Origin: an uncultured bacterium
GTDB taxonomy: Bacteria > Patescibacteriota > Minisyncoccia > UBA6257 > 2-01-FULL-56-20
NCBI GenBank assembly: GCA_963844965.1
Contig: CAWJQC010000001.1
Location: 1 to 48,809 of the forward strand
DNA: 48,809 bases
Reading direction: 5' to 3'
Part shown: one piece after another, positions 1 to 48,809 of the stretch
Numbering within the stretch: position 1 is the first letter of the stretch
Layout: the number at the start of each line of letters is the position of its first letter
Notes under the pieces: generated by a model
The model's database searches: none
What the model saw: the letters and a program-made list of their open reading frames with translations, nothing else
What the model was told of the DNA's origin: nothing
Made by a program: the position numbers and the translations under genes

Positions 1-644
1 GTGAACTGCATCGTTCAGCTCTACGATCCTCAGAACGGCACGTCATACTATTCGCTTGCGAACGGCAGCAGCAGCGGTTCTATAACCGTTGGTGCGTCCA
101 CGTCCGCGACGTCCACTGCGACCAGTACATTCCCGGTAACCATCAACAGTTTGGCTGTCGCTACGACAACGGCGATTGCGAGCGGTACTACCGCAGCGGT
201 CATAGCTCGGACATCGCCGCCGCCATTAACGCGTCAACCACAGCTCTCGGCGTTACTGCGTCCGCATCAAACAACGTAATTACGTTGGCGCAAAATACGC
301 CGTCAACAAGCAACATCACCGTTACCGGTGGTGCAACGCTCGCTGGTCTGGCGATGACGTATGTGAACATCACTGGTGTTGCTGGAAGCTACCTGTCCTT
401 CAACCTTAACGGCTACACGGTCTCTGCCGGCACATCCAAGAGCTTCAACCTTCGTTTGAACTCAACCGGTGGTACTGTATCTGCTGGCAGCGGCGTCTCG
501 GTTACTTTAGCCGCGACGATCTCTTCCGCCAGCAACATCACCTGGACAGACGCCTTGGATAGCTCAGCTGCTTCTAACCTGAATATCCAGGCAAGCACTA
601 TTCCAGTGTCTATCCAGTCGGTTTCGTACGCGCAGGGAACGTAG
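1..644 (+). CDS. Ser/Thr-rich secreted/surface protein, C-terminal part (5' end outside window); ORFs 1..279 and 285..644 appear to be one gene joined by a frameshift near nt ~200 (frame of 285..644 stays open upstream to nt 3)
   Basis: Low-complexity S/T/A/G-rich translation typical of surface proteins; both reading frames open across the junction; followed by terminator. Confidence 0.4.
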   Translation, partial: ELHRSALRSSERHVILFACERQQQRFYNRWCVHVRDVHCDQYIPGNHQQFGCRYDNGDCERYYRSGHSSDIAAAINASTTALGVTASASNNVITLAQNTPSTSNITVTGGATLAGLAMTYVNITGVAGSYLSFNLNGYTVSAGTSKSFNLRLNSTGGTVSAGSGVSVTLAATISSASNITWTDALDSSAASNLNIQASTIPVSIQSVSYAQGT

Positions 645-691
645 TGATTGTCTGATCGCGAGCAAGTAACTTGAGATTATTTGCGAGCAGC

Positions 692-722
692 AAAACCCCC
701 GCCTTGCGCGGGGGCTTTGCGT
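692..722 (+). terminator. rho-independent terminator (CCCCCGC/GCGGGGG stem, then T-rich)
   Basis: AAAACCCCCGCCTTGCGCGGGGGCTTTGCGTTGC directly after the stop at 644. Confidence 0.6.
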
Positions 723-739
723 TGCTCGCCAACAATCCC

Positions 740-866
740 GTAATTCAATTGTAATTCGGTGGTAATAGTAATTAATAATTCAATGGTAATACGATTGTAA
801 TTCAGTGGTGATTCAATTCAGTGGTAATTCAGTTGTAATTCCATAGTAATTCAGTAGAATTGAGTA
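740..866. repeat. array of about 12 GTAATTC-type heptamers with 3-6 nt spacers, immediately upstream of the four-helix-bundle gene
   Basis: gtaattcaattgtaattcggtggtaat...gtaattcagtggtaattcagttgtaattcc read directly. Confidence 0.8.
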
Positions 867-1229
867 ATGAAACTCGACGATCTTGAAGTTTATAAACTGG
901 CCGGAGAAATTTCCGACGAGTCATGGTTGATTTACGAAAAGTTAAATTGGCGCGACAGGAAAATTATAGGAGATCAGTTTATCCGCGCCGTGGATTCTAT
1001 TGCCGCCAACATAGCTGAGGGCTTCGGCCGTTTTCATTACCTGGACAAAAATAAATTTAACTATAACGCACGCGGTTCGCTATTTGAATCAAAGCACTGG
1101 ACGAGTTCACTCTTTAAAAGGAATTTAATAACCAAGAAACAATTTGATTCCTTGGACCATAAACTTAATAATTTAGCCGTCAAACTAAACAACCTTATCG
1201 TTTCCACGCGGCGTCAATTGAGTAAATAA
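867..1229 (+). CDS. four-helix-bundle protein (TIGR02436-like; '23S rRNA intervening-sequence protein' family)
   Basis: 120 aa; motif IRAVDSIAANIAEGFGRFHYLDKNKFNYNARGSLFESKHW characteristic of this family. Confidence 0.75.
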   Translation: MKLDDLEVYKLAGEISDESWLIYEKLNWRDRKIIGDQFIRAVDSIAANIAEGFGRFHYLDKNKFNYNARGSLFESKHWTSSLFKRNLITKKQFDSLDHKLNNLAVKLNNLIVSTRRQLSK

Positions 1230-1292
1230 TTACCACAGAGTTACTATTACCATTGAATTACTACCGAATTACTACTGAATTACTTTATTACC
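1230..1292. repeat. inverse-orientation heptamer array (GAATTAC units), reverse complement of the 740-866 array
   Basis: ttaccattgaattactaccgaattactactgaattactttattacc; can pair with upstream array to form a long stem enclosing the ORF. Confidence 0.8.
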
Positions 1293-3623
1293 ATGTCCTC
1301 AAAGTCATTGCTTAGAATTATAAAAATTCTTATTTTCGTCGTTGTAATTGGAACGCCGTTTTTTTATGTAAAACAAACCGTTTTCCCCTTCACCATCTCC
1401 AAGATGGCTTTTTTTCAGTCGCTTGTGGAGTTTATATTTTTCCTTTGGCTTGCGCTCGTCCTCCCAAGTTTTGTCGGCAAAAATTTGGGAGGACGAGCGA
1501 TTTCCGACAAAAAATATCGCCCGCGCCGGACGCCGGCCCTTCTGGGTCTCGCGGCGTTTCTTGCCGTTTTGGTTTTCACGGCGGCTCTAGGCCTCGACCC
1601 TTGGCGCAGTTTCTGGTCAACATATGAGCGGACGTTCGGAGTTGTTACTTTTTTGCATTTAGGGGCACTGGCCCTTGTTCTTTCCGCGATTTGGTCGGAA
1701 ATTCCCTGGAAGAAACTTGCTTATTCTTCGATTGTGACCTGCGCGATCGTTGACATCATCGCCGCCTTGCAATTATGGAAGCCGGCCTTATTGCTCAATG
1801 AGGGTGCGATTAACAGAGCCGGCTCCACGTTTGATAATCCGTCGTTTCTGGCCGGTTACGTTTTGTTCCATGTTTTCCTTTGTCTCTATGTTCTATTTAC
1901 TTTGAAGAGAGGAGAGGATCTCCGAGCCGGTGGGCAGCGCTCGTCCAAGAATCTTTGGATAGGCATTGTTCTTTTTGTTATTCTCGTATTGAACGTCGTC
2001 ACCATTTTTATAACGCAGACGCGCGCAGCCATTTTGGCTTTGGTTGCCGGCTTTTTTGTTCTATTTTTGTTCTTTGCCTTTCGGCCGCCAGATAACGAAT
2101 GGCTGCCGGGTTTTTTGAAAAAAAAGTGGTTCTACGCCGCCGTCATCGCGGTCATCGTTTTGGGCGGCGCACTGTTTTGGTTCACGCGCGACAGCGCGGT
2201 TTGGGCGCAAGTTCCCGGACTCGGGAGATTCCGCAATATTTCCCTCACCGGCGGCGACACTTTGCCCAGAGTCATCGCCCTTAGCGCGGCTTGGCGCGGA
2301 TTTTTGGACAAGCCGTTCCTGGGTTGGGGATGGGAGAATTTCAATATTGTGTTCAATAAGTATTACGACCCGCGGTCTTTGGAGTTCAACTATGAAGAAA
2401 CGAGATTTGATAAGCCGCACAATTTTTTCATGGAATATTTGGTTGCCGGAGGCGTTCTCCTCGCGCTCGGATTTTTGGTTATGCTCGGCATTTTGATATA
2501 CGAGGCGCGGCGGCACAAAGAAAAACTTTTTTACCCGCTATTTTTGGCGGCGATTGTCGCCTACTTGGTCCAGAACCTGTTCCTTTTTGACACGCTCGGT
2601 CCGGCACTCATGTTTTTCGCGCTTTTCGGATACATGGACGGTTATTATGCCAAAAGCAGCGAGGAAAGGCCGGAAAAGGAAGCGCAAACACGGATACCGA
2701 CAAAGGTCAGCGGGCTTATGCTTGCGGTGTGCGCGCTTGTCGCTCTGGTTTTTGCGTATCAGTTTAATTTCCTGACCGTTGAGGCGTCTTATTATGAGTG
2801 GCGTGCTTTTAATGATTTTTTCGGAGGGAAACAGCAGAATGCCATAGAGGATTTCAAGACCACTTTGAGTATTTGGAGTCCGTATAGATGGAATTTCGGC
2901 AGGGATTTCGCCGCGAACGTTATAATGGCTTATTTTTACAATCAAGGCGCGGTGTCCGACAACGAGGCGCTTCTCGCTTTGAGCGCTATGGAAGAAGCGC
3001 GGGATGAGCATCCTCTTGATGCTTATAATCACTATGCGCTCGTTGACATGTACAATGAGGTTTCGGACATTGACATCGCAAAATACACGGCTTTAGCGGA
3101 GAAAGAAGCGGCAACGGCGCTCGCTTTGAGCCCGAACCGGCAGGAAGTTTATTTTTCTCTCGCGAAGACGAAACATATCGAGGGCGACGACAAGGCGGCA
3201 CTTGAACTCGCGAAGCGCGCCTTGGATTTGGACCCGAAGGTTCCCGACGCCCATTTCTACTACGGCGTGCTTCTGTTCTCGACTGGAGATCAAGCCGATG
3301 GCTATGCGGAAGTGAAGGAAGCGATCTCTTTGGGAAGAGAGTGGAAAAACTTTTACGAACCGAGAACGATTGCCGGATTTTTCGGCGATTTTGACCCTCC
3401 GAAACATTTGGATGAGGCTATAGACCTTTATAAAACGGCGCTTTCCATGCAACCTGACGATTTGGAAACGCAGATAAAACTCGGAGTTGCCTATTATTTC
3501 AAAAATGACTTTACCGACGCGCGCGATTACTTGAGTAAGGCGGCGACAAGATTCAACTTCAGAAGCAGTCCCGAGTTCGCCGAATTCAAGCCGATTCTGA
3601 ACCAGTTGGGAATAAATTATTAA
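1293..3623 (+). CDS. polytopic membrane protein, O-antigen ligase (Wzy_C)-like N-terminal domain plus C-terminal TPR repeats
   Basis: About 10 predicted TM helices, TQTRAAILALVAG ligase-like motif, C-terminal TPR-like helices (AYNHYALVDMYNE..., ALDLDPKVPDAHFYYGVLL...). Confidence 0.65.
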   Translation: MSSKSLLRIIKILIFVVVIGTPFFYVKQTVFPFTISKMAFFQSLVEFIFFLWLALVLPSFVGKNLGGRAISDKKYRPRRTPALLGLAAFLAVLVFTAALGLDPWRSFWSTYERTFGVVTFLHLGALALVLSAIWSEIPWKKLAYSSIVTCAIVDIIAALQLWKPALLLNEGAINRAGSTFDNPSFLAGYVLFHVFLCLYVLFTLKRGEDLRAGGQRSSKNLWIGIVLFVILVLNVVTIFITQTRAAILALVAGFFVLFLFFAFRPPDNEWLPGFLKKKWFYAAVIAVIVLGGALFWFTRDSAVWAQVPGLGRFRNISLTGGDTLPRVIALSAAWRGFLDKPFLGWGWENFNIVFNKYYDPRSLEFNYEETRFDKPHNFFMEYLVAGGVLLALGFLVMLGILIYEARRHKEKLFYPLFLAAIVAYLVQNLFLFDTLGPALMFFALFGYMDGYYAKSSEERPEKEAQTRIPTKVSGLMLAVCALVALVFAYQFNFLTVEASYYEWRAFNDFFGGKQQNAIEDFKTTLSIWSPYRWNFGRDFAANVIMAYFYNQGAVSDNEALLALSAMEEARDEHPLDAYNHYALVDMYNEVSDIDIAKYTALAEKEAATALALSPNRQEVYFSLAKTKHIEGDDKAALELAKRALDLDPKVPDAHFYYGVLLFSTGDQADGYAEVKEAISLGREWKNFYEPRTIAGFFGDFDPPKHLDEAIDLYKTALSMQPDDLETQIKLGVAYYFKNDFTDARDYLSKAATRFNFRSSPEFAEFKPILNQLGINY

Positions 3624-3781
3624 TCGATTAGCCGGCGGCTGATTGGGTGGTTTCGCCGGAGATTCCCGATTTTGCTATAATAAACATACTTGAAACCAAC
3701 AAAGGTCGACGCGACATAAAGCAAAGCGCGAAGCGCGAACGGCGGATCGATCCGCTTCACGATTTGCTGTAAGCAATTATT

Positions 3782-4057
3782 ATGACAAAAGCAGAATTAG
3801 TGGAGGCCGTGATGAAAGCGGCTGGCATTGAAACCAAGGTGGCCGCCGAGAGGTGCGTTGACACGGTTTTCGACACGATTGTGAAAACCATGAGCCGCGG
3901 CGAGGAAGTCGCCATAACGGGCTTCGGTACTTTTCGGGTTGCCAAGCTCGCCGCTCGCCAAGGAAGGAATCCAAAAACAGGCGAGACGATTCAGATCGCG
4001 GCTTCGGTAAAACCCAAATTCCGCGCCGGCAAGGTTCTGAAAGAAGCTGTTAAATAA
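3782..4057 (+). CDS. hup: HU family DNA-binding protein
   Basis: 91 aa, MTKAELVEAV...GFGTFRVAKLAARQGRNPKTGETIQI, a canonical HU/IHF fold sequence. Confidence 0.9.
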   Translation: MTKAELVEAVMKAAGIETKVAAERCVDTVFDTIVKTMSRGEEVAITGFGTFRVAKLAARQGRNPKTGETIQIAASVKPKFRAGKVLKEAVK

Positions 4058-4151
4058 GATGTTCCCCGGCTTGCGTTCGGCGTCTGCAGTTTCTCGCCTT
4101 TGGAGCACCGGCAAAAAGCAATTCCCCCGATCCAAGTCGGGGGAATTTGTC

Positions 4152-4427
4152 TAGAACCCATCTCAAAAATACTTTCAGGTCGCGTTGCGAGAGATTTTCT
4201 CGTATTCGCAAGGCTTGGCGAGGGAGCTGTGCTTGATGCACTGCGACCGAGCCGTAACGCAGCGGGACGAGAAAATCTCCGCAACCCTTCGGGATGCGGT
4301 AAATCGTGCGCAGCACCGTGTCGCTTCGGACTCGGAGTACCGCAGAGGGTACACCTTCGTCCTTACTCCTTGTTCTGCGCACGATTTGCCAGTATCGCGA
4401 CCGAAGGTATTTTCGAGATGGGTTCTA
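4152..4427. other. 276-nt non-coding element bounded by a 21-bp inverted repeat (TAGAACCCATCTCaAAAATAC / GTATTTTCGAGATGGGTTCTA), in a convergent intergenic region; candidate structured ncRNA or MITE
   Basis: Inverted repeat read directly (20/21 match); internal hairpins (cgagagattttctcg, gagaaaatctc); no convincing ORF. Confidence 0.3.
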
Positions 4428-5219
4428 AGATGATTTACTGATCATTCCTGAGATATCTAGGAGATTCTTGTAGGTTGAGGACAAAAAATCAAGCGAAGAT
4501 TTTATGTGATTAGAAGATTCATCCGGCGGGGCAAATGTGCCGAGATCAGTTTCGGCAGTTTCGTTTTCCTTGAGAGCGCTGCCGAAGTTGACTTGCGCCT
4601 CATTCCAAAGATTTTGTATTTCGTCGTTGTCCACTATCTTCAACAGCGCCATCGTCGCTGAAACTTGATTTATCCTCGTCTGGGCTGATTGGAACAACGC
4701 CTGATTGTTGGCCCAGATAATGAGATTGTTCGCGTTTTGGGCCGCCGGTTTGTAGTTTCCGTCACGCCACTCGCCGATAACTTTGGCGAAATCCTTGCTG
4801 CCTTGAAGCCCAAGATCGTTTATTTTTGATTTCTGGAGCGTCAAGTAATTCTCGGCATTATCAAGCTGGCTCATGAGTTGGCTTTCAAGATGCTGTATGG
4901 CGGGGTCGCTTACAGTTACGCCGCTCAAATCTGTTTTCACGCTAGTGACCTCTTCTATGGCGCAATCCATCGTTTCTCCAAGCAGTTCTTTTCTTACCGC
5001 GAGCTCCTTTTTCATTTCCGTGAGGTAGTCGAGAGAGGAATCGTTCTGAATGGCGGCAAGTTCGTCAAATTTATCTTGGCTCAATGTACATTGCTGAGGG
5101 GCGTCTGCGGCAAGAACGGGCTTGGAGATGATCGCCGCGAAGACCCAAAAAAACATGCCCATCGTTCCGATAATTTTCATGGGCATTTTTCTCGCGATGA
5201 TTTGCGGGAAAATTATCAT
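4425..5219 (-). CDS. secreted hypothetical protein (signal peptide, helical)
   Basis: N-terminal hydrophobic signal MKIIGTMGMFFWVFAAIISKPVLA; last gene of the sigma/anti-sigma operon (4-nt overlap with upstream gene). Confidence 0.5.
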   Translation of the reverse strand: MIIFPQIIARKMPMKIIGTMGMFFWVFAAIISKPVLAADAPQQCTLSQDKFDELAAIQNDSSLDYLTEMKKELAVRKELLGETMDCAIEEVTSVKTDLSGVTVSDPAIQHLESQLMSQLDNAENYLTLQKSKINDLGLQGSKDFAKVIGEWRDGNYKPAAQNANNLIIWANNQALFQSAQTRINQVSATMALLKIVDNDEIQNLWNEAQVNFGSALKENETAETDLGTFAPPDESSNHIKSSLDFLSSTYKNLLDISGMISKSS

Positions 5220-5686
5220 TCGGAAAGTTTTGAAAAAGCTTCGTCAACGGACAGCGAAGTTGAGGTCGCGGCATTGGTGGATGTGGCGTTTGCTGCTGTC
5301 GTAGCTGGAGTCGTTTTGTTGGCGGTTTGGCCGAGTGGCGGGGTGGACTCTGGGGCTTTTGCGCCGGCGGCGCTCACATAGTTCAGATTCATAAGTTGTA
5401 TCTGCATGTCAATGGCGGTGGCTTCGGCTTTGAGCCCAGCCGGGTCAAGGTTGGATATCCGGAGGGGGGTAGTGCCCTTCCAGGACGGGAAGCCGCCGAT
5501 TATAAGGAGTATCAAAATGCCGGCTATCGCGAAGGTTGCCCCAAGTTCAACATTTTTCAGGATCAGGTTCCAGACATTGAGTCTGGCTTCCCGCCTTGCG
5601 CTCAAAATCAAGCCGCGCGACTTTTCAGTGTAGCTTCTGTCCGGTTGGATGTTTTTAAATTTTTTAAGCGTATTTAACGGGTCCAT
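5216..5686 (-). CDS. putative membrane anti-sigma factor (single TM, short cytoplasmic N-terminus)
   Basis: Immediately downstream of the ECF sigma gene, single TM segment ATFAIAGILILLIIGG, S/T/A-rich C-terminus. Confidence 0.4.
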   Translation of the reverse strand: MDPLNTLKKFKNIQPDRSYTEKSRGLILSARREARLNVWNLILKNVELGATFAIAGILILLIIGGFPSWKGTTPLRISNLDPAGLKAEATAIDMQIQLMNLNYVSAAGAKAPESTPPLGQTANKTTPATTAANATSTNAATSTSLSVDEAFSKLSE

Positions 5687-5693
5687 TGAAATT

Positions 5694-6227
5694 TTAAACC
5701 AATATTTTTTTCAGTTCTTTTATTGCTCTGTGCTGCAAGAGTTTCACGGCGCCCTCGCTCTTTTCCAGCGCCGCCGCTGTTTCTTTGAGCGAGATGTCTT
5801 CTACGAATCGCATGATTATAATGTCCTGATATTCTGGTTTCAATCTGGAGACGGCAAGTCGCACTTTCTCCATCTCCATTTTCTCGCCGAGATCTATTTG
5901 CGCTGATGCCGGAGCCACGAAATACTTCGGGTCAACATTTTCCAGGCTCACTTCGCCCTTCTTCGTCCTGTAATAGTCAGCTACTTCGTTCCTCGCTATT
6001 TTATAGAGCCAGCTTGAGAAGGGGAAACCAAGGTTCTTGTAGGCCTCCACGTTCTTCCAGGCCGACATGAAAACCTCATGGGTCAGGTCCTCGGCTTCCT
6101 CACGACGGCCCACTTTAATCAGTACAAACCGGTATATCGCCGGTTGGTAGTAGTCATAAAGGGAGCCGAAAGCCGAGGCCTGCCCCTTGATGGCACTTTT
6201 AATTAACTTTTCTTCGCCATCTAACAT
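5694..6227 (-). CDS. RNA polymerase ECF-type sigma-70 factor
   Basis: Region 2 (YRFVLIKVGRREEAEDLTHEVF) and region 4 (ISLKETAAALEKSEGAVKLLQHRAIKELKK) motifs. Confidence 0.85.
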   Translation of the reverse strand: MLDGEEKLIKSAIKGQASAFGSLYDYYQPAIYRFVLIKVGRREEAEDLTHEVFMSAWKNVEAYKNLGFPFSSWLYKIARNEVADYYRTKKGEVSLENVDPKYFVAPASAQIDLGEKMEMEKVRLAVSRLKPEYQDIIIMRFVEDISLKETAAALEKSEGAVKLLQHRAIKELKKILV

Positions 6228-6446
6228 AGAAAACGGATTACGTAGAGATTGGTTACGGACCTAAAATAGGGGTTTCACCCCTCCATAAATGATGCTCTTT
6301 TTTGGGGGTTTAGTCAAAAAATTGACCGTAGGCGGGGTGGAAATACCCCGGAACAGGGGTCTGGCGGTTTTTTAGAATCGCCGGGTCAAACGGCTTACGG
6401 ATTATACGATTTGAGGTCGGGTAATGGCGTATCGCCTTTTTGGCGG

Positions 6447-7106
6447 TTATTTTTGCGGGGCGGACAGGTAAGGCGGGGGCTTCAGGGTGTTGACGCCCGC
6501 GGAGCCGTCCGGATTTATAATGAATAAGAATTCAAACGGATCTTGCGGGACCGCCGGGATTATATTTTTTTGCACGAGTTCGTCGGTTGAGGTCGGATAC
6601 GCGCCGAAGCGTTCTTTGTACACTTTGGCCGCCGCTTCAAGATAATCAAGATCGTCAAATCGTTCTATGTACGCCGCCGCGCGCTCCTTCGTGGACGGAT
6701 CATTCGTGCTTTGGTAGATTGTTTTCCAGAGATCGCGGACCTTGTCCCGTTCCCTCCTCAGGATGCCGAAATTCATGGCGAAACTTTTGGCGTATGACGG
6801 GATGCCCGGCGTTTGTGCGGCAGACGCGAAATACTGGGCTGCACTCCTCGTGTCCTTAAGCAGAAGATAGTAGTTTATTCCGAGGTAGTAGGGGATGCGC
6901 CAGTCAGGATCGGCGTTGCGCATTCCCGCTTCGCCTATCGTGAAGCTGTAGCTCACGGCGTCCGGGAAATTTTTTTCCGCGTATGGCAGCGTGAGCACCG
7001 AGAAGGCGTATGGATAGCTCAGCTTCGGGTCAACGTTGTTGAGGAACGACAGGTCCGCGATATATTTCGGGCTGCCGTTGAAATAAAGATCAAGTATTTC
7101 CGGCAT
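6447..7106 (-). CDS. hypothetical protein (TPR-like helical)
   Basis: 219-aa ORF, no signal peptide; preceded by the small signal-peptide ORF 7130..7318 in another frame. Confidence 0.5.
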   Translation of the reverse strand: MPEILDLYFNGSPKYIADLSFLNNVDPKLSYPYAFSVLTLPYAEKNFPDAVSYSFTIGEAGMRNADPDWRIPYYLGINYYLLLKDTRSAAQYFASAAQTPGIPSYAKSFAMNFGILRRERDKVRDLWKTIYQSTNDPSTKERAAAYIERFDDLDYLEAAAKVYKERFGAYPTSTDELVQKNIIPAVPQDPFEFLFIINPDGSAGVNTLKPPPYLSAPQK

Positions 7107-7129
7107 GGTGCTTACCCAGAGGAAGGACG

Positions 7130-7318
7130 CTACGGTGGAGTGAAACCCATATCAATGAGCCGGATAATGCCTGGCGTGAACGAAGAAACGGATAACGGGG
7201 ACGAGGGCCCGGCTGACGCGTCGTATCCGTACTGGAGGGCGACAACTCCGCAAAGGAGAACGATTATAATTATGAACTTTCCGGTTGCGCCCAAAGACAT
7301 ACTCAATCGCGTTCCCAT
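7130..7318 (-). CDS. small hypothetical protein with N-terminal signal/TM segment
   Basis: 62 aa, KFIIIIVLLCGVVALQYG hydrophobic segment; may be the displaced N-terminus of the downstream gene. Confidence 0.25.
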   Translation of the reverse strand: MGTRLSMSLGATGKFIIIIVLLCGVVALQYGYDASAGPSSPLSVSSFTPGIIRLIDMGFTPP

Positions 7319-7344
7319 TTATAATGGCCGGTTAAATTTCTTTT

Positions 7345-8097
7345 TTATTGAAGATCCAGATTCGCCATGGAAAGCAGGAAAACGACATATATGGTCGCGT
7401 ACGCCAAAGCCAGCGCCAAAGAGACCGGCGATATTGGAACGTTGTGCACGGCGATGTTCCTGATGTCAAATTTTTCAAGGTTGGGAAGGATATAATATAA
7501 CATTTCAATCAGCCAATACTTAAGTCCGGTAATGCCCATTGCCTTCGCGTCCGTGAGCAGCGCGCTCACGACGTGTCCGACGAAGAACACGCCCGACGTG
7601 AAGACGATGGACAAGAGTGAATTTGAAAAGGTGGAGACGAAGATGGCGAATGCCAGGAACAACGCCATTTCAAGATATTGCATAGAAATGGCGAGAATTC
7701 CCGCTCCGTCAAAGCCGCCGCCGACATAAAGCACGAATCCGAGGTAGGCAATCGTGAGGACGAGCGTCGCCAAGAGAACGACGGCGCACAGGCCGAAAAA
7801 CTTTCCGAGAAGAAATTGCGCGCGGGATACCGGTTTTGAAAGTATGAAATAGACGATTTTTCTGTCCACGTCCTTGAAAAACGATGTTGTGCCGAGAAAC
7901 AGCGCGACAATGGCGTTGAAAAAGTAAATGCCGGCGAGTCCGAAACTTTTTACCATCGGCAGTTCCTTAAAGACCAGATCCCCGAGAAATATCTGGGCTC
8001 CGACGTAAAGCAGTGCGAAAATTATGATGCCGTAGAGGATCTTGTCGCGGATCTCCAGCTTGAAAGTGTTTTTCGCGATGATGAAAATGTTTCTCAT
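7345..8097 (-). CDS. ABC-2 type transporter permease
   Basis: 250 aa, 6 TM helices, overlaps the ATPase gene by 4 nt (ATGA). Confidence 0.7.
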   Translation of the reverse strand: MRNIFIIAKNTFKLEIRDKILYGIIIFALLYVGAQIFLGDLVFKELPMVKSFGLAGIYFFNAIVALFLGTTSFFKDVDRKIVYFILSKPVSRAQFLLGKFFGLCAVVLLATLVLTIAYLGFVLYVGGGFDGAGILAISMQYLEMALFLAFAIFVSTFSNSLLSIVFTSGVFFVGHVVSALLTDAKAMGITGLKYWLIEMLYYILPNLEKFDIRNIAVHNVPISPVSLALALAYATIYVVFLLSMANLDLQ

Positions 8098-8822
8098 GTC
8101 ATCTGTTGCCTTGTTTTCTCGTGCTTTTCCACTGTTTCTGTGAATCGTTCCTCGAGAGGCTTGCCGCCACAGAACTTTTTCACGGAGCCGCCGTAAAGAA
8201 GTTTTCCTCTGTGAATGATGCCCACTTCGTCACAAACCTCCTCCACGTCGTAGAGAATGTGCGTGTTCAGGAATATTTTTTTCCCTTCCTTTTTGAGTTC
8301 CAGCACCACTTTCTTCATTTCGTGGCGGCCCAGGGGATCAAGCCCGTCAAACGGTTCGTCCAAGAAAAGATATTTCGGGTTATTGACCAAGGCCTGCGCG
8401 AAGCCTAAGCGCTGGCGCATGCCCTTGGAATATGTTCTCACCTCGTCGTTTCTCGCATCATAAATGCCGACCCGTCGCAGAAGTTCCTCATAATGCCCCC
8501 GCCGCTCGCGGCCACGGCTTCCGTCAAGTTCATCGCAGAAGCGGATGAATTCCATGCCCGTCATCCGCTCGTAAAAATATGGCGTTTCCGGCATGTAGCC
8601 GGTCTTCTTCTTTGACGCTTCCGTCGCCGCGGGCTCGCCGTCAATTTCTATCTTCCCGCTTGTCGGCGCGAGCAGCCCCACAATCATCTTCATGATCGTG
8701 GTTTTCCCGGCGCCGTTCTGGCCGAGGAACCCGAAAACCGGAACGTCAACGTTCAAGGAGAAATCGTCCACCACCTTCTCGCCTTTTTTGTATGCTTTTG
8801 TGACGTGGGAAATGGTTACCAT
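8094..8822 (-). CDS. ABC transporter ATP-binding protein
   Basis: Walker A GQNGAGKTT, signature YSKGMRQRL, Walker B LFLDEPFDGLD. Confidence 0.9.
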   Translation of the reverse strand: MVTISHVTKAYKKGEKVVDDFSLNVDVPVFGFLGQNGAGKTTIMKMIVGLLAPTSGKIEIDGEPAATEASKKKTGYMPETPYFYERMTGMEFIRFCDELDGSRGRERRGHYEELLRRVGIYDARNDEVRTYSKGMRQRLGFAQALVNNPKYLFLDEPFDGLDPLGRHEMKKVVLELKKEGKKIFLNTHILYDVEEVCDEVGIIHRGKLLYGGSVKKFCGGKPLEERFTETVEKHEKTRQQMT

Positions 8823-8850
8823 GTCCTGAGTTGTATTTTATTCCGCACGG

Positions 8851-8921
8851 AGCGGGATACCGGAATCGAACCGGCGCCATCACCTTGGCAAGGTGACGTA
8901 CTACCACTATACTAATCCCGC
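8851..8921 (-). tRNA. tRNA-Gly (anticodon GCC)
   Basis: Reverse complement GCGGGAT..GTATAGTGGTA..CACCT-TTGCCAA-AGGTG..GGTTCGATTCC..ATCCCGC-T; cloverleaf folds by hand; CCA not encoded. Confidence 0.8.
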
Positions 8922-8924
8922 GAA

Positions 8925-9040
8925 TATCCAGAATCTAGAAATTAGAAAGTAGAGAATAGAATAAAGAAAACCAAGATTGAATTAGTTGACTTTCACCTTC
9001 TACTTTCTAGATTCCATTTTCTATTTTCTTGCTCTTTTCG
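8925..9040. repeat. AT-rich palindromic intergenic element (TAGAAAGTAGA / TCTACTTTCTA; AAATAGAAAATAGAA / TTCTATTTTC family)
   Basis: ctagaaattagaaagtagag ... ccttctactttctagattccattttctattttc; related copy at 28441-28560. Confidence 0.45.
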
Positions 9041-9487
9041 TCAATAGTTCGGCGGCGGACCCGACGGACCGGTTATGCGCGGCGGACCGGTCGGACCCTT
9101 GAAACCGGGAGGGACCCATTTTGTTGACGTTCCTGAATTGGTTGGCGATGACGGGATCGATGTTTCGGAACCGGAAGCCGAAGAAGAGGAGTCGGTTCCT
9201 GTTTTCGTTACGCCGGCATTACCCGCTGGCGTGGTGCTCGTCGCGAATTTCGGGATCAATTGGTAGAAAGAGTTTAGTATTTGAAGACGCGCGCTTTCGG
9301 AAAGAACGAAAATTGTTATGAGACAAACCGCTACGACCAAAGAAATTGTAAGAGCGAAAGACTTCACGGAAATGGAGTCGCCAATTAATGATTGCGGAAT
9401 TTTATTTTTTTCTGCGAAAGCCACGATTTTTTCCAGGGAGGCGCTTGCCGTGGCATATATAACAAGAATAACAAAAAAACCGCCCAA
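9041..9487 (-). CDS. hypothetical membrane protein with short collagen-like C-terminus
   Basis: 148 aa, two TM segments, C-terminus GFKGPTGPPRITGPSGPP. Confidence 0.45.
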   Translation of the reverse strand: MGGFFVILVIYATASASLEKIVAFAEKNKIPQSLIGDSISVKSFALTISLVVAVCLITIFVLSESARLQILNSFYQLIPKFATSTTPAGNAGVTKTGTDSSSSASGSETSIPSSPTNSGTSTKWVPPGFKGPTGPPRITGPSGPPPNY

Positions 9488-9515
9488 GCGGTAGCTTCAC
9501 CGAACGGTATTTTTC

Positions 9516-9524
9516 TGTTATAAT
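9516..9524 (+). promoter_or_regulatory. extended -10 promoter element TGTTATAAT about 15 nt upstream of tRNA-Arg
   Basis: TGnTATAAT consensus read directly. Confidence 0.4.
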
Positions 9525-9538
9525 GACTGCGTGCTCAG

Positions 9539-9610
9539 GCCCTCGTCGTTCAACGGATAGGACGCAAGATTGCGGATCTTGTAATCGAGGTTCGATTCCT
9601 CGCGGGGGCA
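9539..9610 (+). tRNA. tRNA-Arg with genomic anticodon GCG (unusual; ACG expected)
   Basis: GCCCTCG-TC-GTTC-AACGGATA-GGAC-G-CAAGA-TTGCGGA-TCTTG-TAAT-CGAGG-TTCGATT-CCTCG-CGGGGGC-A; 7-bp acceptor (one G.U), discriminator A, C35; CCA not encoded. Confidence 0.7.
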
Positions 9611-9629
9611 CGGTGTTATTATTAACATT

Positions 9630-10265
9630 ATGATAAAAGCTATTATTTTTGATTTCGACGGCGTACTCGCTGATTCAGAGCATGTAAATATCGAAAGTGG
9701 AATTCGTACATTCAGAGAGCTGGGGTACGAGTTAAACGATGAAGATAAAGGCTTTATCGTTGGGAAACATTCAAAAGACACCGTGCCCCATTTTATAAAA
9801 ATCAAAGACATCAACGTCCAAGAAGAACAGGCGGTAGAGCGTTATCGGGATATATTCGAGGATCTGTGGAGCGGCGGTGTGCAGGCGATGCCTGCCATTG
9901 AAAAGACGCTGCATATTTTAAAGCAAAAGAATATTGTCTTGGCTCTTGCGACGAATAACAGGCAATCAAGAGTAGACGCCTTCCTGAAGCAGTTTAAACT
10001 GGAAGACGTCTTTTCGGTAATCGTAGACAATAAACGGGTAACCAGAAGGAAGCCCGACCCCGAGGTATACCTTAAAGCATTAGAAGAACTTCACTTACCT
10101 CCGGATGTCGTTCTTGCCGTTGAGGATAGCAATGTTGGATTAGAGGCCGCAAAAGCGGCAGGATTGCGCTGTGCGGTCATACCAAATAAATATACGAAGA
10201 GTCACGATTTTTCCTCTGCGAATTTCATATTAAAAACTCCGCAAGATTTACTAAGCCTTATCTGA
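9630..10265 (+). CDS. HAD-IA family hydrolase (beta-phosphoglucomutase-like)
   Basis: MIKAIIFDFDGVLADSE (motif I DxDGT/V), ...LALATNN..., ...AVEDSNVGLEAAKAAG. Confidence 0.8.
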   Translation: MIKAIIFDFDGVLADSEHVNIESGIRTFRELGYELNDEDKGFIVGKHSKDTVPHFIKIKDINVQEEQAVERYRDIFEDLWSGGVQAMPAIEKTLHILKQKNIVLALATNNRQSRVDAFLKQFKLEDVFSVIVDNKRVTRRKPDPEVYLKALEELHLPPDVVLAVEDSNVGLEAAKAAGLRCAVIPNKYTKSHDFSSANFILKTPQDLLSLI

Positions 10266-10349
10266 ACCTCGCTCGGGCCTGGGTCTGCACAATCAGGTCC
10301 CCTTTATTTTATTAAACGTCAACATCGTTCGAATATTGTCCACTCCTGT

Positions 10350-10590
10350 GCATAGACTTGAGCGCCAGTTCAAGAGGCCGGGGCGCATGGATTTTACGGT
10401 AGTTTTTTGAATGCAGATCAAACGATGAATTTAGGCAAGAAGAGCCGTCTTGAACCCTTGCCGTTCAAACCCCAAAGCGTTTTTGAGGGGTCTGAGGAAA
10501 AAGTATTGAAAAACCCATGCTCAACTCTGAAAATTCTGGTTCGAATCCTGGGCGGGGGTTCCTAAATTGAATTGTTTTCTCGTAAAGATT
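10350..10590. other. non-coding region with tRNA-like T-loop motif (GGTTCGAATCC) and a tmRNA-5'-like segment (GGGGCGCATGGATTTTACGG); candidate structured ncRNA, identity unresolved
   Basis: No credible ORF in about 390 bp between the HAD gene and the terminator of the 10658 gene; motifs read directly. Confidence 0.2.
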
Positions 10591-10592
10591 TG

Positions 10593-10626
10593 ATAAAAAA
10601 AACCGCGCGCAGGTAACTGCGCGCGT
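10593..10626 (-). terminator. rho-independent terminator of the surface-protein gene (CCGCGCGCAG-GTAA-CTGCGCGCG followed by T8 on the minus strand)
   Basis: aaaaaaaaccgcgcgcaggtaactgcgcgcg read directly. Confidence 0.65.
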
Positions 10627-10657
10627 AGTGGGGACAGCAAAGAATTGGATGGGATGA

Positions 10658-11935
10658 TCAAGGTACCGTCGCCTGTACCTCGTTCGAGTCCGCACTCTGT
10701 GTAACATCATTCGAAGCTACGGCTGTAACCACATAGTAGTACGTTTGCCCTGCCTGCACAATCGCGTCGCAGTACGTGGTTCCGTTTACAGGCGAGGAAT
10801 TCAATGGCATTGTGCTCTCTCCGCCCGAGGCAGTGCCACGGTAAACATCGTACCCAACTACGCCGGGAGTCGTGCTGGCGGTCCAGGATAGAATCACGTC
10901 GTGCGTTCCTGCGCCGGAGAGACTCACGGTCTGCGGGCTGCCGCTGGCATTGTCTGTGAGACTGAGCGTGGCTGCACGCTGTCCCACGGCGGAAGGCGTG
11001 AAGGCGATTCCGATCGTACAGTTGCCGCCCGCCGCAACCGAACCGCCGCAGGTGTCTGCTATCTCAGCAAAGTCGCCGGCATTGGTGCCCGTGATTGCGA
11101 GGCTGGTAATACTCAGGGCCGCGTTGCCAGTGTTGGTCAGGGTGACGGTCTGAACCGAGCTCGTAATGTCGACGGGTTGGTTGCCGAAGGCCAGGCTGGC
11201 GGAGGAGAAACTGGCCACAGGCGCGGTGCCAGTCCCAGATAGGCTCACTGTCTGTGGGCTATTGCTGGCGTTGTCAGCAATGCTCAGCGAAGCCGCACGG
11301 CTGCCACTGGCCGATGGTGTGAACATGACGCTGATCGTGCAGTTCCCTCCTGCCCCGACCGAACTCCCGCAATTGTTGCTCTGCGAAAAGTCACTGGCGT
11401 TCGTGCCCGTCAACCCCAGACTGGTGATAGTCAATGCGGCATTGCCGCTGTTAATCAGGGTGACGGTCTGAGCCGAACTGGTTGTGCCCACAGACTGGCT
11501 TGCAAAGGCTAAACTGGTTGGAGAAAGACTGGCTACGGCTGCATTGCCAGTCCCGTTTCCGGACAACGAAATCGCCAGCGCGTTCGTCGCCGTACTGTTG
11601 ATAGTCAAGGTTCCGGTTACGGCACCGCCTGCAGTTGGCGCGAAGGTTACTACGAATGTCGTCGTTGCTTTCGCAGCCAGCGCTTTGGGAAGTGTTATGC
11701 CGCTTACGCTGAATGTGGTGTTGCCGGTTATCGGCAACGACTGGATGGTAACGCTGACGCTCCCTGAATTCGTTATTGTGAACGACTTTTGGCCTTTGCT
11801 TCCCAAGTTGACATTGCCGAAATTGTTGCTCGTCGGCGTAACCGCGATTGTCCCGGCATTGCCTAGCAATCTTGTCGGAAACAAAACGGCCAGAAACAAT
11901 ACCAAAAGAATGGCAATAGTCCCTGCTTTTCTCAT
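10658..11935 (-). CDS. secreted surface protein: three choice-of-anchor-D-like beta-sandwich repeats plus C-terminal fibronectin type III domain
   Basis: Signal peptide; repeats FGNVNLGSKGQKSFTITNSG / LAFASQSVGTTSSAQTVTLINSGNAALTITS.. / ..GGNCTISVMFTP; C-terminus YDVYRGTASGG...YYYVVTAV is Fn3-like. Confidence 0.6.
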   Translation of the reverse strand: MRKAGTIAILLVLFLAVLFPTRLLGNAGTIAVTPTSNNFGNVNLGSKGQKSFTITNSGSVSVTIQSLPITGNTTFSVSGITLPKALAAKATTTFVVTFAPTAGGAVTGTLTINSTATNALAISLSGNGTGNAAVASLSPTSLAFASQSVGTTSSAQTVTLINSGNAALTITSLGLTGTNASDFSQSNNCGSSVGAGGNCTISVMFTPSASGSRAASLSIADNASNSPQTVSLSGTGTAPVASFSSASLAFGNQPVDITSSVQTVTLTNTGNAALSITSLAITGTNAGDFAEIADTCGGSVAAGGNCTIGIAFTPSAVGQRAATLSLTDNASGSPQTVSLSGAGTHDVILSWTASTTPGVVGYDVYRGTASGGESTMPLNSSPVNGTTYCDAIVQAGQTYYYVVTAVASNDVTQSADSNEVQATVP

Positions 11936-12073
11936 CTAATCCGACCCCCTTTCAAAGAGGAAATATAAGGCTTTGTGAAGAAAACTGCCCCCAGTGTACT
12001 CTAAATTAAGATATATGTCAAGTGCTATGGGCACTTGACTTTTTTAAACAGTATGTTATTATATAGGAATCTT

Positions 12074-15000
12074 ATGACTTATCAACACATTTACAAAGCC
12101 ATTTTGTCAAGGTTCACCGCTACACTATTCCTTGCGGCGCTTGCTGTGTTTTTGGGTTTTATCCCTGTTCACGCCGCGATTTACAATGCGAGCGGCCTCC
12201 TTGGACACATAGACCAAAGCGGAAATCCCATATACACGTCCGGCGGAATGAACAACGGACCGAACGCCAAGGGTTTGTATGTTCCGGCCGATACGGCACT
12301 CGATGCGGTAAATCACCGGCTTTTCGTGGTGGACACCAACAACGCCCGCGTTCTGGTTTTTTCTCTGACCTCTGCGGATGGCATTTCCTCCGTAACTCCT
12401 TCTTATGTGATAGGGCAAAGCGATTTCGTATCGGCTGACGCGGCGACCGTGTCGCAAAACCGGCTAGCGTATCCCGTAGGCCTCGCCTATGATTCCGCGA
12501 ACAGCCGGCTTTTCGTTTCCGATCAGGTTAATAACCGCGTCCTGGTGTTCAATGTCGCTCCGGGAACGATCGCGAACGGCGAGAACGCCTCTTATGTTCT
12601 TGGTCAAGGAAATTTTTCTTCTAACTCTGCCAACACGACCCAAAATGGTCTTAGTACTCCTTACGGACTTGCCTATGACGCCACAACGACGCGCCTTTTC
12701 GTTTCGGACCAGACGAACAACCGCGTTCTGGTGTTCAATGTGGCGGTTTCTTCCATGTCCAACGGAATGAACGCATCGTATGTCCTGGGGCAAGCTAATT
12801 TTACATCATCAGCCGCAGCCACTAAGAGCAGCGGCTTGAATACGCCGTATGGTGTCATGGTGGACGGCAATAGCCGCTTATTCGTCGCCGATAGCGGGAA
12901 CAACAGAGTTTTATATTATAGCGTTTCATCCATTACGAACGGCAAAGCGGCAACGAGGGTTTTGGGACAAGGAACTAGTTTTACCACATCGGCCGCGGCC
13001 ACGACACAATCTGGTCTTTCCGCTCCGCAAGGCCTGGCTTACGATTCCAAGTCCAACCGTCTTTTCGTCGCGGATGACGGCAACAACCGCATAATGGTGT
13101 TCTCCGTGGGAACGGGGAATTTCACGAGCGGGATGAATGCGTCATATGTTCTGGGACAGACTTCTTTTACTGCGGCCGCCGCCAATATTTCACAGAACGG
13201 CTTGAGCGCTCCATATGGTCTTGCCTATAGTTCCGCGAACAGCCGGCTTTTCGTCGCGGACCAAACGAACAGTCGCATTATGCTTTTTAACGCGGCTACC
13301 TCAACCATCTCTAACGGTGAAAACGCTTCCGGTTTGTTTGGCCACACGGACCAAAACGGGAATCCATTGTATACCATAGGCGAACCGAACAACGGCCCGA
13401 GCGCTCAGGGGTTTAATTATCCTTACGGAACCACGCTTGATGCCGTGAATCATCGTCTTTTTGTTTCCGATCAGACGAACAACCGCGTCCTGGTTTTTGC
13501 TTTGGATTCAAACAATAATATTTCAGCCACCACCGCCTCCTATGTTCTGGGTCAGAGCAGCTTCACTGGTTCGTCCCCGTCAACTTCACAGGGCGGTCTC
13601 AGCGCTCCACATGGTTTGGCATATGACGCGGCGAATAACCGTCTGTTCGTGTCCGATACCAGCAACAACCGCGTCCTGGTGTTCAATGTCGCTCCGGGAA
13701 CGATCGCGAACGGCGAGAACGCTTCGGTGGTTTTGGGACAATCTTCTTACACGACTTCGGATCCCGCCGTCACCCAGAACGGCCTCAATGCTCCCTATGG
13801 TCTTGTCTACGATCCGTCGAACGGCCGCCTCTTCGTAGCGGATAACAGTAACCAGCGCGTAATGGTCTTCAATACCATCGCGAACGGAGCGAACGCCGCT
13901 TTTGAGCTCGGTCAGAGCGACTTTGTGACATCCAATTCCGCCGCAAGCCAAAGCGGGCTCTCCGGCCCCGCCGACCTTGCTTATGACTCCTCAACGAGCC
14001 GCCTTTTCGTGGCCGATCAGATAAATAACCGCATCATGATTTTTAATGTTTCAACATCCACGATGGCGAACGGCAAAAATGCCGCGCACGTTTTGGGTCA
14101 GGCTGATTTCACGGCATCCAATGTCAACACAACCCAAGGGGGATTGAGCGGCCCTTACGGACTTGCGTACGACGCGACGAGAGGACAGCTCTACGTCGCG
14201 GACGTCAACAACAGCCGCATTCTCGTGTTCAACGCGATAGTTTCCGCGCTGGCCGACGGAGAGAATGCGTCAAACGTTTTGGGAACAGCGGATTTTGTCT
14301 CGGTTGGAGGCGGCACGTCGCAGAGTTCGGTCAATTCTGACAATTCGCTCGCAGATGATACCGCGAGTAACAGACTTTTTGCGGTAGACGGCCCCGATAA
14401 TCGCGTCACAGTCTTTTCATTGGTGAGGGTCAATGCTGCGTCCCTGCCCGGCGGCACGGTCGGGGCAGCTTATTCTGCGACAATCACGGCTTCGCAGTCG
14501 CAGGGAACGCTGAGCTTTGCAATCGCGAGCGGCAGTCTGCCGCCGGGACTTTCTCTGAACGCTTCTACGGGCGCGATATCGGGAGCGCCGACGGTCGCGA
14601 CAACGTCCGTCTTTGTGGTTGAGGCCGACGACGCATTCTCCACAGGCTCGTTCTTTGACCGCGCGACGTTCTCCATTACTGTTTCCGGGGGCGACACCAC
14701 TCCTCCTTCCGTCCCCACAGGACTCATGGCTACCGGAACGACCACTTCCACCATTTCCTTGTCCTGGACCGCTTCTACCGATTCCGGTGGCAGCGGACTT
14801 GCGGGATACAAGATATACAGGGACGGCACGCAGGTGGGAACCTCTACGGCTCCAAGCGCGACCTTCACCGACACCGCCCTTACAGCGTCCACGACCTACG
14901 CATATACGGTCAGTGCCTATGACAACGCCGGAAACGTTTCCGCGCAGTCATCGGCGATAAACGCCACGACCCAGTCTCTTTCCGACACGACGCCTCCCTC

Positions 15001-16621
15001 CGTACCGTCAGGACTTGCTGTTTCAACGACCACGTTGAGTTCGGTGTCGCTCACTTGGACCGCCTCTACGGACAATGTCGGTGTCACGGGATACGAGATC
15101 TACCGCAACGGCACGCAGACCGGAACTTCCACCTCGACCTCTTTCACAGATACCGGTCTTACGGCCTCAACTACATATTCCTATGCCGTCTCTGCCTATG
15201 ACGCAGCCGGCAACAACTCGGCAACCTCAACCTCTGTGAGCGCGACAACTTCGGCAGCGAGTAGCGGCGGTGACAGCGGCGGAGGTAGTGCTTCAACAAC
15301 TGTCACACTTTCTGCGATTACTGGGCCAACCGTCACGGTTGGAGACACTGCCGCCTTCACTGCAAACGCAACGGACTCTGATGCCAGCGGCACCGTTTCA
15401 TACGGCCTTACCGGCGCTCCTTCCGGTGCAACAATTGACGCATCATCTGGTGCGTTCTCGTGGAACACAACCGGAGTCACACCTGGCACATACACCTTCT
15501 CAGTGACTGCAACCGGCAGCACCGGTGGCTCTGATAGTAAGGACGTCTCAATTACGGTAAATGCGGCACCTGTGCCCGCGACGAGCACATTGAACGTTAC
15601 AGTGTTGGTTGACAATTCGCAGGGCGGCTTGGCAACCCCCTCCGACTTCACGGTCAGCGTTTATGCAAGCAATCCGAGCACATCCACCTTCCCGGGAAAC
15701 GCTTCAGGCACTACTGTGACCGTTGATGAGAATACTACCTACAGCGTGAATATTTCTTCGCTGAATGATTATTCTTCCGCTAATAACGGTAGTTGCGCTG
15801 GCACCACCGCGCCCGCCGGCAATTCAGTAAACTGTTCATTCACGGAAACATTCTTGCCCCTTATCTCACAACAGGGTTCGTCTAACCCGACCACTGATTC
15901 CATCACCGTAACCTGGACCACGGACCATCCGGCGACGAGCCGCGTGATCTACGACACCGTGTCGCATCCAACTTTGGGAGCGGCGCCGAACTACGGATAC
16001 GCCTATTCCACGGATGAGGACTCCACGCTTCTTACGAGCCACAGCGTGACTGTCTCCGGTCTTGCGGCTGGCACGACTTACTACTTCCGTGCTGTTTCCC
16101 ATGGCTCTCCCGAAACTGTAAGCGATGAATTCACCGGAACGACAACTTCGCCGGCGAGTAGCGGCGTGGGTAGTGCTACGGTCAGCGGCGGTGGCGGAGG
16201 GGGTGGAGGCGGCGGTGGTGGCGGAGGAGGAGGTGGTGGCGGAGGATATATTTCTCCTACCGAGCCAACCCAATCTCCGGCGTCAACTCAAAACGCCGCA
16301 GTGGACCCGAATGCCACACTCCGGTCTTTGCTGGAAAAGCTGCAAATCTTACTCGCACAACTGAACTCTAAATTGAAGTCGCAATTTACTCGCGATCTTA
16401 CCATAGGGTCGTCGGGAGATACCGTTCGCGTTCTTCAGACGTTCTTGAACATCAACGGTTATCCCATCGCCAGCACCGGTATCGGCTCTCCAGGCAACGA
16501 ATCCGCCTATTTCGGAGTGAAGACCGCCGCCGCTCTAGCTAAGTTCCAGGAGGTACACGGCCTTCCCCCAACCGGATACTTTGGCTCACTCACGAGGCAG
16601 ATAATAATGGGAATAAAGTAA
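12074..16621 (+). CDS. giant cell-surface protein: about 14 NHL repeats, Ig-like and Fn3 domains, 22-residue poly-Gly linker, C-terminal peptidoglycan-binding (PG_binding_1) domain. ORF track start 12035; ATG 12074 preferred because it follows a TGTTATTAT -10-like element and gives a signal peptide
   Basis: Repeated NNRVLVF(N/S) NHL motif; SLSWTASTD..GYKIYRDG Fn3; GDTVRVLQTFLNINGYPIASTG...LAKFQEVHGLPPTGYFG PG-binding. Confidence 0.7.
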   Translation: MTYQHIYKAILSRFTATLFLAALAVFLGFIPVHAAIYNASGLLGHIDQSGNPIYTSGGMNNGPNAKGLYVPADTALDAVNHRLFVVDTNNARVLVFSLTSADGISSVTPSYVIGQSDFVSADAATVSQNRLAYPVGLAYDSANSRLFVSDQVNNRVLVFNVAPGTIANGENASYVLGQGNFSSNSANTTQNGLSTPYGLAYDATTTRLFVSDQTNNRVLVFNVAVSSMSNGMNASYVLGQANFTSSAAATKSSGLNTPYGVMVDGNSRLFVADSGNNRVLYYSVSSITNGKAATRVLGQGTSFTTSAAATTQSGLSAPQGLAYDSKSNRLFVADDGNNRIMVFSVGTGNFTSGMNASYVLGQTSFTAAAANISQNGLSAPYGLAYSSANSRLFVADQTNSRIMLFNAATSTISNGENASGLFGHTDQNGNPLYTIGEPNNGPSAQGFNYPYGTTLDAVNHRLFVSDQTNNRVLVFALDSNNNISATTASYVLGQSSFTGSSPSTSQGGLSAPHGLAYDAANNRLFVSDTSNNRVLVFNVAPGTIANGENASVVLGQSSYTTSDPAVTQNGLNAPYGLVYDPSNGRLFVADNSNQRVMVFNTIANGANAAFELGQSDFVTSNSAASQSGLSGPADLAYDSSTSRLFVADQINNRIMIFNVSTSTMANGKNAAHVLGQADFTASNVNTTQGGLSGPYGLAYDATRGQLYVADVNNSRILVFNAIVSALADGENASNVLGTADFVSVGGGTSQSSVNSDNSLADDTASNRLFAVDGPDNRVTVFSLVRVNAASLPGGTVGAAYSATITASQSQGTLSFAIASGSLPPGLSLNASTGAISGAPTVATTSVFVVEADDAFSTGSFFDRATFSITVSGGDTTPPSVPTGLMATGTTTSTISLSWTASTDSGGSGLAGYKIYRDGTQVGTSTAPSATFTDTALTASTTYAYTVSAYDNAGNVSAQSSAINATTQSLSDTTPPSVPSGLAVSTTTLSSVSLTWTASTDNVGVTGYEIYRNGTQTGTSTSTSFTDTGLTASTTYSYAVSAYDAAGNNSATSTSVSATTSAASSGGDSGGGSASTTVTLSAITGPTVTVGDTAAFTANATDSDASGTVSYGLTGAPSGATIDASSGAFSWNTTGVTPGTYTFSVTATGSTGGSDSKDVSITVNAAPVPATSTLNVTVLVDNSQGGLATPSDFTVSVYASNPSTSTFPGNASGTTVTVDENTTYSVNISSLNDYSSANNGSCAGTTAPAGNSVNCSFTETFLPLISQQGSSNPTTDSITVTWTTDHPATSRVIYDTVSHPTLGAAPNYGYAYSTDEDSTLLTSHSVTVSGLAAGTTYYFRAVSHGSPETVSDEFTGTTTSPASSGVGSATVSGGGGGGGGGGGGGGGGGGGGYISPTEPTQSPASTQNAAVDPNATLRSLLEKLQILLAQLNSKLKSQFTRDLTIGSSGDTVRVLQTFLNINGYPIASTGIGSPGNESAYFGVKTAAALAKFQEVHGLPPTGYFGSLTRQIIMGIK

Positions 16622-16723
16622 CTACAAAGAAGGTGGTGAGTATGGCATCCGCCGACTCCGGGCGGCGAATTCCGATAGCTATGAAGCCAACTTTGCCATA
16701 CGTTTGGTTCATTGCGGTAGATA

Positions 16724-16760
16724 AATAAAGAGAGGCGTGCTTTGAGGCCGCGCCTTTTTT
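16724..16760. terminator. probable bidirectional terminator between convergent genes (GGCGTG..CGCGCC hairpin followed by T6)
   Basis: agaggcgtgctttgaggccgcgcctttttt. Confidence 0.35.
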
Positions 16761-16789
16761 CTTTCCCAATTCCGTGCCCGGATTGGTTT

Positions 16790-17260
16790 TTAGAAACCGA
16801 TGAGTTCCTCCAGTGTTTCCAGGAGGGAACGTTCGTGCTTTACCTGCGGGAGGATAGTTTGCAGTATTTTCTGGATTTCCGCCGTTCGCTCCTTTGGCAT
16901 TTTGATCTTGAGCGGAGTTTTGAGGCGCGCCCTGAATTGGAAATAAGTATTTGGCCAATCGGTTTGGAGATATTCGTCCACGCTGAAACTTTCCATTTCG
17001 CTCCAGGCGTAAAACTTATGGCCGCCGATATCAAACCCCCTTTCATTTATGGTGAATTCAACGAGCGGCGGTTCGCGATTTGCCCAGACGAGCACGAGAA
17101 TTTCCGCGACGACTATCAGGAATCCGAAAAGGAAATTTTTTTGCCAGACGGAAATCCCAACGATTACGGCCGCAATGATGATGGAAATCCAGTACCAGGA
17201 AACGCCTTTCGGCCGGTATTCAAATTCCGGCGCGCGCCATTTCAGTTCAAATGGATTCAT
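16790..17260 (-). CDS. hypothetical membrane protein (two TM helices)
   Basis: 156 aa, WYWISIIIAAVIVGISVW and FLFGFLIVVAEILVLVW hydrophobic helices. Confidence 0.5.
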   Translation of the reverse strand: MNPFELKWRAPEFEYRPKGVSWYWISIIIAAVIVGISVWQKNFLFGFLIVVAEILVLVWANREPPLVEFTINERGFDIGGHKFYAWSEMESFSVDEYLQTDWPNTYFQFRARLKTPLKIKMPKERTAEIQKILQTILPQVKHERSLLETLEELIGF

Positions 17261-17297
17261 ATACTAATTATAGAACAAAAAAGCTGAAGCTGAAAAC

Positions 17298-17326
17298 TTA
17301 AAACCCGTTAACTCGTTAACGGGTTG
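17298..17326 (-). terminator. rho-independent terminator of comF (palindrome AACCCGTTAAC-TC-GTTAACGGGTT followed by T-run on minus strand)
   Basis: Perfect palindrome read directly, followed on the minus strand by TTTTAAGTTTTCAGCTTCAGCTTTTTTG. Confidence 0.5.
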
Positions 17327-17349
17327 GTGATAGCCGCAAAGTGTTCGTT

Positions 17350-18039
17350 CTATGCCCTTGCGACAGCGAGGGCGATAATTTTCTTCGCGTCGGCGGATTT
17401 CAGGGCCAGCGCGGCTTCCAAAAATGTTGCACCCGATGTCGTGACGTCATCTATCAAGATTATTTTTTTGCCGCGGAACAGTTCCGGGTTTTTGATGCCG
17501 AAGCAATTCTTGACGTTTTCACTGCGTTCGCTCAGGTTTTTCGTTTCGCTTTGCGCCTTAGTGTTCTTCGTGCGCAGGAAATTTTTTGTTTCTAATAGGA
17601 GTCCGAAATGCGCAGCGAAAATTTCTGCGATCAGCTCCGACTGGTTGAAGCCTCTCTCGCGCGAGCGCCTGCCGGAGAGGGGGATTGGCATTACGAGATA
17701 TTCCGCGATAGGAATCCGCAGATTTTCCGCGTAGCGGACGAGAAGCCGCGCGAGCGGTTCGGCAGCAGATTTTACATATTTGAATTTCAGAAGGTGGACG
17801 AGATTTTTCACTATCTCGTCGGTATAATCGGTCGCCGCGCCGAGCGCGTAAGGAAAATCCAGATGGCACATTCTTTTTCCTTCGGCAAGACGCGCGCTGC
17901 ACTTACCGCAAAAGAGGGTGTTATTGACGTTTATTTTTGTGAGGCACTCTCCGCAGATTGCCGCACCGCTTCCCATCGTTTTTCCGCAGCCGAGACAGTT
18001 AGACGGAAAAATTAAGTCAATTAGTTTATCCAAGAACAT
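17350..18039 (-). CDS. comF: ComF family protein (ComFC; double zinc-ribbon plus phosphoribosyltransferase domain)
   Basis: N-terminal CxxC...CxxC...CxxC, C-terminal KKIILIDDVTTSGATF PRTase motif. Confidence 0.8.
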   Translation of the reverse strand: MFLDKLIDLIFPSNCLGCGKTMGSGAAICGECLTKINVNNTLFCGKCSARLAEGKRMCHLDFPYALGAATDYTDEIVKNLVHLLKFKYVKSAAEPLARLLVRYAENLRIPIAEYLVMPIPLSGRRSRERGFNQSELIAEIFAAHFGLLLETKNFLRTKNTKAQSETKNLSERSENVKNCFGIKNPELFRGKKIILIDDVTTSGATFLEAALALKSADAKKIIALAVARA

Positions 18040-18252
18040 ATCTGGTTGCTACATTGTTGCACTAAAAAGCGCGGAAAATCAAGCCCGGTAGTGGTTCTGC
18101 GATTGTAATTCGGATTGTATAGTTATCGCTGCACGAGTTCTCCTTGTTTGCTATTTTGTCGTAACAGGCAATGAAAAATCGTTCCGAATTGCGGTGGGTA
18201 TTGTCGCAGAACTACTACCAGGCAAGCCGTGTTATAATTCAAATGAAATGTG

Positions 18253-18376
18253 TCCCGTTAGAGACCGCTTCGCTACGGGAACGCCTCAATTACATAAACC
18301 ATGCCTTATTTGTTAAAAATAATAATGACAGATAACGATTCGTCTAACCGGCGAAGCGTTCCCTGTCTCTAACGGG
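18253..18376 (+). promoter_or_regulatory. structured 5' leader of the pil operon: long imperfect inverted repeat whose 3' arm contains the pilM start codon
   Basis: GTCCCGTTAGAGACcgcttcgctacgggaacgcc ... ggcgaagcgttccctGTCTCTAACGGGAT-GG (14-bp perfect core plus flanking complementarity); ATG at 18377. Confidence 0.3.
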
Positions 18377-19480
18377 ATGGACACCGCGAACATCTTCAAA
18401 ACCTTCAAATTTTTCAAACAGAGCGTTTTTCCCTCGTATCTCGGTGTTGATATCGGCACGACCTCCATAAAGGTTGTGGAGGTGAAGCCGGGCAAGCAAC
18501 TGCCGGAAGTTGTGAATTACGGATTTCTTGACTCAGGCGGCCAGCTCTCGCGCGCGAACCAAGCGTTGCAGACGAGCACGCTTAAACTTTTTGAGAAAGA
18601 AGCGGCAGAACTTCTGAAGTTGTTGGTTGGAGAAATGAAGACCAAAAGTACGGATGCCTTCGCGTCGCTGCCGACCTTTTCGGTTTTTATGACCGTTCTC
18701 GATTTCCCGGAAATGAAAGCCGGCGAGATAGAAAGGTCCATGGTGTTTCAGGCGAAACAATATATCCCCTCGCCGATCTCGGAAGTTGCGCTTGATTGGA
18801 TGAAGGTCGGTGAATATAAGGACGACAAGGGATTCACGCACCAGCAAATACTTTTGATATCCGTGCCGCAGGAAAGTATCAAGAAGTATCAGACGATCTT
18901 CAGGCTTGCCGGATTGAACTTGAAGGCGCTTGAGATTGAAAGTTTGAGCCTTACGAGAATTTTTGGAGGGACCGATCTCTCGCCGGCCATTGTGGCGGAT
19001 ATCGGCAGCCGCTCCACGAACATTATTTTTCTTGACAAAGGGCAGTTGAAATTCAACAAGCAGAGCGATTTTGCCGGAGCGTCGCTCACTCAGGCCCTCT
19101 CGGAGAGTTTGGGTATAAATTCGCTTCGCGCGGAAGAGCTGAAGAAGGAACGGGGGGTCGCGGGGACCGGTCCAAACTACGAGTTATCCACAATAATGAT
19201 GCCCCTTTTGGATGCTATAATTAACGAGATAAAGAAGGCGCGCTACAGTTACGGGGAACAGTTTCCTGGAGCGGCGAAGGCCGAAAGGTTGATCATTTCC
19301 GGCGGCAGCGCCAACCTCATTGGTGTTGAGAAATATTTTGAAAGAGAGTTTGGCCTGCCGGTTATAAAGGCAAATCCGTTCGCGAAGTTTGAGTATCCGC
19401 CGGCAATTGATTCAATGGTACCGGAACTCAATCCGATAATGAGCGTAGCGCTGGGACTGACGCTAAGAGAATTCATTTGA
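18377..19480 (+). CDS. pilM: type IV pilus assembly protein PilM (actin-like ATPase fold)
   Basis: 367 aa, YLGVDIGTTSIKVVEV and DIGSRSTNIIFLDKG motifs. Confidence 0.85.
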   Translation: MDTANIFKTFKFFKQSVFPSYLGVDIGTTSIKVVEVKPGKQLPEVVNYGFLDSGGQLSRANQALQTSTLKLFEKEAAELLKLLVGEMKTKSTDAFASLPTFSVFMTVLDFPEMKAGEIERSMVFQAKQYIPSPISEVALDWMKVGEYKDDKGFTHQQILLISVPQESIKKYQTIFRLAGLNLKALEIESLSLTRIFGGTDLSPAIVADIGSRSTNIIFLDKGQLKFNKQSDFAGASLTQALSESLGINSLRAEELKKERGVAGTGPNYELSTIMMPLLDAIINEIKKARYSYGEQFPGAAKAERLIISGGSANLIGVEKYFEREFGLPVIKANPFAKFEYPPAIDSMVPELNPIMSVALGLTLREFI

Positions 19481-19578
19481 AATTTCTAATTACCAATTTC
19501 TAATTTCTAAATAAATCCCAAATTACAATTTCCAAATTGTTTAGAAATTAGGTATTAGAAATTGGAAATTTAAAGTAC
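19481..19578. repeat. AT-rich intergenic palindromic element (AATTTCTAATT...CCAATTTCTAAATAAAT...TTGTTTAGAAATTAGGTATTAGAAATTGGAAATTT)
   Basis: Homologous to the element at 20841-20968. Confidence 0.5.
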
Positions 19579-20139
19579 ATGGCTCTTCCACAAAAAGTTA
19601 TTGAGCAACTTGGGCGCGAGCCGCCGAGAACGCCTGGCTGGTCAGGACAGCTTCTTATATTTTCAAGCACCGTTTTCGTGGTTTGCCTTTTCATATATCT
19701 CGGGCTTGTTTTCGGTTACCAGTCATATCTGCAGGATGGAGTTCAGAAACTTCAGGACCAAATCCAGCTTTTCAGTCAAAAAATTCCTACGGACGAGCAG
19801 GCGAAACTGGTCAGTTTTTATTCGCAAATCGCGAATTTGCGGTCATTGATCTCCAATCGTGTCATATCTTCGCGCGCCCTTGCCTGGCTTGAGAAGAACA
19901 CGCAAGCGAATTCTTACTTGGACAAATTCGGCCTGGACACCGCCGGTGCCAAGATGACCGTTGGCGTCAAATCCAAAACGATGGCGGATGCGTTGCAACA
20001 AATCGCCATATTTGAGAACCTGCCGGAGATTAAAAGCGTTGACATAGGCGGCATAAGCTTCAGCGAAAATTTGTGGCAGTTTGACGCGACCATTGTGCTC
20101 ACGCCCGGGTATTTCAATTATGGCAGCGGCAACCAGTAG
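19579..20139 (+). CDS. pilN: PilN-like pilus assembly protein (short cytoplasmic N-terminus, single TM, periplasmic domain)
   Basis: 186 aa, TM LLIFSSTVFVVCLFIYLGLVFGY; position directly after pilM. Confidence 0.5.
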   Translation: MALPQKVIEQLGREPPRTPGWSGQLLIFSSTVFVVCLFIYLGLVFGYQSYLQDGVQKLQDQIQLFSQKIPTDEQAKLVSFYSQIANLRSLISNRVISSRALAWLEKNTQANSYLDKFGLDTAGAKMTVGVKSKTMADALQQIAIFENLPEIKSVDIGGISFSENLWQFDATIVLTPGYFNYGSGNQ

Positions 20140-20198
20140 AAAAATTAAAAATTTCCCACAGCCTTTAATTTTTTGATGTTTAATCTTCAATTTGTTTC

Positions 20199-20840
20199 AT
20201 GAAGCAGACTACAAAAAGATTCTTAAGTATGATTTTGGGTCTGGTATTTCTCCTGTCCTCTTTACTTATGTATCTTGAGCTGATTCAGCCTGCCTACAGC
20301 AACGCTCAACAAACGAAAGCGCAGAAAAACAGCCTGCAGGTTTTTTTCGACAGCGAGGAAAAAGTCGTTGAACAGGTTGAGAAGCTGGCAAGTTCTTACG
20401 AAGGGGAAGGTGAGGTGCAGCAGGCGGTTTCCGAAGTTCTTCCGACGAGGATGGACATCGCCGGGGCGATAGCCCAACTCTACGGTCTTGCGCAAAACAA
20501 CAACTTGGCGGTGAAGTCTCTCGACCTGTCCACGGCGCCAGCCCCGCTTAAGAAAAATACGAACGCTAACCCGGGAACCACCCAGCTTTCGGGCTTTGAA
20601 ACTTCTTTGCAGAAAGGTGTCGGCACCGTATCTTTTGAATTACAATTGAGTGGGAGCTACGAAGACCTGAAAAATTTCCTGTCCGCCATTGAGACCAATG
20701 TCAGGATTTTTGACGTTGGACAGATCGAGGTCCAGCCCGTACCGGTCACCGTAGGTGTGGGCAAGGCCGGCAGCGCGAACGTGCCGCAAGACCTGTTTGA
20801 CTATAATTTTTCCCTGAAGACCTATTACCAAAGCCAATAA
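20199..20840 (+). CDS. pilO: PilO-like pilus assembly protein
   Basis: 213 aa, N-terminal TM and coiled-coil region; position in pilMNO order. Confidence 0.5.
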   Translation: MKQTTKRFLSMILGLVFLLSSLLMYLELIQPAYSNAQQTKAQKNSLQVFFDSEEKVVEQVEKLASSYEGEGEVQQAVSEVLPTRMDIAGAIAQLYGLAQNNNLAVKSLDLSTAPAPLKKNTNANPGTTQLSGFETSLQKGVGTVSFELQLSGSYEDLKNFLSAIETNVRIFDVGQIEVQPVPVTVGVGKAGSANVPQDLFDYNFSLKTYYQSQ

Positions 20841-20968
20841 TAATGAAAATTTCTAATTTCTAATATCCAATTTCTAAATAAATTTTAATATCCCAAATCA
20901 CAAAATTTATAATTTTAGCCATTAAGATTTTGATATTGTTTAGAAATTAGGATTTAGAAATTGGAAAT
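20841..20968. repeat. second copy of the AT-rich intergenic palindromic element
   Basis: aatttctaatttctaatatccaatttctaaataaat...ttgtttagaaattaggatttagaaattggaaattt. Confidence 0.5.
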
Positions 20969-21268
20969 TTGATAACCATGGCCATAGTCATTGAGGAGGA
21001 AAAAAACAGAATCAGTCCAATCAGCATCGCCACTTGGCTTGTGGTGCTTATCATTATCGGCCTCGCCGCTTACTATATCTTTTTCACACAGCCGGAGCTT
21101 ATTGAAGTTGCGGCCCCGTCCAATTTCCAGAACATTGACCCATTGTCAAAAATTAATCTTAATCCCGAAGATGTGGTAAACGGTTCGGGTTTCCAGTCCC
21201 TGAAGCCCACAATAACGTTGCCGGTGCCCGGCAACGCCGGAAGGGACAACCCGTTTCTGGCGCGATAA
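20969..21268 (+). CDS. small single-TM protein inside the pil operon (possible PilP-like)
   Basis: 99 aa, TM WLVVLIIIGLAAYYIFF; no recognisable family. Confidence 0.4.
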   Translation: MITMAIVIEEEKNRISPISIATWLVVLIIIGLAAYYIFFTQPELIEVAAPSNFQNIDPLSKINLNPEDVVNGSGFQSLKPTITLPVPGNAGRDNPFLAR

Positions 21269-21337
21269 GTATTGCGAAGTGCAAGGCGCGAATCGCGAAT
21301 CGGCTTGCGCCCAGCAGTCAATAATTTACACACTCAA

Positions 21338-23029
21338 ATGTCCAACGACGAACTGTTAAAACAAATACGAAAAGCGAAACTTTTGGACGAGGATGCGGTG
21401 GCCAAGCTCAGACGCGATTCGCTCCTGTCCGGCCAATCAGTTGAAAGTTTGATTTCCAATCGCCGGCTCATTGACGACGTGAAGCTCGCCACACTCAAGA
21501 GTTCGCTCCTCAACGTTCCTTATAAGAAAGTAAACGCTGGAGCTGTTGACAGCGGTCTTTTTGGGGTAATTTCCGAAGAGACGGCCAGAACTTACGGAGT
21601 CGCGCCGATTGAAGAGAGGGGAGACATGCTTGTCGTCGGGATGCTGCAGCCGGATGACGCCAAGGCGCAGGAAGCGCTCAAGTTCATTGGAGGGCAACAC
21701 CACCTGAACCTTGGGGTTTACTTGGTCTCTTACGGCGATTGGCAGGACGTTTTGAGGAGATACTCGCCCTATCGTTCGGAGGTTGAAAGAGCCGTAAGCT
21801 CTTTGAATTTGAAACCCGGAGGGAGCGGGCAGAAAATTGTCAGTCTTGACGAGGTCGGTGTCAGTGAAGACGCGCCGATTATAAAAATCGTAGCCGATAC
21901 TCTTAAGGAGGCCGTATCGGTGAGAGCTTCTGATATCCACGTTGAGCCCCAGGAAAATTATTTGCGTATCAGGTTCAGGGTTGACGGCAACCTGCGCGAG
22001 GAAGCGGCTCTTCCCGTTGAACTTTCCCAGCCAGTGGTCTCACGGATCAAGGTTATTTCCAGTTTGAAGATCGACGAGTCGCGAATTCCGCAGGACGGTC
22101 GTTTCCGGACGAAGGTTTTTGATAAATATATTGATTTCCGCGTTTCAACTTTTCCAACGCCGCTCGGTGAAAAAGTCGCAGTGCGCGTTTTGGATCCCGC
22201 GAGCGGCCTAAAGAGTTTTGAAGAGCTCGATCTTTTGTATGGCAATTTGGACAAGGTCAAAAAAGGTTTGGACAAGCCGTATGGCATGATCTTGGTCACC
22301 GGCCCAACTGGTTCCGGCAAAACAACGACGCTTTACGCTATGCTGCAGCTCTTGAACAAGGAAAATGTGAATATCGTGAGCTTGGAGGACCCGGTGGAAT
22401 ATTTTGTTTCCGGCGTCAACCAGTCTCAGGTACGTCCGGAGATAGGTTACGATTTCGCCTCGGGATTGCGGCAAATTTTGCGCCAGGATCCCGATACCAT
22501 CATGGTCGGCGAGATCAGAGACAACGAAACCGCGGGACTCGCGATACAATCAGCATTGACCGGCCACCTCGTCCTTTCCACCCTGCACACGAACAATTCG
22601 GCGGGCGTCATACCACGGCTCATAGATATGAAAGTTGAACCGTTCCTTTTGCCGGTTTCACTGAACCTTATGTTGTCGCAAAGGTTGGTGGGTTCGCTTT
22701 GCGAGAGTTGTAAAGCGGCGGAGACCGCGTCTCCGGATGTGGAAAAATTGATTAAGAGAGCTCTGGACGAACTGCCTCCGAACATCAGTTCAAAATACGG
22801 CTCGCCGTACAAAATTTTCCACAGCAAGGGCTGCCCAAAATGCAGGGGGCGGGGCGTTGTCGGCCGCACCGCGCTTTACGAAGTGTTGGAAATGACGCCC
22901 GGGCTTGAAGAGGTCATAATGAATGGGCCGACGGCACAAAAGGTTTTGAAGGAAGCGAAAAGCCAGGGGATGGTGAGCTCTGCGGCAGGACGGCGTTCTC
23001 AAAGCCCTGGACGGCAGAGTTTCAATTGA
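21338..23029 (+). CDS. pilB: type IV pilus assembly ATPase PilB (GspE family); true C-terminus DGVLKALDGRVSIEEVIRETEEI lies in the +1 frame ending at 23060, so there is an apparent 1-nt indel near 22976-22983
   Basis: N-terminal T2SE_Nter region, Walker A LVTGPTGSGKTTT, Walker B and Asp box (DPDTIMVGEIRD), His box (GHLVLSTLHTN), CxxC...CPKCRG zinc motif; start chosen at ATG 21338 (MSNDELLKQIRKAK). Confidence 0.85.
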   Translation: MSNDELLKQIRKAKLLDEDAVAKLRRDSLLSGQSVESLISNRRLIDDVKLATLKSSLLNVPYKKVNAGAVDSGLFGVISEETARTYGVAPIEERGDMLVVGMLQPDDAKAQEALKFIGGQHHLNLGVYLVSYGDWQDVLRRYSPYRSEVERAVSSLNLKPGGSGQKIVSLDEVGVSEDAPIIKIVADTLKEAVSVRASDIHVEPQENYLRIRFRVDGNLREEAALPVELSQPVVSRIKVISSLKIDESRIPQDGRFRTKVFDKYIDFRVSTFPTPLGEKVAVRVLDPASGLKSFEELDLLYGNLDKVKKGLDKPYGMILVTGPTGSGKTTTLYAMLQLLNKENVNIVSLEDPVEYFVSGVNQSQVRPEIGYDFASGLRQILRQDPDTIMVGEIRDNETAGLAIQSALTGHLVLSTLHTNNSAGVIPRLIDMKVEPFLLPVSLNLMLSQRLVGSLCESCKAAETASPDVEKLIKRALDELPPNISSKYGSPYKIFHSKGCPKCRGRGVVGRTALYEVLEMTPGLEEVIMNGPTAQKVLKEAKSQGMVSSAAGRRSQSPGRQSFN

Positions 23030-23107
23030 AGAAGTTATCAGGGAAACGGAAGAGATATAATATGGTAAAATTAAAAATGAAAGATTAAAAATAAAATTTT
23101 TTAATCT

Positions 23108-24208
23108 TTGGTATTTGATATTTTATTTTTTATCGTGGATAACTACAAAGAAAAACTCAGGGACCTTTTGGTGACGACGGCCAGGCAAAACGCCTCAGAT
23201 TTGCATTTGGCGGTTGGGCGTCGGCCAACGTTGCGTTTGGACGGAGTTCTCGTGCCGTTGCAGAAAGAGCCGATAACGACGCCGGAGGTGGCGGAGGGGC
23301 TGATCGGCGGACTGCTTACGCCGGAGCTTAAGGAAAAATTTCTCCGGGACAAGCAAGTTGACTTCGCTTACGGCCTTGAGGACAAGGCCCGATTTCGTGT
23401 GAATGTCTTTATGCAGAGAGGGTATCTTGCTGCCGCTTTGCGTCTGATTCCCGCAAGGATAAGGACAATTGAAGAACTTGGCTTGCCGCCGATTCTGCAT
23501 GATTTCACGAGATTGTCGCAAGGATTCATTCTGGCCGTGGGTCCCGCTGGACATGGCAAATCGTCAACCCTGGCTGCGATTCTGGATGAAATTAATCACA
23601 CAAGGTCCGACCACATTATCACCATTGAAGACCCGATTGAATATTTATTCACTCAGGACAGGTGCATTGTCTCACAAAGGGAAGTGGGAAACGACACGCC
23701 CACGTTCCACTCCGCCCTGCGCACGGTTTTGCGCCAGGACCCCGACGTAATCATGGTGGGCGAGATGCGCGATGCCGTTTCAATTTCCACGGCGATGACG
23801 GCCGCGGAAACCGGCCACCTCGTCTTTTCAACGCTCCACACCAATTCCGCCGCCCAGACGGTAGATCGCATCATTGATTCTTTCCCTTCCGGCCAGCAGG
23901 GCCAGGTCATATCGCAGCTTGCGGCCACTTTGGTTGCCATTGTTTCCGAGCGGCTTCTGCCGCGTGTTTCCGGCGGACGCGTTCCCGCGATGGAAATCAT
24001 GCTCGTGAACCCGGCGATCAGAAATCTCATACGTGAGAGGAAAATTTACCAGATAGATCTTGTGATTGAAACAAGTATGCAGGAAGGAATGGTGACCCTG
24101 AACCGTTCGCTCGTTAATCTTATAAAGAACAAGGAAGTTTCGCTTGAGAACGCAGAGCTTTACTCGCTGAATCCCGCCGAACTCCGGGTGCTTTTGGAAC
24201 GAATCTAA
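23108..24208 (+). CDS. pilT: twitching-motility ATPase PilT
   Basis: Walker A AVGPAGHGKSSTLAA, DPDVIMVGEMRD, GHLVFSTLHTN; 366 aa. Confidence 0.85.
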   Translation: MVFDILFFIVDNYKEKLRDLLVTTARQNASDLHLAVGRRPTLRLDGVLVPLQKEPITTPEVAEGLIGGLLTPELKEKFLRDKQVDFAYGLEDKARFRVNVFMQRGYLAAALRLIPARIRTIEELGLPPILHDFTRLSQGFILAVGPAGHGKSSTLAAILDEINHTRSDHIITIEDPIEYLFTQDRCIVSQREVGNDTPTFHSALRTVLRQDPDVIMVGEMRDAVSISTAMTAAETGHLVFSTLHTNSAAQTVDRIIDSFPSGQQGQVISQLAATLVAIVSERLLPRVSGGRVPAMEIMLVNPAIRNLIRERKIYQIDLVIETSMQEGMVTLNRSLVNLIKNKEVSLENAELYSLNPAELRVLLERI

Positions 24209-24303
24209 TTACTCAATTATGCGATTAACGAACTGCGGATTGACGGATCGGATTCATTCGTTAATTCGTTGATGCGTTAATCCTTTAATTTCGGATTTAA
24301 ATA

Positions 24304-25524
24304 ATGAAGTTTAAATACCAAGCGAAAACAAAAAGCGGGGAGATGCAGGTTGGCTACGTGGAGGCGGGAAATCGCGACGCCGCAGCGAACATCCTCGCCG
24401 GACACGAGCTTTTCATTCTGAGCTTGGAATCGGCAGAGAAGGGGGGTTTTCTGGAGAACATCACAAGTTATTTTGGCCGCGTGAAGCGGAAGGATATGAT
24501 TATCTTCACGCGGCAGCTTGCAACGCTTCTTGAGGCGCGCCTGCCGCTGAGCACCGCCCTTAAGACCCTTGAGGGCCAGATGAAGCAGTCGGTTTTGAAA
24601 GAAGCGGTAAGACAAATTGGCGAAGACATAGACGCCGGCTTGTCTTTTTCCCAGGCGATGGAGCGCCAAGGCAAGGTTTTCCCGGCGTTTTACATTGAAA
24701 TGGTTAAGGCGGCGGAGGTTACGGGCAACATGAACGAAATTGCCGGCTTTTTGGCGGATTATGCGGAAAGGGAGGGTGAATTACTGAGCAAGGCGGCGTC
24801 GGCGATGATCTACCCGGGGATAGTGGTCGGACTTTTCCTTGTGGTTCTTTTGATCATGGTGGTTTATGTCTTCCCGCAACTTTTGCCGATCTTTCAACAA
24901 TCCAACGTGCAGCTTCCCATATACACGCAAATTCTCCTGGGTTTCGGGACCTTCCTTGCCAAGTGGTGGTTCGCTGTTCTTATAGTTCTGGCTTTTCTCG
25001 CCGCCCTGGTTTTCGATTACGCGCGTACGCCGGAAGGAGAGGCGTTGATCGACGATTTCAAAATAAAACTGCCTCTTTTAAAAAGAGTATTTATGCCGAT
25101 TACTCTGGCGAGGTTTTCCAACGCTGCCGCGCTTTTGATACACGGCGGGATTCCCATCGCCCAGACATTGGAAATTATCGGCCACATGGTGGGAAATGTT
25201 CTCTATAAGGACGTCATGCACGATGTCGCCGCGGATGTCCGCCAGGGCGAGCTTCTCTCGCAAAGCATAGGAAAATACCCGGAATACTTTCCGCCTCTCG
25301 TCACGCAAATGATCTCGGTCGGAGAAACGACCGGAAAGATAGAACAGATTTTCAGCCGCCTGTCGTTGTTCTACAGCCGCGAAGCCGATTCCGTTATGAA
25401 CAATTTGGTTGATTTGATCCAGCCGCTTATGATGGTCGTTATAGGCGTGATGGTGGGCTTTCTCTTTGCCTCAATTTTGATACCGCTTTACAGCCTGACG
25501 GCGAACATGGGAAGCGGCGGGTAA
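24304..25524 (+). CDS. pilC: type IV pilus platform protein PilC (GspF family)
   Basis: 406 aa, two T2SSF repeats, three TM segments. Confidence 0.85.
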   Translation: MKFKYQAKTKSGEMQVGYVEAGNRDAAANILAGHELFILSLESAEKGGFLENITSYFGRVKRKDMIIFTRQLATLLEARLPLSTALKTLEGQMKQSVLKEAVRQIGEDIDAGLSFSQAMERQGKVFPAFYIEMVKAAEVTGNMNEIAGFLADYAEREGELLSKAASAMIYPGIVVGLFLVVLLIMVVYVFPQLLPIFQQSNVQLPIYTQILLGFGTFLAKWWFAVLIVLAFLAALVFDYARTPEGEALIDDFKIKLPLLKRVFMPITLARFSNAAALLIHGGIPIAQTLEIIGHMVGNVLYKDVMHDVAADVRQGELLSQSIGKYPEYFPPLVTQMISVGETTGKIEQIFSRLSLFYSREADSVMNNLVDLIQPLMMVVIGVMVGFLFASILIPLYSLTANMGSGG

Positions 25525-25563
25525 GGCGGGACTCGCGCCGTTTGCGCTCTCAGCGCGTCGATA

Positions 25564-25572
25564 TGGTATAAT
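25564..25572 (+). promoter_or_regulatory. extended -10 promoter TGGTATAAT upstream of the first pilin gene
   Basis: TGnTATAAT read directly. Confidence 0.45.
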
Positions 25573-25650
25573 TTAAGGGTATGATTCAAGTGAAACCGGC
25601 TCACTCTACTCATGGCCGGAGAAAGGTCGGGAATTAAACCGAAAAAACTT

Positions 25651-26154
25651 ATGGCAATGTTAAGAACTAGGAAAGGATTCACTTTGATAGAAATATTGAC
25701 CGTGGTGGCAATTATCGCTATTTTGGCGTCCATCATATTGGTCGGTTTGTCTTCTGCCCGGACATCGGCCCGCGACGCGCGGAGAATCGCCGACTTGGAT
25801 CAGATACGGACGGCGATGGAGCTTTACTTCAATAAGGTGGGTCATTATCCGACCGATTGTTCTGCGGTGAATGCAAATAGCGTCACTTGGTCAACGATCC
25901 AGGGCGACTTGACTGGCGCTGGTATTGGCGTGACCACGGTTGCCGATGATCCGCTGGCTAATCCAGCTAGTCCGCAAACTAGCGTGCATTATGGGTATTC
26001 TCCTACGACAACCGGTGGGTATGATCTTAGTGCGGTACTGGAAGTTTCCGGCAACTCTGCTCTGAACACTTCTATAAAGGGGAATCCCCCCCCGAATGCG
26101 CCGGCTAACTGTAGTCTGAGTTGCAACGGCCAGAATTACTGCATAGGCATGTAG
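25651..26154 (+). CDS. pilA: type IV pilin (probable major pilin), prepilin leader MAMLRTRKG|FTLIE
   Basis: Class III signal peptide, G-1, F+1, E+5, hydrophobic alpha-1 helix TVVAIIAILASIILVGL; own promoter and downstream hairpin. The upstream ATG at 25612 is rejected because an in-frame stop intervenes. Confidence 0.8.
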   Translation: MAMLRTRKGFTLIEILTVVAIIAILASIILVGLSSARTSARDARRIADLDQIRTAMELYFNKVGHYPTDCSAVNANSVTWSTIQGDLTGAGIGVTTVADDPLANPASPQTSVHYGYSPTTTGGYDLSAVLEVSGNSALNTSIKGNPPPNAPANCSLSCNGQNYCIGM

Positions 26155-26207
26155 GAAAAATACGCATCAAGTCCGGTGCGTTTATCCCTGGTTTTTTTGT
26201 GTGTGTT

Positions 26208-26240
26208 CGCCGAACCTCCGATTTTAGCCGGAGGTTCGAT
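26208..26240 (+). terminator. hairpin (CGAACCTCCG-ATTTTAG-CCGGAGGTTCG) after pilin 1, possible terminator or attenuator
   Basis: 10-bp perfect stem read directly; the downstream T-tract is weak. Confidence 0.35.
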
Positions 26241-26293
26241 GTTTTCGGCGGATCATGTTTGACGCGCGCTTGCGGGCAGGTTGAACGGCGGTT

Positions 26294-26302
26294 TGCTATA
26301 AT
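26294..26302 (+). promoter_or_regulatory. extended -10 promoter TGCTATAAT upstream of the second pilin gene
   Basis: TGnTATAAT read directly. Confidence 0.45.
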
Positions 26303-26358
26303 AAAGCATATATCAAGAAAGGTCGAGCTTGGAGTTAGACACACAATCTGCGACACAA

Positions 26359-26838
26359 ATGAAGAAGAACGGTTTCACTCTGATTGAGATGCTTATCGTC
26401 GTTACCATCATCGCGCTTCTTTCGTCTGTCATATTGGTCGGTTTGCAGCCGGCGAGAACCGCCGCGCGCGACGCGAGGCGCATCGTTGACCTGAACGAGG
26501 TCAAAAACGGCTTGGAACTTTATTTCAACAAGTGCGGTTATTATCCGGGCCAAATCCAGCCGGCTTTGAACTGTGGTCCGTTCGTGCAAATTTTCACCTG
26601 GCAGGACCTGACTGCCGCGCTTACGGGAAGCAATCTTGACATTGACGCCATACCGGACGACCCGACAACAGGAGCTGATTATTTATACGCTACAGACACG
26701 AACGGGAAGCATTACATCCTCGGCGCCACGCTTGAGGATCCGAACAATCCGGTGCTTCAGACCAGCATCCACGACGATAAAATTACTTTTTCCGTTCCGT
26801 TCAGCTGTAATGCGCCGGTGTATTGCACGCACCTTTGA
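26359..26838 (+). CDS. type IV pilin 2, leader MKKNG|FTLIEMLIVV. ORF track begins at TTG 26329; ATG 26359 preferred
   Basis: Prepilin cleavage motif, hydrophobic helix, similar N-terminal domain to pilin 1 (ARDARRI..L..ELYFNK). Confidence 0.75.
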   Translation: MKKNGFTLIEMLIVVTIIALLSSVILVGLQPARTAARDARRIVDLNEVKNGLELYFNKCGYYPGQIQPALNCGPFVQIFTWQDLTAALTGSNLDIDAIPDDPTTGADYLYATDTNGKHYILGATLEDPNNPVLQTSIHDDKITFSVPFSCNAPVYCTHL

Positions 26839-26904
26839 GGAGAGTTTTCTCGTTGAAGTTTAGAACTCCGACGTTCGGCATTCTGCGTTCAGGATATTCT
26901 AAAG

Positions 26905-27774
26905 ATGTCCATTTTGCTTTTCATTTTAGGCGCGGCTTTCGGAAGTTTTATCGGTGTCGTAGCTGACAGGTATGAGCCGAATGGTTTTTTGTTCTCAGGA
27001 AAGACCCTGGGCGGCAGGTCGCATTGCAACACCTGCGGCGTTACTTTAAAGTGGTTTGAACTTGTTCCCGTTTTGAGTTTCCTCGCTCAGCGCGGCCGTT
27101 GCCGGAGCTGCGGCGCGAGGCTGGGCCTTAAATATCCCGCCGTGGAGATTTTATCCGGCTTGATTTTCGCGTTCGTTCCGATACGCCTCGCCAGCCAATT
27201 CCAAACTCTGCATCCCGCGTTTTACGTCCTCGCTCCTCTTTGGATCCTTGCCCTTCTTGTTTTGCTCATCATAACGCTCATAGACCTGCGCCTCTATATT
27301 ATTCCCGACGAGGCGAATATTTTACTGGGGATCATCGGTGTTTTGGTCGCGCTCGCGTCACTTCCCGATTTCGGGCCGGTAAGCGGTTCGTTTCTCGGAC
27401 CCTTCGCGTTGTTTTTCGGGTGGCGGAACAATATCTGGACGAATCATCTTTTCGCCGCCGCCTTTGGGGGGATTTTTTTCGCTCTCATAATACTAATAAC
27501 GCGCGGACGGGGAATGGGCATGGGAGATTTGAAATTCGCCGTTCCCTTGGGTTTTCTTTTCGGCTGGCCGGACATGCTTCTCGTGATCGGCATCGGTTTC
27601 ATCGTCGGTTCCGTTTGCGGCGTTTGGCTCATGATCAGGAAGAAAAAGGGGCTGAAGAGCCCGCTGCCTTTCGGTCCGTTTCTGTCTCTTTCCGCCGCCC
27701 TTGTGTTTTTCTTCGGATATCAGATTGTAAATTTGTATTTTGCGCTGTTTTATATCTGGCCGTTCAGGATTTAG
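26905..27774 (+). CDS. pilD: prepilin peptidase PilD (A24 family) with N-terminal CxxC..CxxC zinc domain
   Basis: 289 aa, CNTCGV...CRSCGA tetracysteine, 7-8 TM helices, conserved Asp-containing motifs (ITLIDLRLYIIPDE). Confidence 0.85.
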   Translation: MSILLFILGAAFGSFIGVVADRYEPNGFLFSGKTLGGRSHCNTCGVTLKWFELVPVLSFLAQRGRCRSCGARLGLKYPAVEILSGLIFAFVPIRLASQFQTLHPAFYVLAPLWILALLVLLIITLIDLRLYIIPDEANILLGIIGVLVALASLPDFGPVSGSFLGPFALFFGWRNNIWTNHLFAAAFGGIFFALIILITRGRGMGMGDLKFAVPLGFLFGWPDMLLVIGIGFIVGSVCGVWLMIRKKKGLKSPLPFGPFLSLSAALVFFFGYQIVNLYFALFYIWPFRI

Positions 27775-27783
27775 AATATATAT

Positions 27784-28449
27784 ATGCCCAAGAGGAGAAC
27801 TTCCGGACCTATCTCTGCGCCGGAACAAGAAGTCCGCGGCTTACGGCGCTCAAGGCGCGCCTCTCATTCGGCGCGGGGGTTTACTCTCATTGAACTTTTG
27901 GTTGTCATCGCCGTGACCGTTCTCCTCTCAACCTATATCATCAGCTATCAGAGGACGGGCCAGCGGCAGATTCTTCTCTACGTTGAGAGTCAAAAGATAG
28001 CGAGTTTGATCTTGAAGGCGAAATCGTTGGCGATAGAATCGTTCGTTGACGTGAGTCAGGGCAATTGCGGTTATGGCTTGAGGGTGGATTACAGCGGAAA
28101 AAGTTACGGCATATTTTACTACGCGACTTCCACCACCGACAATGAGTCAAAGTATATCCAATGCCAAGAAATCAAAAGGAGCGGCAGCTTGGCGCCGGGC
28201 CGCATAGTCCCTTTCTCGGATACGACACAGCTTAATTCCGAACTTGTTTTTTGGACACCCCCGCCCGGGAACGCCACGCCGCCACTTTACTACGTTCTTT
28301 TCGTACCGCCGGATCCCGAAACACTGCTTGTCGACCAGAGTGGTGACATAGTTTCAGGTCCAGGTTCCGAGGCCGTCTATCTTGAAACCAAGGACGGTCT
28401 GGCGAGTACCACGGTCGTCGTTAATCCAGCCGGTCAGGTGAATTTCTAA
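27784..28449 (+). CDS. minor pilin / pseudopilin with long N-terminal leader (..ARG|FTLIELLVVIAV)
   Basis: Prepilin-type N-terminal cleavage/methylation motif at residues about 30-45. Confidence 0.65.
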   Translation: MPKRRTSGPISAPEQEVRGLRRSRRASHSARGFTLIELLVVIAVTVLLSTYIISYQRTGQRQILLYVESQKIASLILKAKSLAIESFVDVSQGNCGYGLRVDYSGKSYGIFYYATSTTDNESKYIQCQEIKRSGSLAPGRIVPFSDTTQLNSELVFWTPPPGNATPPLYYVLFVPPDPETLLVDQSGDIVSGPGSEAVYLETKDGLASTTVVVNPAGQVNF

Positions 28450-28560
28450 ATTCAGAAAGTGGAAAATAGTAAATAGAAAATAGAAAAATCAATGCCAGCT
28501 TTAAATAGGATGAGAAGTAAAAGAAAAAAATCACCACCCTCTACTTTCTACTTTCTCCGG
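28441..28560. repeat. AT-rich palindromic intergenic element related to 8925-9040 (AAATAGAAAATAGAAAA ... CTCTACTTTCTACTTTCTCC)
   Basis: Shared TAGAAAGT/ACTTTCTA and ATAGAAAATAGAA motifs. Confidence 0.4.
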
Positions 28561-28639
28561 TGGCCGAGCACAAGGGGCAGACCCCGTATGACAACTGCGG
28601 TAGCGGCAACTCAATGCCGCAAGGAAATTAAGAAGTAAT

Positions 28640-29230
28640 ATGTTTATGCGGCATATTTTTCGCACAGTAGCAGATTTCTTGCGTTGCCGTAGGCATTGCA
28701 ACCGCAGTTGCTCTACGGGGCAGATTATAATTGAGGCCATAGTCGCTTTATCGGCTCTGACCATCTGCTTCGTGGGGATTTTTGGGCTTATTTCAACTTC
28801 GCTCCACTACAACCGTTTCATTGCCAACGACTACACGGGCACCTACCTCGCGGCCGAGGGAATAGAGGTGGTCAAGAACCTTTTGGATTCCAATGTCATA
28901 TCCGGACGCGAGTGGGGCTGCGGATTTATGAACGGCTCTTATGAGTTGACTTATGATACGCAGTTCAAAAGTACGGTTTGTTCGCAATCCGTACTTGATC
29001 CCAATCAATCTAGAAGTTTATACATGGATTCAGGTAGCCACTTATACAACTACAATGTCGCCGCGGCCGGCACCGCTTTTACGCGCGTCGTGACGATCGA
29101 GGTTCTCGAAAGTGACTCGAACGGGAATCCTCAGGAAATGCAGGTCAATTCCGTTGTTTCCTGGAATCAGGGGGCGGGCAAGCAAAGCGTCAATTTGGAA
29201 GACAGATTTTTCAATTGGCACGCGCAGTAA
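28640..29230 (+). CDS. pilin-like protein (..STG|QIIIEAIVALSALTICFVGIFGLIS), Cys-containing C-terminal domain
   Basis: Gly followed by hydrophobic helix with Glu at +5; four Cys in the globular part. Confidence 0.5.
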   Translation: MFMRHIFRTVADFLRCRRHCNRSCSTGQIIIEAIVALSALTICFVGIFGLISTSLHYNRFIANDYTGTYLAAEGIEVVKNLLDSNVISGREWGCGFMNGSYELTYDTQFKSTVCSQSVLDPNQSRSLYMDSGSHLYNYNVAAAGTAFTRVVTIEVLESDSNGNPQEMQVNSVVSWNQGAGKQSVNLEDRFFNWHAQ

Positions 29231-29241
29231 ATAAATAAAAA

Positions 29242-29841
29242 ATGAAAAATCAAAAATCAAAATTGAATTCCGGATTTGCCCCCACGCCAGAACGAGAAGC
29301 TCGAGATTCAAGGCGCTCCGCGCATACTTCTCGTTTGGTGTGGGGGTTTACCATGATCGAGCTTTTGGTCGCCATCGCCCTTTTTTCCATCGTTGTGAGT
29401 ATCGCCGTCGGCGGACTCGTGAACGCGATACGGATTCAGCGGCAGATCGCGGCTTTGATCGCGGCGAACAGCAACGCGAGTTTCGCTCTGGAGCAAATAG
29501 CGCGCGACGTAAGGACCGGGTCGGACTTCAGCGGCGCAAACTGCTCCGGGCAGCAATGCTCAGAACTTGATTTTATGAACGCTTTCGGGCAGGCGACAAG
29601 CTACCGGCTGAGGAGCGGCAAGATTGAGAAAGGAACTAACGGCGCATTCCAGCCGGTCACCGGTGACAACACTGCCGTGCAATATCTCTCGTTCACGCTC
29701 ATTGGCAATCTTCCCGGGGACGGTTATCCTCCGCGGATCATTATAACTCTCGGGGTTAGTCCGTCCTCGGCCGCCGGCGGCGCGAGCGGCATTATTTCCG
29801 GGATTGAGACAACGGTGAGCGCACGGCAGCTGGATACGTGA
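29242..29841 (+). CDS. pseudopilin (PilW/GspJ-like), leader ..VWG|FTMIELLVAIALFSIVV
   Basis: Prepilin-type N-terminal motif. Confidence 0.65.
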   Translation: MKNQKSKLNSGFAPTPEREARDSRRSAHTSRLVWGFTMIELLVAIALFSIVVSIAVGGLVNAIRIQRQIAALIAANSNASFALEQIARDVRTGSDFSGANCSGQQCSELDFMNAFGQATSYRLRSGKIEKGTNGAFQPVTGDNTAVQYLSFTLIGNLPGDGYPPRIIITLGVSPSSAAGGASGIISGIETTVSARQLDT

Positions 29842-29990
29842 TCGCGGCGAGCCACGTCGGCATTGTTTTAGCTATATTCGCCAAATTGCCCTCTGAGCCT
29901 GATTAGACAGATTCTCTACGGTTTGGTAGCATCTGGGAAGTTATTCAGAGAACCATATTTCTGAAGGGGAGATAGGAAGGGAGGAACGCT

Positions 29991-32385
29991 GTGAAACATA
30001 GAAATGTATGTGGCGCTATTGCCGTTTTTGTGTTGCTTATGACGGGTTGCGGTAGTGAAGGTGGTAATAATCTTCCGCCAGCAAATCCGTTGCCGACAAT
30101 TTCCGTTTCCGCGAATTCGGTTGGCTTTTCCGCCGTTCAGGGCGGAGCAAATCCCGCGGACCAGGAGTTGGCCATTTCTAACTCCGGCGCTTCGGGCTCC
30201 ACGCTGAGCTATTCTGTGTCCAAGACGCAGAATTGGCTTACGCTCGGCGGTTCTGCGAGCGGCAGTTCTTGCCTCCGGCGGGTCCGCGAGCGTTTCGCTG
30301 GACGTGAATATTTCCGGCCTCACGGTCGGAACCTACAACGATACATTGACGATTTCCGCTGCCGGCGCGACGAACACGCCGCAGACGGCCGCGGTAAAAC
30401 TTGTCGTAACACCGCCCACGATTGATTCAGTCACCATTTCGCCGACGAGCGTAACGCTTCCGGCTGGCGGCACGCAGCAGTTCACGGATAACGTCAAAGG
30501 AACCGGTAGTTTCAATCCTGCCGTGAATTGGACAACGTCTGCGGCCTGCGGCAAGATTTCGGATTCCGGCCTCTACACGGCCGCAATGAACGCCCAGGTA
30601 TGCGCGGTGACCGTTACCAGTCAAGCCGACAATACGAAATCGGCTTCGGCTATGGTGACGATAACTTCGCTGCCCCCGACCATATCGGTCGCGCCAGGCA
30701 CGTTCACATTCTCGTCCGTCCAGGGCGGAGCGAACCCTGCGAGCCAGACGCTTACCGTATCAAATTCCGGAGCCTCCGGTTCGGTTCTGACTTACTCGGT
30801 TTCTAAAACGCAGCCATGGCTTATACTCGGCGGCTCTGCGAGCGGCAGTCTTGCCGCCAGCGGGTCCGCGAACGTTTCGCTGGATGTGAATATTTCCGGC
30901 CTTACAGCCGGAACTTACACCGATACACTGACAATTTCCGCTGCCGGCGCGACGAACACGCCGCAAATCGTGACGGTAACGCTCACTATAGCCGTGCCGC
31001 CTGATCCGACGATTTCAATGCCGCCTACCGCGACGGTGCAATACGGTTCAACCTGGCAATTCGATATCACAGCCAACGGCACCCCGGCCTGTTCCGTAAC
31101 TTCTGGTCCCGGCTCGGTGTCGGTATCTGCGGACGGCACTGTTGCGACATATAGTGTGCCTTTGCCGGGCACGGCTGTGGCCGCGATCTCGGCTTGGTCG
31201 GCGGCGCTCATCTGCACCGTGACGAATTCTGTCGGCAAGACCGCGACCGCGACAGCAACCGTTGCGCTCCAATATGACACGCCGGTTATCTCCTCATTTT
31301 CCACGGTCGGCATTATGTGTCAGGCGGAGTGTCTGATAACCGTGGTCGTAACCGGCTCCGGATTCTACGTCGGCGGCACGCTTTACGAGGATTCAACGCC
31401 CATGTCGCTTGTGAGCGCGAGCACGAACGTAACCGGCCAACCCAACATGCTTCCGATATCGGAGAACGACAGGGTCGCATTCATAATGATTTTTGACACG
31501 CCGCATTACGACCCACACCGGATAAAGTTTTCGGCCGCGAGTCCTAACGACGGGCACGGCGGCGGAACTTCAAATACCGTTTATCTGGGATTCTACGGCA
31601 ACCAGAATACGGTAGCTTTAAGCATTGGCAACCAGAACACGACAGCTCCCACCCCGGCGGAAGTTTTCCAAGCCTATCAGGCTCAATCGGTAATCTACAA
31701 ATTTCTCCTAAGTGATGGAACAAGCGACGGTAATTTCCTACAAGCTGCTCACGGAATATCGGTGGACGACAAAAGCGGAAATCTATTGCTTACCCCGCCG
31801 TGGGGCATAATGGAAATAGCACCCAGCGGGCAGCAAGTCGGCGGGGCGTGGATAAATCTCTATTCCATAGCCGTGGCGGCGAAAGGCGGGTATGGATGCG
31901 CAGCGCAGCCATATGACGGTTCGCTGACCTCACTTGATCTGTCGCAGTTGCCGCGTTTGAGTCCCGTTATCATGGCTATCGGAAACGAGCCGTGGAATGT
32001 GGCGATGACGAAACTCGGCGGCGAGTTTGCCTGCGTCGCGTTCAATGCCGGCGACTTGCAGCTCTCCGTCGTTAAAGTTCCAGAAACGCAACTTTGGAAT
32101 TTCACGACGCTTGTCGGTTTGACGCCGCTCGGTGATCTGCAGTCGCCTCCGGACGGCGGTTGGCAACTCGCTGTTTTTGACGTCAGCACGACCGTCAAGA
32201 TTATCGCCGTCCTGTCACAGCACGACAAGTTGGTTGTCTTCAAGCAGTTGCAGTTGGACGAAAATACCGGACTTGTCGCGATTAACGATCTTGCTCAAAC
32301 CCCGATCAGCTGGGTTATAAATTCGGATCAGCAGCTAACTGGCGCGCCGGTATTGCTCGGGATTCCGTTCAGGATCGCGTTTTGA
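29991..32385 (+). CDS. lipoprotein with BACON-like / Big_2 / BACON-like N-terminal modules and large C-terminal domain; interrupted by a 1-nt insertion at about 30266 (ORFs 29991..30425 and 30304..32385 are one gene)
   Basis: Lipobox LLMTGC; GTG start with GGGAGG RBS; the second tandem module (30700-31000) is a near-identical DNA copy of the first but has GGCAGTCTTGCC where the first has GGCAGTTCTTGCC. Confidence 0.55.
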
Positions 32386-32609
32386 TCCCGAACGGGATGC
32401 TAATCGTGGCGGTTGATGACTATCTGGCCGGTGTCACAAGGTTTGGCTCCGTTAATCCCACGACCGGAGTTATGACACAACTCACGGCGACGACCCCGAA
32501 ATTGACGGTAGGATTAGCGGTAAGTCCGCTTGACGGCCGTATCATCGGCTGCGAGCGCGACGCCTGCGACTTCATGCTGGAGCAGTGATGTTGAGATGCG
32601 ATTTTTCGC

Positions 32610-32642
32610 GGCCCCGGGTGCGCTTACCGGGGCCTTTTATAT
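32610..32642 (+). terminator. rho-independent terminator (GGCCCCGGG..CCGGGGCC followed by TTTTATATTTTTAT)
   Basis: Read directly. Confidence 0.55.
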
Positions 32643-32655
32643 TTTTATCATACCG

Positions 32656-33020
32656 TTTTGCCCGGTAGTAGACCGAGTGCAGCAACGCCCCGTCACCAAA
32701 CAAGCACCTCGTTTTTCCCAGCGACTTTGCATATACCGTGCTTTTCGTTCCCAGTATATGACTTGTAGATACCGACGTTTATCCAAGAAAAACGGTCGGT
32801 CGCTGCAGTACTTGTTTGGTGCGGGGCAACGCATGTACGCTTTCCCGCCACAAACGATTACCTTTGGTAAATTGATGGTTTTGAGTGACAGTTTTCCCAA
32901 AATCAGGCGTTGTGGAAAGCGTAGCGCTTGGCTCACTACCGGGTTTGCCCGGTAGTGAAATTGCGAGTGGTCGCCGAAGGCGACGTAAACAAAATGCTCG
33001 CAATTCTACTACCGGGTTTG
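32656..33020. repeat. nested inverted-repeat element: GTTTTGCCCGGTAGTAGAC (32656) ... CTACCGGGTTTGCCCGGTAG (32936, palindromic) ... TCTACTACCGGGTTTG (33005); highly hairpin-rich interior; MITE-like or structured RNA
   Basis: Three copies of the ACCGGGTTTG / CAAACCCGGT core read directly; internal long imperfect IR 32691-32716 / 32808-32832. Confidence 0.45.
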
Positions 33021-33027
33021 TTATAAT
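33019..33027 (+). promoter_or_regulatory. extended -10 TGTTATAAT only 8 nt upstream of ATG 33036 (leaderless mRNA predicted)
   Basis: Read directly. Confidence 0.45.
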
Positions 33028-33035
33028 TTAATCAA

Positions 33036-33518
33036 ATGGCGAAGCTTTCAAAGTCAACGGGAGTTTTCGCGCTCGTGATACTGCTTTTGGCCGCGGTCAT
33101 TGCCGTCATCGTTTTCGTCGCGCTTCGCGGGAAGGCGCCAGCTCCCGCCGCTATGCCCGTAGGGAAACCCACTGCGCAGCCTTTGCCTGCATACGCGCCG
33201 CCGGGCGAGCTCACACCCGGTTTTCCCAAAGAACTGATTCTCGGCGGCGAGGCGACGTCCAGCGGAAGTTATGCGATAAATTACGGCAGCGGCCCGAGTT
33301 TGCGCACAGCATCGTTCGGTTCGGCGAAGTCAATGCTTTCGCTTTTCAATCTCTACAAAACGTACTTCAGGAGCAACGGCTGGACCGTGGTCAACGAAAT
33401 TACCAAATACCAGAATTCGCGCGGTCTTTATGCAGTGAAAAGCGGCGCCGTTTCCAGCGTTTCTATTATTGATAACGGAAAAACGCGCGAGGTCGTCGTG
33501 AGCTATTCGGGGAAATGA
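33036..33518 (+). CDS. secreted/anchored hypothetical protein
   Basis: Signal anchor VFALVILLLAAVIAVIVFVAL; 160 aa. Confidence 0.5.
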   Translation: MAKLSKSTGVFALVILLLAAVIAVIVFVALRGKAPAPAAMPVGKPTAQPLPAYAPPGELTPGFPKELILGGEATSSGSYAINYGSGPSLRTASFGSAKSMLSLFNLYKTYFRSNGWTVVNEITKYQNSRGLYAVKSGAVSSVSIIDNGKTREVVVSYSGK

Positions 33519-34390
33519 AAGTTTTTAAAAAAATAATTCTTTACACAGCGCTGCTCGCTTTTGCTGTCAGCGTTGTTTTCAATGTTCCGCGGGAGTTTTC
33601 TCATGCTCAAACATCGCCACAGGTGCGTGTCGTATTCGGCCGTGTTGACCAGTATGGCAACATCCTTGGCGGGAGCCATCTTCCTAAAACTCCTTCAAAA
33701 TACGATTTTTCCGTTAGTCATGGGTCGACCGGTAGTTATTCAATCAGTTTTGACAGCAGCGATTTTTCCAATACTCCCGCCCTTGTGGTTAATCCAGCGA
33801 GCGCCAGCCACCCGGCGGATATTGATTCCGTGGGAAGATTTTCGGCATTTTTTCACATAGGAAGAGTCGGCGCTGGCAATCAGGACGATTATTTCTCGTT
33901 TATTGCCGTGGGTCTTTCGTCTAACCCGAGGAACGACCTTGCGTACGCATTCGGCAGCTTCATGAGCTCCTATGGGGTGGGGGCGTCTAACGCAGGAAGC
34001 GGAAATTGGACTTCATCACCTGGCACTGGCAGCTACAGCGTCTCCTTCAAAGCTGGCGTATTTAGTTCTCCGCCCACGGTGGTGGCAATGGGTCCGGGTG
34101 CTGTTGATTGTGTCTCGGGGGTTTCCCAGAGTCCAACCTTGGCGTATCTTTACGAGGAAAGTGGAAACTGTGAAACTGGTGTTCCGAGAACTGATTATAC
34201 TGGACAAGGTATGTCGTTTATCGCGGTCGGGGAAAACGCGGCGCAACCCGACCTCGTGAACATTTCGGAAGGAACTTTTGGTTATGATGGGACTATTGGC
34301 GCCGGCAGTACCGGCGACCTTCAATATGTTTATGGCAGTTTAGCGGCAATAATAGTCTGTATTTTCTTATCACCAACATGGCGTTTGTGA
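33515..34390 (+). CDS. secreted hypothetical protein
   Basis: Signal peptide IILYTALLAFAVSVVFNV; 291 aa; 4-nt overlap with upstream gene. Confidence 0.5.
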   Translation: MKVFKKIILYTALLAFAVSVVFNVPREFSHAQTSPQVRVVFGRVDQYGNILGGSHLPKTPSKYDFSVSHGSTGSYSISFDSSDFSNTPALVVNPASASHPADIDSVGRFSAFFHIGRVGAGNQDDYFSFIAVGLSSNPRNDLAYAFGSFMSSYGVGASNAGSGNWTSSPGTGSYSVSFKAGVFSSPPTVVAMGPGAVDCVSGVSQSPTLAYLYEESGNCETGVPRTDYTGQGMSFIAVGENAAQPDLVNISEGTFGYDGTIGAGSTGDLQYVYGSLAAIIVCIFLSPTWRL

Positions 34391-35115
34391 ATAATTCGCC
34401 GGTGTTGGTGGGAACTCCAATTTATGTTAACGGGCGCGTCTGCGGGGGCTATACCTACACGAGCGGGGGCGGCGGGTCAGCTACTATCGCCGGTGATCCA
34501 GATCATACATGCGACACCAGAAGCGGATCAACCAAGGCGGGACTCACGATGATTGCCATCGCGCCCGTACTTCCTACTGTTAATATTTATCCCGATGCCG
34601 CTTCCGTTCCTTTGAATAAGGCCACGAATATCCATTGGAGTTCCGAATATACCACCGATTGCTCAATAACGATCATGGCCAACGGCGTGACCACGCCGAG
34701 CGGCTGGACAGTAAACCCGAACGTTGATGGTTCTCACACGACCGGAAATTTAACTTGGCCAACGACTTATACAATAAACTGCGACGGCAGTTTCGGCGGC
34801 AAAGTGACCATGTCGGCCACCGTGAGTATTGACCCGCCAGATATGAACCTGCAAGCCAATCCCACTTCTATTGATGTGTGTGCTTCTCCGATCATTGCCT
34901 GCGGCGGTGATCCCAACACTTGCGGACGCTCAGTTGTAAGTTGGGGTCCGATTATAAATGTCACAAGTTCCAGTAATTGTAAACTTTCCGGAAATTGGTC
35001 CGGTACGTTGTCGTCGCCCGATATTTCACTTTCACCAGGCGGTGTTCTGTCTCCGTCATATTACCCTTCCGGTATCTCTCAGCTTGACGGGTGTTACCTC
35101 AACAAGAACGTATAA
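34378..35115 (+). CDS. Cys-containing Ig-like repeat protein; probably the N-terminal part of the giant gene below (frame switch needed near 35050-35115)
   Basis: Contains the same TYTINC..G..G..TV.V domain signature as the downstream gene; the domain continues across the stop codon in another frame. Confidence 0.45.
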   Translation: MAFVNNSPVLVGTPIYVNGRVCGGYTYTSGGGGSATIAGDPDHTCDTRSGSTKAGLTMIAIAPVLPTVNIYPDAASVPLNKATNIHWSSEYTTDCSITIMANGVTTPSGWTVNPNVDGSHTTGNLTWPTTYTINCDGSFGGKVTMSATVSIDPPDMNLQANPTSIDVCASPIIACGGDPNTCGRSVVSWGPIINVTSSSNCKLSGNWSGTLSSPDISLSPGGVLSPSYYPSGISQLDGCYLNKNV

Positions 35116-38100
35116 TATGACCTGCTACGGCCCTGGCGGGAGTTTTTCCGAAACTGCCACCGTGACCATTAATCCCGCGACAGTGGGGCTTACTCCCAAC
35201 CCTGGGTCCGTTGATTTGTATAAAACATCCGTAATAAATTGGGGCATAACTAACGTTACGACTCTTAACTCCTGTGCTCTAGGGGACGCTTGGGGAAGCA
35301 GTTCTCCTCCGCCTCTTCACCCATCGTCTTGCTCCGGTAATTATACGACTCCGTCATTGGTTGCGCCCACGACCTATTCCATCGGGAGCTGCACCGGGCC
35401 TGGAGGAAAACAGAATCCCGATCCCGAATCTGTGACGGTCGGCATAAATGACCCGAATATAAACATGGCTGCTGTTCCGGCCCAGCTCCACCTTAGTGAG
35501 TTAAGCGGCGGCTCGGTTATAAAATGGGGCAGGGACGCGGTTGGCACAAATAGTCCCAGTGATGACATCGGTAATGTCACAAGCACGGCTAATTGCACGC
35601 TTTCCGCCATTCCGCCTGCGAGCGGCTGGTCCGGCACGCTCTCGGCTTTCCACGGCACCTACGCGACGGGACCGCTATCATCAAGCAATCTTACATACAC
35701 ATATAATATAACCTGCAAGGGAGCGGGACAGAACGGGGGAACTACCACCGGGAAAGCTATAGTGTCCGTCGCTCCGCCCGAAGTTTCCATCAATGCGAGT
35801 TCTACTACGATCAGTCCCGGTTCTTCCACGGTAATAACTTGGAACTCTACGGATACCACCGCCTGCGTGGAGTCGTGGGTGAACAGCACGACAGGTAATC
35901 CTAACTGGGCCAACAGTCTGTCTAACAGCGTAGGGACAAACACCGGCCCTCTCACGGACAACACGACGTATTCAATAAGTTGCACTGGCGCCGCCGGCGC
36001 AACCGCGCAAGATTCCGTTACGGTGAGCATGAATACCGGCGCGCCGACCATTACTGAATTCAAGGCCACGCCGCCCGCCGTGTCGCCCGGCGACTCCACC
36101 ACAATAACCTGGAGTTCCACCAACGCCACCAATTGCAATGTGTCGTCCACCACAGACGGCGTAAACTGGACGGCCGTTGGGAGCGGTACCTCCAACACCA
36201 CAGGGGTTTCAAGCGGCCCGCTTACGAAAGATACGACTTATGAAATCACTTGTCACGGTCCCGGCGGAGATACACAGCGGTCAATCACGGTCAGGGTTGG
36301 GAATTTCATATGCCCGGATATGGGTGCGATCAACGTAAGTTCCACGAATTCCTGGGCGGACAATGACCATCCGAACAATTTATTGCCCGGTGATTACGTT
36401 ACAAGTTCGTGGCAATTTACGCCTCCCTCATCGGTTGACCCCTGCGATCAGGGTTGCGCGAATTTGTCCCATAACGGATACACGAATCTTCCGGCGAGCG
36501 CGGCGGCTCCGGCAGATTGCCCGTATACACTTATCCCCGTTCAGGGCAGCGCCGGACCGCTCTATGCCTTGAAAAAAGTTGATACGAAACTTGCCGCCAT
36601 AGGAGAAGGCGATCTTGGCTTGAGCTGGCTCAAGAACTCGTTGCTCAATATTGCCAAAGCATTTGTTGTTTGGCCGGGCACATCCACTTCTTCTTACACC
36701 CAGGGTCTCAGTCCGTCCGCTTATTACGATGACTGGCTTGTTTTCTCGGATCCCGCCAAAACCAACTCCAGCCACATCAACTTCAGTGTGGGCACTGGTT
36801 CTTCTACCGCTCTTACGATCAACGGCACCACGATTGGCAGTTTCACCGTCGGCCAGAAATGGACGCTGGACATAACAAGCAACATGCCGAAAACAAATTT
36901 CAGTTTCTGCGTCAACTCTAACTCCAGCTGTAACCCCTATACCACGGATGCGAACGGCAACTGGACCCTAAGCGGCGATTTTCCGCTTTCCACTGTCGGT
37001 TCCTGGAGCGAGTGGGCGGTGTTCCCGGGCGGCGTCAATTCCGATACCATCAGTTTCACCGTGGGCGCCGCTCCCTTTGCCGCTCTTATGGTCAATACCA
37101 CAACTATCAACGCCTTTGGTTTCGGCCAGACCATAACCTACGCGCTCGCCTCAAACATTCCTAAGACGAGCTTTGAAGTGTGCTATAAGCTTGATGGCGT
37201 GGCGCAGCCGTGCGTCAACTCAAGTTTTACGGACCCGAATTATCAGACGGACCCGAGCGGCAATTGGAGCACGCAGCAGACGCAAGACTTATCTACTACT
37301 GGTGCCGCCGGCCATTCTTACGAGGACTGGTTTGTCTTCCGGGATTCCGACCAGACCAATTCCAGCCACGTCAATTTCATCGTGAGCCCCGGCACTCTCG
37401 CGATCAACGGCGTTACTGCTGGTAGTTTTACGGTGGGCCAAGCATGGACACTGAACGTAACGAGCAGTATGCCGAACACTAGTTTCACCATTGAATGCAG
37501 CATGGATAGCGGTGCGCCATTTGCCTGCGATAGCGGCACCACTGACCCGAACGGCAACTGGACCACTCTAGGCGGCGATACCTTTCCCGCTTCCGTCGCT
37601 GGTTCTTGGGAAGAGTGGGTAGTCTTCTCAAACGGCGCCAGCTCTACCCATATTAACTTCAAAGTGAGCCAGGGTCCTACCGCTGCTCTCACGATCAACG
37701 GCGTTACGACCGGCAGTTTTACCGTCGGCCAGAAATGGACGCTGAACATAGCAAGCAATATGCCGAGCACCAATTTCAGCTTCTGCGTCAACTCCGGTTC
37801 TAACTGCAGACCATACACCACTGACCCGAACGGTAACTGGAGTCTGAGCGGCACTTTCAATTCCGATTCCATCGGTTCCTGGAGCGAGTGGGCGGTGTTC
37901 CCGGGTGGCCCCAATTCCAATTCTATCAGTTTTACTGTGGGCGCCGCTCCATTTGCCGCTCTCACGATTAACGGCGCTACGTCTGGTAATTTCGGCGCAA
38001 ACCAGGCGTGGATTCTGAACATAGCAAGCAATATGCCGAGCACCAATTTCAGCTTCTGCGTCAACTCCGGTTCTAACTGCAGACCATACACCACTGACCC

Positions 38101-39430
38101 GAACGGCAACTGGAGTCTGAGCGGCACTTTCAATTCCGATTCCATCGGTTCCTGGAGCGAGTGGGCAATATTCTCAAATTCCGCCCAAACCTATTCCAAT
38201 CTCATCAATTTCAGCGTGGCCTCTATTTCCCCGGCCACTCTCACGATCAACGGCGCCGCTGCCGGCACTTCCGGCGTCGGCCAGACCGTAACATACACGC
38301 TTGTTTCGGGTGTACCCAGCGCGAGCTTTAAAGTGTGCTATGACTACAATGGCGTAACGCAGCCCTGTTTGACCGATCCAAAATATTTCACAGATGCATA
38401 CGGTAATTGGAGTACGAAGCAAACTTTAACCCCCAATACTGCCGGCTCGGCCGCTCTTTTCAATATTGAATGGGACCCGCTCGCGGAGATAACTGTGACC
38501 TCTACTTCGCCGATTCCTCCGCCTTCCTGTCCGGACGGTCAGATTTGCTTTAACGAGACAAGTACGGCGGAAGGAACGGTCGCGGTATCAAATAATGGTG
38601 CCGACCATTCGCAACTTGATTGGTCCGTAAGCGACCAATCTTCCGCCAATTTCCCCAGTTGGCTTACGGTTTCGCCGTTGTCTTCCACCTCCACTGGCTC
38701 CACCGGACCGATTAACAAGGATGGCCAGCCGCAGACCGTGAATGTTGATTGTGATACCAGTTCCGTTCCGTTCGGTACACAAACTTCAACTGTGCTCGTT
38801 TTCTCGGGTATGACGCACGGTATTCCTGGCCAACAAGCCGCCGATTCTCCCCGAACCGTCACCGTTAACCTTTCTCTTGCGATACCTCCTGTTACGATAA
38901 ATCCGGCTAACGCGACTACCACCGTTTATACACCCGTCGCATTCACGGTCGCCGGGGGCATGGGCACCTCGTATTCCTGTTCCGTTTCCGGTCCGGCGTA
39001 CGTGAGCTGCGCGGTCCTCGGCGAAAACATTCCTTTCAATATCAGTTTCCCGGCTGTTGGAACTTATACCATCACGGTTACCGATACCGACCCCACGAAC
39101 ACGACGGGCGACAATACTGCTACCGCTTCCGTTGTTGTTGCGGTGGTGCCCGCGAGTTGCGATTTCTCCGCATCGGCTGGCGGCTTATCAACCAACTGCA
39201 TTCTCTTATCGGCATCCACGACCCTCTCCTGGTCGTGCGAGTATGTTGATCCCGTCAAGGGTTGCACGCTTAACGGCTCGGCCGTTGCATCTAGCGGGAG
39301 CCGTATAGTATTCCCGACGTCCACGACGGTTTACACGCTCCATTGCGCCGGAGCAGGAGGCGGCCAGGACGCGATAGTTCCACTGCAGGTTTGCGTGAGA
39401 ACGCAGAGTTGGAAAGAAATTCCGCCATAA
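34958..39430 (+). CDS. giant secreted adhesin-like protein built from about 100-aa Ig-like repeats (TY.I.C.G.GG....TV.V; ..NC.VS.) and a second repeat family (..ING.T.G.F.VGQ.WTL....MP.T.F.....S..C.PYTTD.NGNW..SG.F....GSWSEW.VF). Start uncertain: ATG 35117, or fused with 34378..35115
   Basis: Repeats read in translation; near-identical DNA tandem copies 37737-37900 / 38017-38180. Confidence 0.6.
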   Translation: MSQVPVIVNFPEIGPVRCRRPIFHFHQAVFCLRHITLPVSLSLTGVTSTRTYNMTCYGPGGSFSETATVTINPATVGLTPNPGSVDLYKTSVINWGITNVTTLNSCALGDAWGSSSPPPLHPSSCSGNYTTPSLVAPTTYSIGSCTGPGGKQNPDPESVTVGINDPNINMAAVPAQLHLSELSGGSVIKWGRDAVGTNSPSDDIGNVTSTANCTLSAIPPASGWSGTLSAFHGTYATGPLSSSNLTYTYNITCKGAGQNGGTTTGKAIVSVAPPEVSINASSTTISPGSSTVITWNSTDTTACVESWVNSTTGNPNWANSLSNSVGTNTGPLTDNTTYSISCTGAAGATAQDSVTVSMNTGAPTITEFKATPPAVSPGDSTTITWSSTNATNCNVSSTTDGVNWTAVGSGTSNTTGVSSGPLTKDTTYEITCHGPGGDTQRSITVRVGNFICPDMGAINVSSTNSWADNDHPNNLLPGDYVTSSWQFTPPSSVDPCDQGCANLSHNGYTNLPASAAAPADCPYTLIPVQGSAGPLYALKKVDTKLAAIGEGDLGLSWLKNSLLNIAKAFVVWPGTSTSSYTQGLSPSAYYDDWLVFSDPAKTNSSHINFSVGTGSSTALTINGTTIGSFTVGQKWTLDITSNMPKTNFSFCVNSNSSCNPYTTDANGNWTLSGDFPLSTVGSWSEWAVFPGGVNSDTISFTVGAAPFAALMVNTTTINAFGFGQTITYALASNIPKTSFEVCYKLDGVAQPCVNSSFTDPNYQTDPSGNWSTQQTQDLSTTGAAGHSYEDWFVFRDSDQTNSSHVNFIVSPGTLAINGVTAGSFTVGQAWTLNVTSSMPNTSFTIECSMDSGAPFACDSGTTDPNGNWTTLGGDTFPASVAGSWEEWVVFSNGASSTHINFKVSQGPTAALTINGVTTGSFTVGQKWTLNIASNMPSTNFSFCVNSGSNCRPYTTDPNGNWSLSGTFNSDSIGSWSEWAVFPGGPNSNSISFTVGAAPFAALTINGATSGNFGANQAWILNIASNMPSTNFSFCVNSGSNCRPYTTDPNGNWSLSGTFNSDSIGSWSEWAIFSNSAQTYSNLINFSVASISPATLTINGAAAGTSGVGQTVTYTLVSGVPSASFKVCYDYNGVTQPCLTDPKYFTDAYGNWSTKQTLTPNTAGSAALFNIEWDPLAEITVTSTSPIPPPSCPDGQICFNETSTAEGTVAVSNNGADHSQLDWSVSDQSSANFPSWLTVSPLSSTSTGSTGPINKDGQPQTVNVDCDTSSVPFGTQTSTVLVFSGMTHGIPGQQAADSPRTVTVNLSLAIPPVTINPANATTTVYTPVAFTVAGGMGTSYSCSVSGPAYVSCAVLGENIPFNISFPAVGTYTITVTDTDPTNTTGDNTATASVVVAVVPASCDFSASAGGLSTNCILLSASTTLSWSCEYVDPVKGCTLNGSAVASSGSRIVFPTSTTVYTLHCAGAGGGQDAIVPLQVCVRTQSWKEIPP

Positions 39431-39486
39431 TATTGGAATTTAAATTTAGAATAAAGGACAGTAGAATTTGGGACTTGTGATTTGCA

Positions 39487-39522
39487 AAGAACTGCGCACA
39501 CAGGGCGCGCGGTTCTTTCTTC
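39487..39522 (+). terminator. terminator hairpin after the giant gene (GAACTGCGC..GCGCGGTTC followed by TTTCTTC)
   Basis: Read directly; one mismatch in stem. Confidence 0.4.
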
Positions 39523-39528
39523 TAAATT

Positions 39529-39537
39529 GTTATAATT
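39529..39537 (+). promoter_or_regulatory. extended -10 TGTTATAAT 6 nt upstream of ATG 39543 (leaderless)
   Basis: Same motif and geometry as at 33019. Confidence 0.4.
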
Positions 39538-39542
39538 AGTAC

Positions 39543-42997
<3,455 letters not shown>

Positions 42998-43002
42998 AAA
43001 AC

Positions 43003-43034
43003 CGGCGCGCTCTGTGTTACATCGCGCCGGCACT
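43003..43034. terminator. bidirectional terminator between convergent ligA and the 43036 gene (CCGGCGCG..CGCGCCGG; T6 on the minus strand)
   Basis: aaaaaaccggcgcgctctgtgttacatcgcgccggcacttt. Confidence 0.5.
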
Positions 43035-43035
43035 T

Positions 43036-43485
43036 TCAGCTCGGCTTCCCCGTTTGGTTCATGACGAAGCTTCTCCGTGGCACCACGAGTTCACTTGCCG
43101 TATCTTCCGTTACCGGCACCATCTTCTGTTTGTTCCGTATTTCCTGGATGTATTGTGGCAGATATTTGCCGATGAGATTACTCAGTTCCTTGAAATAACT
43201 CCCGCATAGAGAACAATCGGAAAGATGTTCAAGCGTTTGCAGTGCCAGCCTGCTTTTTCCGGAGGAGAAAATTTTTGCCAGCTCTTCAGAGGTTTCTTCG
43301 GAAAATTTGTTTATTACCGCGGTCTGACGTAAGGCGGCGAGCACCAACAAATCCCTGAAGCACTTTCTTGACGGCCAGAGAACTATTTCCTCCATGCCGT
43401 CGGCGGTTTTTGCCATGCCCTTTTGCTGGCATCCGTCAAGCCTTATCCATGTTGTCTGGAGACATGCCCTATTGATAGACAGCAT
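43036..43485 (-). CDS. hypothetical protein with HL..C..C motif (LEHLSDCSLCGSYF); possible paralogue of the 43992-44614 gene
   Basis: 149-aa ORF; alternative start MAKTADG at 43416. Confidence 0.45.
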   Translation of the reverse strand: MLSINRACLQTTWIRLDGCQQKGMAKTADGMEEIVLWPSRKCFRDLLVLAALRQTAVINKFSEETSEELAKIFSSGKSRLALQTLEHLSDCSLCGSYFKELSNLIGKYLPQYIQEIRNKQKMVPVTEDTASELVVPRRSFVMNQTGKPS

Positions 43486-43966
43486 GCATGCCAGCCAAAA
43501 AAGACAGTGGGGACAAGAAGCCGCGTGTTCTACGGCGGCGACCGGAATCCCCGATCTTCACCTCAACGAACGCCGGTATCTTTTCAAGTTCGGCGCACGG
43601 CAGGTTCCGCGATCTACCGGCCGTATTTTCGGAAGCCATAAAGCACCCCCTTTTAAGTTTCTGGGTATGAATATACGACTTTTTCCTGCCGTTGGCAAGA
43701 CGAAATGAATAACCGCGCCGCAAGCGGTGCGGTATCCGCAACCGGTTGCGGTCGGGCGGTTATTCACCCCTCCCCATTTGTGGCAGGGGTTTGGTGATAA
43801 TACCCAGCGAGAGCCGTAAGGCGACTTCGTCTTTGTATGTTGTGTGTGCATAGTTTTTGCAGCAAATGGGGAGGGGTTTATTATTCACACATCGCAATTC
43901 ATCCCTACACCCTCTCATCACGTTGCAAGAAGGTGTAGGGTATTCTTGCGAGTGAATAATAAAAAA

Positions 43967-44012
43967 GCCCAATCTGCGGCGGTATCTGCCGTCAGTTGGG
44001 CTTTTGTTTGTC
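43967..44012 (-). terminator. terminator hairpin (GCCCAA-CTGCGGC..GCCGTCAG-TTGGGC) flanked by A6/T-rich runs; the stop codon of the 43992 gene lies in its 3' arm
   Basis: aaaaaagcccaatctgcggcggtatctgccgtcagttgggcttttgtttg. Confidence 0.45.
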
Positions 44013-44614
44013 GCGTTTGCCGTCAAGCAATATCGTCAAGGTTGGAGCTCTGTAAGGAAGCGAAGCTTCTACGGCCTTGAAGTAGTCAATGGGGTTGATC
44101 CTTGAAAGAAAAACTTCCCTTCTTTTGTCCGCGGTGACCGGCCTTATTTCCGCGTTCGTTTTTATCATTGCCGCGTATTCTTTTTGATGTTTGGACATTA
44201 TTTCGCACATGTCTTGATTTCGCACATGTCTTGATAATATTCGGCGCAACTTGGGCACTCCTCCAGATGTTCCCTGAGAGGGTCGAGAAGTTCCGGTTCT
44301 ATTTCCGTTTTGAAGCGCTGGATTGCTTTATTCGCATAACCGACCCTCTCAATCTCCATATTGCGTATCAGAGTGAGGAGGGCGTAACTGAACATCTCCC
44401 GTTGCGGGCAATCTTCGTAGCACAGACGCGAGGTAAGAAAGTAGGTTTTGCGTTTCGCGAGAAGGTAAGAAAGCCAAAATAAACAACCCCCGCATTTTCT
44501 GGCGTGTTTTACGAGGTCGGCGTCAACCGGCCTCGTCAGATTGACGGCACGGAGCACCTTAGCCAACTGCGTGCATTCCGATTTTCGCGGCCTTGCCTTT
44601 TGTGTTTTTCGCAC
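43992..44614 (-). pseudogene. zinc-finger-motif protein (..LREHLEECPSCAEYYQDMCEI..) split into ORFs 44198..44614 and 43992..44258 by a perfect 17-bp tandem duplication
   Basis: Removing one copy of TTTCGCACATGTCTTGA restores a single 202-aa ORF; both ORFs encode QDMCEI from the two copies. Confidence 0.5.
44201..44234. repeat. perfect 17-bp tandem duplication (TTTCGCACATGTCTTGA x2)
   Basis: Read directly. Confidence 0.9.
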
Positions 44615-44762
44615 AGCCCCTCCTTTTTATGGAATCTCAATGACCGTCTAACTTTATTTTAACGCCGATTGCGGATATTCGCTAATCATTGCTTCGTCTT
44701 GGGTCTCGGCTGCTGATTTGTTTTTTTCTCGGATTTTTATTAAATTTAGATTGTGCGGCCGT

Positions 44763-44830
44763 GGTGTAGTTTACCCCGTTGGATCGCGTAGCGATTCCAT
44801 CGGGGCCCGGTTAACACGTCCCCCTGCTTG
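44763..44830 (+). other. pseudo-tRNA: tRNA-Asp 5' half (GCGGCCGTGGTGTAG .. CGGTTAACACGTCCCCCTG) with a 37-nt hairpin insertion in the D-loop and no 3' half
   Basis: Aligned by eye against the intact tRNA-Asp 110 nt downstream. Confidence 0.45.
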
Positions 44831-44874
44831 CCCCGCACCAAATTTATAAAATTATGAGATTTCGAGCGGTTCGC

Positions 44875-44949
44875 GCGGCCGTGGTGTAGCCTGGTTAACA
44901 CGTCCCCCTGTCACGGGGAATATCACGGGTTCAAATCCCGTCGGCCGCG
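44875..44949 (+). tRNA. tRNA-Asp (anticodon GUC); flanking sequence extends the acceptor helix to about 17 bp (AGCGGTTCGCGCGGCCG / CGGCCGCGCGAACCGCT)
   Basis: GCGGCCG-TG-GTGT-AGCCTGGTTA-ACAC-G-TCCCC-CTGTCAC-GGGGA-ATAT-CACGG-GTTCAAAT-CCGTG-CGGCCGC-G. Confidence 0.85.
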
Positions 44950-45024
44950 CGAACCGCTGGAACGCCTTCGTTTCAAATATTCGATTTCAGCAATAGCACT
45001 AAATGTAAAAATTTGGTGCGGGTT

Positions 45025-45062
45025 ACGGGGAAGGTTGTGGGTTCAAATCCCATCGCCCGCGC
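45025..45062 (+). other. degenerate tRNA-Asp 3'-half fragment (TACGGGGAAGGTTGTGGGTTCAAATCCCATCGCCCGCGC)
   Basis: About 80% identical to the 3' half of the intact tRNA-Asp. Confidence 0.4.
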
Positions 45063-45089
45063 AAAGACAAAGACAAGGTGGGGGATAAA

Positions 45090-45122
45090 GGGAAGATCAC
45101 GGGTTCAAATCCCGTCGGCCGC
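45090..45122 (+). other. exact 29-nt copy of the tRNA-Asp 3' end (ATCACGGGTTCAAATCCCGTCGGCCGCGC), candidate att-site remnant; an inverted 14-nt copy (GACGGGATTTGAAC) lies at 45179-45192
   Basis: Direct repeat of tRNA positions about 47-75, read directly. Confidence 0.5.
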
Positions 45123-45129
45123 GCTAAAA

Positions 45130-45164
45130 CCAAAAGACGATGACCTTGTGCCATCGTCTTTTGG
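45130..45164. other. perfect 13-bp stem-loop (CCAAAAGACGATG-accttgtgc-CATCGTCTTTTGG)
   Basis: Read directly; possible terminator of the tRNA cluster transcript. Confidence 0.4.
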
Positions 45165-45348
45165 TTCCTAATGTAGTCGACGGGATTTGAACGGGGATGG
45201 GGTCGGTCAGACCGCAGTCAGAGGGTATCGCGGACGCGGTCAAGGAATCGCGGTTTTCGTTGCCGTTGCTGTATGCTATACTGTAATTAATAGTTCCAAC
45301 TCTTGCGCTTCTCTTGTTCTTGGTGTATGCTCGAAAAACATGAAAATG

Positions 45349-45666
45349 GAAAAAGTCCTCCAAAAAGAAGTTTATAATCTTCAGTCGTTGTTTCCTAAAG
45401 AAGTAACCGTTTCTGTGCGTCGTTCGGAAGACGGCGGTTTTGCCGCCGAGATTTTATCTTACCCGCGAACATTTACCGAAGCCGATACTTTTTCAGAGCT
45501 TATTGAAATGATCAACGATGCGCTGTATACCTACTTTGATGTTCCAAAAAAATTCGTTTCTTTTATGCCCACCTATCTTCCTCCACTCGATTCTTCGGTG
45601 AGAGACCTCATCGGTCTCCCCGTACACATGAAACCGGAAAAAATTACATTAGAATTGGCGAGGTGA
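45349..45666 (+). CDS. hicB: HicB-like antitoxin (UPF0150/HicB N-terminal fold)
   Basis: 105 aa, FAAEILSYPRTFTEADTFSELIEMINDALYTYFD; GTGA overlap with downstream hicA-like gene; TGCTATACT -10-like element at 45281-45289. Confidence 0.55.
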   Translation, partial: EKVLQKEVYNLQSLFPKEVTVSVRRSEDGGFAAEILSYPRTFTEADTFSELIEMINDALYTYFDVPKKFVSFMPTYLPPLDSSVRDLIGLPVHMKPEKITLELAR

Positions 45667-45890
45667 AACCGATAGAAATCAAAACAACGGATTGTTCTGG
45701 TAACAACCTTATCCGAGCCGCAGAGCACTGCGGCTTTCTCGTTCAACAGGGCAAGAAGCATGTGAAAGTAAAAACCGCAGAAGGAAGGTTTGTTGCCATG
45801 ATTCCGAGGCATAGCCATATTAAGCGAGAAACCGCGAAAGGCATCGCTGAGGCGCTGCAAAAGTTTGGAGGCAACGTGGCAATGAACTAA
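45663..45890 (+). CDS. hicA: HicA-like toxin (YcfA family mRNA interferase)
   Basis: 75 aa, GFLVQQGKKHVKVKTAEGRFVAMIPRHSHIKRETAKGIAEAL. Confidence 0.6.
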   Translation: MKPIEIKTTDCSGNNLIRAAEHCGFLVQQGKKHVKVKTAEGRFVAMIPRHSHIKRETAKGIAEALQKFGGNVAMN

Positions 45891-45937
45891 GCCACCCCGC
45901 ACCAAGCCCGACTCGTTTTACATAAGGCAGAATCAAA

Positions 45938-45965
45938 CCCCCACCTTTTCGGAAAAAGGTGGGGG
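45938..45965. repeat. 28-bp perfect palindrome CCCCCACCTTTTCGGAAAAAGGTGGGGG between convergent genes
   Basis: Read directly; family recurs at 47423-47596 and 48272-48345. Confidence 0.7.
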
Positions 45966-45988
45966 TTGAGTTTGCCTATCTGCCTGTC

Positions 45989-46957
45989 TTATTTGCCGTT
46001 GCCGGTAAAAAAGCTGACGCAATCTCCCTGGTTCTTAAATGGCGAATGATCGGGGTGAAACCAATTTCGCCAACCGTCACCTTTGCATTGGTCCTTATCG
46101 GTCGGCACAGTTGGCACAGTAACGTCATCGCTTATCAGTATTGTCGCGCCTCCACCATTGACCCACACCGAAAAGGTTGTTTTTGGCAGGGTGATGTCCG
46201 CTCCCGTGAGCTTTACATGCCAGTGGCTAGCGCCCTTCTTATCGGTTACGAAGGTGAATGGCTGGACCGCTGATGTAAGTAATCCCGGCCAACCCGTACT
46301 ACCACTGGAAAGTTTTGCAGTTCCGCTTTCGGTGTACCACGTGCCCGTTCTACCGCCACCGTAATTGTCACTCCATATACCACTGAGAGATCCATTAGCA
46401 GCTATGGTGCCAGACATTTGCATTATTGTCCCTATGGCCCCAAGTGTATAGGTGCATGTGAAAGAGAAAGTGTTTCCGGTTATCACAATATTTGATACAT
46501 TCCATTCATAGGCATATGATGGCCCCGGTGAGGGATAATCACCAGAACCGCCTGACTTGGTGAGCGTCATATCATAGAGCGATGGATTTGGGCCACCGCC
46601 GTTAACTGCGTACATGACTGTATAACTACCCGTCAAATCCGCTGGAACATAAGCTGTGTATGGCCCCGAAATATAAACCGTGTAGGTCGTGTCGGGAAGC
46701 AAATCATTCATTACGCCAGTGACTCCGACGTCAATTTTGTCGTACGGTTGATGTTGATTAACGAACAGTTTAGATGCCTTATCAGAACCCGGAATGTCCT
46801 GTGAACCGTACGGAGGAACGGGCATAACCGCTCCGGAGAGATTCCATTTAACCTCTTGCGCTCCGGCCCATTTTCCGATTGGTGTTGCGGCCGAAGCCAC
46901 TCCTGCCAAAACCAATAAGGAAGCAATGGCGATTGCGGGAAAAATAAATCTTTTCAT
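45989..46957 (-). CDS. secreted hypothetical protein (signal peptide)
   Basis: 322 aa, MKRFIFPAIAIASLLVLAGVASA; GAAAGGTCGG motif 25 nt upstream of start. Confidence 0.55.
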   Translation of the reverse strand: MKRFIFPAIAIASLLVLAGVASAATPIGKWAGAQEVKWNLSGAVMPVPPYGSQDIPGSDKASKLFVNQHQPYDKIDVGVTGVMNDLLPDTTYTVYISGPYTAYVPADLTGSYTVMYAVNGGGPNPSLYDMTLTKSGGSGDYPSPGPSYAYEWNVSNIVITGNTFSFTCTYTLGAIGTIMQMSGTIAANGSLSGIWSDNYGGGRTGTWYTESGTAKLSSGSTGWPGLLTSAVQPFTFVTDKKGASHWHVKLTGADITLPKTTFSVWVNGGGATILISDDVTVPTVPTDKDQCKGDGWRNWFHPDHSPFKNQGDCVSFFTGNGK

Positions 46958-47422
46958 AGTTTTAATTCAATTATTGTTTTGCCGACCTTTCAACTTCTAT
47001 TGTAGAAGTTGTTCCATTGATAGACACTATATCAGCCCCAATTTTTTTGCAATAGGGCGCGGACGCGAAAGCGCGCGCGCAAGCGGGCGGGCATTCTTGC
47101 GGGTGAATAATAAAAATAGGGAAACAACGCGCATTGTCTTTGGTTTCCTCGCGTCGTTTCCCCGAGACAGGAGGATAAACTAACTCAAAGTAATTATACT
47201 ATACTGTAGAGAGGCGGAAAATAGCAATAGGCGGCTTGCGGGCAAGAAAGCCGGGAAGTAGGGGAGGTAATCACAGGGAAACGAAACCCTTTGCGGGATT
47301 TCACTGATTACCGCCCCTGCTTCGGGCCTTCGGGTTGCCGCTACTTATCCCCACACTTTCCACAGGAGGATATTAACCCCGCGGGAAGGTGTGGGGATTT
47401 ATTACCACGAAGCCAGCCGCAA

Positions 47423-47596
47423 GTCAACCCCCACCTTTTCGGGAAAAAGACGGGGGTCAACCCCCGCCTTTTCGGAAAAAGACGGGGGTCAACCCCCGCC
47501 TTTTCGGAAAAAGATGGGGGTCAACCCCCGCCTTTTCGGAAAAAGATGGGGGATTGACCCGCCTTTTCGCGCATCGCGCAAAAGGCGGGGGTTGAC
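47423..47596. repeat. tandem array of about 4.5 copies of a 31-32-bp unit (GTCAACCCCCGCCTTTTCGGAAAAAGACGGGG), each a pair of small hairpins; terminal variant with CGCGCATCGCGC loop; no spacers
   Basis: Read directly; ORFs 47291..47609 are translations of the repeat. Confidence 0.75.
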
Positions 47597-47655
47597 CGGG
47601 TTCGGTTAATTTTATATGATATCAATATAAAATTTATAAACTTAACTAAAGTCAT

Positions 47656-47986
47656 ATGAAATATAAGAACACGCTCCAAAAAGGGTCCGCGCGCTTCATC
47701 GTTTTTCGCGAGGGGGATACGTGGTACTGCGTTTGTCTGGAATTCAATATTGTTGAATCGGGAAGCACCCCCTCAGGAGGCGCTGCTTCTTTTGGTAGAA
47801 GCGGTGGAAGGGTATTTAGAATCGGCTCGGAAGATAAAAGCCAGACCCGGTATTTTGAACCAGAAATCAGACCCCGAGTACGAAGAATTATGGGATGCCG
47901 CCGAAGAACATAAAAAGGTTCCGGCAAAGGAAATTTTTTCTTTTGGCAGATTGAATCTTGCCGGAAGAACCTTTGCCGCCGCATAA
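47656..47986 (+). CDS. hicB: HicB-like antitoxin, frameshifted at a C5 homopolymer (47771-47775): ORFs 47656..47913 and 47750..47986
   Basis: N-part ARFIVFREGDTWYCVCLEFNIVESG, C-part in the other frame QEALLLLVEAVEGYLESARK. Confidence 0.45.
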
Positions 47987-48002
47987 CAAATCGAAACTCC
48001 GT

Positions 48003-48236
48003 ATGCCAAGAGGTCTGTACAACTGGACGGCGGAGGATGTCGTCCGTTTTCTCAAAGAAAAAGGATTTGTATTGAACTATACTAAGGGAAGTCATTATTT
48101 CTATATCGGGAGATACGGCGGAGCGTTTCGCCAAGTATGCGTGCCTTTTCATGGCAGCCGAGTGATCAAACCGCGGACACTCAAAGGTATGATTCGCCAA
48201 TCCGGCATTCTGAAAAGTGAGTGGCTGGCAGGGTGA
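48003..48236 (+). CDS. hicA: HicA-like toxin (YcfA family). ORF track starts at 47958
   Basis: WTAEDVVRFLKEKGFVLNYTKGSHYFY..GAFRQVCVPFHGSRVIKPRTLKGMIRQSGI. Confidence 0.6.
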   Translation: MPRGLYNWTAEDVVRFLKEKGFVLNYTKGSHYFYIGRYGGAFRQVCVPFHGSRVIKPRTLKGMIRQSGILKSEWLAG

Positions 48237-48271
48237 TTGGGCGCGAACGCTAATCCGACCGACACGAAATC

Positions 48272-48345
48272 GACCCCCACCTTTTCGGAAAAAGGTGGGG
48301 GTGAACCCCCACCTTTTCGCGCATCGCCCAAAAGGTGGGGGTTGT
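48272..48345. repeat. two further palindromes of the GGGGG/CCCCC family (CCCCCACCTTTTCGGAAAAAGGTGGGGG and CCCCCACCTTTTCGCGCATCGCCCAAAAGGTGGGGG)
   Basis: Read directly, immediately 3' of the second hicA. Confidence 0.7.
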
Positions 48346-48546
48346 GTTTCCGGGGCCAAATATTCGGTTATACACCGTCCCCGCAAATTCACGCTATTCG
48401 CGGAGCTATAATGTAAACGTAGCTGCGCAAAGGTCGAAAGCTTAATCATTAAAACATGGAGAAAAAAACAACAGACCAGCCGGCAGGGCCCGAGCAGGTC
48501 AATTGACGGGGGAGAGGGCGCCTACCGCGCGTTTGAGGAACGGAAG

Positions 48547-48809
48547 ATGGAGCTGCAGAGGTCAAAAAATATGTGGCGAAATTTGTTTCTTGTGAACATC
48601 GTCCTCCTTCTTTGCGTGGCGTTTTTCGCGTTTTTGGGGCTGGCCGCGAACATCGGAGTTACCACGGTACTGTGGCTTGAGTTTGCCCCGGCTCTGCCGC
48701 TTGTGTACTCCGCGATTTCATTCACGCCCAGCACAGCAGAGACCGGAATATCTGGAAGAGTACTCGTTCAAGTCGGTTGTGGCGCGGTCACTCAATTCGT
48801 ACCGGATAT
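48547..48809 (+). CDS. partial CDS (3' end outside window): membrane protein N-terminus MELQRSKNMWRNLFLVNIVLLLCVAFFAFLGLAANIGVTTVLWLEF...
   Basis: Open frame from ATG 48547 to window end, two hydrophobic helices; not in the supplied ORF track (no stop). Confidence 0.3.
   Translation, partial: MELQRSKNMWRNLFLVNIVLLLCVAFFAFLGLAANIGVTTVLWLEFAPALPLVYSAISFTPSTAETGISGRVLVQVGCGAVTQFVPD

Follow-up and report, generated by a model that had tools for sequence, protein, structure and literature searches.

Correia (NEMIS) elements of Neisseria and ERIC elements of enterobacteria are palindromic, non-coding repeats of 70-160 bp with inverted ends and short target duplications. They lie beside genes and are transcribed together with these as hairpins, and some copies are truncated or inserted in one another. 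The ends of Correia elements measure 26 bp and are unrelated in sequence to those described here; the elements duplicate the dinucleotide TA and are not placed precisely on start codons, and we know of no coding partner for them. REP sequences (BIME-REPIN) with their RAYT proteins, and the IS200/IS605 elements, contain folded single-stranded hairpins recognised by a small nuclease-type enzyme. The enzymes are of the HUH/Y1 type, the elements are not bounded by terminal inverted repeats, and no target duplication is formed. Homing endonucleases with a GIY-YIG domain, such as I-TevI and the Seg proteins, are longer than 200 residues, carry a DNA-binding domain, and spread by break repair between alleles. 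IS1380 and piggyBac elements have CC(C)...(G)GG tips and a 4-5-bp duplication. The relationship of piggyBac to IS1380 has been described previously (PMC5718144).

The closest published analogue of the family described here is the Ssn/NTS (SRM) system (Chenal et al. 2025, PMC11893778). Ssn proteins are single-domain GIY-YIG nucleases of about 90-150 residues, specific for single-stranded DNA. SsnA is composed of 94 residues, and its gene is bracketed by its own palindromic repeats, many more copies of which are scattered through the genome (PMC11893778). The enzyme binds the stem of a hairpin and cuts single-stranded DNA a few nucleotides upstream, tolerating any loop and even a stem formed by two separate strands (PMC11893778). 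The NTS-ssnA-NTS layout was likened to an insertion sequence by its authors (PMC11893778).

Here, we analyse a 48,809-nt stretch of DNA (the window), in which a first-pass annotation had described the segment 32,656-33,020 as one nested inverted-repeat element. The segment is a cluster of mobile elements, and is neither a single nested structure nor an RNA gene. It is very probably composed of copies of one mobile family. The ends of this family are shared with elements that encode a GIY-YIG nuclease, and therefore the window copies are read as non-coding, MITE-like relatives of the coding elements. We consider it likely, for the reading as a whole, that the segment is a pile-up of non-coding mobile elements moved by a nuclease acting in trans.

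Element copies in the window

The window contains a type IV pilus cluster, a comF-like gene, ligA, and many unannotated genes. The best 80 PilB loci from species-representative genomes, with PilB identities of up to 74%, are mostly labelled as Patescibacteria or its lineages (Paceibacteria, Liptonbacteria, Parcubacteria, and others), and a few only generically or as Gammaproteobacteria.

The intergenic spacer that contains the segment is delimited on its left side by a terminator-like hairpin on the plus strand (GGCCCCGG...CCGGGGCC and a T-run, 32610..32647), which folds at -19.8 kcal/mol, ends the upstream gene, and marks the left limit of the spacer as it was before the insertions. The hairpin has a 9-nt loop, and hence was missed by the automated terminator scan. 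On the right side, the stretch 33019..33038 (plus strand) comprises TGTTATAAT, with a -10 hexamer at 33022-33027, followed after 8 nt by the ATG at 33036. It is a candidate promoter of the next gene with little or no leader, as judged from its match to the consensus. The position between a terminator and the promoter of the next gene, noted in the first-pass annotation, is borne out to this extent.

Three elements are arranged in the segment in the register TTTG / CCCGGTAGT...ACTACCGGG / TTTG / CCCGGTAGT...ACTACCGGG / TTTG. Element E1 (283 nt, 32661..32943) is on the minus strand, where its ends read CCCGGTAGTGAGCC...GGTCTACTACCGGG, and measures 139-140 nt without the insert nested in it. Element E2 (69 nt, 32948..33016, plus strand) is a short form composed of a 20-bp terminal stem, an inner GC hairpin at 32969-32985, and an A-rich linker. 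E1 is flanked on the left by one copy of its 4-bp duplication, the TTTG at 32657..32660, and the TTTG at 32944..32947 serves as one flank for the two abutting elements. The right flanking repeat of E2 is the TTTG at 33017..33020, the TG of which doubles as the TG of the extended -10 box. The two ends of one unit differ (CCCGGTAGTG... versus reverse-complemented CCCGGTAGTAG...), and the reversal of this end mark indicates that E1 is inverted relative to E2.

The third element, E1b (139 nt, 32688..32826), belongs to a sister subfamily and is nested in E1. Its ends are CCCCGTCACCAAACAAGCAC and GTACTTGTTTGGTGCGGGG, with 19 nt of inverted sequence (CCCCGTCACC.../...GGTGCGGGG), and it is flanked by CAACG on the left (32683..32687) and on the right (32827-32831). 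An element with ends of the same CCCCGCACC type, 135 nt long and flanked by TCAA, is present at locus L142. When E1b and its duplication are removed in silico, the full length of E1 on the minus strand can be aligned to the family HMM; intact E1 matches the HMM at its two tips only.

The strings quoted in the first-pass annotation are all present (GTTTTGCCCGGTAGTAGAC from 32655, CTACCGGGTTTGCCCGGTAG from 32936, and TCTACTACCGGGTTTG from 33005), as are its inner hairpin TCGCCGAAGGCGA, starting at 32971, and the promoter string starting at 33019. The single element with two hairpin domains that was built from them is replaced by three insertions, of which two abut in opposite orientations and the third is nested. 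A core had been placed at three positions; the exact 12-mer CAAACCCGGTAG occurs twice, and the shared string, present as four element ends, is CCCGGTAG(T). The central palindrome, described as perfect, has matching arms (11 + 4 + 11 nt) but a non-palindromic centre, TTTG. It is fully explained by two like element ends that abut with the shared TTTG between them, and the two other ends of E1 and E2 are what gives the segment its matching outer arms.

The comparison with MITEs was right in kind, as shown by terminal inverted repeats, 4-bp flanking direct repeats, and ends that recur in the window and at at least 120 metagenome loci. The recurrence clearly goes against confinement of the core to this one place, which the first-pass annotation had named as evidence against its reading. 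The 9-mer CCCGGTAGT alone occurs five times in the window, compared with 0.14 expected occurrences. The exact central palindrome has no match in species-representative genomes. The sequence of the segment is identical in an independent assembly from another sample (L001), and therefore is not an assembly artefact.

Further copies are located elsewhere in the window, which in total holds five to six copies of 69-283 nt in 48.8 kb. Element E3 (139 nt, 18084-18222, or 18080..18226 with flanks; plus strand) is flanked on each side by CAAG and lies between the comF-like gene and pilM, 3 nt upstream of another TGTTATAAT. Element E5 (139 nt, 28582-28720, or 28578..28724 with flanks; plus strand) belongs to a CCCCGT-ended subfamily and is flanked on each side by CAGA; an E5-like copy is also carried by locus L063. 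A possible sixth copy, E4 (18254..18376, plus strand), is decayed, with ends CCCGTTAGAGAC and GTCTCTAACGGG and without a clean flanking repeat. It constitutes the leader hairpin of pilM, the ATG of which (18377) is at its foot. Locus L099 contains a 103-nt element with E4-like ends and TGAA flanks.

All clean window copies have inverted ends and flanking direct repeats (TTTG, TTTG, CAAG, CAGA, and CAACG). Their flanks are other than TATG, and they are positioned just upstream of -10 boxes, not on start codons. E2 and E5 share the same promoter spacing, in which the flank is followed by T and TATAAT, and E3 is 6 nt farther upstream. A covariance model built from metagenome copies only retrieves E2 on the plus strand with 64.8 bits (E 1e-13), E3 with 34.9 bits (E 4e-6), and E5 with 20.8 bits (E 0.016), the E-values being rough, and calls the orientation of all three correctly. 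The match of the same model to E4 is weak (15.9 bits, E 0.28).

Without E1, E1b, and E2, the spacer would be ~87 nt long and comprise the terminator, the -10 box, and the ATG 8 nt on, a length typical for this gene-dense genome. The spacer between comF and pilM is 337 nt with E3, and often just 50-110 nt in relatives. The difference is consistent with the insertion of E3; the sequences are too diverged to be aligned as an empty site. A search for empty sites with the downstream 291-aa protein returned the protein itself only, and no same-species empty-site allele was recovered. ORFs called across the non-coding copies, for example 32530-32955, are spurious. The window contains no nuclease gene detectable by tblastn, no transposase match, and no Y1 gene, and NCBIfam and Pfam yielded nothing for its unannotated ORFs.

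The first-pass annotation had also suggested a recombination site. A cluster of such sites, resembling folded integron attC sites, Xer/dif sites, or invertase sites, would account for the 11 + 4 + 11 palindrome and for a structure that is kept around a variable interior, and the fixed mismatch in the ends (see below) could mark the strand, recalling the extrahelical bases of attC. However, the 4-bp flanks match within a copy and differ between copies, which indicates target duplications and not a fixed crossover core. The element ends are CCCGGTAGT instead of GTTRRRY cores, no recombinase, integrase, or cassette ORFs are nearby, and the palindrome is fully accounted for by two abutting element ends. 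We therefore regard recombination sites as highly improbable.

Ends and interiors of the family in metagenomes

The pattern CCCGGTAGTG-N(108-128)-CTACTACCGGG occurs at at least 120 metagenome loci, whereas a handful would be expected by chance. The loci listed come mainly from groundwater and sediment samples, and where the listed contigs have genes in common with named genomes, their identity to Patescibacteria is 60-85%. The neighbours of the listed copies are unrelated housekeeping genes. An exact 4-nt flanking direct repeat is present in 87/129 copies listed, compared with a chance of 1/256. Copies whose tips have diverged are likewise retrieved by the covariance model from named Patescibacteria genomes: L015, L031 (Candidatus Liptonbacteria, with the window-like flanks CAAG and CAAA), and L064. 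Searches of viral contigs with the short-form pattern gave seven matches, which represent chance occurrences in GC-rich coding DNA or an unrelated CCCGGTAGTAG repeat.

Near-identical copies are found at different sites in L099 (twice), L100, and L118. Nested copies are present in L092, L095, L103, and L115, and tandem copies with one shared flank in L099, L088, and L094. Since nesting and tandem insertion are common, the pile-up in the window is what would normally be expected of this family.

The first and last 20 nt of an element form a terminal helix that is 99% paired over 86 copies. Positions 1-10 and the last 11 are invariant in the metagenome sample because the query fixed them. Positions 1-9, fixed in this way, pair, and position 10 is a G opposite T. 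Position 11 is an A opposite C in 111/114 copies, an A that the query left free. Watson-Crick pairs make up 97% of positions 12-20, which covary heavily; position 14, for example, is A-T in 44 copies, T-A in 33, C-G in 31, and G-C in 4. The helix contains 200 double changes, compared with 42 in shuffles, and 8 G-U cells compared with 17 mismatches. An end is thus composed of the terminal box CCCGGTAGT, a fixed GA/AG difference at positions 10-11, and a variable matched box.

The interiors are AT-rich, essentially unalignable, and not conserved. A GC hairpin just within the left end is present in about 60% of copies, and an A-run is also part of the shared layout. In about a fifth of copies, the end motif ACTACCGGG recurs internally at around position 45-55.

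The very stable folds and the covarying terminal helix could reflect a structured non-coding RNA or a cis-regulatory leader, such as an RNase III site or a control element of downstream translation. The folding check that the first-pass annotation had called for agrees with its impression of structure: the segment folds far better than shuffles, with z-scores of -9.1 for the plus strand and -9.3 for the minus strand. A 391-nt stretch reaches -163 kcal/mol on the plus strand and -158.5 kcal/mol on the minus strand, and its shuffles average ~-108 kcal/mol. An RNA would also fit the location of family copies in 5' leaders, mostly in the sense orientation (53 versus 8), and a sense strand that is A-rich, with few T-runs and more -10-like hexamers toward its 3' end. 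However, the two strands of the copies fold alike (-43.6 versus -44.1 kcal/mol, p = 0.48), and the covarying helix has fewer G-U pairs than mismatches. Covariation with few G-U pairs, together with equal folding of the strands, points to a constraint on matched ends at the DNA level and not to an RNA helix. The flanking duplications and the nested and tandem insertions are likewise signs of a DNA-level origin, and the interiors are not conserved. In the segment, the downstream gene has E1 in antisense orientation, and its -10 box lies downstream of both elements, E1 and E2. An Rfam scan, also suggested in the first-pass annotation, gave no matching family for the segment: only three tRNAs reach the gathering score in the window, and nothing credible is found at E <=10 in 32400-33200. 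A dedicated structured RNA is unlikely because there is neither an Rfam match nor a strand bias in folding, and the wider possibility of a non-coding RNA or regulatory leader has, in our estimate, a very low probability.

The non-coding copies behave like Correia/NEMIS and ERIC elements. With REP/RAYT and IS200/IS605 elements, the family has in common many non-coding copies beside a few coding ones, and a GTAG tetranucleotide in the end. It differs from REP/RAYT systems in its clear target duplications, in units of 69-139 nt as against REP palindromes of 20-40 nt, and in having no linked Y1 gene.

Coding members with a GIY-YIG nuclease

A 311-nt unit with family ends and TATG flanks (L189:427-737) emerged from a generic scan, which looked for inverted repeats enclosed by identical 4-nt flanks. 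The unit sits on the start codon of a membrane-protease-like gene, and its interior ORF encodes an 87-aa GIY-YIG protein. A protein search with the nuclease retrieved 921 homologue clusters, all of its candidates except one, with the Pfam domains GIY-YIG (PF01541) and T5orf172 (PF10544). The few named homologues belong to Patescibacteria, Parcubacteria, or Nealsonbacteria. The nearest solved structures are those of UPF0213 proteins (E 7e-5) and SLX1.

Most homologues are 97-102 aa long, with a core of 87 aa, and start with MPGSENS(T/I)AIM. The peptide MPGSENS is the translation of ATG followed by CCCGGTAGTGAAAATTCG, and the longer start corresponds to ATG followed by CCCGGTAGTGAAAATTCGAC, in which the ATG of the flank is read through the left inverted end. 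Among the best 120 clusters, 74 start with MPGSENS, and four more start with MKIR, the other frame of the end.

Coding units of 311-319 bp were found in seven variants at seven host genes (L189 and six further loci). Each is composed of a (T)ATG flank, the left end CCAGGTAGTGAAAATTCGAC, 7-9 nt, and the nuclease ORF, the stop codon of which abuts the right end TCGAATTTCTACTACCTGG. The ATG of the flank that follows, TATG or, in L213, ATG alone, is the start codon of the host gene. The gap between the nuclease stop and the host ATG is 19-21 nt in all seven variants. The host genes include a comM-like gene, a PEMT-like gene, and genes for PrgI, an HTH protein, AMMECR1, and the protease. Some of these start codons are operon-internal, and in L209 the upstream dprA now ends within the element. 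Identical coding copies that were checked keep one locus across samples. Other inverted ends of the CCCC type, like those of the non-coding units of the E1b and L147 types, enclose further GIY-YIG ORFs in the fetched loci.

Derivation of the non-coding interiors from the nuclease gene was considered and rejected, as there is no similarity between them, and hence the non-coding copies are not simple deletion derivatives. The non-coding and coding forms share their ends only, as do many pairs of MITEs and insertion sequences. The family has the terminal inverted repeats, the target duplication of fixed length and variable sequence, the small non-coding multicopy form, and the coding partner that characterise MITEs. 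The partner is, however, a GIY-YIG gene and not a known transposase, with interiors that are unrelated.

The likeness to the Ssn system resides in these coding members, located elsewhere than the window, which encode a ~90-aa GIY-YIG-only protein bracketed by inverted ends. In contrast to ssnA, which is flanked by complete hairpins of ~28 nt, the nuclease gene of the family is bounded by the two halves of one long palindrome. The family also differs from Ssn in its 4-bp target duplications, insertion at start codons, in-frame fusion to the host ATG, ~135-nt non-coding forms, and patescibacterial hosts. The window, six coding elements with their flanks, and 114 non-coding copies all lack the published SRM motif HGTCWY..RNCYNB. 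The selfish GIY-YIG nuclease genes of the I-TevI and Seg type are likewise positioned between host genes, but have no inverted ends, target duplications, or non-coding derivatives.

The main rival to the nuclease as the mover is a conventional transposase that was not seen, with the nuclease as cargo. According to this explanation, the copies are ordinary MITEs, a DDE-type transposase binds their 20-bp ends and makes cuts staggered by 4 bp, and the GIY-YIG protein is cargo or a selfish passenger. The combination of terminal inverted repeats and target duplications that vary in sequence is the classic DDE signature, and matched ends that differ by subfamily are what co-evolution of transposase and ends gives. 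The CCC...GGG tips and the 4-5-bp duplication recall IS1380/piggyBac elements, with which the family shares CC(C)...(G)GG tips; its target, however, is not TTAA, and the only gene found repeatedly between its ends is the nuclease. No recurrent transposase is present near the copies in 808 kb of loci, 2.2 Mb of fetched loci contain no cognate DDE transposase whose ends match, and the window has no transposase match. Scans from 320 nt up, together with the generic scan for inverted repeats and duplications, revealed no longer elements with the same ends. In addition, the nuclease frame is fused through the left end and its stop abuts the right end, and cargo usually looks different. The IS1380/piggyBac lead became less attractive because the nuclease partner appeared, and we consider the DDE explanation unlikely.

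Insertion at host start codons

The flanks among the unique copies listed are TATG in 53 cases and CATA in eight, with many other tetramers at low counts. The orientation of the listed copies is polar (53 sense and 8 antisense), also among those that lack an ORF. With small genes counted, an ORF begins at the ATG of the right-hand TATG in 58/63 sense and 8/9 antisense copies, and about 90% of TATG-flanked copies are exactly on a host start codon. Examples are the true N-termini of LeuRS (L151) and of a SecD-like protein (L105). In total, 41 elements are at start codons and 13 elsewhere, compared with 385 and 882 available TATG/CATA sites, respectively (odds ratio 8, p = 2e-12). The background of this comparison is all TATG/CATA sites outside long ORFs, and the ORF calls are mechanical and rough.

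Comparison with control (unoccupied) start codons revealed no target motif beyond TATG. Upstream of the occupied starts, a Shine-Dalgarno-like sequence is present in 1/43 and a -10-like hexamer 4-9 nt upstream in 12/43. Targeting of open promoter complexes at leaderless genes was considered and cannot be general, because the -10-like box is present in only 12/43 sites and some coding copies are operon-internal (L209 and L222). Coupling to an upstream ORF was rejected for the non-coding copies, as the ORF opened by the left ATG ends 60-120 nt short of the host ATG.

We somewhat favour the GIY-YIG nuclease as the enzyme that moves the copies. The nuclease would be produced elsewhere in the genome, recognise paired ends, and mobilise copies with and without a gene. 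In single-stranded or cruciform DNA, the ends may form a paired stem, by analogy with the recognition of hairpins by Ssn, and the fixed GA/AG mismatch would supply polarity. Insertion would be polar and staggered by 4 bp, with host enzymes joining and repairing the DNA. Against this, we know of no GIY-YIG enzyme that carries out strand transfer. Polar insertion into TATG would place coding copies in frame behind a host promoter and start codon, and the host ORF would be translated by re-initiation ~20 nt after the nuclease stop.

For the segment, we propose that E1 inserted at a TTTG that had the upstream terminator on one side and the downstream -10 box on the other. E2 would then have entered one copy of the duplicated TTTG in the opposite orientation, which gives rise to the central palindrome and the matching outer arms, and E1b would have inserted within E1. 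The window copies would be passive passengers in promoter-proximal spacers. Since the 48.8-kb window contains no nuclease gene, mobilisation in trans is an assumption for this genome.

We tentatively suggest, at somewhat less than even confidence, that the family represents a new class of prokaryotic transposable elements, among the smallest autonomous ones (~315 bp), with an 87-aa GIY-YIG nuclease as sole protein in place of a DDE, HUH, serine, or tyrosine transposase. Its coding members would enter TATG in one fixed polarity, so that the duplicated start codon of the host serves as their own ('start-codon capture'), and the ~135-nt copies, including those in the window, would be hitch-hikers. 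A start-codon-capturing mini-transposon encoding a GIY-YIG nuclease appears to be undescribed so far; the literature searched, of incomplete coverage, contains no description of MITEs or GIY-YIG elements in Patescibacteria.

If the nuclease does mobilise the elements, the transposition chemistry is possibly new; to our knowledge, GIY-YIG chemistry is not represented among the known insertion-sequence families. Such activity would also provide a natural explanation for the 'insertion-sequence-like' layout of Ssn loci, and the very small, programmable-looking pair of nuclease and ends might serve as a tool. For annotation, the family means that hundreds of database proteins begin with MPGSENS, a translated inverted repeat.

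Patescibacteria have tiny, gene-dense genomes that are usually described as poor in mobile DNA. Despite the reduced genome, five to six copies of one element superfamily make up about 2% of the 49-kb stretch. The niche of the family is at gene starts, with relatives of the window copies located on the start codons of essential genes, including those for LeuRS, a SecD-like protein, and ribosomal proteins.

Gene boundaries at the elements

At locus L209 (region 2109-3023), the dprA gene upstream of the nuclease-coding element now terminates within the left end of the element. The C-terminus of its product was therefore altered by the insertion. Three contigs (L213, L214, and L215) encode the identical nuclease protein P0024, with two alternative sequences flanking it upstream and two downstream, which indicates either movement of the element or assemblies that are chimeric at the repeat.

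The mechanical open reading frames at 32530-32955 on the plus strand, and at 32637-32936 and 32779-33003 on the minus strand, all cross elements and are probably spurious. The called start of the plus-strand reading frame 28640-29230 is located inside element E5, and the true start is therefore probably downstream of position 28731.

Other palindromes and repeats

AT-rich palindromes composed of AATTTCT heptamers (19477-19574, 20847-20970, and 8930-9022) are positioned between the pilus genes and adjacent to a tRNA. Their scores against the element model are weak (13-16 bits), and they differ from the element family in their ends and in the absence of a flanking duplication. The 276-nt inverted-repeat unit at 4152-4427 contains a nested hairpin (4298-4390) and is delimited by 25-nt inverted ends, TAGAACCCATCTCAAAAATACTTTC, that match at 92%. 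The unit, which has no flanking duplication, may belong to another element family. Arrays of an 11-nt GTAATTCAATT-type repeat (740-866 and 1229-1284) bracket a small open reading frame; the array on one side is inverted relative to the array on the other.

The tRNA-Asp gene (44875-44950) is enclosed in a 193-nt inverted-repeat unit (44831-45023), the ends of which, CCCCGCACCAAATTT and AAATTTGGTGCGGG, are similar to those of the nested element E1b. A 14-nt complementary extension also flanks the gene. Fragments of the tRNA 3' end are repeated at 45041 and 45103, with an inverted fragment at 45178, and a 5' fragment is repeated at 44811. The region 44811-45192 may represent an element that carries or disrupts the tRNA gene, or else integration scars.

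A tandem array (47423-47597) is formed by four copies of the 32-nt unit GTCAACCCCCGCCTTTTCGGAAAAAGACGGGG with 96% identity, followed by an inverted copy of the 18-nt core (47580-47597). Related hairpins, AACCCCCACCTTTT/AAAAGGTGGGGGTT, are located at 45936-45967 and 48304-48343.

The comF-pilM spacer and pilM leader

In a relative (L003, 6985-7270), a 265-nt hairpin occupies the equivalent comF-pilM position, directly upstream of TGCTATAAT. The folded 331-nt stretch reaches -160 kcal/mol, and the ends of the hairpin (GGCGCTCCGACCTCG...) are unrelated.

The pilM leader in the window is a 123-nt hairpin (within 18243-18385), with the pilM ATG (18377) in its foot. Close relatives have no more than about 10 nt between this promoter and the ATG. 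The leader hairpin looks like a decayed copy of an element and could mask the pilM start codon.

Follow-up and report, generated by a model that had tools for sequence, protein, structure and literature searches.

We analysed a window of 48,809 nt from a Paceibacteria-type Patescibacterium (CPR), whose LigA is 72% identical to that of Patescibacteria MAGs. The window holds a gene of 5-6 kb for a putatively secreted protein with about 15 immunoglobulin-like modules. Over this stretch the public gene calls give three coding sequences on the + strand: a 291-aa ORF (P0004; 33515..34390), a 245-aa ORF in frame 1 (ORF1; P0005; 34378..35115) and a 1437-aa ORF in frame 2 (ORF2; P0006; 35117..39430) that, as called, starts mid-domain with MTCYGPGG. 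ORF2 in its longest form runs from 34958 to 39430 in frame 2 (1490 aa), and both this form and ORF1 are present as the first-pass annotation had listed them. ORF2 has no in-frame stop, against 53 expected from shuffling and 55-61 in the other two frames. Upstream of the gene lies a complete type IV pilus cluster (PilM/O/B/T/C/D and five pilin-like genes). The gene appears to be a transcription unit apart from that cluster, being preceded by some 450 nt of non-coding sequence and a terminator hairpin (32610-32645). On the 3' side of the stop codon, a hairpin followed by a T-rich run (39483..39520, +) likely marks the end of this unit; a promoter and terminator scan gave a terminator-like match at 39493-39509, in a scan in which sites were overall no commoner than in shuffled sequence.

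The earlier description of two repeat families is borne out. Family 1 comprises seven Ig-like modules of about 90 aa, marked by a conserved pair of Cys and the motif TTYxItC-GxGG; six lie on the N-terminal side and one at the C-terminal end. Modules A (34567-34839) and the first two-thirds of B (34858-35088) lie within ORF1; C (35171-35455), D (35447-35779), E (35771-36040) and F (36041-36307) were found by hmmsearch with domain matches of 50-82 bits, and the C-terminal module G (39146..39400) matched with 58.9 bits. The family 1 profile has weak matches to titin Ig and KIAA0319L PKD. Module F is followed by a Cys-rich linker region (36308..36676) with no Pfam match and no significant PDB match, and PDB sequence searches with the N-terminal ORF and the C-terminal region likewise returned nothing significant. 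At E <= 0.01, Pfam assigned no family to ORF1, ORF2 or the C-terminal 301 aa, and NCBIfam assigned none either; no module could be placed in the Pfam bacterial Ig-like, PKD, fn3, He_PIG, CARDB or DUF11 families.

The protein further has six and a half beta-sandwich modules of family 2 and one BACON-like domain. The family 2 array (36677..38524, +) begins with a partial unit, U0, and continues through U1 (36809-37081), U2 (37082-37393), U3 (37394-37684), U4 (37685-37957), U5 (37958-38236) and U6 (38237-38524), units of 91-104 aa with two conserved Cys. Structure modelling predicts, with confidence, an eight-strand beta-sandwich that fits the two-sheet, 7-9-strand Ig-like arrangement and superposes on Ig, FN3 and MG domains. 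Family 2 has no Pfam or NCBIfam model; a profile search of a word-indexed database gave no matches, and an exhaustive search found about 120 relatives among 1.84 billion representative proteins. These relatives occur in proteins with DUF11, polysaccharide deacetylase, GH17 and metallopeptidase domains, partners indicating that they sit in extracellular proteins. The BACON-like domain (38567..38890, +) is recognized by its similarity to a domain of the upstream gene (32% identity, pairwise E = 7e-8), which itself scores 24.7 bits against Pfam BACON_2, where the cut-off is 25; Pfam gave no direct match on 38567-38890 itself. Modules are thus shared with both flanking genes: the BACON-like domain with the gene upstream, and family 2 with a Laminin_G_3 gene, at 40350-40643.

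Module B is split between reading frames. The motif TYNMTC at 35108-35125, in frame 2, straddles the frame-1 stop TAA at 35113-35115, as had been noticed on first reading. An HMM built without module B matched frame 1 over model positions 2-62 and frame 2 over positions 59-87; with a wider HMM the match runs over 34858-35088 in frame 1 and over 35075-35179 in frame 2, and the codon-usage frame plot changes frame at about 35080. HMM and frame plot together locate a break out of frame 1 into frame 2, equivalent to one extra base or two missing ones, at 35075..35090 (+), within GGTATCTCTCAGCTTGACGG and adjoining a (TC)3 run. The frame-1 half alone matches the sister-module HMM weakly (4.1 bits), and the structure model of module B has low confidence. 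Because matches to the sister-module profile are split across the two frames, we read this as one Ig-like domain broken by a +1 frame break and, since a single domain is divided between them, ORF1 and ORF2 as one gene, which the gene callers have rendered as separate pieces of 245 and 1437 aa. The first-pass annotation had proposed one gene of about 1,680 aa; the split domain upholds the single gene, but 1,680 aa is probably not the whole of it. We also considered an alternative genetic code with UGA as a sense codon and rejected it, as the stop at 35113 is TAA and the conserved genes are all intact under table 11.

That the ORFs of 291, 245 and 1437 aa are truly separate genes, as publicly annotated, is very unlikely. 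Gene callers did report three coding sequences, each with its own ATG, and their start and stop geometry resembles translational coupling: the ATG at 35117 lies 1 nt past the TAA, and the ORF that begins with the ATG at 34378 shares 13 nt with the end of the one upstream. However, the 245-aa product would then close with the first two-thirds of an Ig-like domain, the 1437-aa product would begin in the last third of the same domain, and the conserved Cys pair would be divided between the two. Both products lack a signal peptide despite being made up of extracellular modules of the disulfide type, and no Shine-Dalgarno sequence precedes either start, such sequences being few anywhere in this genome.

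By inspection, a Sec-type signal peptide is present in the 291-aa ORF (aa 1-32, 33515-33610; MKVFKKIILYTALLAFAVSVVFNVPREFSHA|Q) and absent from ORF1 (MAFVNNSPVLVG...) and from ORF2 (MTCYGPGG... or MSQVPVIV...). The remainder of the 291-aa ORF contains two diverged repeats of about 100 aa, R1 (33623-33922) and R2 (33935-34240), whose similarity stands at z = 6.9 against shuffles, and it has no Pfam, NCBIfam or PDB matches. Coding potential moves from frame 2 to frame 1 at 34336..34390 (+) with no gap, and the 29 codons preceding the ATG at 34378 contain no frame-1 stop. As only this ORF has a signal peptide, and its coding potential continues without a gap into the frame of ORF1, it may supply the actual N-terminal part of the large protein, which would then total about 1,970 aa. 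The coding-potential switch would in that case be a further frame break, near 34340; Sec export would apply to the modular protein only if the three ORFs are one gene. Against fusion, the junction lacks homology support, and an overlap of 13 nt at an ATG start would also be ordinary for a pair of coupled genes. By eye, a third N-terminal repeat had seemed to link 33515..34390 to ORF1, but it was rejected on scoring (HMM 0.7 bits; Smith-Waterman z about 1).

Searches for an intact version of the gene were negative throughout the collections covered. The full-length reconstructed query returned only three weak domain-level matches, a query spanning the junction had no matches among genome and metagenome contigs, and tblastn against 80 LigA-syntenic Patescibacteria loci found scattered family 1 module matches only and no syntenic homologue. 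P0004, P0005 and P0006 are singletons, P0004 in a collection of 15 billion proteins. With no orthologue in the collections searched, there is no intact version of the gene for comparison.

The break near 35080 is not unique, which changes how it should be read: two further single-base breaks, near 30266 and 32340, disrupt the reading frame of the neighbouring surface-protein gene, one visible as GTTCTT versus GTCTT against an in-frame paralogous copy (spacing 583, then 582), and one as a missing base in GCGCCGG. We put at about even odds whether the indel is present in cells, as a recent loss of function or strain variant, or in the assembly only. The more specific reading that the breaks at about 35080 and in the neighbouring gene are all sequencing, assembly or polishing errors, and that the gene is intact and expressed in the cell, has slightly less than an even chance. 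All the breaks are single-base indels at short runs (the third next to (TC)3), in genes that are otherwise fully open and under purifying selection. Errors that survive the polishing of long-read assemblies cluster in DNA that is paralogous or repetitive, and the broken genes are the repeat-rich ones of the window; moreover, an unrelated public contig with a family 2 relative shows the same kind of fragmentation, there in housekeeping genes. In this window, by contrast, about 25 kb of conserved genes are unbroken (PilB/T/C/M/D, LigA, an NHL protein, an ABC transporter and a sigma factor), we estimate at p about 0.005-0.02 the chance that three to four random indels would all fall within 9.4 kb, and the break near 32340 lies outside any repeat.

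A regulatory origin for the break, whether by programmed +1 ribosomal frameshifting or by a switch based on slippage or phase variation that governs the full-length protein, is extremely unlikely. Breaks found only in surface-protein genes beside a pilus locus would make biological sense for contingency switching, and gain of one TC at the (TC)3 run would be predicted to restore the frame as ...GISLSLTGVTS.... But inspection of 35060-35120 revealed neither a prfB-like CUU-UGA nor an X XXY YYZ heptamer; no slippery codon comes before a stop or rare codon in the A site, no SD-like stimulator lies upstream, and the frame-1 stop is about 10 codons beyond the shift zone. Nor is any tract long enough for phase variation: the runs comprise 2-3 units (TT, CC, (TC)3), and Tandem Repeats Finder sees no simple-sequence tract in the gene. 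The three well-supported breaks also differ in sequence context and run in opposite directions.

Within the family 2 array, U4 and U5 share a nearly identical tract. The near-identical block described in the first-pass annotation is real, with its coordinates now corrected to 37742..37893 in U4 and 38015..38166 in U5 (+), an offset of exactly 273 nt rather than about 280. The two 152-nt copies agree at 151 positions, in identical runs of 92 nt (the longest exact run) and 59 nt, and the single mismatch (T/C at 37834) is synonymous. At a background identity of about 62%, a binomial estimate of the chance probability of such agreement is roughly 1e-29. Identity between U4 and U5 is 68% in the segment N-terminal to the tract, 99% in the tract and 56% C-terminal to it, and dS is 0.07 within the tract versus 0.71 beside it. 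For U1 and U4 the corresponding identities are 88%, 74% and 86%, with dS of 1.13 in the tract segment versus 0.35 and 0.38 in the flanks. The units otherwise evolve under purifying selection (dN/dS for U1 and U4, 0.23). Self-BLASTN and a repeat search make the 273-nt periodicity visible; the overall divergence of the units keeps the array from being reported by Tandem Repeats Finder.

Since the flanks of both units are only 56-68% identical, we interpret the tract as conversion between old units and not as a fresh duplication. Of the 'ongoing duplication or gene conversion' proposed earlier, conversion is supported by the mosaic identity, the sharp edges and the drop in dS, whereas a recent duplication of the unit is not. 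A near-identical, sharp-edged tract in diverged units is the pattern of intragenic gene conversion; the 152 nt would have been copied by recombination between the neighbouring 273-nt units, most likely from U5 to U4. The same description had listed older copies at about 75% identity, which is only loosely right: 36830-37020, in U1, is 74% identical to the block, but 37300-37380 belongs to a different part of the unit, being the tail of U2, 76% identical to the tail of U0 (36722-36796) and 75% to the copy in the next gene (40557-40631).

The identity of the tract could instead be an artefact of a collapsed or chimeric repeat, or of a consensus built from mis-mapped reads, and not genomic conversion at all. 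Identical stretches of 92 and 59 nt at a 273-nt spacing can mislead short-read graphs and polishing, and the frame breaks are other signs of an imperfect consensus in this region. We nevertheless consider this unlikely: the block respects codon phase and reading frame and its one difference is synonymous, the two copies are set in unique flanking sequence that lies within the length of a read pair, and the dS profile of U1 and U4 independently marks the segment as foreign to U4.

Taken as a whole, the region is best explained as encoding one large modular extracellular Patescibacterium protein whose gene is frame-broken and tract-converted, to which we assign a probability of roughly 0.7. Its most likely role would be in binding, at the cell surface or after secretion, as an adhesin or a glycan-binding spacer array that an episymbiotic cell would use beside its type IV pili. 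The name adhesin, used in the first-pass annotation, is suggested by the architecture, the conserved disulfide-type cysteines and the setting next to type IV pilus genes; against it, no binding function, anchor or sorting signal is evident. By inspection, the C-terminus (...SWKEIPP; LQVCVRTQSWKEIPP*) has no LPXTG or other sorting motif, no transmembrane segment and no hydrophobic tail of the kind that would anchor an adhesin to the cell wall or membrane.

Known systems resemble this protein in part. Invasin and intimin (Big_1), Leptospira Lig proteins (Big_2) and the SiiE/BapA-type BIg arrays are also built from tandem Ig-like repeats, but no Big_x, PKD, fn3, He_PIG or CARDB match in Pfam was found here, and this putative adhesin differs from such proteins in having no beta-barrel, LysM, T1SS or LPXTG feature; in a Patescibacterium, unlike for those adhesins, no outer-membrane anchor is to be expected. 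The macroglobulin (MG) domains of complement C3/C4/C5, CD109 and alpha-2-macroglobulins are among the closest known systems. In alpha C/Rib, Esp and SasG/Aap, recombination between tandem repeats keeps stretches of DNA identical and permits copy-number change. Intragenic recombination between tandem units is shared with these proteins, whereas here just one 152-nt tract in two units has been homogenised and the other units are 40-88% identical, which points to sporadic conversion and not to an array evolving in concert as a whole. As with BACON-domain and accessory-module glycan-active enzymes, there is a BACON-like domain, and family 2 relatives stand beside GH17, polysaccharide deacetylase and metallopeptidase domains; unlike in those secreted enzymes, there is no catalytic domain, and the BACON assignment runs through a paralogue just under the Pfam cut-off. 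The position downstream of a complete type IV pilus cluster recalls pilus-associated adhesins (PilY1/PilC) and the adhesins of Saccharibacteria. However, this apparently separate transcription unit encodes no PilY1 domain, Pfam found no Neisseria_PilC match (PF05567) in ORF1, ORF2 or the neighbouring genes, and there is no sequence relation to the Saccharibacteria adhesins (PMC10633639).

Surface proteins with tandem Ig-like domains, conversion within a gene and broken reading frames in MAGs are all well known, and this is an ordinary, poorly catalogued surface-protein gene and no new kind of system or mechanism. A more far-reaching interpretation, which we regard as a long shot, is that the breaks are real and confined to surface-protein genes next to the type IV pilus locus, with an episymbiont repeatedly switching off or losing attachment proteins under host or phage pressure, and that family 2 is an undescribed host-glycan-binding module, shuffled and gene-converted among these genes to vary specificity. 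Should the breaks be real, this strain does not make the protein. For annotation, the three public coding sequences (291, 245 and 1437 aa) misrepresent a surface protein of at least 1,680 aa, perhaps 1,970 aa, and the neighbouring gene has been split likewise. Family 2 is a foldable domain of about 93 aa with two conserved cysteines that awaits cataloguing in Pfam or NCBIfam. In cultivated Patescibacteria, host attachment needs surface proteins and type IV pili, and the epibiotic growth of Saccharibacteria requires type IV pili along with several adhesins (PMC10633639). Given that cultivated relatives need both pili and adhesins, a lineage-specific multi-Ig protein encoded next to the pilus locus is a reasonable candidate for host attachment in this uncultivated Paceibacteria-type lineage.

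An earlier claim, in the first-pass annotation, was that two overlapping forward-strand ORFs, ORF1 (34378..35115; frame 1, 245 aa) and ORF2 (longest form 34958..39430; frame 2, 1490 aa), are probably one gene. Their first repeat family consists of Ig-like modules of ~90 aa marked by a W, a Cys pair and TTYxItC-GxGG; module A lies at 34567-34839, modules C to F at 35171-36307 and module G at 39146-39400, all on the forward strand. Module B straddles the two ORFs. Using an HMM built on all family 1 modules except B, we matched model positions 2-62 weakly in frame 1 (4.1 bits) and positions 59-87 in frame 2 (17.6 bits); a broader HMM placed the frame-1 portion at 34858-35088 and the frame-2 portion at 35075-35179. 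The TYNMTC motif at 35108-35125 does enclose the frame-1 TAA stop (35113-35115), and in a codon-usage frame plot the favoured frame changed at ~35080, from 1 to 2. The divided module, the motif over the stop and the codon-usage switch argue strongly that ORF1 and ORF2 form a single gene, as proposed, broken in GGTATCTCTCAGCTTGACGG by an indel that leaves one base surplus or two short. Inspection of GGTATCTCTCAGCTTGACGG revealed no programmed-frameshift site and, with Tandem Repeats Finder and by sequence, no simple-sequence tract. The public gene calls (291 aa, 33515..34390; 245 aa, 34378..35115; 1437 aa, 35117..39430, N-terminus MTCYGPGG; all forward strand) are each singletons among ~15 billion proteins.

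The gene may extend further upstream. ORF1 and ORF2, both made of cysteine-paired extracellular-type modules, lack a signal peptide; a clear one is present in the 291-aa ORF that adjoins ORF1. Coding potential passes from the frame of this ORF to that of ORF1 with no gap, and the 29 codons 5' of the ATG at 34378 are free of stops in frame 1. These features make plausible one gene of ~1,970 aa that is broken a second time, near 34340, rather than the ~1,680 aa estimated from ORF1 and ORF2 joined. A repeat that appeared to bridge the junction of the 291-aa ORF and ORF1 failed statistical tests. A gene for a 160-aa membrane-anchored protein (33036..33518) precedes the gene, apparently in the same transcription unit.

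The second repeat family, of predicted beta-sandwich units, occupies 36677-38524 on the forward strand; at the protein level, an incomplete unit (U0) precedes six others of 91-104 aa (U1-U6). Self-BLASTN and repeat search detected a 273-nt period from ~36700 to ~38500; Tandem Repeats Finder did not detect the array because its units are too diverged. The near-identical pair reported earlier is real: 37742-37893 and 38015-38166, offset by 273 nt, match at 151/152 nt, and the sole mismatch is synonymous. Dividing the unit into segments N (nt 1-57), M (58-209) and C (210-273), we found that U4 and U5 are 68%, 99% and 56% identical, respectively, and U1 and U4 88%, 74% and 86%. Synonymous divergence gave the same picture, with U1-U4 dS of 0.35 (N), 1.13 (M) and 0.38 (C) and U4-U5 dS of 0.71 (N) and 0.07 (M). 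This sharp-edged mosaic rules out recent unit duplication and points to a short gene-conversion tract joining adjacent old units, probably in the direction U5 to U4, since the M segment of U4 departs from the U1-like ancestry of that unit. The earlier interpretation was largely right about conversion and a frame-split single gene, and is revised here in the nature of the tract and the probable extent of the gene. An overall U1-U4 dN/dS of 0.23 and the absence of in-frame stops over 4.3 kb (0 observed, ~53 expected) show that selection maintained the reading frame until very recently.

Family 2 has no match in Pfam, NCBIfam or PDB sequences. An exhaustive profile search of 1.84 billion proteins returned 120 representative relatives at E <= 1e-3 (59 at E <= 1e-10), in which the domain is likewise un-annotated and neighbours DUF11, He_PIG with polysaccharide deacetylase, GH17 or metallopeptidase domains. 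This second family is uncatalogued and worth describing. Housekeeping genes split into two calls are typical of uncorrected long-read indels and frequent in MAGs. On an unrelated public contig that holds a family 2 relative (ENA ERZ25039480 contig_64104), the genes for pseudouridine synthase, a class II tRNA synthetase and MreB, at 595-3501, are each split in this way. The family 1 profile weakly matched titin Ig and KIAA0319L PKD domains. The protein belongs to the modular Ig-like surface proteins, a familiar class of which it is a lineage-specific example. Its BACON-like domain (38567-38890, forward strand) is 32% identical (E = 7e-8) to the BACON_2-like domain of an upstream lipoprotein-type surface gene (29991..32588; Big_2 and a pair of BACON_2-like domains, with a C-terminal half that is propeller-like). 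The downstream Laminin_G_3 gene (ORF 39543..40700) carries a family 2 domain at 40350-40643 (90 bits), the tail of which shares 75% DNA identity with that of U2 (37316-37390). Modules are thus common to three neighbouring surface-protein genes.

The break in module B is one of several in the neighbourhood, beyond the single one noted initially. Two single-base indels interrupt the upstream lipoprotein gene. At ~30266 the first BACON-like copy has an extra T (GGCAGTTCTTGCC versus GGCAGTCTTGCC in the in-frame paralogue), and the step in paralogue spacing, 583 to 582, falls precisely at 30266/30267. Near 32340, GGCGCGCCGG lacks one base, which moves the reading frame from 1 to 0; putting the base back yields ...TGAPGIARDSVQDRVLIPNG... 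and a gene that ends at the frame-0 stop (32586-32588), directly 5' of a terminator with a GC hairpin (32610-32645) and U-run. Some 25 kb of conserved genes (PilM/O/B/T/C/D, pilins, LigA, a 1528-aa NHL protein, an ABC transporter and a sigma factor) are unbroken, and under a random-indel model the confinement of 3-4 indels to 9.4 kb has p ~0.005-0.02 by our calculation. Such clustering speaks against assembly artefacts; residual polishing errors, however, also cluster in paralogous DNA, and the odds between real mutations and artefacts are about even.

Other elements punctuate the window. At 47429-47552, palindromic units of 32 nt (CCCCCGCCTTTTCGGAAAAAGACGGGGGTCAA) stand in tandem, each of them a GC-clamped hairpin, with related dispersed copies at 45906-45965 and 48274-48344; they are of REP- or MITE-like type. 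An extended -10-like motif, TTGTTATAAT, occurs within both 33013-33036 and 39527-39545, 8-12 nt 5' of where the genes at 33036 and 39543 start, which suggests that their transcripts are leaderless or have short leaders. A Shine-Dalgarno sequence is present at few genes of the window. An ATCCTAA tandem repeat (39549-39583; 5 copies, 78% matches) occupies the extreme 5' end of the longest Laminin_G_3 ORF, and the ATG at ~39598 is the more likely start.

The highest identity of LigA to Patescibacteria MAGs, these being of Paceibacteria/Parcubacteria type, is 72%, and 0 of 80 LigA-syntenic loci carry a homologue of the Ig-repeat gene. A complete, intact type IV pilus cluster (18377-29841: PilM, a PilN-like ORF, PilO, PilB, PilT, PilC, PilD and five pilin-like genes) contrasts with the frame-broken surface-protein genes downstream. 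Within it, an AT-rich 62-nt repeat (19522-19583 and 20921-20982, 81% identical, both copies ending ATGGC) lies 5' of the gene at 19579 and of a small, apparently uncalled ORF at ~20977 (coding potential 21001-21181), respectively, and may be a common regulatory leader. The Ig-repeat gene lies ~3.7 kb 3' of the last pilin-like gene, separated from the pilus-side block by a terminator hairpin and ~450 nt of non-coding DNA. In cultivated Saccharibacteria, epibiotic growth requires type IV pili and several adhesins (PMC10633639); by analogy, the Ig-repeat protein may bind a host or substrate. The value of these findings lies mainly in the corrected annotation, a domain family that merits description and, in an uncultivated CPR lineage, a candidate protein for attachment.

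Follow-up and report, generated by a model that had tools for sequence, protein, structure and literature searches.

The window, meaning the whole stretch of DNA analysed here, is a complete 48,809-bp contig from a Patescibacteria (Paceibacteria-like) MAG. A minus-strand coding sequence carries two perfect tandem copies of a 17-nt unit (ATTTCGCACATGTCTTG in plus-strand letters), at 44200-44216 and 44217-44233, a placement returned by Tandem Repeats Finder, a repeat-family search and a direct check. Tandem Repeats Finder reports a single array at 44200-44235, with a period of 17, 2.1 copies, 100% matches and no indels. The preliminary description of this DNA had read the duplication one base further on, as TTTCGCACATGTCTTGA at 44201-44217 and 44218-44234, and a direct string check confirms perfect copies at these positions as well. 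Identity at period 17 is perfect over the 36 nt from 44200 to 44235, which hold two units and a 2-nt AT, and in the register ATTTCGCACATGTCTTG the tandem pair occupies 44200-44233. By our own arithmetic, the chance expectation for a perfect 17-mer tandem in 48.8 kb is approximately 48809 x 4^-17 (~3e-6), and the duplication lies far above chance. The AT at 44234-44235, after the second copy, matches the first two bases of the unit and represents 2-nt microhomology; because two units are followed by AT, the ancestral single unit would have been flanked by the AT with which the unit begins. Microhomology of this kind at unit boundaries is the usual footprint of slipped-strand duplication, and the slippage origin proposed in the preliminary description fits it. 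Single-stranded folding of the duplicated region gave no significant structure (z = -0.26).

The repeat is out of frame and its copy number sets the reading frame, with one copy giving a protein of 201 aa and two copies giving separate products of 138 and 68 aa. The N-terminal piece (P0001, 138 aa, 44198-44614, minus strand) has a GTG start with GGAGGGG 5' of it at 44617-44623 and ends in ..CPSCAEYYQDMCEIKTCAK. It comprises ancestral residues 1-133 followed by KTCAK and retains all eight of the conserved Cys/His residues (C14, H37, C41, C44, C69, H116, C120 and C123). The second minus-strand ORF, at 43992-44258, contains ..NQDMCEIMSKHQ.. as had been described, but its product likely starts at the predicted ATG at 44198-44196 rather than at the upstream GTG. 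The resulting C-terminal piece (P0006, 68 aa, MSKHQKEY...KQKPN, 43992-44198, minus strand) corresponds to ancestral residues 134-201 and thus retains the KPN that is conserved at the C-terminus. Stop and start codons overlap in a TAATG at 44200-44196, in which TAA closes the first piece and ATG opens the second, and the two pieces together encode every ancestral residue. Deletion of one copy in silico yields a single ORF of 201 aa plus stop, which accounts for the 202-aa fused protein of the earlier description, and the HLxxCxxC motif named there is present as one of two HxxxCxxC motifs (KHARKCGGC and EHLEECPSC). Programmed -1 frameshifting at GCG-AAA-TAA was dismissed, as the site has no X-XXY-YYZ slippery heptamer. 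Inspection of the 3' end of the gene found, on the minus strand at 43963-44010, a GC-rich hairpin (GCCCAACTGACGG...CCGCAGATTGGGC) and then a run of T; this is probably the intrinsic terminator of the split gene, and its long loop explains why a consensus scan did not report it.

The neighbouring gene on the same strand, gene B (43036-43639), is a paralogue that is itself out of frame. The preliminary description had noted a similar motif there, and the motif (LEHLSDCSLCGSYF) is indeed present. The ATG of gene B, at 43639-43637, is accompanied by an AAGGGGG ribosome-binding site, and TTGCCA-17-TATATT at 43698-43670 resembles a promoter. Its N-terminus, MASENTAGRSRNLPCAELEKIPAFVEVKIG, is family-like and runs for approximately 30 codons in one frame, after which ...IPVAAVEHAASCPHCLFWLAC... 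continues in the frame of a 149-aa ORF (43036-43485, open from 43557). When the GGGG at 43549-43552 is shortened by one G, the product is a 200-aa protein that has all eight ligands and aligns with the family over its full length. The spacer between the paralogues, at 352 nt, is unusually long, the orthologous spacer in a related contig (L082) being 124 nt; both tandem paralogues of L082 are intact (194 and 175 aa). Rfam matched tRNAs alone, both across the whole window at the gathering threshold and at E <= 0.1 in 43480-45200 and 3600-4450, and the ~350-nt spacer therefore holds no known RNA. A 20-nt inverted repeat (43766-43785 and 43858-43877, 90% complementary, 72-nt loop) lies between the paralogues. 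The NAD-dependent DNA ligase gene ligA (40910-42997, plus strand) is the convergent neighbour.

On the other side of the split gene, tRNA-Asp (44875-44950) is flanked by partial copies of itself, namely a stretch like its 5' half at 44755-44826, 3' fragments of the T-arm and acceptor at 45015-45076 and 45077-45138, and an inverted 15-mer at 45178-45192. These partial copies may be scars of integration events at the tRNA. Just downstream is an ORF for a HicA-like toxin (45663-45890, Pfam E = 5.6e-4).

The window contains other repeated and non-coding elements. A 32-nt unit, GTCAACCCCCGCCTTTTCGGAAAAAGACGGGG, is repeated four times head to tail at 47423-47552 (96% matches), and each copy can form a hairpin; the array has no spacers and was rejected as a CRISPR. 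Paired A/T-rich heptamer arrays in opposite orientation, such as AATTTCT x4 followed by TTAGAAA x4, form a recurrent intergenic architecture at 8936-9029, 19481-19570, 20848-20963, 28454-28556 and 39549-39583, and a small ORF at 867-1229 lies between two oppositely oriented arrays of 11-nt units (GTAATTCAATT / ATTACTACTGA), at 740-866 and 1229-1284. Approximately 800 nt at ~3625-4425, and especially 4194-4432, have no convincing ORF and show translated similarity, with frame switches and stops, to ~14850-15090 of a related contig (L002), just upstream of a Mur-ligase-like gene. This pattern suggests a conserved non-coding or antisense element, for which the scan of 3600-4450 returned no Rfam match at E <= 0.1.

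Ancestry and family of the split gene

To identify homologues, we used the repaired 201-aa protein as query in a HMMER scan of 1.84 billion representatives at 50% identity. The scan returned 43 proteins (clusters), including the window's own two fragments; the remainder were 156-218 aa in length, with two exceptions, a fragment of 99 aa and a protein of 1032 aa. The repaired protein is closest to P0004 (45% identity) and P0005 (43%), followed by P0007 and P0008, all four of which match residues 5-201 in one stretch, and some 35 other proteins of 156-205 aa likewise align with it over its whole length. Approximately 40 homologues align without a gap at residues 133/134; none of them is interrupted or has a repeat at the junction position, and none of the 43 matches is a naturally split homologue. 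As these homologues read through the junction, one copy is the ancestral state. Related loci agree: the homologue next to ligA in L001, L002, L082 and L083 is one unbroken ORF in tail-to-tail orientation, and when the L082 orthologue is compared with the window by tblastn, the match passes from one frame to another precisely at the duplication. The earlier claim that the duplication splits one gene is thus borne out by its being out of frame and by homologues that are single, gap-free ORFs; relatives carrying two intact separate genes, which that description had named as evidence against its reading, were not found among the usable homologues.

The C-terminal piece lies downstream of the frameshift and has no stops. 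It is as similar to P0004 (45%) as the N-terminal piece is (43%), and it keeps all invariant columns of a five-sequence alignment (A3). The sequence decay expected downstream in an old pseudogene was not found in this piece, which points to a recent duplication or, alternatively, to a C-terminal piece that may still be constrained.

The family is small, unannotated and lineage-restricted, and occurs in close Paceibacteria relatives. Wherever enough flanking sequence is available, a convergent ligA adjoins the family member, and in the other loci it is the sole recurrent neighbour. A family member is present in only 2 of 80 ligA neighbourhoods of related genomes, and the gene is therefore accessory, frequently absent and dispensable. 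Among 80 species representatives, none has a LigA more than 72% identical to that of the window, and one Logan contig reaches 79%. A metagenome scan with the five closest sequences found one contig, from the organism of L082, and a word-indexed protein search with repaired gene A, repaired gene B and the family alignment returned essentially the window's own fragments, with neither an intact allele nor any names.

Nine positions are nearly invariant in an alignment of 41 family sequences (C14, H37, C41, C44, C69, H116, C120, C123 and Y126), and the family also shares a CLFWLS motif and a conserved C-terminal ..KPN. Eight of these positions are potential metal ligands that form two C...H-x3-C-x2-C sites (C14/H37/C41/C44 and C69/H116/C120/C123), and the protein presumably binds two zinc ions. 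AlphaFold2, run with the 41-sequence alignment, gave a confident, all-helical model (pLDDT 88.9, pTM 0.79) in which each HxxxCxxC lies at a helix-helix junction, between helices 32-40 and 42-60 and between helices 96-119 and 121-146. The repaired gene product is accordingly predicted to be an all-helical, cytoplasmic protein of ~200 aa. The break at residues 133/134 falls inside the predicted helix 121-146. Comparison of the N-terminal and C-terminal halves with hhalign aligned 21 columns around the motif with a probability of 61%, a hint that the protein may have arisen by internal duplication.

The preliminary description had suggested an HMM search for zf-HC2 anti-sigma and other domains, and likeness to the ZAS proteins (zf-HC2, PF13490; RsrA, TIGR03988) holds at the level of the motif. 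The family shares with them an H-x3-C-x2-C at a helix-turn-helix junction with an upstream Cys, in a small, soluble, helical protein, and has this motif twice. The zinc ligands of RsrA are C11/H37/C41/C44. In contrast to the ZAS proteins, the family scores below the cut-offs, gives no fold match and has no adjacent sigma-factor gene. The repaired protein matched PF13490 at E = 0.041 (14.4 bits, below the cut-off of 22.2), 3 of the 41 family members matched the same model with a best E of 0.013, and TIGR03988 reached 20.2 bits against a cut-off of 62.5; these sub-threshold matches were the only ones found in Pfam and NCBIfam for the repaired protein and the 41 members. A search of the family profile against PDB sequences returned nothing relevant and no anti-sigma factor, and comparison with solved structures gave neither a fold match nor the anti-sigma-domain fold. 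No partner sigma-factor gene lies next to the split gene within the window, which covers ~49 kb of this genome and where its neighbours are the paralogue, the convergent ligA and tRNA-Asp. We tentatively suggest that the family product may be a small metal- or redox-sensitive regulator whose conserved tail contacts a partner.

A second assembly and other frame disruptions

The sole other assembly to include the locus comes from Logan, which uses a different assembler and k-mers seen at least twice in run ERR10755942. A 1008-nt Logan contig (L081) spans ~43882-44889, carries both copies and runs through the repeat unbroken, and a gene caller applied to it predicted the same pair of 138 and 68 aa. 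The two-copy state in this assembly excludes an artefact of the MAG assembler. The window and the Logan contig differ by a single-base indel at 44825, where the latter lacks one T (CCCCCTGCTT vs CCCCCGCTT). This position is intergenic, upstream of tRNA-Asp, and the discrepancy reflects strain variation or a consensus error in either assembly, so that small-indel accuracy is imperfect in one or the other. Logan lacks most of the window's other proteins, indicating that the run covers this genome thinly.

The split gene and gene B are not the only interrupted genes on the contig. In a pilin-like LamG_3 gene (39543-40860, plus strand), the last domain strands follow a C4 run at 40635-40638 and are encoded in the +1 frame, in a 72-aa ORF. 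With one C of this run deleted, the protein is 438 aa long and its Pfam score increases from 65 to 80 bits. The LamG_3 domain also seems to hold an insertion of ~100 aa. A PilB/GspE-type ATPase (ORF 21272-23029, region to 23057, plus strand) has a conserved C-terminal tail of 30 residues, LRQDGVLKALDGRVSIEEVIRETEEI, that is encoded out of frame, with the change at ~22975-22985, where the window has seven nucleotides (GTGAGCT) and its relatives have six. The out-of-frame tail is 77% identical to relatives, equal to the rest of the protein, and four related genomes support the shift. In its 49 kb the contig thus has four or more frame disruptions, none of them followed by sequence decay, together with intact long ORFs of 1528, 1490, 776 and 695 aa. 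The disruptions are very recent mutations or, for the single-nucleotide cases, consensus errors, and the three in addition to the duplication point to a general background of mutation or consensus noise. Two of the four disruptions are clustered in two adjacent paralogues, which is only suggestive, and the focal region was searched harder than the rest of the contig.

A tblastn scan for frame switches using the ORFs of relatives gave five clusters of sites and was informative; those at ~4300 and ~25200 were rejected as antisense 'shadow' matches. Brute-force addition or removal of a base at every homopolymer produced 776 candidate ORF mergers, which were mostly meaningless.

Origin and consequence of the duplication

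We consider it probable that the duplication is a recent spontaneous frameshift that has left a young pseudogene or split gene. In this reading, slipped-strand synthesis would have duplicated 17 bp between two AT dinucleotides; the duplication frameshifts a formerly intact monocistronic gene into pieces of 138 and 68 aa. The first piece keeps both predicted metal sites and the second the conserved tail, and the latter could be produced solely by re-initiation at the overlapping UAAUG. Because the break falls in the middle of helix 121-146 of the model, loss of function appears more likely than retained function. As a counterpoint, no residue has been lost and the stop and start codons overlap, and some function could persist; a minority one-copy allele may also be present in the population. 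The same slippage, by precise loss of one copy, could restore the gene. This reversibility is common to any tandem duplication, and is therefore no proof of an evolved switch.

The preliminary description had raised the possibility of a reversible ON/OFF (phase-variable) switch, in which one copy is ON and two copies are OFF, with gain and loss by slipped-strand mispairing. Slippage can indeed remove a perfect tandem copy precisely, the reading frame downstream of the duplication is undecayed, gene B is interrupted at a G-run, and two precedents exist. In cap3A of the Streptococcus pneumoniae type 3 capsule, according to the account of Waite et al. 2001 in PMC11163986, tandem duplication turns the gene off and reversion turns it on. 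The resemblance lies in a short tandem duplication inside an ORF that is off and a precise copy loss by slipped-strand mispairing that is on. As far as that account goes, both states of cap3A were seen and interconverted experimentally and the duplications are recurrent, whereas here one state was seen, once, in one uncultured population.

The second precedent, phnE of E. coli K-12, has an extra 8-bp octamer that is lost in revertants (PMC13492104). In both genes an extra short unit, not a multiple of 3 in length, frameshifts a dispensable gene, and phnE revertants lose exactly that copy; natural populations of E. coli hold many loss-of-function alleles of phnE (PMC13492104). The two cases differ in that phnE has a pre-existing imperfect A/B repeat (ABB vs AB) and the ancestor here had one unit, and in that a reversion frequency and an allele survey exist for phnE. 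The best controlled estimate for reversion of the phnE insertion is ~1.6e-6, and this carefully measured value is in the range of ordinary mutation.

The remaining observations at the locus also argue against a switch. There are two copies only, and the ancestral state was a unique sequence with 2-nt microhomology and no repeat tract; likewise, the G-run of gene B is only 4 nt. A one-copy (ON) allele at >=90% identity was not found in a collection of 15 billion proteins, and the ~40 homologues are all intact, with no repeat at the position and no comparable recurrent event. The second assembly has the two-copy state as well, and other genes of the contig are also frameshifted. The switch proposed in the preliminary description is consequently unlikely.

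We regard as equally doubtful the possibility of a functional split gene, in which termination-reinitiation at UAAUG yields two pieces that reassemble and the duplication is nearly neutral. It is consistent with the encoding of all ancestral residues, the TAATG overlap of stop and ATG, the prediction of both pieces by gene callers and the intact conserved positions in the C-terminal piece. For a recent event, however, such intactness is uninformative on selection. The internal ATG, moreover, is not preceded by a Shine-Dalgarno-like sequence such as the GGAGGGG at the start of the gene itself. The position of the break within a long predicted helix and the absence of natural splits among the 43 matches also argue against this explanation.

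Less probable again is a technical artefact, with the extra copy introduced by library preparation, sequencing or consensus building. At least three single-nucleotide frame disruptions in otherwise well conserved genes (the PilB-like ATPase, LamG_3 and gene B) and the indel at 44825 cast doubt on the small-indel consensus quality of the contig, and these single-nucleotide errors may add technical noise to any reading of the duplication as a real mutation. An exact 17-nt tandem copy is atypical of base-calling or polishing error, however, a different k-mer assembler reproduces it from ERR10755942, and the long intact ORFs imply a low overall indel rate. Disruption of both adjacent paralogues could, in contrast to neutral decay, reflect selection for switching or loss, but it is very unlikely that they form a contingency locus in which each is toggled by its own slippage event, the 17-bp duplication in one and the G-run in the other. 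Such a locus would imply population heterogeneity in a redox- or zinc-sensing regulator of an ultra-small Patescibacteria cell, and no phase-variable regulator would have been described earlier from the candidate phyla radiation.

With recent spontaneous frameshift as the preferred reading, the locus joins the well known class of frameshifting short tandem duplications in dispensable genes, of which it represents one early example. Should both alleles prove to be present, it would be a rare example of phase variation in the candidate phyla radiation, and one open to direct testing. The several frame disruptions on this contig indicate that MAG annotation and pseudogene counts need caution. The broken gene also defines an unannotated family of ~43 clusters that has two C...HxxxCxxC sites and a KPN end and is structurally unmatched, and in Paceibacteria its members could act as lineage-specific regulators linked to metal or redox state.

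Follow-up and report, generated by a model that had tools for sequence, protein, structure and literature searches.

A nested tRNA-Asp locus of Patescibacteria is probably a stack of tRNA replacements by inverted-repeat cassettes

Results

An intact tRNA-Asp gene lies between the halves of older tRNA-Asp genes

The tRNA-Asp locus described here is probably a stack of tRNA-Asp replacements by inverted-repeat cassettes and not a decayed genomic island. It lies in a window of 48,809 nt which, by homology search, is an entire Patescibacteria contig from a metagenome assembly. An older tRNA-Asp gene is interrupted, between its G34 and position 35, by a cassette of about 196 nt (44827-45022); the ends of this cassette are inverted repeats, (CTTG)CCCCGCACCAAATTT… and …AAATTTGGTGCGGG, its cargo is a complete tRNA-Asp(GUC), and halves of the older gene flank it on both sides. 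The nest runs from a 5' half broken after G34 through CTTG and the left arm, the intact tRNA-Asp, the right arm (arm') and 3' relic 1 (type B) to a degenerate arm and 3' relic 2, the 7/7 partner of the 5' half, with gaps of 14-190 nt between the tRNA pieces. The features are as follows.

44711..44754, + strand: native upstream flank, probable promoter region of the original tRNA-Asp gene (aligns with the flank in L001)
44755..44826, + strand: 5' relic of the oldest (native, type A) tRNA-Asp, positions 1-15 and about 16-34 (similarity to the intact gene)
44770..44805/6, + strand: palindromic 36-37-nt D-loop insertion in the 5' relic, TTTA-CCCCGTTGGATCGC GTA GCGATTCCATCGGGG (hairpin)
44827..44854, + strand: cassette left end, CTTG and left arm CCCCGCACCAAATTTATAAAATTA (inverted repeat I1)
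44861..44874, + strand: leader strand of the extended acceptor helix, TTCGAGCGGTTCGC (inverted repeat I2)
44875..44950, + strand: intact tRNA-Asp(GUC), the cassette cargo (ARAGORN; Rfam tRNA, 66.6 bits)
44949..44962, + strand: trailer strand of the extended acceptor helix, GCGAACCGCTGGAA (inverted repeat and survey of 106 tRNAs)
45000..45022, + strand: cassette right arm, TAAATGTAAAAATTTGGTGCGGG (inverted repeat I1)
45023..45062, + strand: 3' relic 1, positions about 35-74 of a different (type B) tRNA-Asp allele (identity to L004)
45077..45084, + strand: degenerate right-arm copy 5' of relic 2, GGTGGGGG (direct-repeat family D1)
45085..45124, + strand: 3' relic 2, the 3' half of the native type A gene (identity to the intact gene)
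45128..45166, + strand: terminator-like hairpin of the native downstream module, AACCAAAAGACGATG...CATCGTCTTTTGGTT (inverted repeat I5)
45178..45192, - strand: anti-T-arm segment of 15 nt, CGACGGGATTTGAAC, complementing the type A T arm (complementarity)

An earlier, sequence-only reading of this DNA had listed one intact tRNA-Asp and four partial copies, and every one of these elements is present, some at slightly corrected coordinates. The intact gene spans 44875-44950 by ARAGORN and 44875-44949 by Rfam, and CCA is not encoded. It is bracketed by inverted repeat I1 (44832-44854 / 45000-45022, 23 nt, 87%), which is absent from that reading. Within I1 lies inverted repeat I2 (44861-44881 / 44942-44962, 21 nt, 95%), and the 7-bp acceptor stem continues into 10 contiguous leader/trailer pairs (17 bp altogether). 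That this helix is unusual, as already suspected, is borne out: among 106 tRNAs of the window and related loci it is the sole case with a 10-bp extension, the remainder having 0-5 extra pairs. At both gathering and permissive settings, Rfam returned tRNA only, plus tRNA-like noise (Plastid-ycf2, mascRNA and tmRNA T-arm fragments).

The 5' relic sits at the position held by an intact tRNA-Asp in the relative L001, and the flank upstream of it aligns with the flank 5' of that intact gene with a score of 22 (shuffles 9.1 ± 1.6, maximum 16). Its first 15 nt (44755-44769) are identical to positions 1-15 of the intact tRNA (15/15), and 44805-44826 matches the intact gene at 21/22 positions, with an exact run at 44809-44826 that ends on the anticodon base G34. 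The hairpin that interrupts its D loop, reported earlier and present with a length of 36-37 nt, folds at -20.5 kcal/mol (z = -4.4); hairpins built alike (CCCC...GGGG) occupy relic D or T loops in L038, L081, L091, L102 and L106. The acceptor strand GCGGCCG of the 5' relic forms 7/7 pairs with CGGCCGC of 3' relic 2.

The copy of the 3' half at 45023-45062, previously called degenerate, does exist. This relic 1 and positions 40-77 of the L004 tRNA-Asp share 97% identity; hence, the relic is a separate allele and not a decayed inner gene. Its T stem pairs 5/5 via compensatory changes (GTGGG/CCCAT vs ACGGG/CCCGT), and its acceptor strand, CGCCCGC, forms only 6/7 pairs with the upstream 5' relic. 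The exact 29-nt copy of the tRNA 3' end noted before (45096-45124) is likewise present, as the final part of the longer 3' relic 2, and is identical to the intact tRNA-Asp. Relic 2 is 97% identical to positions 42-76 of L045, and its variable loop, AGATC, is that of the relatives, the inner gene having ATATC. Direct-repeat family D1 joins the two 3' relics (45015-45076 vs 45077-45138, 74%), and the native downstream module follows relic 2. The junctions of the cassette read ...CTG|CTTGCCCC... and ...GCGGG|TTAC..., with no common core.

The nested layout recurs around several tRNAs

We recovered 28 ligA-linked tRNA-Asp loci from related genomes by synteny, independently of the arm sequence, and 2 of the 28 (L026 and L038) have the nested layout with the arms of the window. 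Scanning metagenomes for arm' plus T arm yielded 41 matches; in about 25 an intact tRNA lies immediately upstream, and a left arm is present as well in 17 distinct ones. Since these loci were chosen by arm sequence, their arm conservation is partly circular, which does not hold for the window, L026 and L038. In total there are 20 distinct nested loci (about 17 from metagenomes), with tRNAs Asp, Glu, Pro, Ala, Arg, Val and Ile. The sequence CCCGCACCAA stands at the left junction of L026, L038 and the 17 distinct metagenome loci, and TTGGTGCGGG stands immediately 5' of the tRNA 3' half in the nested metagenome loci. Chance is excluded because this architecture and this repeat come back in many independent contigs.

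Variant arms surround tRNAs Met, Gln and Arg(TCT), and other arm families likewise begin and end with CCCCG…CGGGG (L081, Met; L092, Arg-TCT). Arm length varies from 11 to 23 nt, and stand-alone arm hairpins occur in L083, L081 and L089. The arms were rejected as an ordinary tRNA flank, as the tRNA-Gly and tRNA-Arg of the window lack them and other 8-mer matches are at chance level; they were also rejected as a tRNA 3' end (…GCACCA) or primer-binding site, as the variant families lack CCA.

Wherever the anticodon of a relic is readable, in the window and in comparable loci, it equals that of the inner tRNA (3' relics: Arg TCG, Val CAC, Pro CGG, Met CAT, Asp GTC, Ile TAT, Ala TGC), and sequence comparison shows that inner gene and relic are different alleles. 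The insertion sites are loops, namely the D loop, positions 33/34 to 36/37, and the T loop, and the base preceding the insert is G34 (Asp), A35 (Ile) or G36 (Pro). As points against the cassette reading, the junctions are heterogeneous, with a 4-nt YTYR or CRAG at one side only, and several Asp relics have an additional A after G39. A second 3' relic resembling the inner gene is found in 3/3 synteny-derived cases; for these three, a simple cassette model needs two rounds, which again counts against that reading.

In L145, the closest relative with data, tRNA-Asp is a plain, un-nested type B gene, and the sequence of L144 stops short of the tRNA locus. Two further points count against the cassette reading: near-identical genomes that would form an empty/filled pair were not found, the LigA of the nearest relative being 79% identical, and no enzyme is linked to the arms. 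Small GIY-YIG genes (PF01541) lie inside or adjoining broken-and-restored tRNA genes in L021, L041 and L064, and no nuclease gene lies in or adjoining the cassettes with CCCCGCACC arms.

These comparisons bear on an alternative that we consider unlikely, in which each cassette is what is left of a larger integrative element or prophage that carried its own tRNA and did not rebuild the target gene, everything having been deleted except the essential tRNA and the ends. Its principle is documented in mycobacteriophages (PMC10865867), the polarity of the arms (CCCC… on the left, …GGGG on the right) is that expected of inverted attP half-sites, and att-like repeats of tRNA 3' ends surround small inserts in the relatives L010, L012, L066 and L041. 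However, all 20 two-arm loci consist of the tRNA and spacers of 5-70 nt alone, without intermediate sizes or gene remnants, and neither a common core nor a shared repeat of 2 nt or 6-8 nt is visible at the two junctions. An integrase was found neither nearby nor in the scanned ORFs (at least 90 aa) of the contig, and neither integrase nor transposase is among the 25 most frequent Pfam families of 94 neighbour ORFs at 25 comparable loci. Viral contigs gave 0 matches to arm plus T arm or to arm, tRNA-sized gap and arm. A separate set of 22 short-loop hairpin matches in viral contigs was set aside as generic GC-rich hairpins of unrelated phages.

The outer genes are defective in several loci

The 5' relics of Arg and Val end in the D loop, without positions 22-33, and L108 and L082 have neither a 5' relic nor a left arm; L108 shares its inner tRNA-Glu with L094, and the 3' relics of the two differ by one base. 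Extra bases or mismatches occur in anticodon stems of relics, C8 is found in the relics of L091 and L114, and arms decay without compensation in L097 and L106. Since several relics are unable to fold or lack one half, we take the outer genes to be dead; as judged from their sequences, the outer relics are probably dead or dispensable. Acceptor and T arms are better kept in relics than anticodon arms: among 18 canonical-arm loci with clear pairing, the outer acceptor stem pairs 7/7 in 14 and 6/7 in 4, and the outer T stems of canonical-arm loci are 5/5 paired. As a point against the cassette reading, these well-kept arms and the hairpins in relic loops could mean that the outer RNA structure matters.

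It is very unlikely that the outer gene is a functional tRNA whose inserts, one of them hosting a second tRNA, are spliced out or otherwise removed, as a bacterial counterpart of the archaeal multi-intron and split tRNAs. The insert positions fit such a tRNA and the least decayed junctions are clean; moreover, the outer acceptor and T stems are nearly always intact, the minimum-free-energy fold pairs the outer halves around the inner tRNA (z = -6.4), and group I introns occupy such positions in Patescibacteria (PMC13011429; L027). Splicing does not fit the missing parts of the Arg, Val, L108 and L082 relics, the flawed anticodon stems, the C8 relics, or the uncompensated decay of the arms, and in the window the 5' half adjoins a 3' half that is not its partner. 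Nor can a bulge-helix-bulge be drawn at the junctions inspected, where 7-9 nt on the 5' side and 4-6 nt on the 3' side separate the anticodon stem from the arm helix, with no 3-4-3 arrangement. In 44500-45400, Rfam gave 0 matches to Intron_gpI or other ribozymes even at E <= 10.

The downstream module is native and no integrase was found in the scanned neighbourhood

The inverted T-arm fragment listed in the sequence-only reading is present, with 15 nt instead of 14, but it is no integration scar. It belongs to a conserved module of a terminator-like hairpin (I5, 15 nt, 100%) and an anti-T-arm segment, the latter 100% complementary to 44929-44943 and 45103-45117. An equivalent hairpin lies 3' of tRNA-Asp in L145, L010, L012 and L066, and the anti-T-arm homologues in these four co-vary with their own T arm (e.g. 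TTCAAGTCC / GGACTTGAA in L066). A promoter/terminator scan of the locus was uninformative.

Downstream of the tRNA-Asp locus are a palindrome array and HicA-like ORFs, whose HicA similarity is real at 47958-48236 and weak at 45663-45890; a solo left-arm copy (45895-45905) follows the first of them. The window also encodes type IV pilus and ComFC-like proteins, which we take as DNA-uptake machinery. As already remarked from the sequence, there is no integrase: a Pfam search of the scanned ORFs of at least 90 aa across the whole contig gave 0 recombinases, integrases or transposases.

The sequence-only reading had explained the fragments as attL/attR duplications left by repeated insertion and loss of an island at the tRNA-Asp 3' end, with HicBA modules and palindromes as its residue. 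Insertion into the tRNA gene was indeed repeated and left one functional copy, direct repeats of the tRNA 3' end do exist, and the HicA-like ORFs, the palindrome array and the solo arm could be read in the same way, yet we regard integrase-made attL/attR sites as highly improbable here. The breaks are in the anticodon loop, at 34/35, the 5' half is also present, the halves lie too close to one another for an island (about 50-190 nt, or 14-190 nt over all tRNA pieces), and no short direct repeat is seen at both junctions. Left unaccounted for are the conserved inverted-repeat arms around the intact gene and a relic of a foreign allele (relic 1) between that gene and the native 3' half. Nothing links the HicA-like ORFs to the tRNA structure. 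Furthermore, the observation that this reading itself had named as its refutation has been made: L026, L038 and about 17 distinct metagenome loci show like fragments in island-free contexts, beside housekeeping genes such as those for Mur ligases, GatA and sigma-70. It is hardly credible that tRNA-Asp was duplicated in tandem here and then decayed, or that the assembly is a chimera made at a repeated tRNA sequence. Short distances and direct repeats could suggest slippage, and the contig is from a metagenome, but relic 1 comes from another allele, the pieces are arranged symmetrically about the intact tRNA, and independent assemblies of many samples show the conserved arms with their parts in a constant order.

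Discussion

Under the cassette reading, the native gene would have been of type A, as in L001, its 5' half and 3' relic 2 remaining within the native flanks. A cassette with a type B tRNA-Asp would then have broken it, and next a type A cassette would have broken B or, equivalently, recombination would have taken place via the shared arm and the B 3' half. The end state would be 5'(A)–arm–A–arm'–3'(B)–degenerate arm'–3'(A). The inner tRNA-Asp(GUC), presumably functional to judge from its sequence, would be the only gene of the nest to work, and the native promoter that precedes the 5' relic would probably drive its transcription. The inner tRNA would fold apart from its look-alike relics thanks to the arm helix and the 17-bp leader/trailer helix, and these helices may offer a double-strand-specific processing site.

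We propose that a non-autonomous cassette would enter a tRNA gene loop by break-and-repair or by structure-directed insertion, and that the only events to survive would be those in which the anticodon of the cargo equals that of the single-copy target. Later spread between genomes could proceed by uptake and recombination, the conserved tRNA halves serving as homology. Counting against the cassette reading, homologous recombination alone cannot account for the same arms around at least 7 different tRNAs. For the enzyme of the first insertion, the small putative GIY-YIG nucleases in the tRNA genes of relatives are the only candidates seen.

A wider claim, which we advance tentatively, is that these loci represent a new class of tiny palindromic mobile elements in Patescibacteria, with ends (YTYR)CCCCG…CGGGG and specificity for the loops of tRNA genes or transcripts, the tRNA-bearing versions being self-complementing replacement cassettes that horizontally turn over single-copy tRNA genes. 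If this is true, the insertion chemistry would be new, structure-directed and without target duplication or a recombinase core; insertion could even take place at the RNA level, in a manner like reverse splicing, and then be copied into DNA. In the literature on the arm sequence, nested or split bacterial tRNAs and MITEs in tRNA genes, we did not find this layout described.

In these reduced genomes each tRNA gene is present once and is essential, and vertical, stable inheritance is therefore assumed. A gene-breaking, self-substituting cassette would give a simple route to horizontal turnover of tRNA alleles, and such turnover would explain why close relatives have a mixture of "archaeal-looking" and "bacterial-looking" types of tRNA-Asp. 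tRNA finders, and island finders that take tRNA fragments for att sites, can also be misled by relic halves, by pseudo-tRNAs bearing hairpins and by nested genes. Structure-directed insertion, if it occurs, would point to a new enzyme that recognizes tRNA-shaped nucleic acid, and the arm helix may show how Patescibacteria process tRNA precursors.

Comparison with known systems

Archaeal split, permuted and multi-intron tRNAs resemble the locus in having halves that lie apart with complementary flanks and inserts in the D, anticodon and T loops; in contrast, the host here is bacterial (NAD-dependent LigA, Mur ligases, sigma-70) and the halves are defective in several loci. Bacterial rRNA intervening sequences have a long stem that is an RNase III site, and the rRNA is functional after their excision. 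They too are sporadic, hairpin-forming inserts at helix tips of a structured RNA gene, but decoding is impossible for a tRNA that is cut in its anticodon loop, and here the cargo supplies the function.

Group I introns occur in the anticodon loops of Patescibacteria tRNAs (PMC13011429; Williams 2020, doi 10.1101/2020.01.27.920355). They share with the cassette the region 33/34 to 36/37, the phylum and tRNAs including Asp, and L027 is a real example; the cassette differs in that it has no ribozyme core and no U-1/omega-G boundaries, and its host gene is replaced and not spliced. In the tRNA cluster of phage T4, the free-standing GIY-YIG homing endonuclease SegB causes break repair that favours inheritance of its tRNA region (PMC2330249). 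The GIY-YIG ORFs in the broken-and-restored tRNA genes of relatives, which are putative nucleases by sequence, are similar; in this respect the cassettes with CCCCGCACC arms differ, as they have no such gene.

Like MITEs, the cassettes are small and non-autonomous, have terminal inverted repeats, occur in many copies (20 distinct loci) and have stand-alone arm hairpins as well; unlike MITEs, they have a presumably functional tRNA cargo and target only tRNA loops. Target-site duplication was absent at the clean junctions of L081, L083, L091, L104 and L109, and no parent transposase for the arms was found among the scanned window ORFs or the 25 most frequent neighbour families.

In classical integration into tRNA genes, attB lies in the anticodon or T loop and attP carries the 3' part of the tRNA, so that the partial copy restores the gene and 3' (rarely 5') direct repeats surround the island. 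The cassette is alike in its tRNA target, in the use of loops with symmetric stems and in the partial tRNA copies that remain; it differs in having a complete new gene between the two halves of the old one.

The closest analogue of the cassette is the tRNA-dependent lysogeny of actinobacteriophages, in which an element breaks an essential host tRNA gene and supplies a complete tRNA of the same isotype (Guerrero-Bustamante & Hatfull 2024, PMC10865867). That element is a prophage of about 40-60 kb with a tyrosine integrase and a common core of about 10 bp (PMC10865867). The cassette, in contrast, has about 100-200 nt, inverted-repeat ends, no recombinase and no core repeat, and it differs further in its anticodon insertion, repeated nests, Patescibacteria host and tRNA-only cargo. 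What the two have in common is that the host tRNA is destroyed and the same-isotype tRNA of the element complements it.

Structure of the tRNA-Asp locus

Both ARAGORN and Rfam found one intact copy of tRNA-Asp(GTC) at the locus, and k-mer and repeat searches confirmed each partial copy that a sequence-only reading had listed around it. Absent from that reading was a 23-nt inverted repeat, which encloses the intact gene; its outer ends adjoin the 5' half and 3' half #1. Handles with L denote comparison loci from related genomes or metagenomes.

44755 to 44826: 5' half; tRNA positions 1-15 exact, resuming at about 44806
44832-44854: left arm CCCGCACCAAATTTATAAAATTA, half of the 23-nt inverted repeat
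44875-44949/50: intact tRNA-Asp(GTC), 66.6 bits
45000-45022: right arm TAAATGTAAAAATTTGGTGCGGG, half of the 23-nt inverted repeat
45023-45062: 3' half #1; T stem with compensatory changes (GTGGG/CCCAT)
45085-45124: 3' half #2; last 29 nt (45096-45124) as in the intact gene
45128-45192: tRNA-Asp downstream module, also in L145 (2540-2605), L010, L012 and L066
45178-45192: inverted T-arm fragment, 15 nt

The order is 5' half, CTTG plus left arm, intact tRNA, right arm, 3' half #1, a degenerate right arm GGTGGGGG and 3' half #2, and in the minimum free energy fold of the whole stretch the outer pieces pair around the inner tRNA (z = -6.4). The two segments of the 5' half are divided by a 36-37-nt hairpin (-20.5 kcal/mol, z = -4.4); its final 18 nt are exact and end at G34 of the anticodon. 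The extended acceptor helix that had been called unusual is indeed so: 10 contiguous leader/trailer pairs prolong the inner stem to 17 bp (44861-44881/44942-44962), with the discriminator base paired, and this is the sole such case among 106 tRNAs checked (0-5 extra pairs in the remainder). The helix may be a processing stem or the leftover of another arm family.

The two 3' halves differ in origin. 3' half #1 matches the tRNA-Asp of L004, an allele termed type B (acceptor GCGGGCG/CGCCCGC), with 97% identity over positions 40-77, and pairs with the upstream 5' half at only 6/7 positions; judged by its sequence, it is a type B allele rather than a decayed form of the inner gene. 3' half #2 pairs with the 5' half at 7/7, both being type A, and its variable loop is AGATC as in relatives (ATATC in the inner gene). 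L001 has an intact type A gene, and the flank preceding it aligns with the 43 nt that precede the 5' half (score 22; shuffles, 9.1 ± 1.6); 3' half #2 is followed by a terminator-like hairpin and an anti-T-arm segment, as is the intact tRNA-Asp in the four other loci with the downstream module. Hence, on pairing, upstream flank and downstream module, we read the 5' half and 3' half #2 as the native gene in its native flanks and all sequence between them as inserted.

In this module the hairpin leads to the anti-T-arm segment, 12-15 nt that form an exact complement to the T arm of the same gene, and then to GGGGTCGG…; where the local T arm differs, the segment differs with it (type A, type B and, in L066, TTCAAGTCC/GGACTTGAA). 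In L010, L012 and L066 the final 11-15 nt of the tRNA recur as a direct repeat about 230-290 nt downstream, where the module ends. No Rfam family matches it.

Recurrence of the nested layout

A tRNA-Asp shortly downstream of ligA is conserved synteny in the clade, and the same layout with the same arms occurs at two of 28 ligA-linked tRNA-Asp loci of related genomes (3/29 with the window):

L038: 5' relic (broken outer half) of type A' ending ...CTG, then CACGCCCCGCACCAAAA; inner gene of type B'; TTTTGGTGCGGGG, then the A' 3' half
L026: 5' relic of type B''; inner gene of type A''; B'' 3' half downstream

In L038 a second 3' half, of type B', follows; its T loop contains a 37-nt hairpin. Both loci were located via synteny, so the search itself does not account for their identical arms.

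Scanning metagenomes for TTGGTGCGGG, 15-21 nt and then GGTTCRAATCC gave 41 loci, about 25 with an intact tRNA directly upstream of the arm; of these, 17 distinct loci also had a 5' tRNA fragment and then CCGCACCAA ahead of the tRNA. Adding the window, L026 and L038 brings the distinct both-arm loci to 20, with inner tRNAs for Asp (8), Pro (3), Ala (3), Arg (2), Glu (2), Val (1) and Ile (1). Between the arms all 20 hold only a tRNA and spacers of 5-70 nt; hence, either the mobile unit is small or reduction has been remarkably uniform. Variant arms with the same termini (CCCCG…CGGGG) occur in L097, around a tRNA-Gln in L106, and here:

L092, 1930-2115: nested tRNA-Arg(TCT), arms CCCCGCCTGCCTAC/GTAGGCACTGCGGG
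L081, 4660-4905: nested tRNA-Met, arms CCCCGTACTAAG…/…CTTTAGTTCGGGG

Readable 3'-relic anticodons are those of the inner gene (TCG, CAC, CGG, CAT, (G)TC, TA-, -GC). Among 18 canonical-arm loci with clear pairing, the relic halves pair at 7/7 in 14 and 6/7 in 4, with T stems at 5/5. Inner gene and relic are different alleles, since their sequences differ. In viral contigs, the arm patterns did not occur together with either a T arm or a gap of tRNA size. Four arm-pattern matches without a tRNA (L093, L095, L110, L115) share TTGGTGCGGGGGGTGCGCA…TTTAGGTTC(A/G)AATCCCA and seem related to one another rather than to the nested tRNAs. L120 resembles an intron-bearing tRNA of archaeal type.

Junctions and decay of the outer genes

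Insertion points lie at 33/34 (Pro, Met), 34/35 (Asp), 35/36 (Ile) and 36/37 (Pro), and the least decayed junctions show neither duplication nor loss of bases. Inserts start with YTYR (CTTG, CTCG, CCTG, TTTA…) plus CCCC and end with GGGG. The 5' relics for Arg (L087, L098) and Val (L102) end in the D loop (…GGATAG, then CCCCGCACC) and lack positions 22-33; L108 and L082 have neither 5' relic nor left arm. L108 and L094 have the same inner tRNA-Glu, with 3' relics one base apart. Several Asp relics carry an additional A after G39 (TCATGA, TCGCGA), C8 is present in L091 and L114, and left-arm decay is uncompensated in L097 and L106. The junctions do not allow a bulge-helix-bulge to be drawn, and no Rfam intron or ribozyme matches, even at E ≤ 10. 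Hence, with relics truncated or absent, base changes, uncompensated arm decay and no bulge-helix-bulge, intron or ribozyme, the outer genes are not alive.

Small palindromes (TTTA/CTTG–CCCC…GGGG) lie in relic D loops (window, L081, L102, L106), at relic position 26/27 (L083, L081) and in relic T loops (L038, L091). The hairpin at 26/27 is stand-alone and near-identical in L081 and L083, CCCCGCACCAGAACAA(A)GTT(T/C)GGTGCG(G/A)GG. The T-loop insertions are in second 3' relics: CTTG+CCCCGTAGTTATCCGCCAAAAGCGGATATACTATCGGGG in L091 (minus strand, about 2190-2290), which has a further insertion between T stem and acceptor strand, and the 37-nt hairpin in L038 (minus strand, 4945-5035).

Arm-like sequence also occurs elsewhere in the window. 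An exact lone left arm, CCCCGCACCAA, lies at 45895-45905, directly past the stop of a weak HicA-like ORF, with no partner arm downstream (chance expectation for the 11-mer, about 0.02 per window). A palindrome array, AACCCCCACCTTTT…AAAAGGTGGGGGTT, at 45936-45967, 47423-47590 and 48273-48343 has unit stems with CCCC(G)CACC in common with the cassette arms, and GGTGGGGG matches the array version.

Genomic context

The sequence-only reading took the tRNA pieces for att-type scars of repeated integrase-mediated insertion in a decayed genomic island. Repeated insertion stands; the integrase and the island do not. Pfam scans found no integrase or transposase in the scanned ORFs (≥ 90 aa) of the window, which is the entire contig, and the same kinds of fragment recur in related genomes in housekeeping surroundings: the 94 ORFs near 25 nested loci encode Mur ligases, GatA, LigA, sigma-70, CCA-adding enzyme and ATP synthase, with no recombinase among the 25 most frequent families listed. 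The window's LigA (40910-42997) is 60-79% identical to that of Patescibacteria/Paceibacteria MAGs, and among the window's scanned ORFs Pfam identified type IV pilus genes, a ComFC-like protein, sigma-70, an ABC transporter, surface proteins and HicA (one clear, one weak). The pilus cluster (17353-29838: PilM, PilO, two T2SSE ATPases, PilC, prepilin peptidase, several pilins) and the ComFC-like protein are read as DNA-uptake machinery. An ORF at 867-1226 encodes a member of the intervening-sequence protein family of 23S rRNA (PF05635, E = 5e-23).

Small GIY-YIG ORFs (PF01541; 80-130 aa) lie in or beside broken-and-restored tRNA genes of relatives, where the attendant partial tRNA duplications leave one copy intact:

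L021, 2200-2540, minus strand: with tRNA-fMet
L041, 8270-8640: with tRNA-Asp; 17-nt inverted repeats flank the ORF; repeat of positions 60-76
L064, 6150-6575: with tRNA-Ser; 5' relic ends …GGATAG, as in the Arg and Val relics
L015, 13797-14033; L031, 12639-12872; L056, 11206-11604: further small GIY-YIG ORFs

Six of nine such ORFs in 1.2 Mb lie within about 150 nt of a tRNA. By analogy with T4 SegB (PMC2330249), this suggests nuclease-driven break repair at tRNA genes; none accompanies CCCCGCACC arms.

Proposed history

We propose that the native window gene, of type A, was first broken by the entry of an arm–B–arm' cassette. A second cassette, arm–A–arm', could then have entered the B gene, with "5'(B)–arm" lost between two direct arm copies; alternatively, the donor could have been 5'(B)–arm–A–arm'–3'(B), joined in a single recombination that crossed over in the common arm and in the B 3' half. 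The observed order would result from either route, and other crossover points would also explain the forms without a 5' relic (L108, L082).

The inner gene would be the sole functional tRNA-Asp. The spacers within the arms leave too little room for a promoter, so its transcription most likely starts from the conserved native promoter region ahead of the 5' relic. The arm helix and the 17-bp helix would keep the folding of the inner tRNA apart from the look-alike relics, and the arm helix could double as a double-strand-specific processing site. Selection would explain why cargo and target match: with one gene per anticodon, only self-complementing insertions would survive. Homology-guided recombination through tRNA halves would strengthen the match.

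Comparison with known systems

We found nothing in the literature describing nested tRNA genes or the arm sequence, and the locus belongs to a widespread, apparently undescribed family of miniature tRNA-carrying cassettes. With tRNA-dependent lysogeny (PMC10865867) it shares the principle that a host tRNA is destroyed and its replacement brought along; however, the unit here is about 100-200 nt, has inverted-repeat ends but neither integrase nor core repeat, and nests repeatedly. In a different arrangement, the tRNA-Asp of L027 (12609-12886) has a 201-nt group I-like intron after U35 (35/36), of the class described in PMC13011429, which scores below the Rfam gathering score for Intron_gpI. The cassettes resemble group I introns in position but lack a ribozyme, and resemble MITEs in size and ends but lack target duplication. 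With rRNA intervening sequences they have in common a hairpin at a loop tip.

Follow-up and report, generated by a model that had tools for sequence, protein, structure and literature searches.

HicBA systems are common, and consist of HicA, a small toxin of dsRBD-like fold that has a conserved histidine and cleaves RNA independently of the ribosome, and HicB, which blocks HicA by binding it via a partial RNase-H-like N-terminal domain. Most characterised HicB proteins also have, at the C-terminus, an RHH or HTH domain that binds DNA and serves autoregulation, and stand-alone HicB-fold proteins exist. The two gene pairs described here resemble the HicAB/HicBA type II toxin-antitoxin (TA) systems of E. 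coli (6HPB), B. pseudomallei (6G26) and Y. pestis (HicA3B3, 4P78) in being two-gene modules that combine a HicA of about 75 aa bearing the conserved His with a partner of the HicB N-terminal fold, and both show the antitoxin-first order of S. pneumoniae HicBA (5YRZ). They differ from the characterised HicAB systems in that the two HicB proteins have only 108-109 aa, with neither an RHH nor an HTH domain, that the HicB2 family lies outside all Pfam models, and that HicA1 falls under the Pfam gathering threshold. HicAB genes have been reported earlier in ultra-small groundwater prokaryotes (PMC9938205).

The palindromes lying beside these modules resemble the REP, BIME and REPIN elements of Proteobacteria, as they are imperfect palindromes of 28-36 nt, extragenic and multicopy, arranged in tandem or doublet clusters, and share a conserved stem sequence with an asymmetric mismatch. 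They differ in the host phylum (CPR), in the stem with G5/C5 outside and T4/A4 inside, in the loops of about 3 to 12 nt, and in the confinement of the window copies to one 2.4-kb stretch. A literature search found no paper on REP elements in CPR/Patescibacteria. The locus as a whole was probably best explained by two independent HicBA modules together with a separate, lineage-wide REP-like hairpin repeat.

The window, that is, the whole stretch of DNA analysed here, is an entire contig of 48,809 nt, probably of an ultra-small Paceibacterota (CPR) bacterium, and the features studied lie in its final 3.5 kb. Intact ORFs of up to 1528 aa were found in the first 43 kb, and the contig end is an accessory, repeat-rich region beside a scarred tRNA-Asp gene. 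The genes and other features of this region apart from the palindromes were as follows.

44875-44950, + strand: tRNA-Asp(GTC), detected by ARAGORN and by the Rfam tRNA model (66.6 bits)
45341-45666, + strand: hicB1-like antitoxin gene (108 aa)
45663-45890, + strand: hicA1-like toxin gene (75 aa, GTG start)
45989-46957, - strand: gene for a 322-aa protein with a signal-peptide-like N-terminus and no Pfam match, unrelated to the TA modules
47195-47420, + strand: non-coding stretch, strongly structured, that includes the hairpins 47261-47317 and 47347-47398
47592-47620, + strand: sigma-70-like promoter match TTGACC-17-TATGAT before hicB2 (consensus match only)
47656-47986, + strand: hicB2-like antitoxin gene, interrupted (331 nt, not a multiple of 3)
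48003-48236, + strand: hicA2 toxin gene, intact (77 aa)
48456-48809, + strand: gene X, encoding a membrane protein and running off the contig end, its frame broken into four or more segments when compared with the homologue at locus L047

Reading of the sequence around tRNA-Asp detected partial copies of this gene, which were a 5' half at 44755-44826, 3' pieces at about 45030-45066 and about 45093-45127, and part of the T-arm in inverted orientation at 45178-45192 (repeat families D2, D6, D9, I18, I19 and I23). The Rfam scan of 44.0-48.8 kb gave no match other than tRNA-Asp, and none in the structured stretch at 47195-47420. This stretch folded with z=-5.4 on both strands and is headed by the promoter-like 14-nt motif TATACTATACTGTA (47195-47208), which is also present upstream of hicB1 (repeat family D12); we regard it as a candidate small RNA or long leader. 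A literature search on LOOT RNA found one passing mention. An antisense ORF at 47652-48449 (265 aa) was judged to be spurious.

The first pair showed the order and overlap noted in the preliminary description, with the GTG start of hicA1 (45663-45665) lying over the TGA stop of hicB1 (45664-45666). HicA1 matched PF07927 with E=5.6e-4 and 20.4 bits, not reaching the gathering score of 27, and 23 of 31 representatives of its subfamily matched the same model at E<=0.01 (best 3.5e-9). The protein carries the motifs GKKH, with His33 invariant in 31 sequences, and IPRH. This indirect evidence from the subfamily matches points to HicA1 as a divergent member of PF07927. No Pfam match was obtained for HicB1 itself, while PF15919 was matched by 24 of the 43 members of its family, and HicB1 matched the HicB chains 6u0i and 6hpb in PDB at E about 1e-3. 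Its AF2 model (pLDDT 86) was used for a Foldseek search of PDB, in which the top 16 matches were all HicB or HicB-like structures. HicB1 thus consists of the HicB N-terminal fold alone, without the DNA-binding domain.

HicA2 of the second pair is, by sequence, a clear member of PF07927 (E=1.1e-12, 48.2 bits, gathering score 27) and also matched PHROG 353, annotated as 'toxin', with E=6.5e-10. It shares 79% identity with the L001 partner, and retains the GSH (His31) and PFHG motifs. HicB2 had no Pfam match, and none of the 63 members of its family matched any Pfam model; a sequence-profile search of PDB with the family found nothing, and some of its members are labelled 'predicted RNase H-like HicB family nuclease' by JGI. 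The claim of two HicB-HicA-type modules was therefore borne out, through PF07927 for HicA2 and through subfamily matches for HicA1 and HicB1. As for the Pfam search proposed earlier to check it, only HicA2 passed the PF07927 cut-off, HicA1 stayed under it, and neither HicB1 nor HicB2 matched the PF15919/UPF0150 models.

An NCBIfam search with the four proteins gave no match, and the PHROGs search gave only weak matches for three of the four. The models of HicB1 and HicB2 were both single-domain, with the partial RNase-H-like N-terminal fold (beta-beta-beta-alpha-beta) expected of HicB, the last strand completing the N-terminal sheet, and no RHH or HTH domain was matched in either protein. Since stand-alone HicB-fold proteins exist, HicB membership is still open to proteins without a DNA-binding domain. 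The two pairs had no detectable similarity to each other and are not paralogues. These are ordinary HicBA modules with the antitoxin gene first, each independent of the other. From knowledge of the family, each module would form one small operon, and HicA and HicB would be expected to act as toxin and antitoxin, respectively.

Both modules have homologues elsewhere. The two-gene order of pair 1 is kept at three loci (L047, L048 and L049), the closest being L047, which shares 89% nucleotide identity but lies in a different neighbourhood. The homology ends exactly at the hicA1 stop codon. The module at L047 has decayed: its hicB1 is truncated at the 5' end, and its hicA1 has gained 2 nt. The two genes of pair 2 have homologues side by side at five loci (L001, L003, L006, L125 and L126) in differing chromosomal contexts. 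An apparent truncation of the toxin in L124 when compared with L125 was only a difference in gene calling, the DNA being identical.

The reading frame of hicB2 falls apart into two ORFs, one of 85 aa and one of 78 aa, the latter in the +1 frame. The break in a C5 run noted in the preliminary description is present, although the run is located at 47768-47772 rather than 47771-47775. It corresponds to one extra C, as removal of one C from the run gave an intact ORF of 109 aa. Every one of the 16 residues that are invariant in the family alignment is present in the restored protein, including seven downstream of the break. The hicB2 homologues have no C-run at the break site; as this site is not conserved, programmed frameshifting was rejected, and we give it hardly any weight. 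Gene X, 220 nt further on at the contig end, contains at least three more frame changes. The tblastn comparison with the L047 homologue passed through frames +3, +1, +3 and +2, and the DNA alignment with L047 had four 1-nt gaps in the window. Taken with the frame changes in gene X, the break in hicB2 is due either to an error in the local consensus or to decay of recent date.

We lean slightly towards a consensus error, or a minority variant, in a poorly resolved and repeat-rich contig end. The alternative, that the gene was really inactivated, and recently, as part of an accessory region in decay, is given somewhat less than an even chance. In its full form, which appears rather doubtful, the frameshift would be real and fixed, intact hicA2 would be left with no antitoxin of its own, its product being silent, tolerated or neutralised in trans, and the island would be decaying. 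This account agrees with the presence of the break in the deposited contig record, where the 85-aa fragment is a called protein, with the broken state of neighbouring gene X, and with the decay of pair 1 at L047. However, harm would be expected from losing the antitoxin of an intact toxin that retains GSH and PFHG, and no decay was seen over the 70 codons downstream of the break. In addition, about five indels in the last 1.05 kb, close to repeats and the contig end, fit an error of assembly or polishing as well. The suggestion that the toxin is left unopposed is doubtful in view of the further frame changes in the next gene.

The palindromes share the form CCCCCRCCTTTT-loop-AAAAGRYGGGGG, and eight copies were detected, all within 45938-48341, as listed below.

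45938-45965, unstranded: perfect 28-nt palindrome with a 12-bp stem and CGGA loop; hicA1 and the 322-aa gene converge on it
47423-47552, + strand: tandem array of four 32-nt palindrome units (TRF: period 32, 4.0 copies, 96% matches)
47558-47591, unstranded: long-loop palindrome, the fifth unit, with the loop CGCGCATCGCGC
48274-48341, unstranded: palindrome doublet, with a short loop (48274-48301) and a long loop (48306-48341)

The 14-nt arm motif occurred eight times against 0.07 expected from shuffles, and none of 100 shuffles reached eight. All eight copies are intergenic and fill every intergenic gap of the 2.4-kb stretch, including both sides of the 322-aa gene. The remaining 45.9 kb of the window gave no copy, despite the many gene ends there. 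Palindromes do follow both modules as described earlier, at 47 nt past the hicA1 stop (RNA fold -35 kcal/mol, z=-6.9) and from 37 nt after the hicA2 stop (-54 kcal/mol, z=-6.4), and the tandem array does precede pair 2, although with a period of 32 instead of 31. Each array unit has a C·A mismatch on the + strand. The long-loop palindrome and the preceding unit constitute a 70-nt doublet that recurs after hicA2, forming a direct repeat (D3; 47525-47594 and 48275-48344, 74% identity). The outer flank of the same long-loop palindrome supplies the -35 element of the predicted hicB2 promoter. A CRISPR array was rejected because there are no spacers and the unit is the palindrome itself. Operator sites for HicB were also rejected, as neither HicB protein has a domain for binding DNA and the palindromes are mostly downstream of the genes. 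The remainder of the window carries another, AT-rich family of intergenic hairpins, implying that intergenic hairpin repeats are general in this genome.

The arrangement gave rise to the idea of palindrome-bounded TA cassettes, in which recombination at the palindromes, as at integron attC or att sites, would capture or excise each module as a mobile cassette. Indeed, palindromes are present on both sides of hicBA2, the copies of the doublet are 750 nt apart, and the neighbouring tRNA has integration-like scars. TA genes are common integron cassettes, and integrons likewise consist of small genes separated by imperfect palindromes. Nevertheless, this idea was not sustained. No palindrome was found at the pair 1 module of L047, and this palindrome was not found at the five loci of pair 2 homologues either; homology stops at the gene borders. 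The palindromes are therefore not cassette boundaries. Their units of 28-36 nt are too short for attC (57-141 nt) and have no R''/R' cores, the genes are not co-oriented, with the 322-aa gene on the opposite strand, no IntI was found, and the ORFs at 43.0-46.96 kb had no integrase-like match; attC sites were rejected on these grounds. Moreover, palindromes of this family flank core genes in another genome, as described below. The cassette reading is largely refuted, and we consider it very improbable; the G5/C5 palindromes are no part of the TA modules, and the cassette-like look is coincidental.

That other genome, the only one besides the window's with many copies, is the Paceibacterota MAG JBAZMG01, in which at least 27 unique copies were detected on 13 or more contigs. 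Dispersal across a genome was thus seen in this relative, the window's own genome being represented by this contig alone. The JBAZMG01 copies do not adjoin TA genes, and lie between housekeeping genes such as rpsB, secD and those for a class I Trp/Tyr tRNA synthetase (PF00579), PFOR and RNase J. A crude ORF map placed no fewer than 23 of the 27 in intergenic DNA, and the other three or four inside possibly artefactual ORF calls. The asymmetric C·A / U·G position was conserved in all 27. Among the 19 copies between co-directional genes, 17 point the same way, and 12 of the 27 end 7-10 nt before a start codon. A three-unit array in this MAG (L007, 6482-6576) shares 87% identity over 95 nt with the window array. 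The exact short-loop palindrome of the window was absent from JGI metagenomes, and the general pattern was absent from viral contigs. Lone matches to the general pattern in unrelated genomes were perfect palindromes and were treated as chance.

The palindromes could instead be plain transcription terminators, similar to one another through functional constraint and not through copying of a repeat. As in Rho-independent terminators, these are GC-rich and very stable hairpins located after gene ends; three of the eight, including the one flanked by convergent genes, lie just past stop codons, a transcript starting at the promoter-like motif at 47195 could end at the array, and the orientation bias in JBAZMG01 relative to transcription fits. 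However, Rho-independent terminators have a 3' U-tract, whereas the T and A runs here are inside the stem, and the terminator scan detected no T-run after the hairpins, its only matches being minus-strand ones in shifted registers within the array. The copies have one sequence in common and not merely a shape, with near-identical stems and one mismatch position conserved throughout, and 32-nt tandem arrays are common to the two genomes. The family is missing from the rest of the window despite its many gene ends, some copies lie between divergent genes or, as in JBAZMG01, directly before start codons, and a related lineage (L124) has classical terminators. We therefore consider plain terminators unlikely.

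In the explanation we prefer, a REP-like repeat separate from the modules, the palindromes would be copies of a lineage-wide intergenic hairpin element that also makes the 32-nt arrays and doublets. Probably the copies are present in transcripts and act there as 3'-end, termination or processing hairpins, which would explain their position after transcription units and their single orientation relative to transcription. Some observations count against parts of this explanation. The eight window copies are clustered within 2.4 kb, unlike evenly dispersed REP elements, and the doublet does flank hicBA2 as a direct repeat. The palindromes also lack the U-tract of classical terminators, and at five of the eight the neighbouring protein-coding genes diverge. 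A more specific proposal, which we put forward only tentatively, is that the hairpins represent an undescribed, orientation-biased REP-like element of Paceibacterota, spreading through intergenic DNA and forming the 32-nt arrays. The JBAZMG01 hairpins just before housekeeping starts could then hide the ribosome-binding-like sequence GGGGGU or mark RNA processing sites, and recombination between the 70-nt doublets could have captured, or could delete, hicBA2.

In practice the locus serves as a warning, as the broken antitoxin and the cassette-like look both occur at a contig end rich in repeats, the kind of place in which sequence quality and gene calling are poorest. The two HicBA modules in themselves add little, being common systems already known from ultra-small bacteria. 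The HicB2-type antitoxin family has more than 270 members and no Pfam model, and is worth adding to family databases. It is the hairpin repeat that deserves follow-up, as a REP-like family with fixed orientation in streamlined CPR genomes would bear on how messages are ended, processed and translated.

The end of the contig carried two HicB-HicA-like gene pairs, each followed by palindromes and the first showing a GTGA overlap, in agreement with the preliminary description. The features were arranged as follows (strand stated where minus).

44875-44950: intact tRNA-Asp, with partial copies around it
45341-45666: hicB1 ORF, 108 aa
45663-45890: hicA1 ORF, 75 aa, with its GTG start over the hicB1 TGA (GTGA)
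45938-45965: perfect palindrome, 28 nt
45989-46957, minus strand: convergent gene, 322 aa, with a signal-peptide-like N-terminus
after the 322-aa gene: approximately 700 nt of non-coding DNA, with the palindrome array and the long-loop variant at its end
47423-47552: tandem palindrome array, four units of 32 nt
47558-47591: long-loop palindrome variant
47656-47986: hicB2-like frame, interrupted at a C5 run (47768-47772)
48003-48236: hicA2 ORF, 77 aa
48274-48301 and 48306-48341: two palindromes
48456-48809: gene X, a membrane-protein gene continuing past the contig end

Two details were corrected: the C5 run that breaks hicB2 had been placed at 47771-47775, and the tandem array ahead of pair 2 had been given a period of 31, which was 32 by TRF. 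The proteins called in the record include HicA2, the 322-aa protein and an 85-aa fragment of HicB2. An antisense ORF of 265 aa (minus strand, 47652-48449), covering the whole hicB2-hicA2 region and the palindromes downstream, was missing from the called proteins and was judged spurious.

HicAB systems are structurally well characterised, with entries in the PDB. HicA2 matched PF07927 above the cut-off of 27 (48 bits, E=1.1e-12), while HicA1 alone scored 20.4 bits against the same cut-off. An exhaustive HMMER search gave 32 representatives of the HicA1 subfamily, and 23 of the 31 that were aligned matched PF07927 (best E 3.5e-9), with the histidine of the GKKH motif invariant across the subfamily. 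HicB1 itself gave no Pfam match; 24 of its 43 homologues matched PF15919, HicB1 matched HicB chains in the PDB at E about 1e-3, and the top 16 Foldseek hits of its AlphaFold model (pLDDT 86) were all HicB or HicB-like structures. HicA2 is a clear member of its family, and HicA1 and HicB1 fall in divergent subfamilies. With one C removed, HicB2 had 273 homologues at E<=0.01, the best of which were full-length, 60-80% identical, mostly 104-121 aa and largely from Paceibacterota. A PF07927 gene of 77-78 aa directly followed the HicB2 homologue in every locus examined, and no member of the HicB2 family matched a Pfam model. This HicB2-type family, a subfamily of considerable size, is not covered by Pfam. 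HicB1 and HicB2 are both single-domain proteins without the usual DNA-binding tail. As similarity between pairs 1 and 2 was undetectable, they were regarded as separate acquisitions and not as a duplication. Both modules are new members of the known HicAB systems, already noted in ultra-small groundwater prokaryotes (PMC9938205).

Deletion of one C from the C5 run in the 331-nt hicB2 frame restored a 109-aa protein. All 16 residues invariant across 63 aligned sequences were present in it, including seven encoded beyond the break. As the homologues have no C-run there, a conserved slippage site is improbable. Gene X, compared with its 83%-identical homologue in L047 (a locus from another genome), was read in frames +3, +1, +3 and +2, and the DNA alignment placed four single-base gaps in the window sequence. 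Up to 43 kb, by contrast, ORFs were intact and tightly packed, the longest having 1528 aa. Since the window is the entire contig, the approximately five indels are clustered in the last 1.05 kb, beside repeats and at a contig end. Such clustering would be consistent with poor resolution of the contig end or with decay of an accessory region; we lean slightly to the former, as a toxin left intact after loss of its antitoxin should cost the host and the broken genes are otherwise without decay.

The closest relative of pair 1 was found in L047 (89% nucleotide identity), where gene X is followed in turn by an RNA-motif hit, 5'-truncated hicB1, hicA1 and ychF. The preliminary description had noted an appearance of TA cassettes bordered by palindromes. 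All window palindromes do lie within 2.4 kb, and a 70-nt doublet of a short-loop and a long-loop unit flanks hicBA2 as a direct repeat (47525-47594 and 48275-48344, 74% identity). However, the homology to L047 begins inside hicB1 and ends at the hicA1 stop codon, with the palindrome absent from that locus; pair-2 homologues, placed between differing housekeeping genes, also lacked it at the loci examined; and another Paceibacterota genome, MAG JBAZMG01, carries the palindromes beside housekeeping genes. Palindrome-bounded hicBA cassettes are accordingly very improbable, and as judged from these loci the palindromes are not part of the TA units. Recombination between the 70-nt doublets could nevertheless delete hicBA2.

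Several further observations concern the surroundings of pair 1. The RNA-motif hit (L047 834-964) matched the Rfam LOOT RNA (RF03000) with 51.7 bits (gathering score 46.4), directly upstream of and overlapping the truncated hicB1 homologue. The final two hairpins of this hit have their counterpart at 45389-45436, within the hicB1 coding sequence; the LOOT RNA had no match in the window. A more distant pair-1 homologue with 68-70% identity (L048 / L049) was located among genes for Mu-type transposase, IstB, DNA methylase and serine recombinase on a contig labelled Candidatus Angelobacter, a different lineage by name, a context which points to horizontal mobility of the pair-1 module itself. Upstream, a 5' half of tRNA-Asp with a 36-nt hairpin insert (44755-44826), a diverged 3' piece at about 45030-45066, a near-identical one at 45093-45127, and an inverted T-arm piece (45178-45192) look like scars of repeated integration at this tRNA. 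Complementary 14-nt segments at 44832-44845 and 45009-45022 bracket the intact tRNA-Asp, and a half palindrome, GGTGGGGG, lies at 45077 within the fragment region.

The arm motif of the palindromes occurred eight times in the window, with 0.07 expected by chance, and was confined to 45938-48341. When genome and metagenome collections were scanned, JBAZMG01, which corresponds to the Ga0265297 contigs, was the only further organism with multiple copies, and it has 27 unique palindromes on at least 13 contigs. They occupied short gaps adjoining rpsB, secD, a class I Trp/Tyr tRNA synthetase gene (PF00579) and genes for pyruvate:ferredoxin oxidoreductase (PFOR), carboxyltransferase and RNase J, and a three-unit array at L007 had the 32-nt period of the window array and 87% identity to it. 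The palindromes are most likely members of one repeat family and not hairpins of independent origin, because stem sequence and mismatch are conserved while the loops vary (about 3 to 12 nt), and because the copies are extragenic and in tandem or doublet arrangement in two genomes differing in base composition. REP/BIME elements are the nearest known analogue. No prior description was found in the literature, and the repeat appears to be undescribed.

All 27 JBAZMG01 copies shared an asymmetric position, read as C·A or as U·G depending on the strand, and 17 of the 19 between co-directional genes had one orientation relative to transcription. This bias suggests that the palindromes are transcribed and act at the RNA level. 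Classical terminators, present in a related lineage (L124), were rejected, as no U-tract follows the palindromes and five of the eight in the window are flanked by protein genes that diverge. Twelve of the 27 JBAZMG01 copies ended 7-10 nt ahead of the ATG of a long ORF, such as rpsB, secD, Trp/Tyr tRNA synthetase and PFOR (L007, L009, L010, L017, L021, L028, L045, L061 and L104). A Shine-Dalgarno-like motif was not seen at most other JBAZMG01 genes, and the 3' arm GGGGGU might serve as a ribosome-binding site or conceal one.

In the window, the promoter-like TATACTATACTGTA at 47195 closely resembled a motif at 45272 upstream of hicB1. The stretch of approximately 200 nt after it (47195-47420) is strongly structured, with z=-5.4 on either strand and a pair of long hairpins. 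Rfam gave no match to it and the fetched loci contained no homologue; it is a candidate small RNA or long leader of hicBA2. An RNA-level role of the palindromes would be coherent with this layout. Plus-strand transcription would proceed from TATACTATACTGTA through this stretch, and each of the three palindrome clusters would lie 3' of a plus-strand transcription unit. A TATGCTA(T/A)A(C/T)T-like motif was common to 45272-45285, 47195-47208, L001 (about 164-174) and L047 (about 800-811), upstream of hicB1, the structured stretch, the L001 hicB2 homologue and the LOOT hit, respectively, and may be a local -10 promoter element.

A second family, long AT-rich imperfect hairpins with tandem heptamers (AATTTCT... 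/ ...AGAAATT), was observed in several intergenic gaps of the core contig (8931-9037, 19475-19576, 20847-20970, 28450-28560, and 740-866 with 1229-1284), two related copies flanking the genes at 19579-20840. Intergenic hairpin repeats are accordingly a general feature of this genome, rather than one tied to TA modules.

Follow-up and report, generated by a model that had tools for sequence, protein, structure and literature searches.

A spacer-less tandem array of REP-like palindromic hairpins upstream of a hicBA operon in a Patescibacteria contig

The window analysed here is a complete contig of 48,809 bp from a metagenome-assembled genome (MAG) of Patescibacteria (Paceibacteria-type); compared with the NAD-ligases of named CPR MAGs, its own reaches no more than 72% identity. 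Its gene content includes a type IV pilus operon, ligA, tRNAs, a comFC-like gene, a sigma factor and ABC transporter genes, and from its ligA, tRNAs and type IV pilus operon the contig is chromosomal. The region that concerns us runs in order through a hicBA-1-like gene pair, a single hairpin, ORF 45989-46957 on the minus strand, 460 nt of non-coding sequence, a tandem array of hairpins (47423-47597), the hicBA-2 operon and a pair of hairpins. The hicBA-1-like operon (45340-45890, plus strand) includes a 75-aa ORF at 45663-45890 that is a weak match to HicA, with a Pfam score of 20.4 bits, below the cutoff of 27. The hicBA-2 operon (47656-48236, plus strand) carries a HicA toxin gene at 48003-48236, preceded by a putative antitoxin ORF split across two frames, 47656-47913 and 47750-47986. 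With 48.2 bits, hicA-2 is the sole 'hic' gene above the Pfam cutoff, so that of the two hicA labels given in the earlier reading made from the sequence alone (the sequence-only reading), that of hicA-2 stands and that of HicA-1 is weak. Both upstream 'hicB' ORFs are without a Pfam match, and are designated putative hicB by position only.

ORF 45989-46957 encodes a secreted-type protein of 322 aa without Pfam domains. Its 70% homologue adjoins a tyrosine integrase in a defence island, and no related hairpins were found in the loci of its homologues (70% and 66% identity). The array is located between the divergent starts of this ORF and of hicB-2. The 460-nt stretch upstream of the array is non-coding and highly structured (folding z = -5.8), and contains a -10-like motif at 47195-47208. 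A 14-nt motif, TATRCTATACTGTA, is common to positions 45272 and 47195, with no extension to longer similarity. Immediately past the array the sequence is AT-rich (47598-47655), and a promoter-like site on the plus strand at 47592-47620 (TTGACC-17 nt-TATGAT, 10/12 consensus matches) lies 36 nt before the hicB-2 ATG. The -35 hexamer TTGACC of this site, identified by consensus match only, coincides with the outer flank of unit 5, the last of the array, and an AT-rich palindrome at 47610-47632 overlaps the -10. The order ligA then tRNA-Asp(GTC) was found in five of the six relatives scanned for tRNAs. Here the tRNA-Asp gene (44875-44950), upstream of both hicBA modules, is followed by three tRNA-Asp fragments: a 3' half at 45015-45062 that matches the allele of another lineage (95% to locus L004), a 3' half at 45077-45125 that is a copy of the resident 3' half, and an inverted fragment at 45178-45192. 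There is also a broken tRNA-Asp 5' half at 44754-44830. Such a set of fragments is what repeated integration at a tRNA gene usually leaves behind.

The array itself consists of four direct units of 32-33 nt and a fifth, variant unit, arranged head to tail. Tandem Repeats Finder (TRF) reports 47423-47552 with a period of 32, 4.0 copies, 96% matches and a score of 230, and in a pattern scan the 28-nt core CCCCCRCCTTTTCGGAAAAAGRYGGGGG gave five matches in the 48.8-kb contig and none in 100 shuffles. The head-to-tail array described in the sequence-only reading is therefore real, with its unit corrected from 31 bp to 32 nt (33 nt in unit 1). Unit 1 (47423-47455, plus strand, 33 nt) reads GTCAA-CCCCCACCTTTT-CGGG-AAAAAGACGGGG and scores 20.8 bits in cmsearch; it has an A in its left arm, as do the copies at 45938 and 48274, and one additional G in the loop. 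Unit 2 (47456-47487, plus strand, 32 nt, 47.5 bits) has the left arm CCCCCGCC and the right arm GACGGGGG, with one C.A mismatch between them on the plus strand that is a G.U pair on the minus strand. Unit 3 (47488-47519, plus strand, 32 nt) has the right arm GATGGGGG, and unit 4 (47520-47551, plus strand, 32 nt) is identical to it in sequence. The right arms thus carry GAC in units 1 and 2 and GAT in units 3 and 4. Unit 5 (47552-47597, plus strand, -24.6 kcal/mol, 45.8 bits) is a hairpin of a second type, its apex CGCGCATCGCGC being a (C)GCGC-ATC-GCGC extension on the same basal stem; that the final unit differs at the loop had been noticed from the letters and holds. The left arm of unit 5 is degenerate (GATTGACCCGCC), and its right arm AAAAGGCGGGGGTTGACC complements the left arms of units 2-4 perfectly (18 nt, 100%). 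Unit 2 differs from units 3 and 4 by one nucleotide and unit 1 from unit 2 by two changes, a pattern of divergence that fits stepwise duplication. Since units 1, 2 and 3/4 are distinct, at least three unit types are required in the underlying reads. Against Rfam, at gathering thresholds and at E <= 10, the array gave only chance miRNA-type hairpin matches.

A covariance model run at full sensitivity with filters off found eight members of the family in the 48.8-kb contig, all of them within 2.4 kb (45933-48346). All eight are in one orientation and fall into two subtypes, with a plus-strand loop of CGGA (type 1) or C-GCGC-ATC-GCSC (type 2). The copies are palindromes of 30-40 nt, every one intergenic, with 13-bp arms spaced by 4 nt in type 1 and by 12 nt in type 2. 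Both hicBA operons, which are unrelated to each other, have hairpins after them, and the second also has hairpins in front. A single type-1 hairpin at 45936-45967 (plus strand, 50.9 bits) has a perfect 14-bp stem and a CGGA loop, with a folding energy of -25.4 kcal/mol on the plus strand and -24.3 on the minus strand; it lies 45 nt past the hicA-1 stop, the convergent ORF 45989-46957 has its stop 21 nt away, and the hairpin has tails that are moderately T-rich on either strand. Past hicA-2, at a distance of 36 nt from its stop, a type-1 hairpin at 48273-48302 (plus strand) is joined through a GA linker to a type-2 hairpin at 48304-48343 (plus strand, 60 bits), the pair folding at -50 kcal/mol. 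The first of these is identical to 45937-45966 at 30 of 30 positions (100% over 30 nt). The relatives that had been placed near 45938 and 48272 were thus recovered, at 45938 and 48274; the further statement that a single relative sits after each hicA applies to hicA-1, while the copy after hicA-2 is a type-1/type-2 dimer. This dimer is about 86% identical to array units 4 and 5, so that a direct repeat of about 75 nt brackets hicBA-2. The feet of the hairpins are conserved as AA(n)TC(A/G)-A...T-TG(A/T), abutting copies have exactly T(C/G)AA between them, and the tails of the window hairpins are just moderately T-rich (TTGAGTTTGCC, TTGTGTTTCCGG). A terminator-like hairpin on the plus strand at 47347-47398, 25 nt before the array, reads ATCCCCACACTTTCC-N22-GGAAGGTGTGGGGAT followed by TTTATT; by inspection it may be a diverged relative of the array family, with a model score of just 7.9 bits.

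The sequence-only reading had divided each unit into two hairpins. Folded in this way, GGGGGTCAACCCCC contributes -8.7 and CCTTTTCGGAAAAAGA -0.9 kcal/mol, about -9.6 kcal/mol together, whereas one long hairpin within the unit reaches -14.8 to -16.5 kcal/mol on the plus strand (-20.8 on the minus strand), so the double-hairpin unit is the weaker fold. The unit is best read, on predicted energies, as a single GC-clamped hairpin of 12-13 bp with the general form A-C5-N-CC-T4 / loop / A4-GG-N'-G5-T, which in the window is C5-R-CC-T4 / CGGA / A4-(A)G-R-Y-G5. The element GGGGGTCAACCCCC is the junction between adjacent units. As palindromic units stand head to tail, a second register is possible in which pairing is between the right arm of a unit and the left arm of the one that follows (A5-GACG5-UCAA-C5GCC-U4), and this inter-unit hairpin, formed of GGGGGTCAACCCCC with flanking A and T runs, has a folding energy of -16.2 kcal/mol on the plus strand and -21.3 on the minus strand; in these predictions the two registers are about equal. 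The whole array can also be folded as one super-hairpin of about 60 bp, at -72.5 kcal/mol on the plus strand and -92 on the minus strand. The single hairpin at 45936-45967 has no adjacent unit and the long hairpin is therefore its sole option, and covariation among metagenome relatives also backs the long stem. The mismatches within units favour folding of the minus strand; a promoter scan found no minus-strand promoter for the array.

Relatives of the unit were sought in other genomes and metagenomes. The strict unit pattern (exact or IUPAC) had no match in GTDB species genomes, JGI metagenomes or IMG/VR, and blastn against phage and plasmid collections gave no match to the unit. The covariance model, applied to 1.35 Mb of related CPR loci and to three loci with homologues of ORF 45989-46957, gave no convincing hit, the best E value being about 0.05. 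A looser pattern, in which two positions per arm and the apex were left free, was run on metagenomes and returned 91 stretches, with 45 distinct loci in the C5...G5 register. That some columns of this set do not vary is partly an effect of the search pattern, and only the free positions, the apices, the flanks and the genomic positions serve as evidence. The free stem position is Watson-Crick in 44 of the 45 loci (TA 32, GC 5, AT 4, CG 3), against 25% expected by chance, and at the outermost A-T pair complementarity is kept in 36 of 45. In an alignment of 37 sequences the covariation score was 0.149; shuffles gave 0.079, and with slid partners the score did not exceed 0.064. C.A versus G.U mismatches in the relatives were not used to assign the strand of function, because the search pattern varied one arm only. 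The apex CGCGCTTGCGC, with a G(CUUG)C-type loop, is common to many loci at unrelated places, and the short flanks ...TTA and GCTCAAT on either side of the hairpin are common to several; such common apices and flanks at unrelated loci make the T-variant, at least, a genuine dispersed repeat.

The neighbours of these relatives are housekeeping genes (RNase J, SecA, S2, L21, infA-rpmJ, aminoacyl-tRNA synthetases and pilus genes), and the hairpins mostly lie 15-75 nt past a stop codon. By crude ORF calls, 20 relatives lie between co-directional, six between convergent and two between divergent genes, and their orientation is without bias (11 versus 8). A directional T tail was not detected in the 20 co-directional relatives (3.85 versus 3.50 T per 10 nt, p = 0.84). 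The carriers, uncultivated contigs of Patescibacteria type, are distant from the window organism: in the comparison with locus L135, PilT is 58% and PilC 39% identical. Most loci have one hairpin, and two or three abutting, non-identical hairpins were found at L091 (the infA/rpmJ gap), L102, L138 and L171, of which L102 contains the closest dimer, with 81% identity across 70 nt. Local density is eight copies in 2.4 kb here versus about one per fetched locus elsewhere, and within this family it is fair to call the strict tandem periodicity unusual, as had been done from the window alone.

The array is a real one. It belongs, as a new family member, to the broad class of small extragenic palindromic repeats, and its head-to-tail amplification without spacers is unusual. 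Among its nearest analogues are the REP and BIME elements, to which the sequence-only reading had compared it. As in REP, the repeat is an extragenic imperfect palindrome of 20-40 nt at gene ends, occurring singly, as dimers or in arrays, with compensatory changes in the stem, and plausibly transcribed and acting as an RNA hairpin. The resemblance holds by analogy in these respects (gene-end position, clusters, compensatory changes), but within this contig does not extend to the diagnostic features. In REP sequences one end bears a conserved GTAG or CGTC (PMC3733652), whereas the hairpins described here end in A...T with TCAA/TTGA-like flanks, and CGTC occurs only within the stem of units 1 and 2, on the minus strand. 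REPs are dispersed in many copies over a genome and flank a cognate RAYT (Y1/HUH transposase) gene; in the 48.8-kb contig no RAYT gene was found and all eight copies lie within 2.4 kb. The copies are direct and head to tail, unlike the alternating REPs of BIMEs. A canonical REP was rejected on the missing tag, the lack of a RAYT gene in the contig and the direct orientation. The host also differs, being represented by a Patescibacteria-type MAG instead of the Enterobacteria and Pseudomonas in which REPs are placed. No description of REP-like repeats or of terminators in Patescibacteria/CPR was found in the searchable literature.

The BOX element of Streptococcus pneumoniae, boxA-boxB(n)-boxC, offers another parallel, in that a hairpin-forming module of about 45 nt is tandemly repeated in variable number. 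In the array, likewise, an internal hairpin module (type 1, n = 4) is repeated and a different module (type 2) closes the series, but the units are of 32 nt, the array has no boxA-like 5' module, and there is no sequence similarity. Intrinsic terminators, bidirectional ones included, share with the window hairpins a stable GC-rich stem 36-45 nt past a stop codon, a position between convergent genes (at 45936) and, in the inter-unit register, the succession of A-tract, GC stem, tetraloop and U4. They differ in that the intra-unit stem of the array has its T and A runs inside, and in that the same sequence recurs at unrelated loci. A canonical intrinsic terminator was rejected, as the family is without a directional U tail and U4 follows in the inter-unit register only.

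Short palindromic tandem units of about 32-36 nt also recall CRISPR and TIGR arrays, and TIGR systems are present in CPR bacteria. TIGR arrays are built of 36-nt units in which 8-12-nt edge and loop repeats alternate with two variable spacers of about 9 nt, and TIGR-Tas requires a Nop-domain Tas protein (PMC12045711). The units of the array are near-identical, differing at just 1-3 positions, without a spacer-like variable block and without a Nop-domain Tas neighbour, and a TIGR array was therefore rejected. That the array is not a CRISPR, as already stated in the sequence-only reading, is borne out by units that abut without spacers at a period, 32 nt, equal to the unit length, and by the scanned ORFs of the contig (the two largest, 12035-16621 and 34958-39430, not among them), which contained no cas gene. 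Integrase, Y1-transposase and Nop/Tas genes were likewise not found in the contig. The array is a fairly ordinary REP-like or terminator-like hairpin stack and not a guide-RNA array.

Several more specific roles were tried and rejected. A DNA uptake sequence is discounted by the absence of single arms elsewhere in the 48.8 kb. Sequestration by Shine-Dalgarno / anti-Shine-Dalgarno pairing (AAAAGGAGGGGG / CCCCCTCCTTTT) does not agree with window copies that have A/T or G/C at that position, nor with distances from hairpin to downstream start that range from 0 to more than 500 nt. The hairpin is also not part of the toxin-antitoxin (TA) cassette, since the closest homologues of HicA-2 (80-87% identity, on five other contigs) have no related hairpin upstream or downstream.

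We consider that there is about an even chance that the hairpin is a REP-like gene-end element which has been amplified locally by slippage, and which in the array forms a stacked RNA-hairpin barrier or insulator upstream of the hicBA-2 promoter while supplying its -35 box. On this account each copy, once transcribed, would form a highly stable hairpin by which the mRNA upstream of it is terminated or protected, and five such hairpins in a row, or the super-hairpin of about 60 bp, would constitute a transcription barrier. This barrier would keep transcription from the 460-nt structured stretch and from the opposite strand out of hicBA-2, and the TTGACC flank of the last unit would serve as the -35 box of the hicBA-2 promoter. 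Growth of the array would result from slipped-strand mispairing or from unequal recombination between identical palindromic units, and the 32-nt periodicity would then be a by-product of unit length with no functional spacing. Of the three functions put forward in the sequence-only reading, the terminator or insulator is the best fit to the position data; its canonical form is not, as the wider family lacks the directional U tail and a canonical Rho-independent mechanism is accordingly unsupported. The other two, a protein-binding array and a recombination hotspot, found no positive support. We note that the array follows a gene end only if the structured region upstream is a transcription unit, for which the -10-like motif and the folding are suggestive. 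Eight copies in 2.4 kb, together with the identity at 30 of 30 positions behind unrelated operons, would point to active copying, which is unexplained by a purely functional account.

In a second explanation, the hairpin is a selfish REP/MITE-like palindrome moved in trans by a HUH/Y1 transposase (RAYT- or IS200/IS605-type) encoded elsewhere in the genome. The palindrome would be cut and inserted beside TCAA/TTGA at the hairpin foot, and each copy would recreate the target, giving head-to-tail arrays; any terminator effect would be incidental. The eight copies in one orientation, the 30/30 identical copies behind two unrelated operons, the conserved foot with abutting copies joined by exactly T(C/G)AA, and the metagenome relatives at unrelated loci with conserved short flanks are all as expected of such an element, and RAYT processing is credited with REP arrays and dimers (PMC3733652). 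Against this, no Y1/HUH transposase was found in the contig, nor among the top 25 families listed for 67 neighbours of the relatives, and a terminal GTAG or CGTC tag is missing from the hairpins. In this contig the family is clustered rather than dispersed, extra copies near known ones are rare elsewhere, and the clusters formed by REPs (BIMEs) alternate in orientation whereas the copies here are direct. We therefore regard a selfish palindrome as rather unlikely, and note that it concerns the origin of the repeat and is compatible with the barrier account given above. A further explanation is mis-assembly: the true locus would have one type-1 and type-2 pair, and the extra units would come from short-read assembly over a palindromic repeat. 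The whole window is a single contig assembled from a metagenome, unit 4 repeats unit 3 without a change, and the array, as a near-perfect palindrome of 130-175 nt, is hard to assemble. However, units 1, 2 and 3/4 differ at defined positions, which calls for at least three distinct units in the reads, the array lies 1.2 kb inside the contig, and abutting hairpins occur independently at 48273-48343 and in other assemblies. Of all the explanations considered, such an artefact appears to be the least probable.

Recombination sites would give the hairpins a different meaning. In this case they would bound cassettes in the manner of integron attC or Xer/pdif sites, stitching hicBA-1, ORF 45989-46957 and hicBA-2 together in an integration hot spot, with the array as a pile-up of sites remaining from cassette loss. 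Hairpins flank each of three modules of 0.7-1.5 kb, the direct repeat of about 75 nt (type 1 plus type 2) brackets hicBA-2, the region adjoins a tRNA-Asp gene with a foreign tRNA-Asp 3' half, and a tyrosine integrase lies beside the 70% homologue of ORF 45989-46957. By inspection, GTTGAGT at 45965 fits GTTRRRY at 7/7 positions and AGTCAAC at 47421 fits RYYYAAC at 6/7, and it is to these outer flanks that the likeness to attC is confined. An attC site is an imperfect hairpin of roughly 57-141 nt in which R''/L''-L'/R' boxes go with extrahelical bases and with a central spacer that stays unpaired, and Xer/dif (pdif) sites have two 11-bp arms around a fixed central region of 6-8 bp. The hairpins are perfect, bulge-free palindromes of about 30-40 nt with stems of 13-14 bp, shorter than attC and lacking both the spacer and the extrahelical bases, and their 13-bp arms are 4 or 12 nt apart, which misfits a crossover region of fixed length; structurally, the hairpins are unlike attC and dif sites alike. 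A cassette array in one orientation is also at odds with ORF 45989-46957, which is on the opposite strand. Furthermore, the covarying free stem position indicates pairing rather than duplex recognition, relatives stand between core genes (infA-rpmJ) and before rplU, no integrase is encoded in the contig, and HicA-2 homologues elsewhere are without the sites. It is very unlikely, then, that the hairpins bound cassettes in either of these known manners. We see an equally slim chance that they are single-strand recombination or transposition sites of an undescribed cassette-shuffling system of Patescibacteria, attC-like or HUH/Y1-mobilised. If so, the tRNA-Asp integration hot spot would be where TA and other small modules are assembled, repeated insertion or excision would have left the spacer-less array as a stack of sites, and both the GTTRRRY/RYYYAAC-like feet and the direct repeat bracketing hicBA-2 would be functional. 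The hairpins would matter more as recombination or transposition sites, because cassette-type gene shuffling is uncharacterised in these reduced genomes. Finally, the array might bind protein as duplex DNA, as a centromere-like site of the kind of sopC of F, an iteron-type origin or a TA operator array, with the 32-bp period, about three helical turns, placing the sites on one face of the helix. In centromeres of the sopC type and in iterons, direct repeats follow one another without spacers, each with an inverted repeat inside it, and TA modules often accompany plasmid maintenance loci. The array has this architecture, the AT-rich stretch 47598-47655 directly after it, TA genes adjacent, and a last unit that overlaps the promoter-like site. 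Set against these are the chromosomal nature of the contig (ligA, tRNAs, type IV pilus operon), the occurrence of the same palindrome singly after genes, here and elsewhere, and the compensatory changes, which indicate single-strand base pairing. There is no adjacent par, rep or DNA-binding gene, and an iteron origin or sopC-like centromere was rejected for want of rep or parAB genes in the contig; as a TA operator, the AT-rich palindrome at 47610-47632 over the -10 is the more usual candidate. A protein-binding array is accordingly more doubtful still.

If the reading as a locally amplified gene-end hairpin is correct, its practical value is modest: it puts on record, for Patescibacteria, a family of GC-clamped palindromes at gene ends, and one that can amplify to spacer-less arrays which repeat-finding software might take for CRISPR- or TIGR-like ones. 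It would also flag a tRNA-Asp integration hot spot bearing two hicBA modules. With regard to the rest of the contig, the remaining intergenic hairpins are each unique in sequence, and the ordinary terminator-like hairpins at 696-714 and 4120-4147 likewise use C5...G5 stems.

Hairpins related to those of the array recur at metagenome loci, where the T-variant ACCCCCTCCTTTTCGCGCTTGCGCAAAAGGAGGGGGT is repeated at unrelated housekeeping loci (L081, L092, L115, L155, L141 and others). Its flanks are short and conserved, with ...CTTA on one side and GCTCAAT on the other, and the GCTCAAT side faces the direction of transcription in four of five cases. This pattern suggests an oriented, dispersed element of approximately 55 nt. 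On another metagenome contig (L091, 2463-2574), three different hairpins of the same design abut one another between infA and rpmJ, which places them within a cluster of ribosomal-protein genes.

Upstream of the array, the non-coding stretch at 47205-47405 (plus strand) is predicted to be very strongly structured (-95 kcal/mol, z = -5.8), with a long hairpin at 47248-47330 (+), a terminator-like hairpin followed by TTTATT at 47347-47398 (+), and two C(UUCG)G-type loops. The stretch is preceded by TATACTATACTGTA, and the same motif is present upstream of hicB-1 at 45272. It had no match in Rfam, and no similar sequence was present in any fetched locus. We consider it a candidate small RNA gene. 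Downstream of the array, the AT-rich near-palindrome TTTTATATGATATCAATATAAAA (47610-47632) overlaps the predicted -10 element of hicBA-2 (TATGAT), and is a candidate toxin-antitoxin operator of a more conventional kind than the array. Upstream of hicA-2, the ORF for the putative antitoxin (47656-47986) is divided between two reading frames, one covering 47656-47913 and the other 47750-47986, and the frame changes close to a C5 run at approximately 47770; the ORF is either a frameshifted pseudogene beside an intact toxin gene or the product of a sequencing error. Neither of the putative HicB proteins of the contig matched a Pfam family.

The tRNA-Asp(GTC) gene at 44875-44950 has tRNA debris on both sides, the whole region spanning 44754-45192. 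This debris consists of a broken 5' half (44754-44830), a 3' half from a foreign allele of tRNA-Asp (45015-45062; 95% to the tRNA-Asp that follows ligA at locus L004), a copied 3' half of the resident tRNA-Asp (45077-45125), and an inverted T-arm fragment (45178-45192). The region looks like an integration site that has been used repeatedly; no integrase gene is present within the contig. As tRNA-Asp directly follows ligA in relatives, the 1.9 kb that separates the two genes here may also be an insertion. Two small minus-strand ORFs without a Pfam match lie between ligA and tRNA-Asp, at 43036-43485 (…CSLCGSYFKEL…) and 44198-44614 (…CPSCAEYYQDM…), and may be paralogues, since in both a C-x2-C motif occurs near similar sequence.

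A second class of intergenic structure, unrelated to the array hairpins, consists of inverted blocks of tandem heptamers, for example (AATTTCT)4 ... (AGAAATT)4, which form long AT-rich hairpins. These structures, at 8936-9029, 19477-19574, 20848-20963 and 28454-28556, lie between genes of the pilus operon and beside tRNA-Gly. An ORF at 867-1229 (+) gives a match of 81.8 bits to PF05635, the '23S rRNA intervening sequence protein' family. This ORF is not located within an rRNA gene, and AT-rich tandem repeats (740-866 and 1229-1284) border it on both sides.
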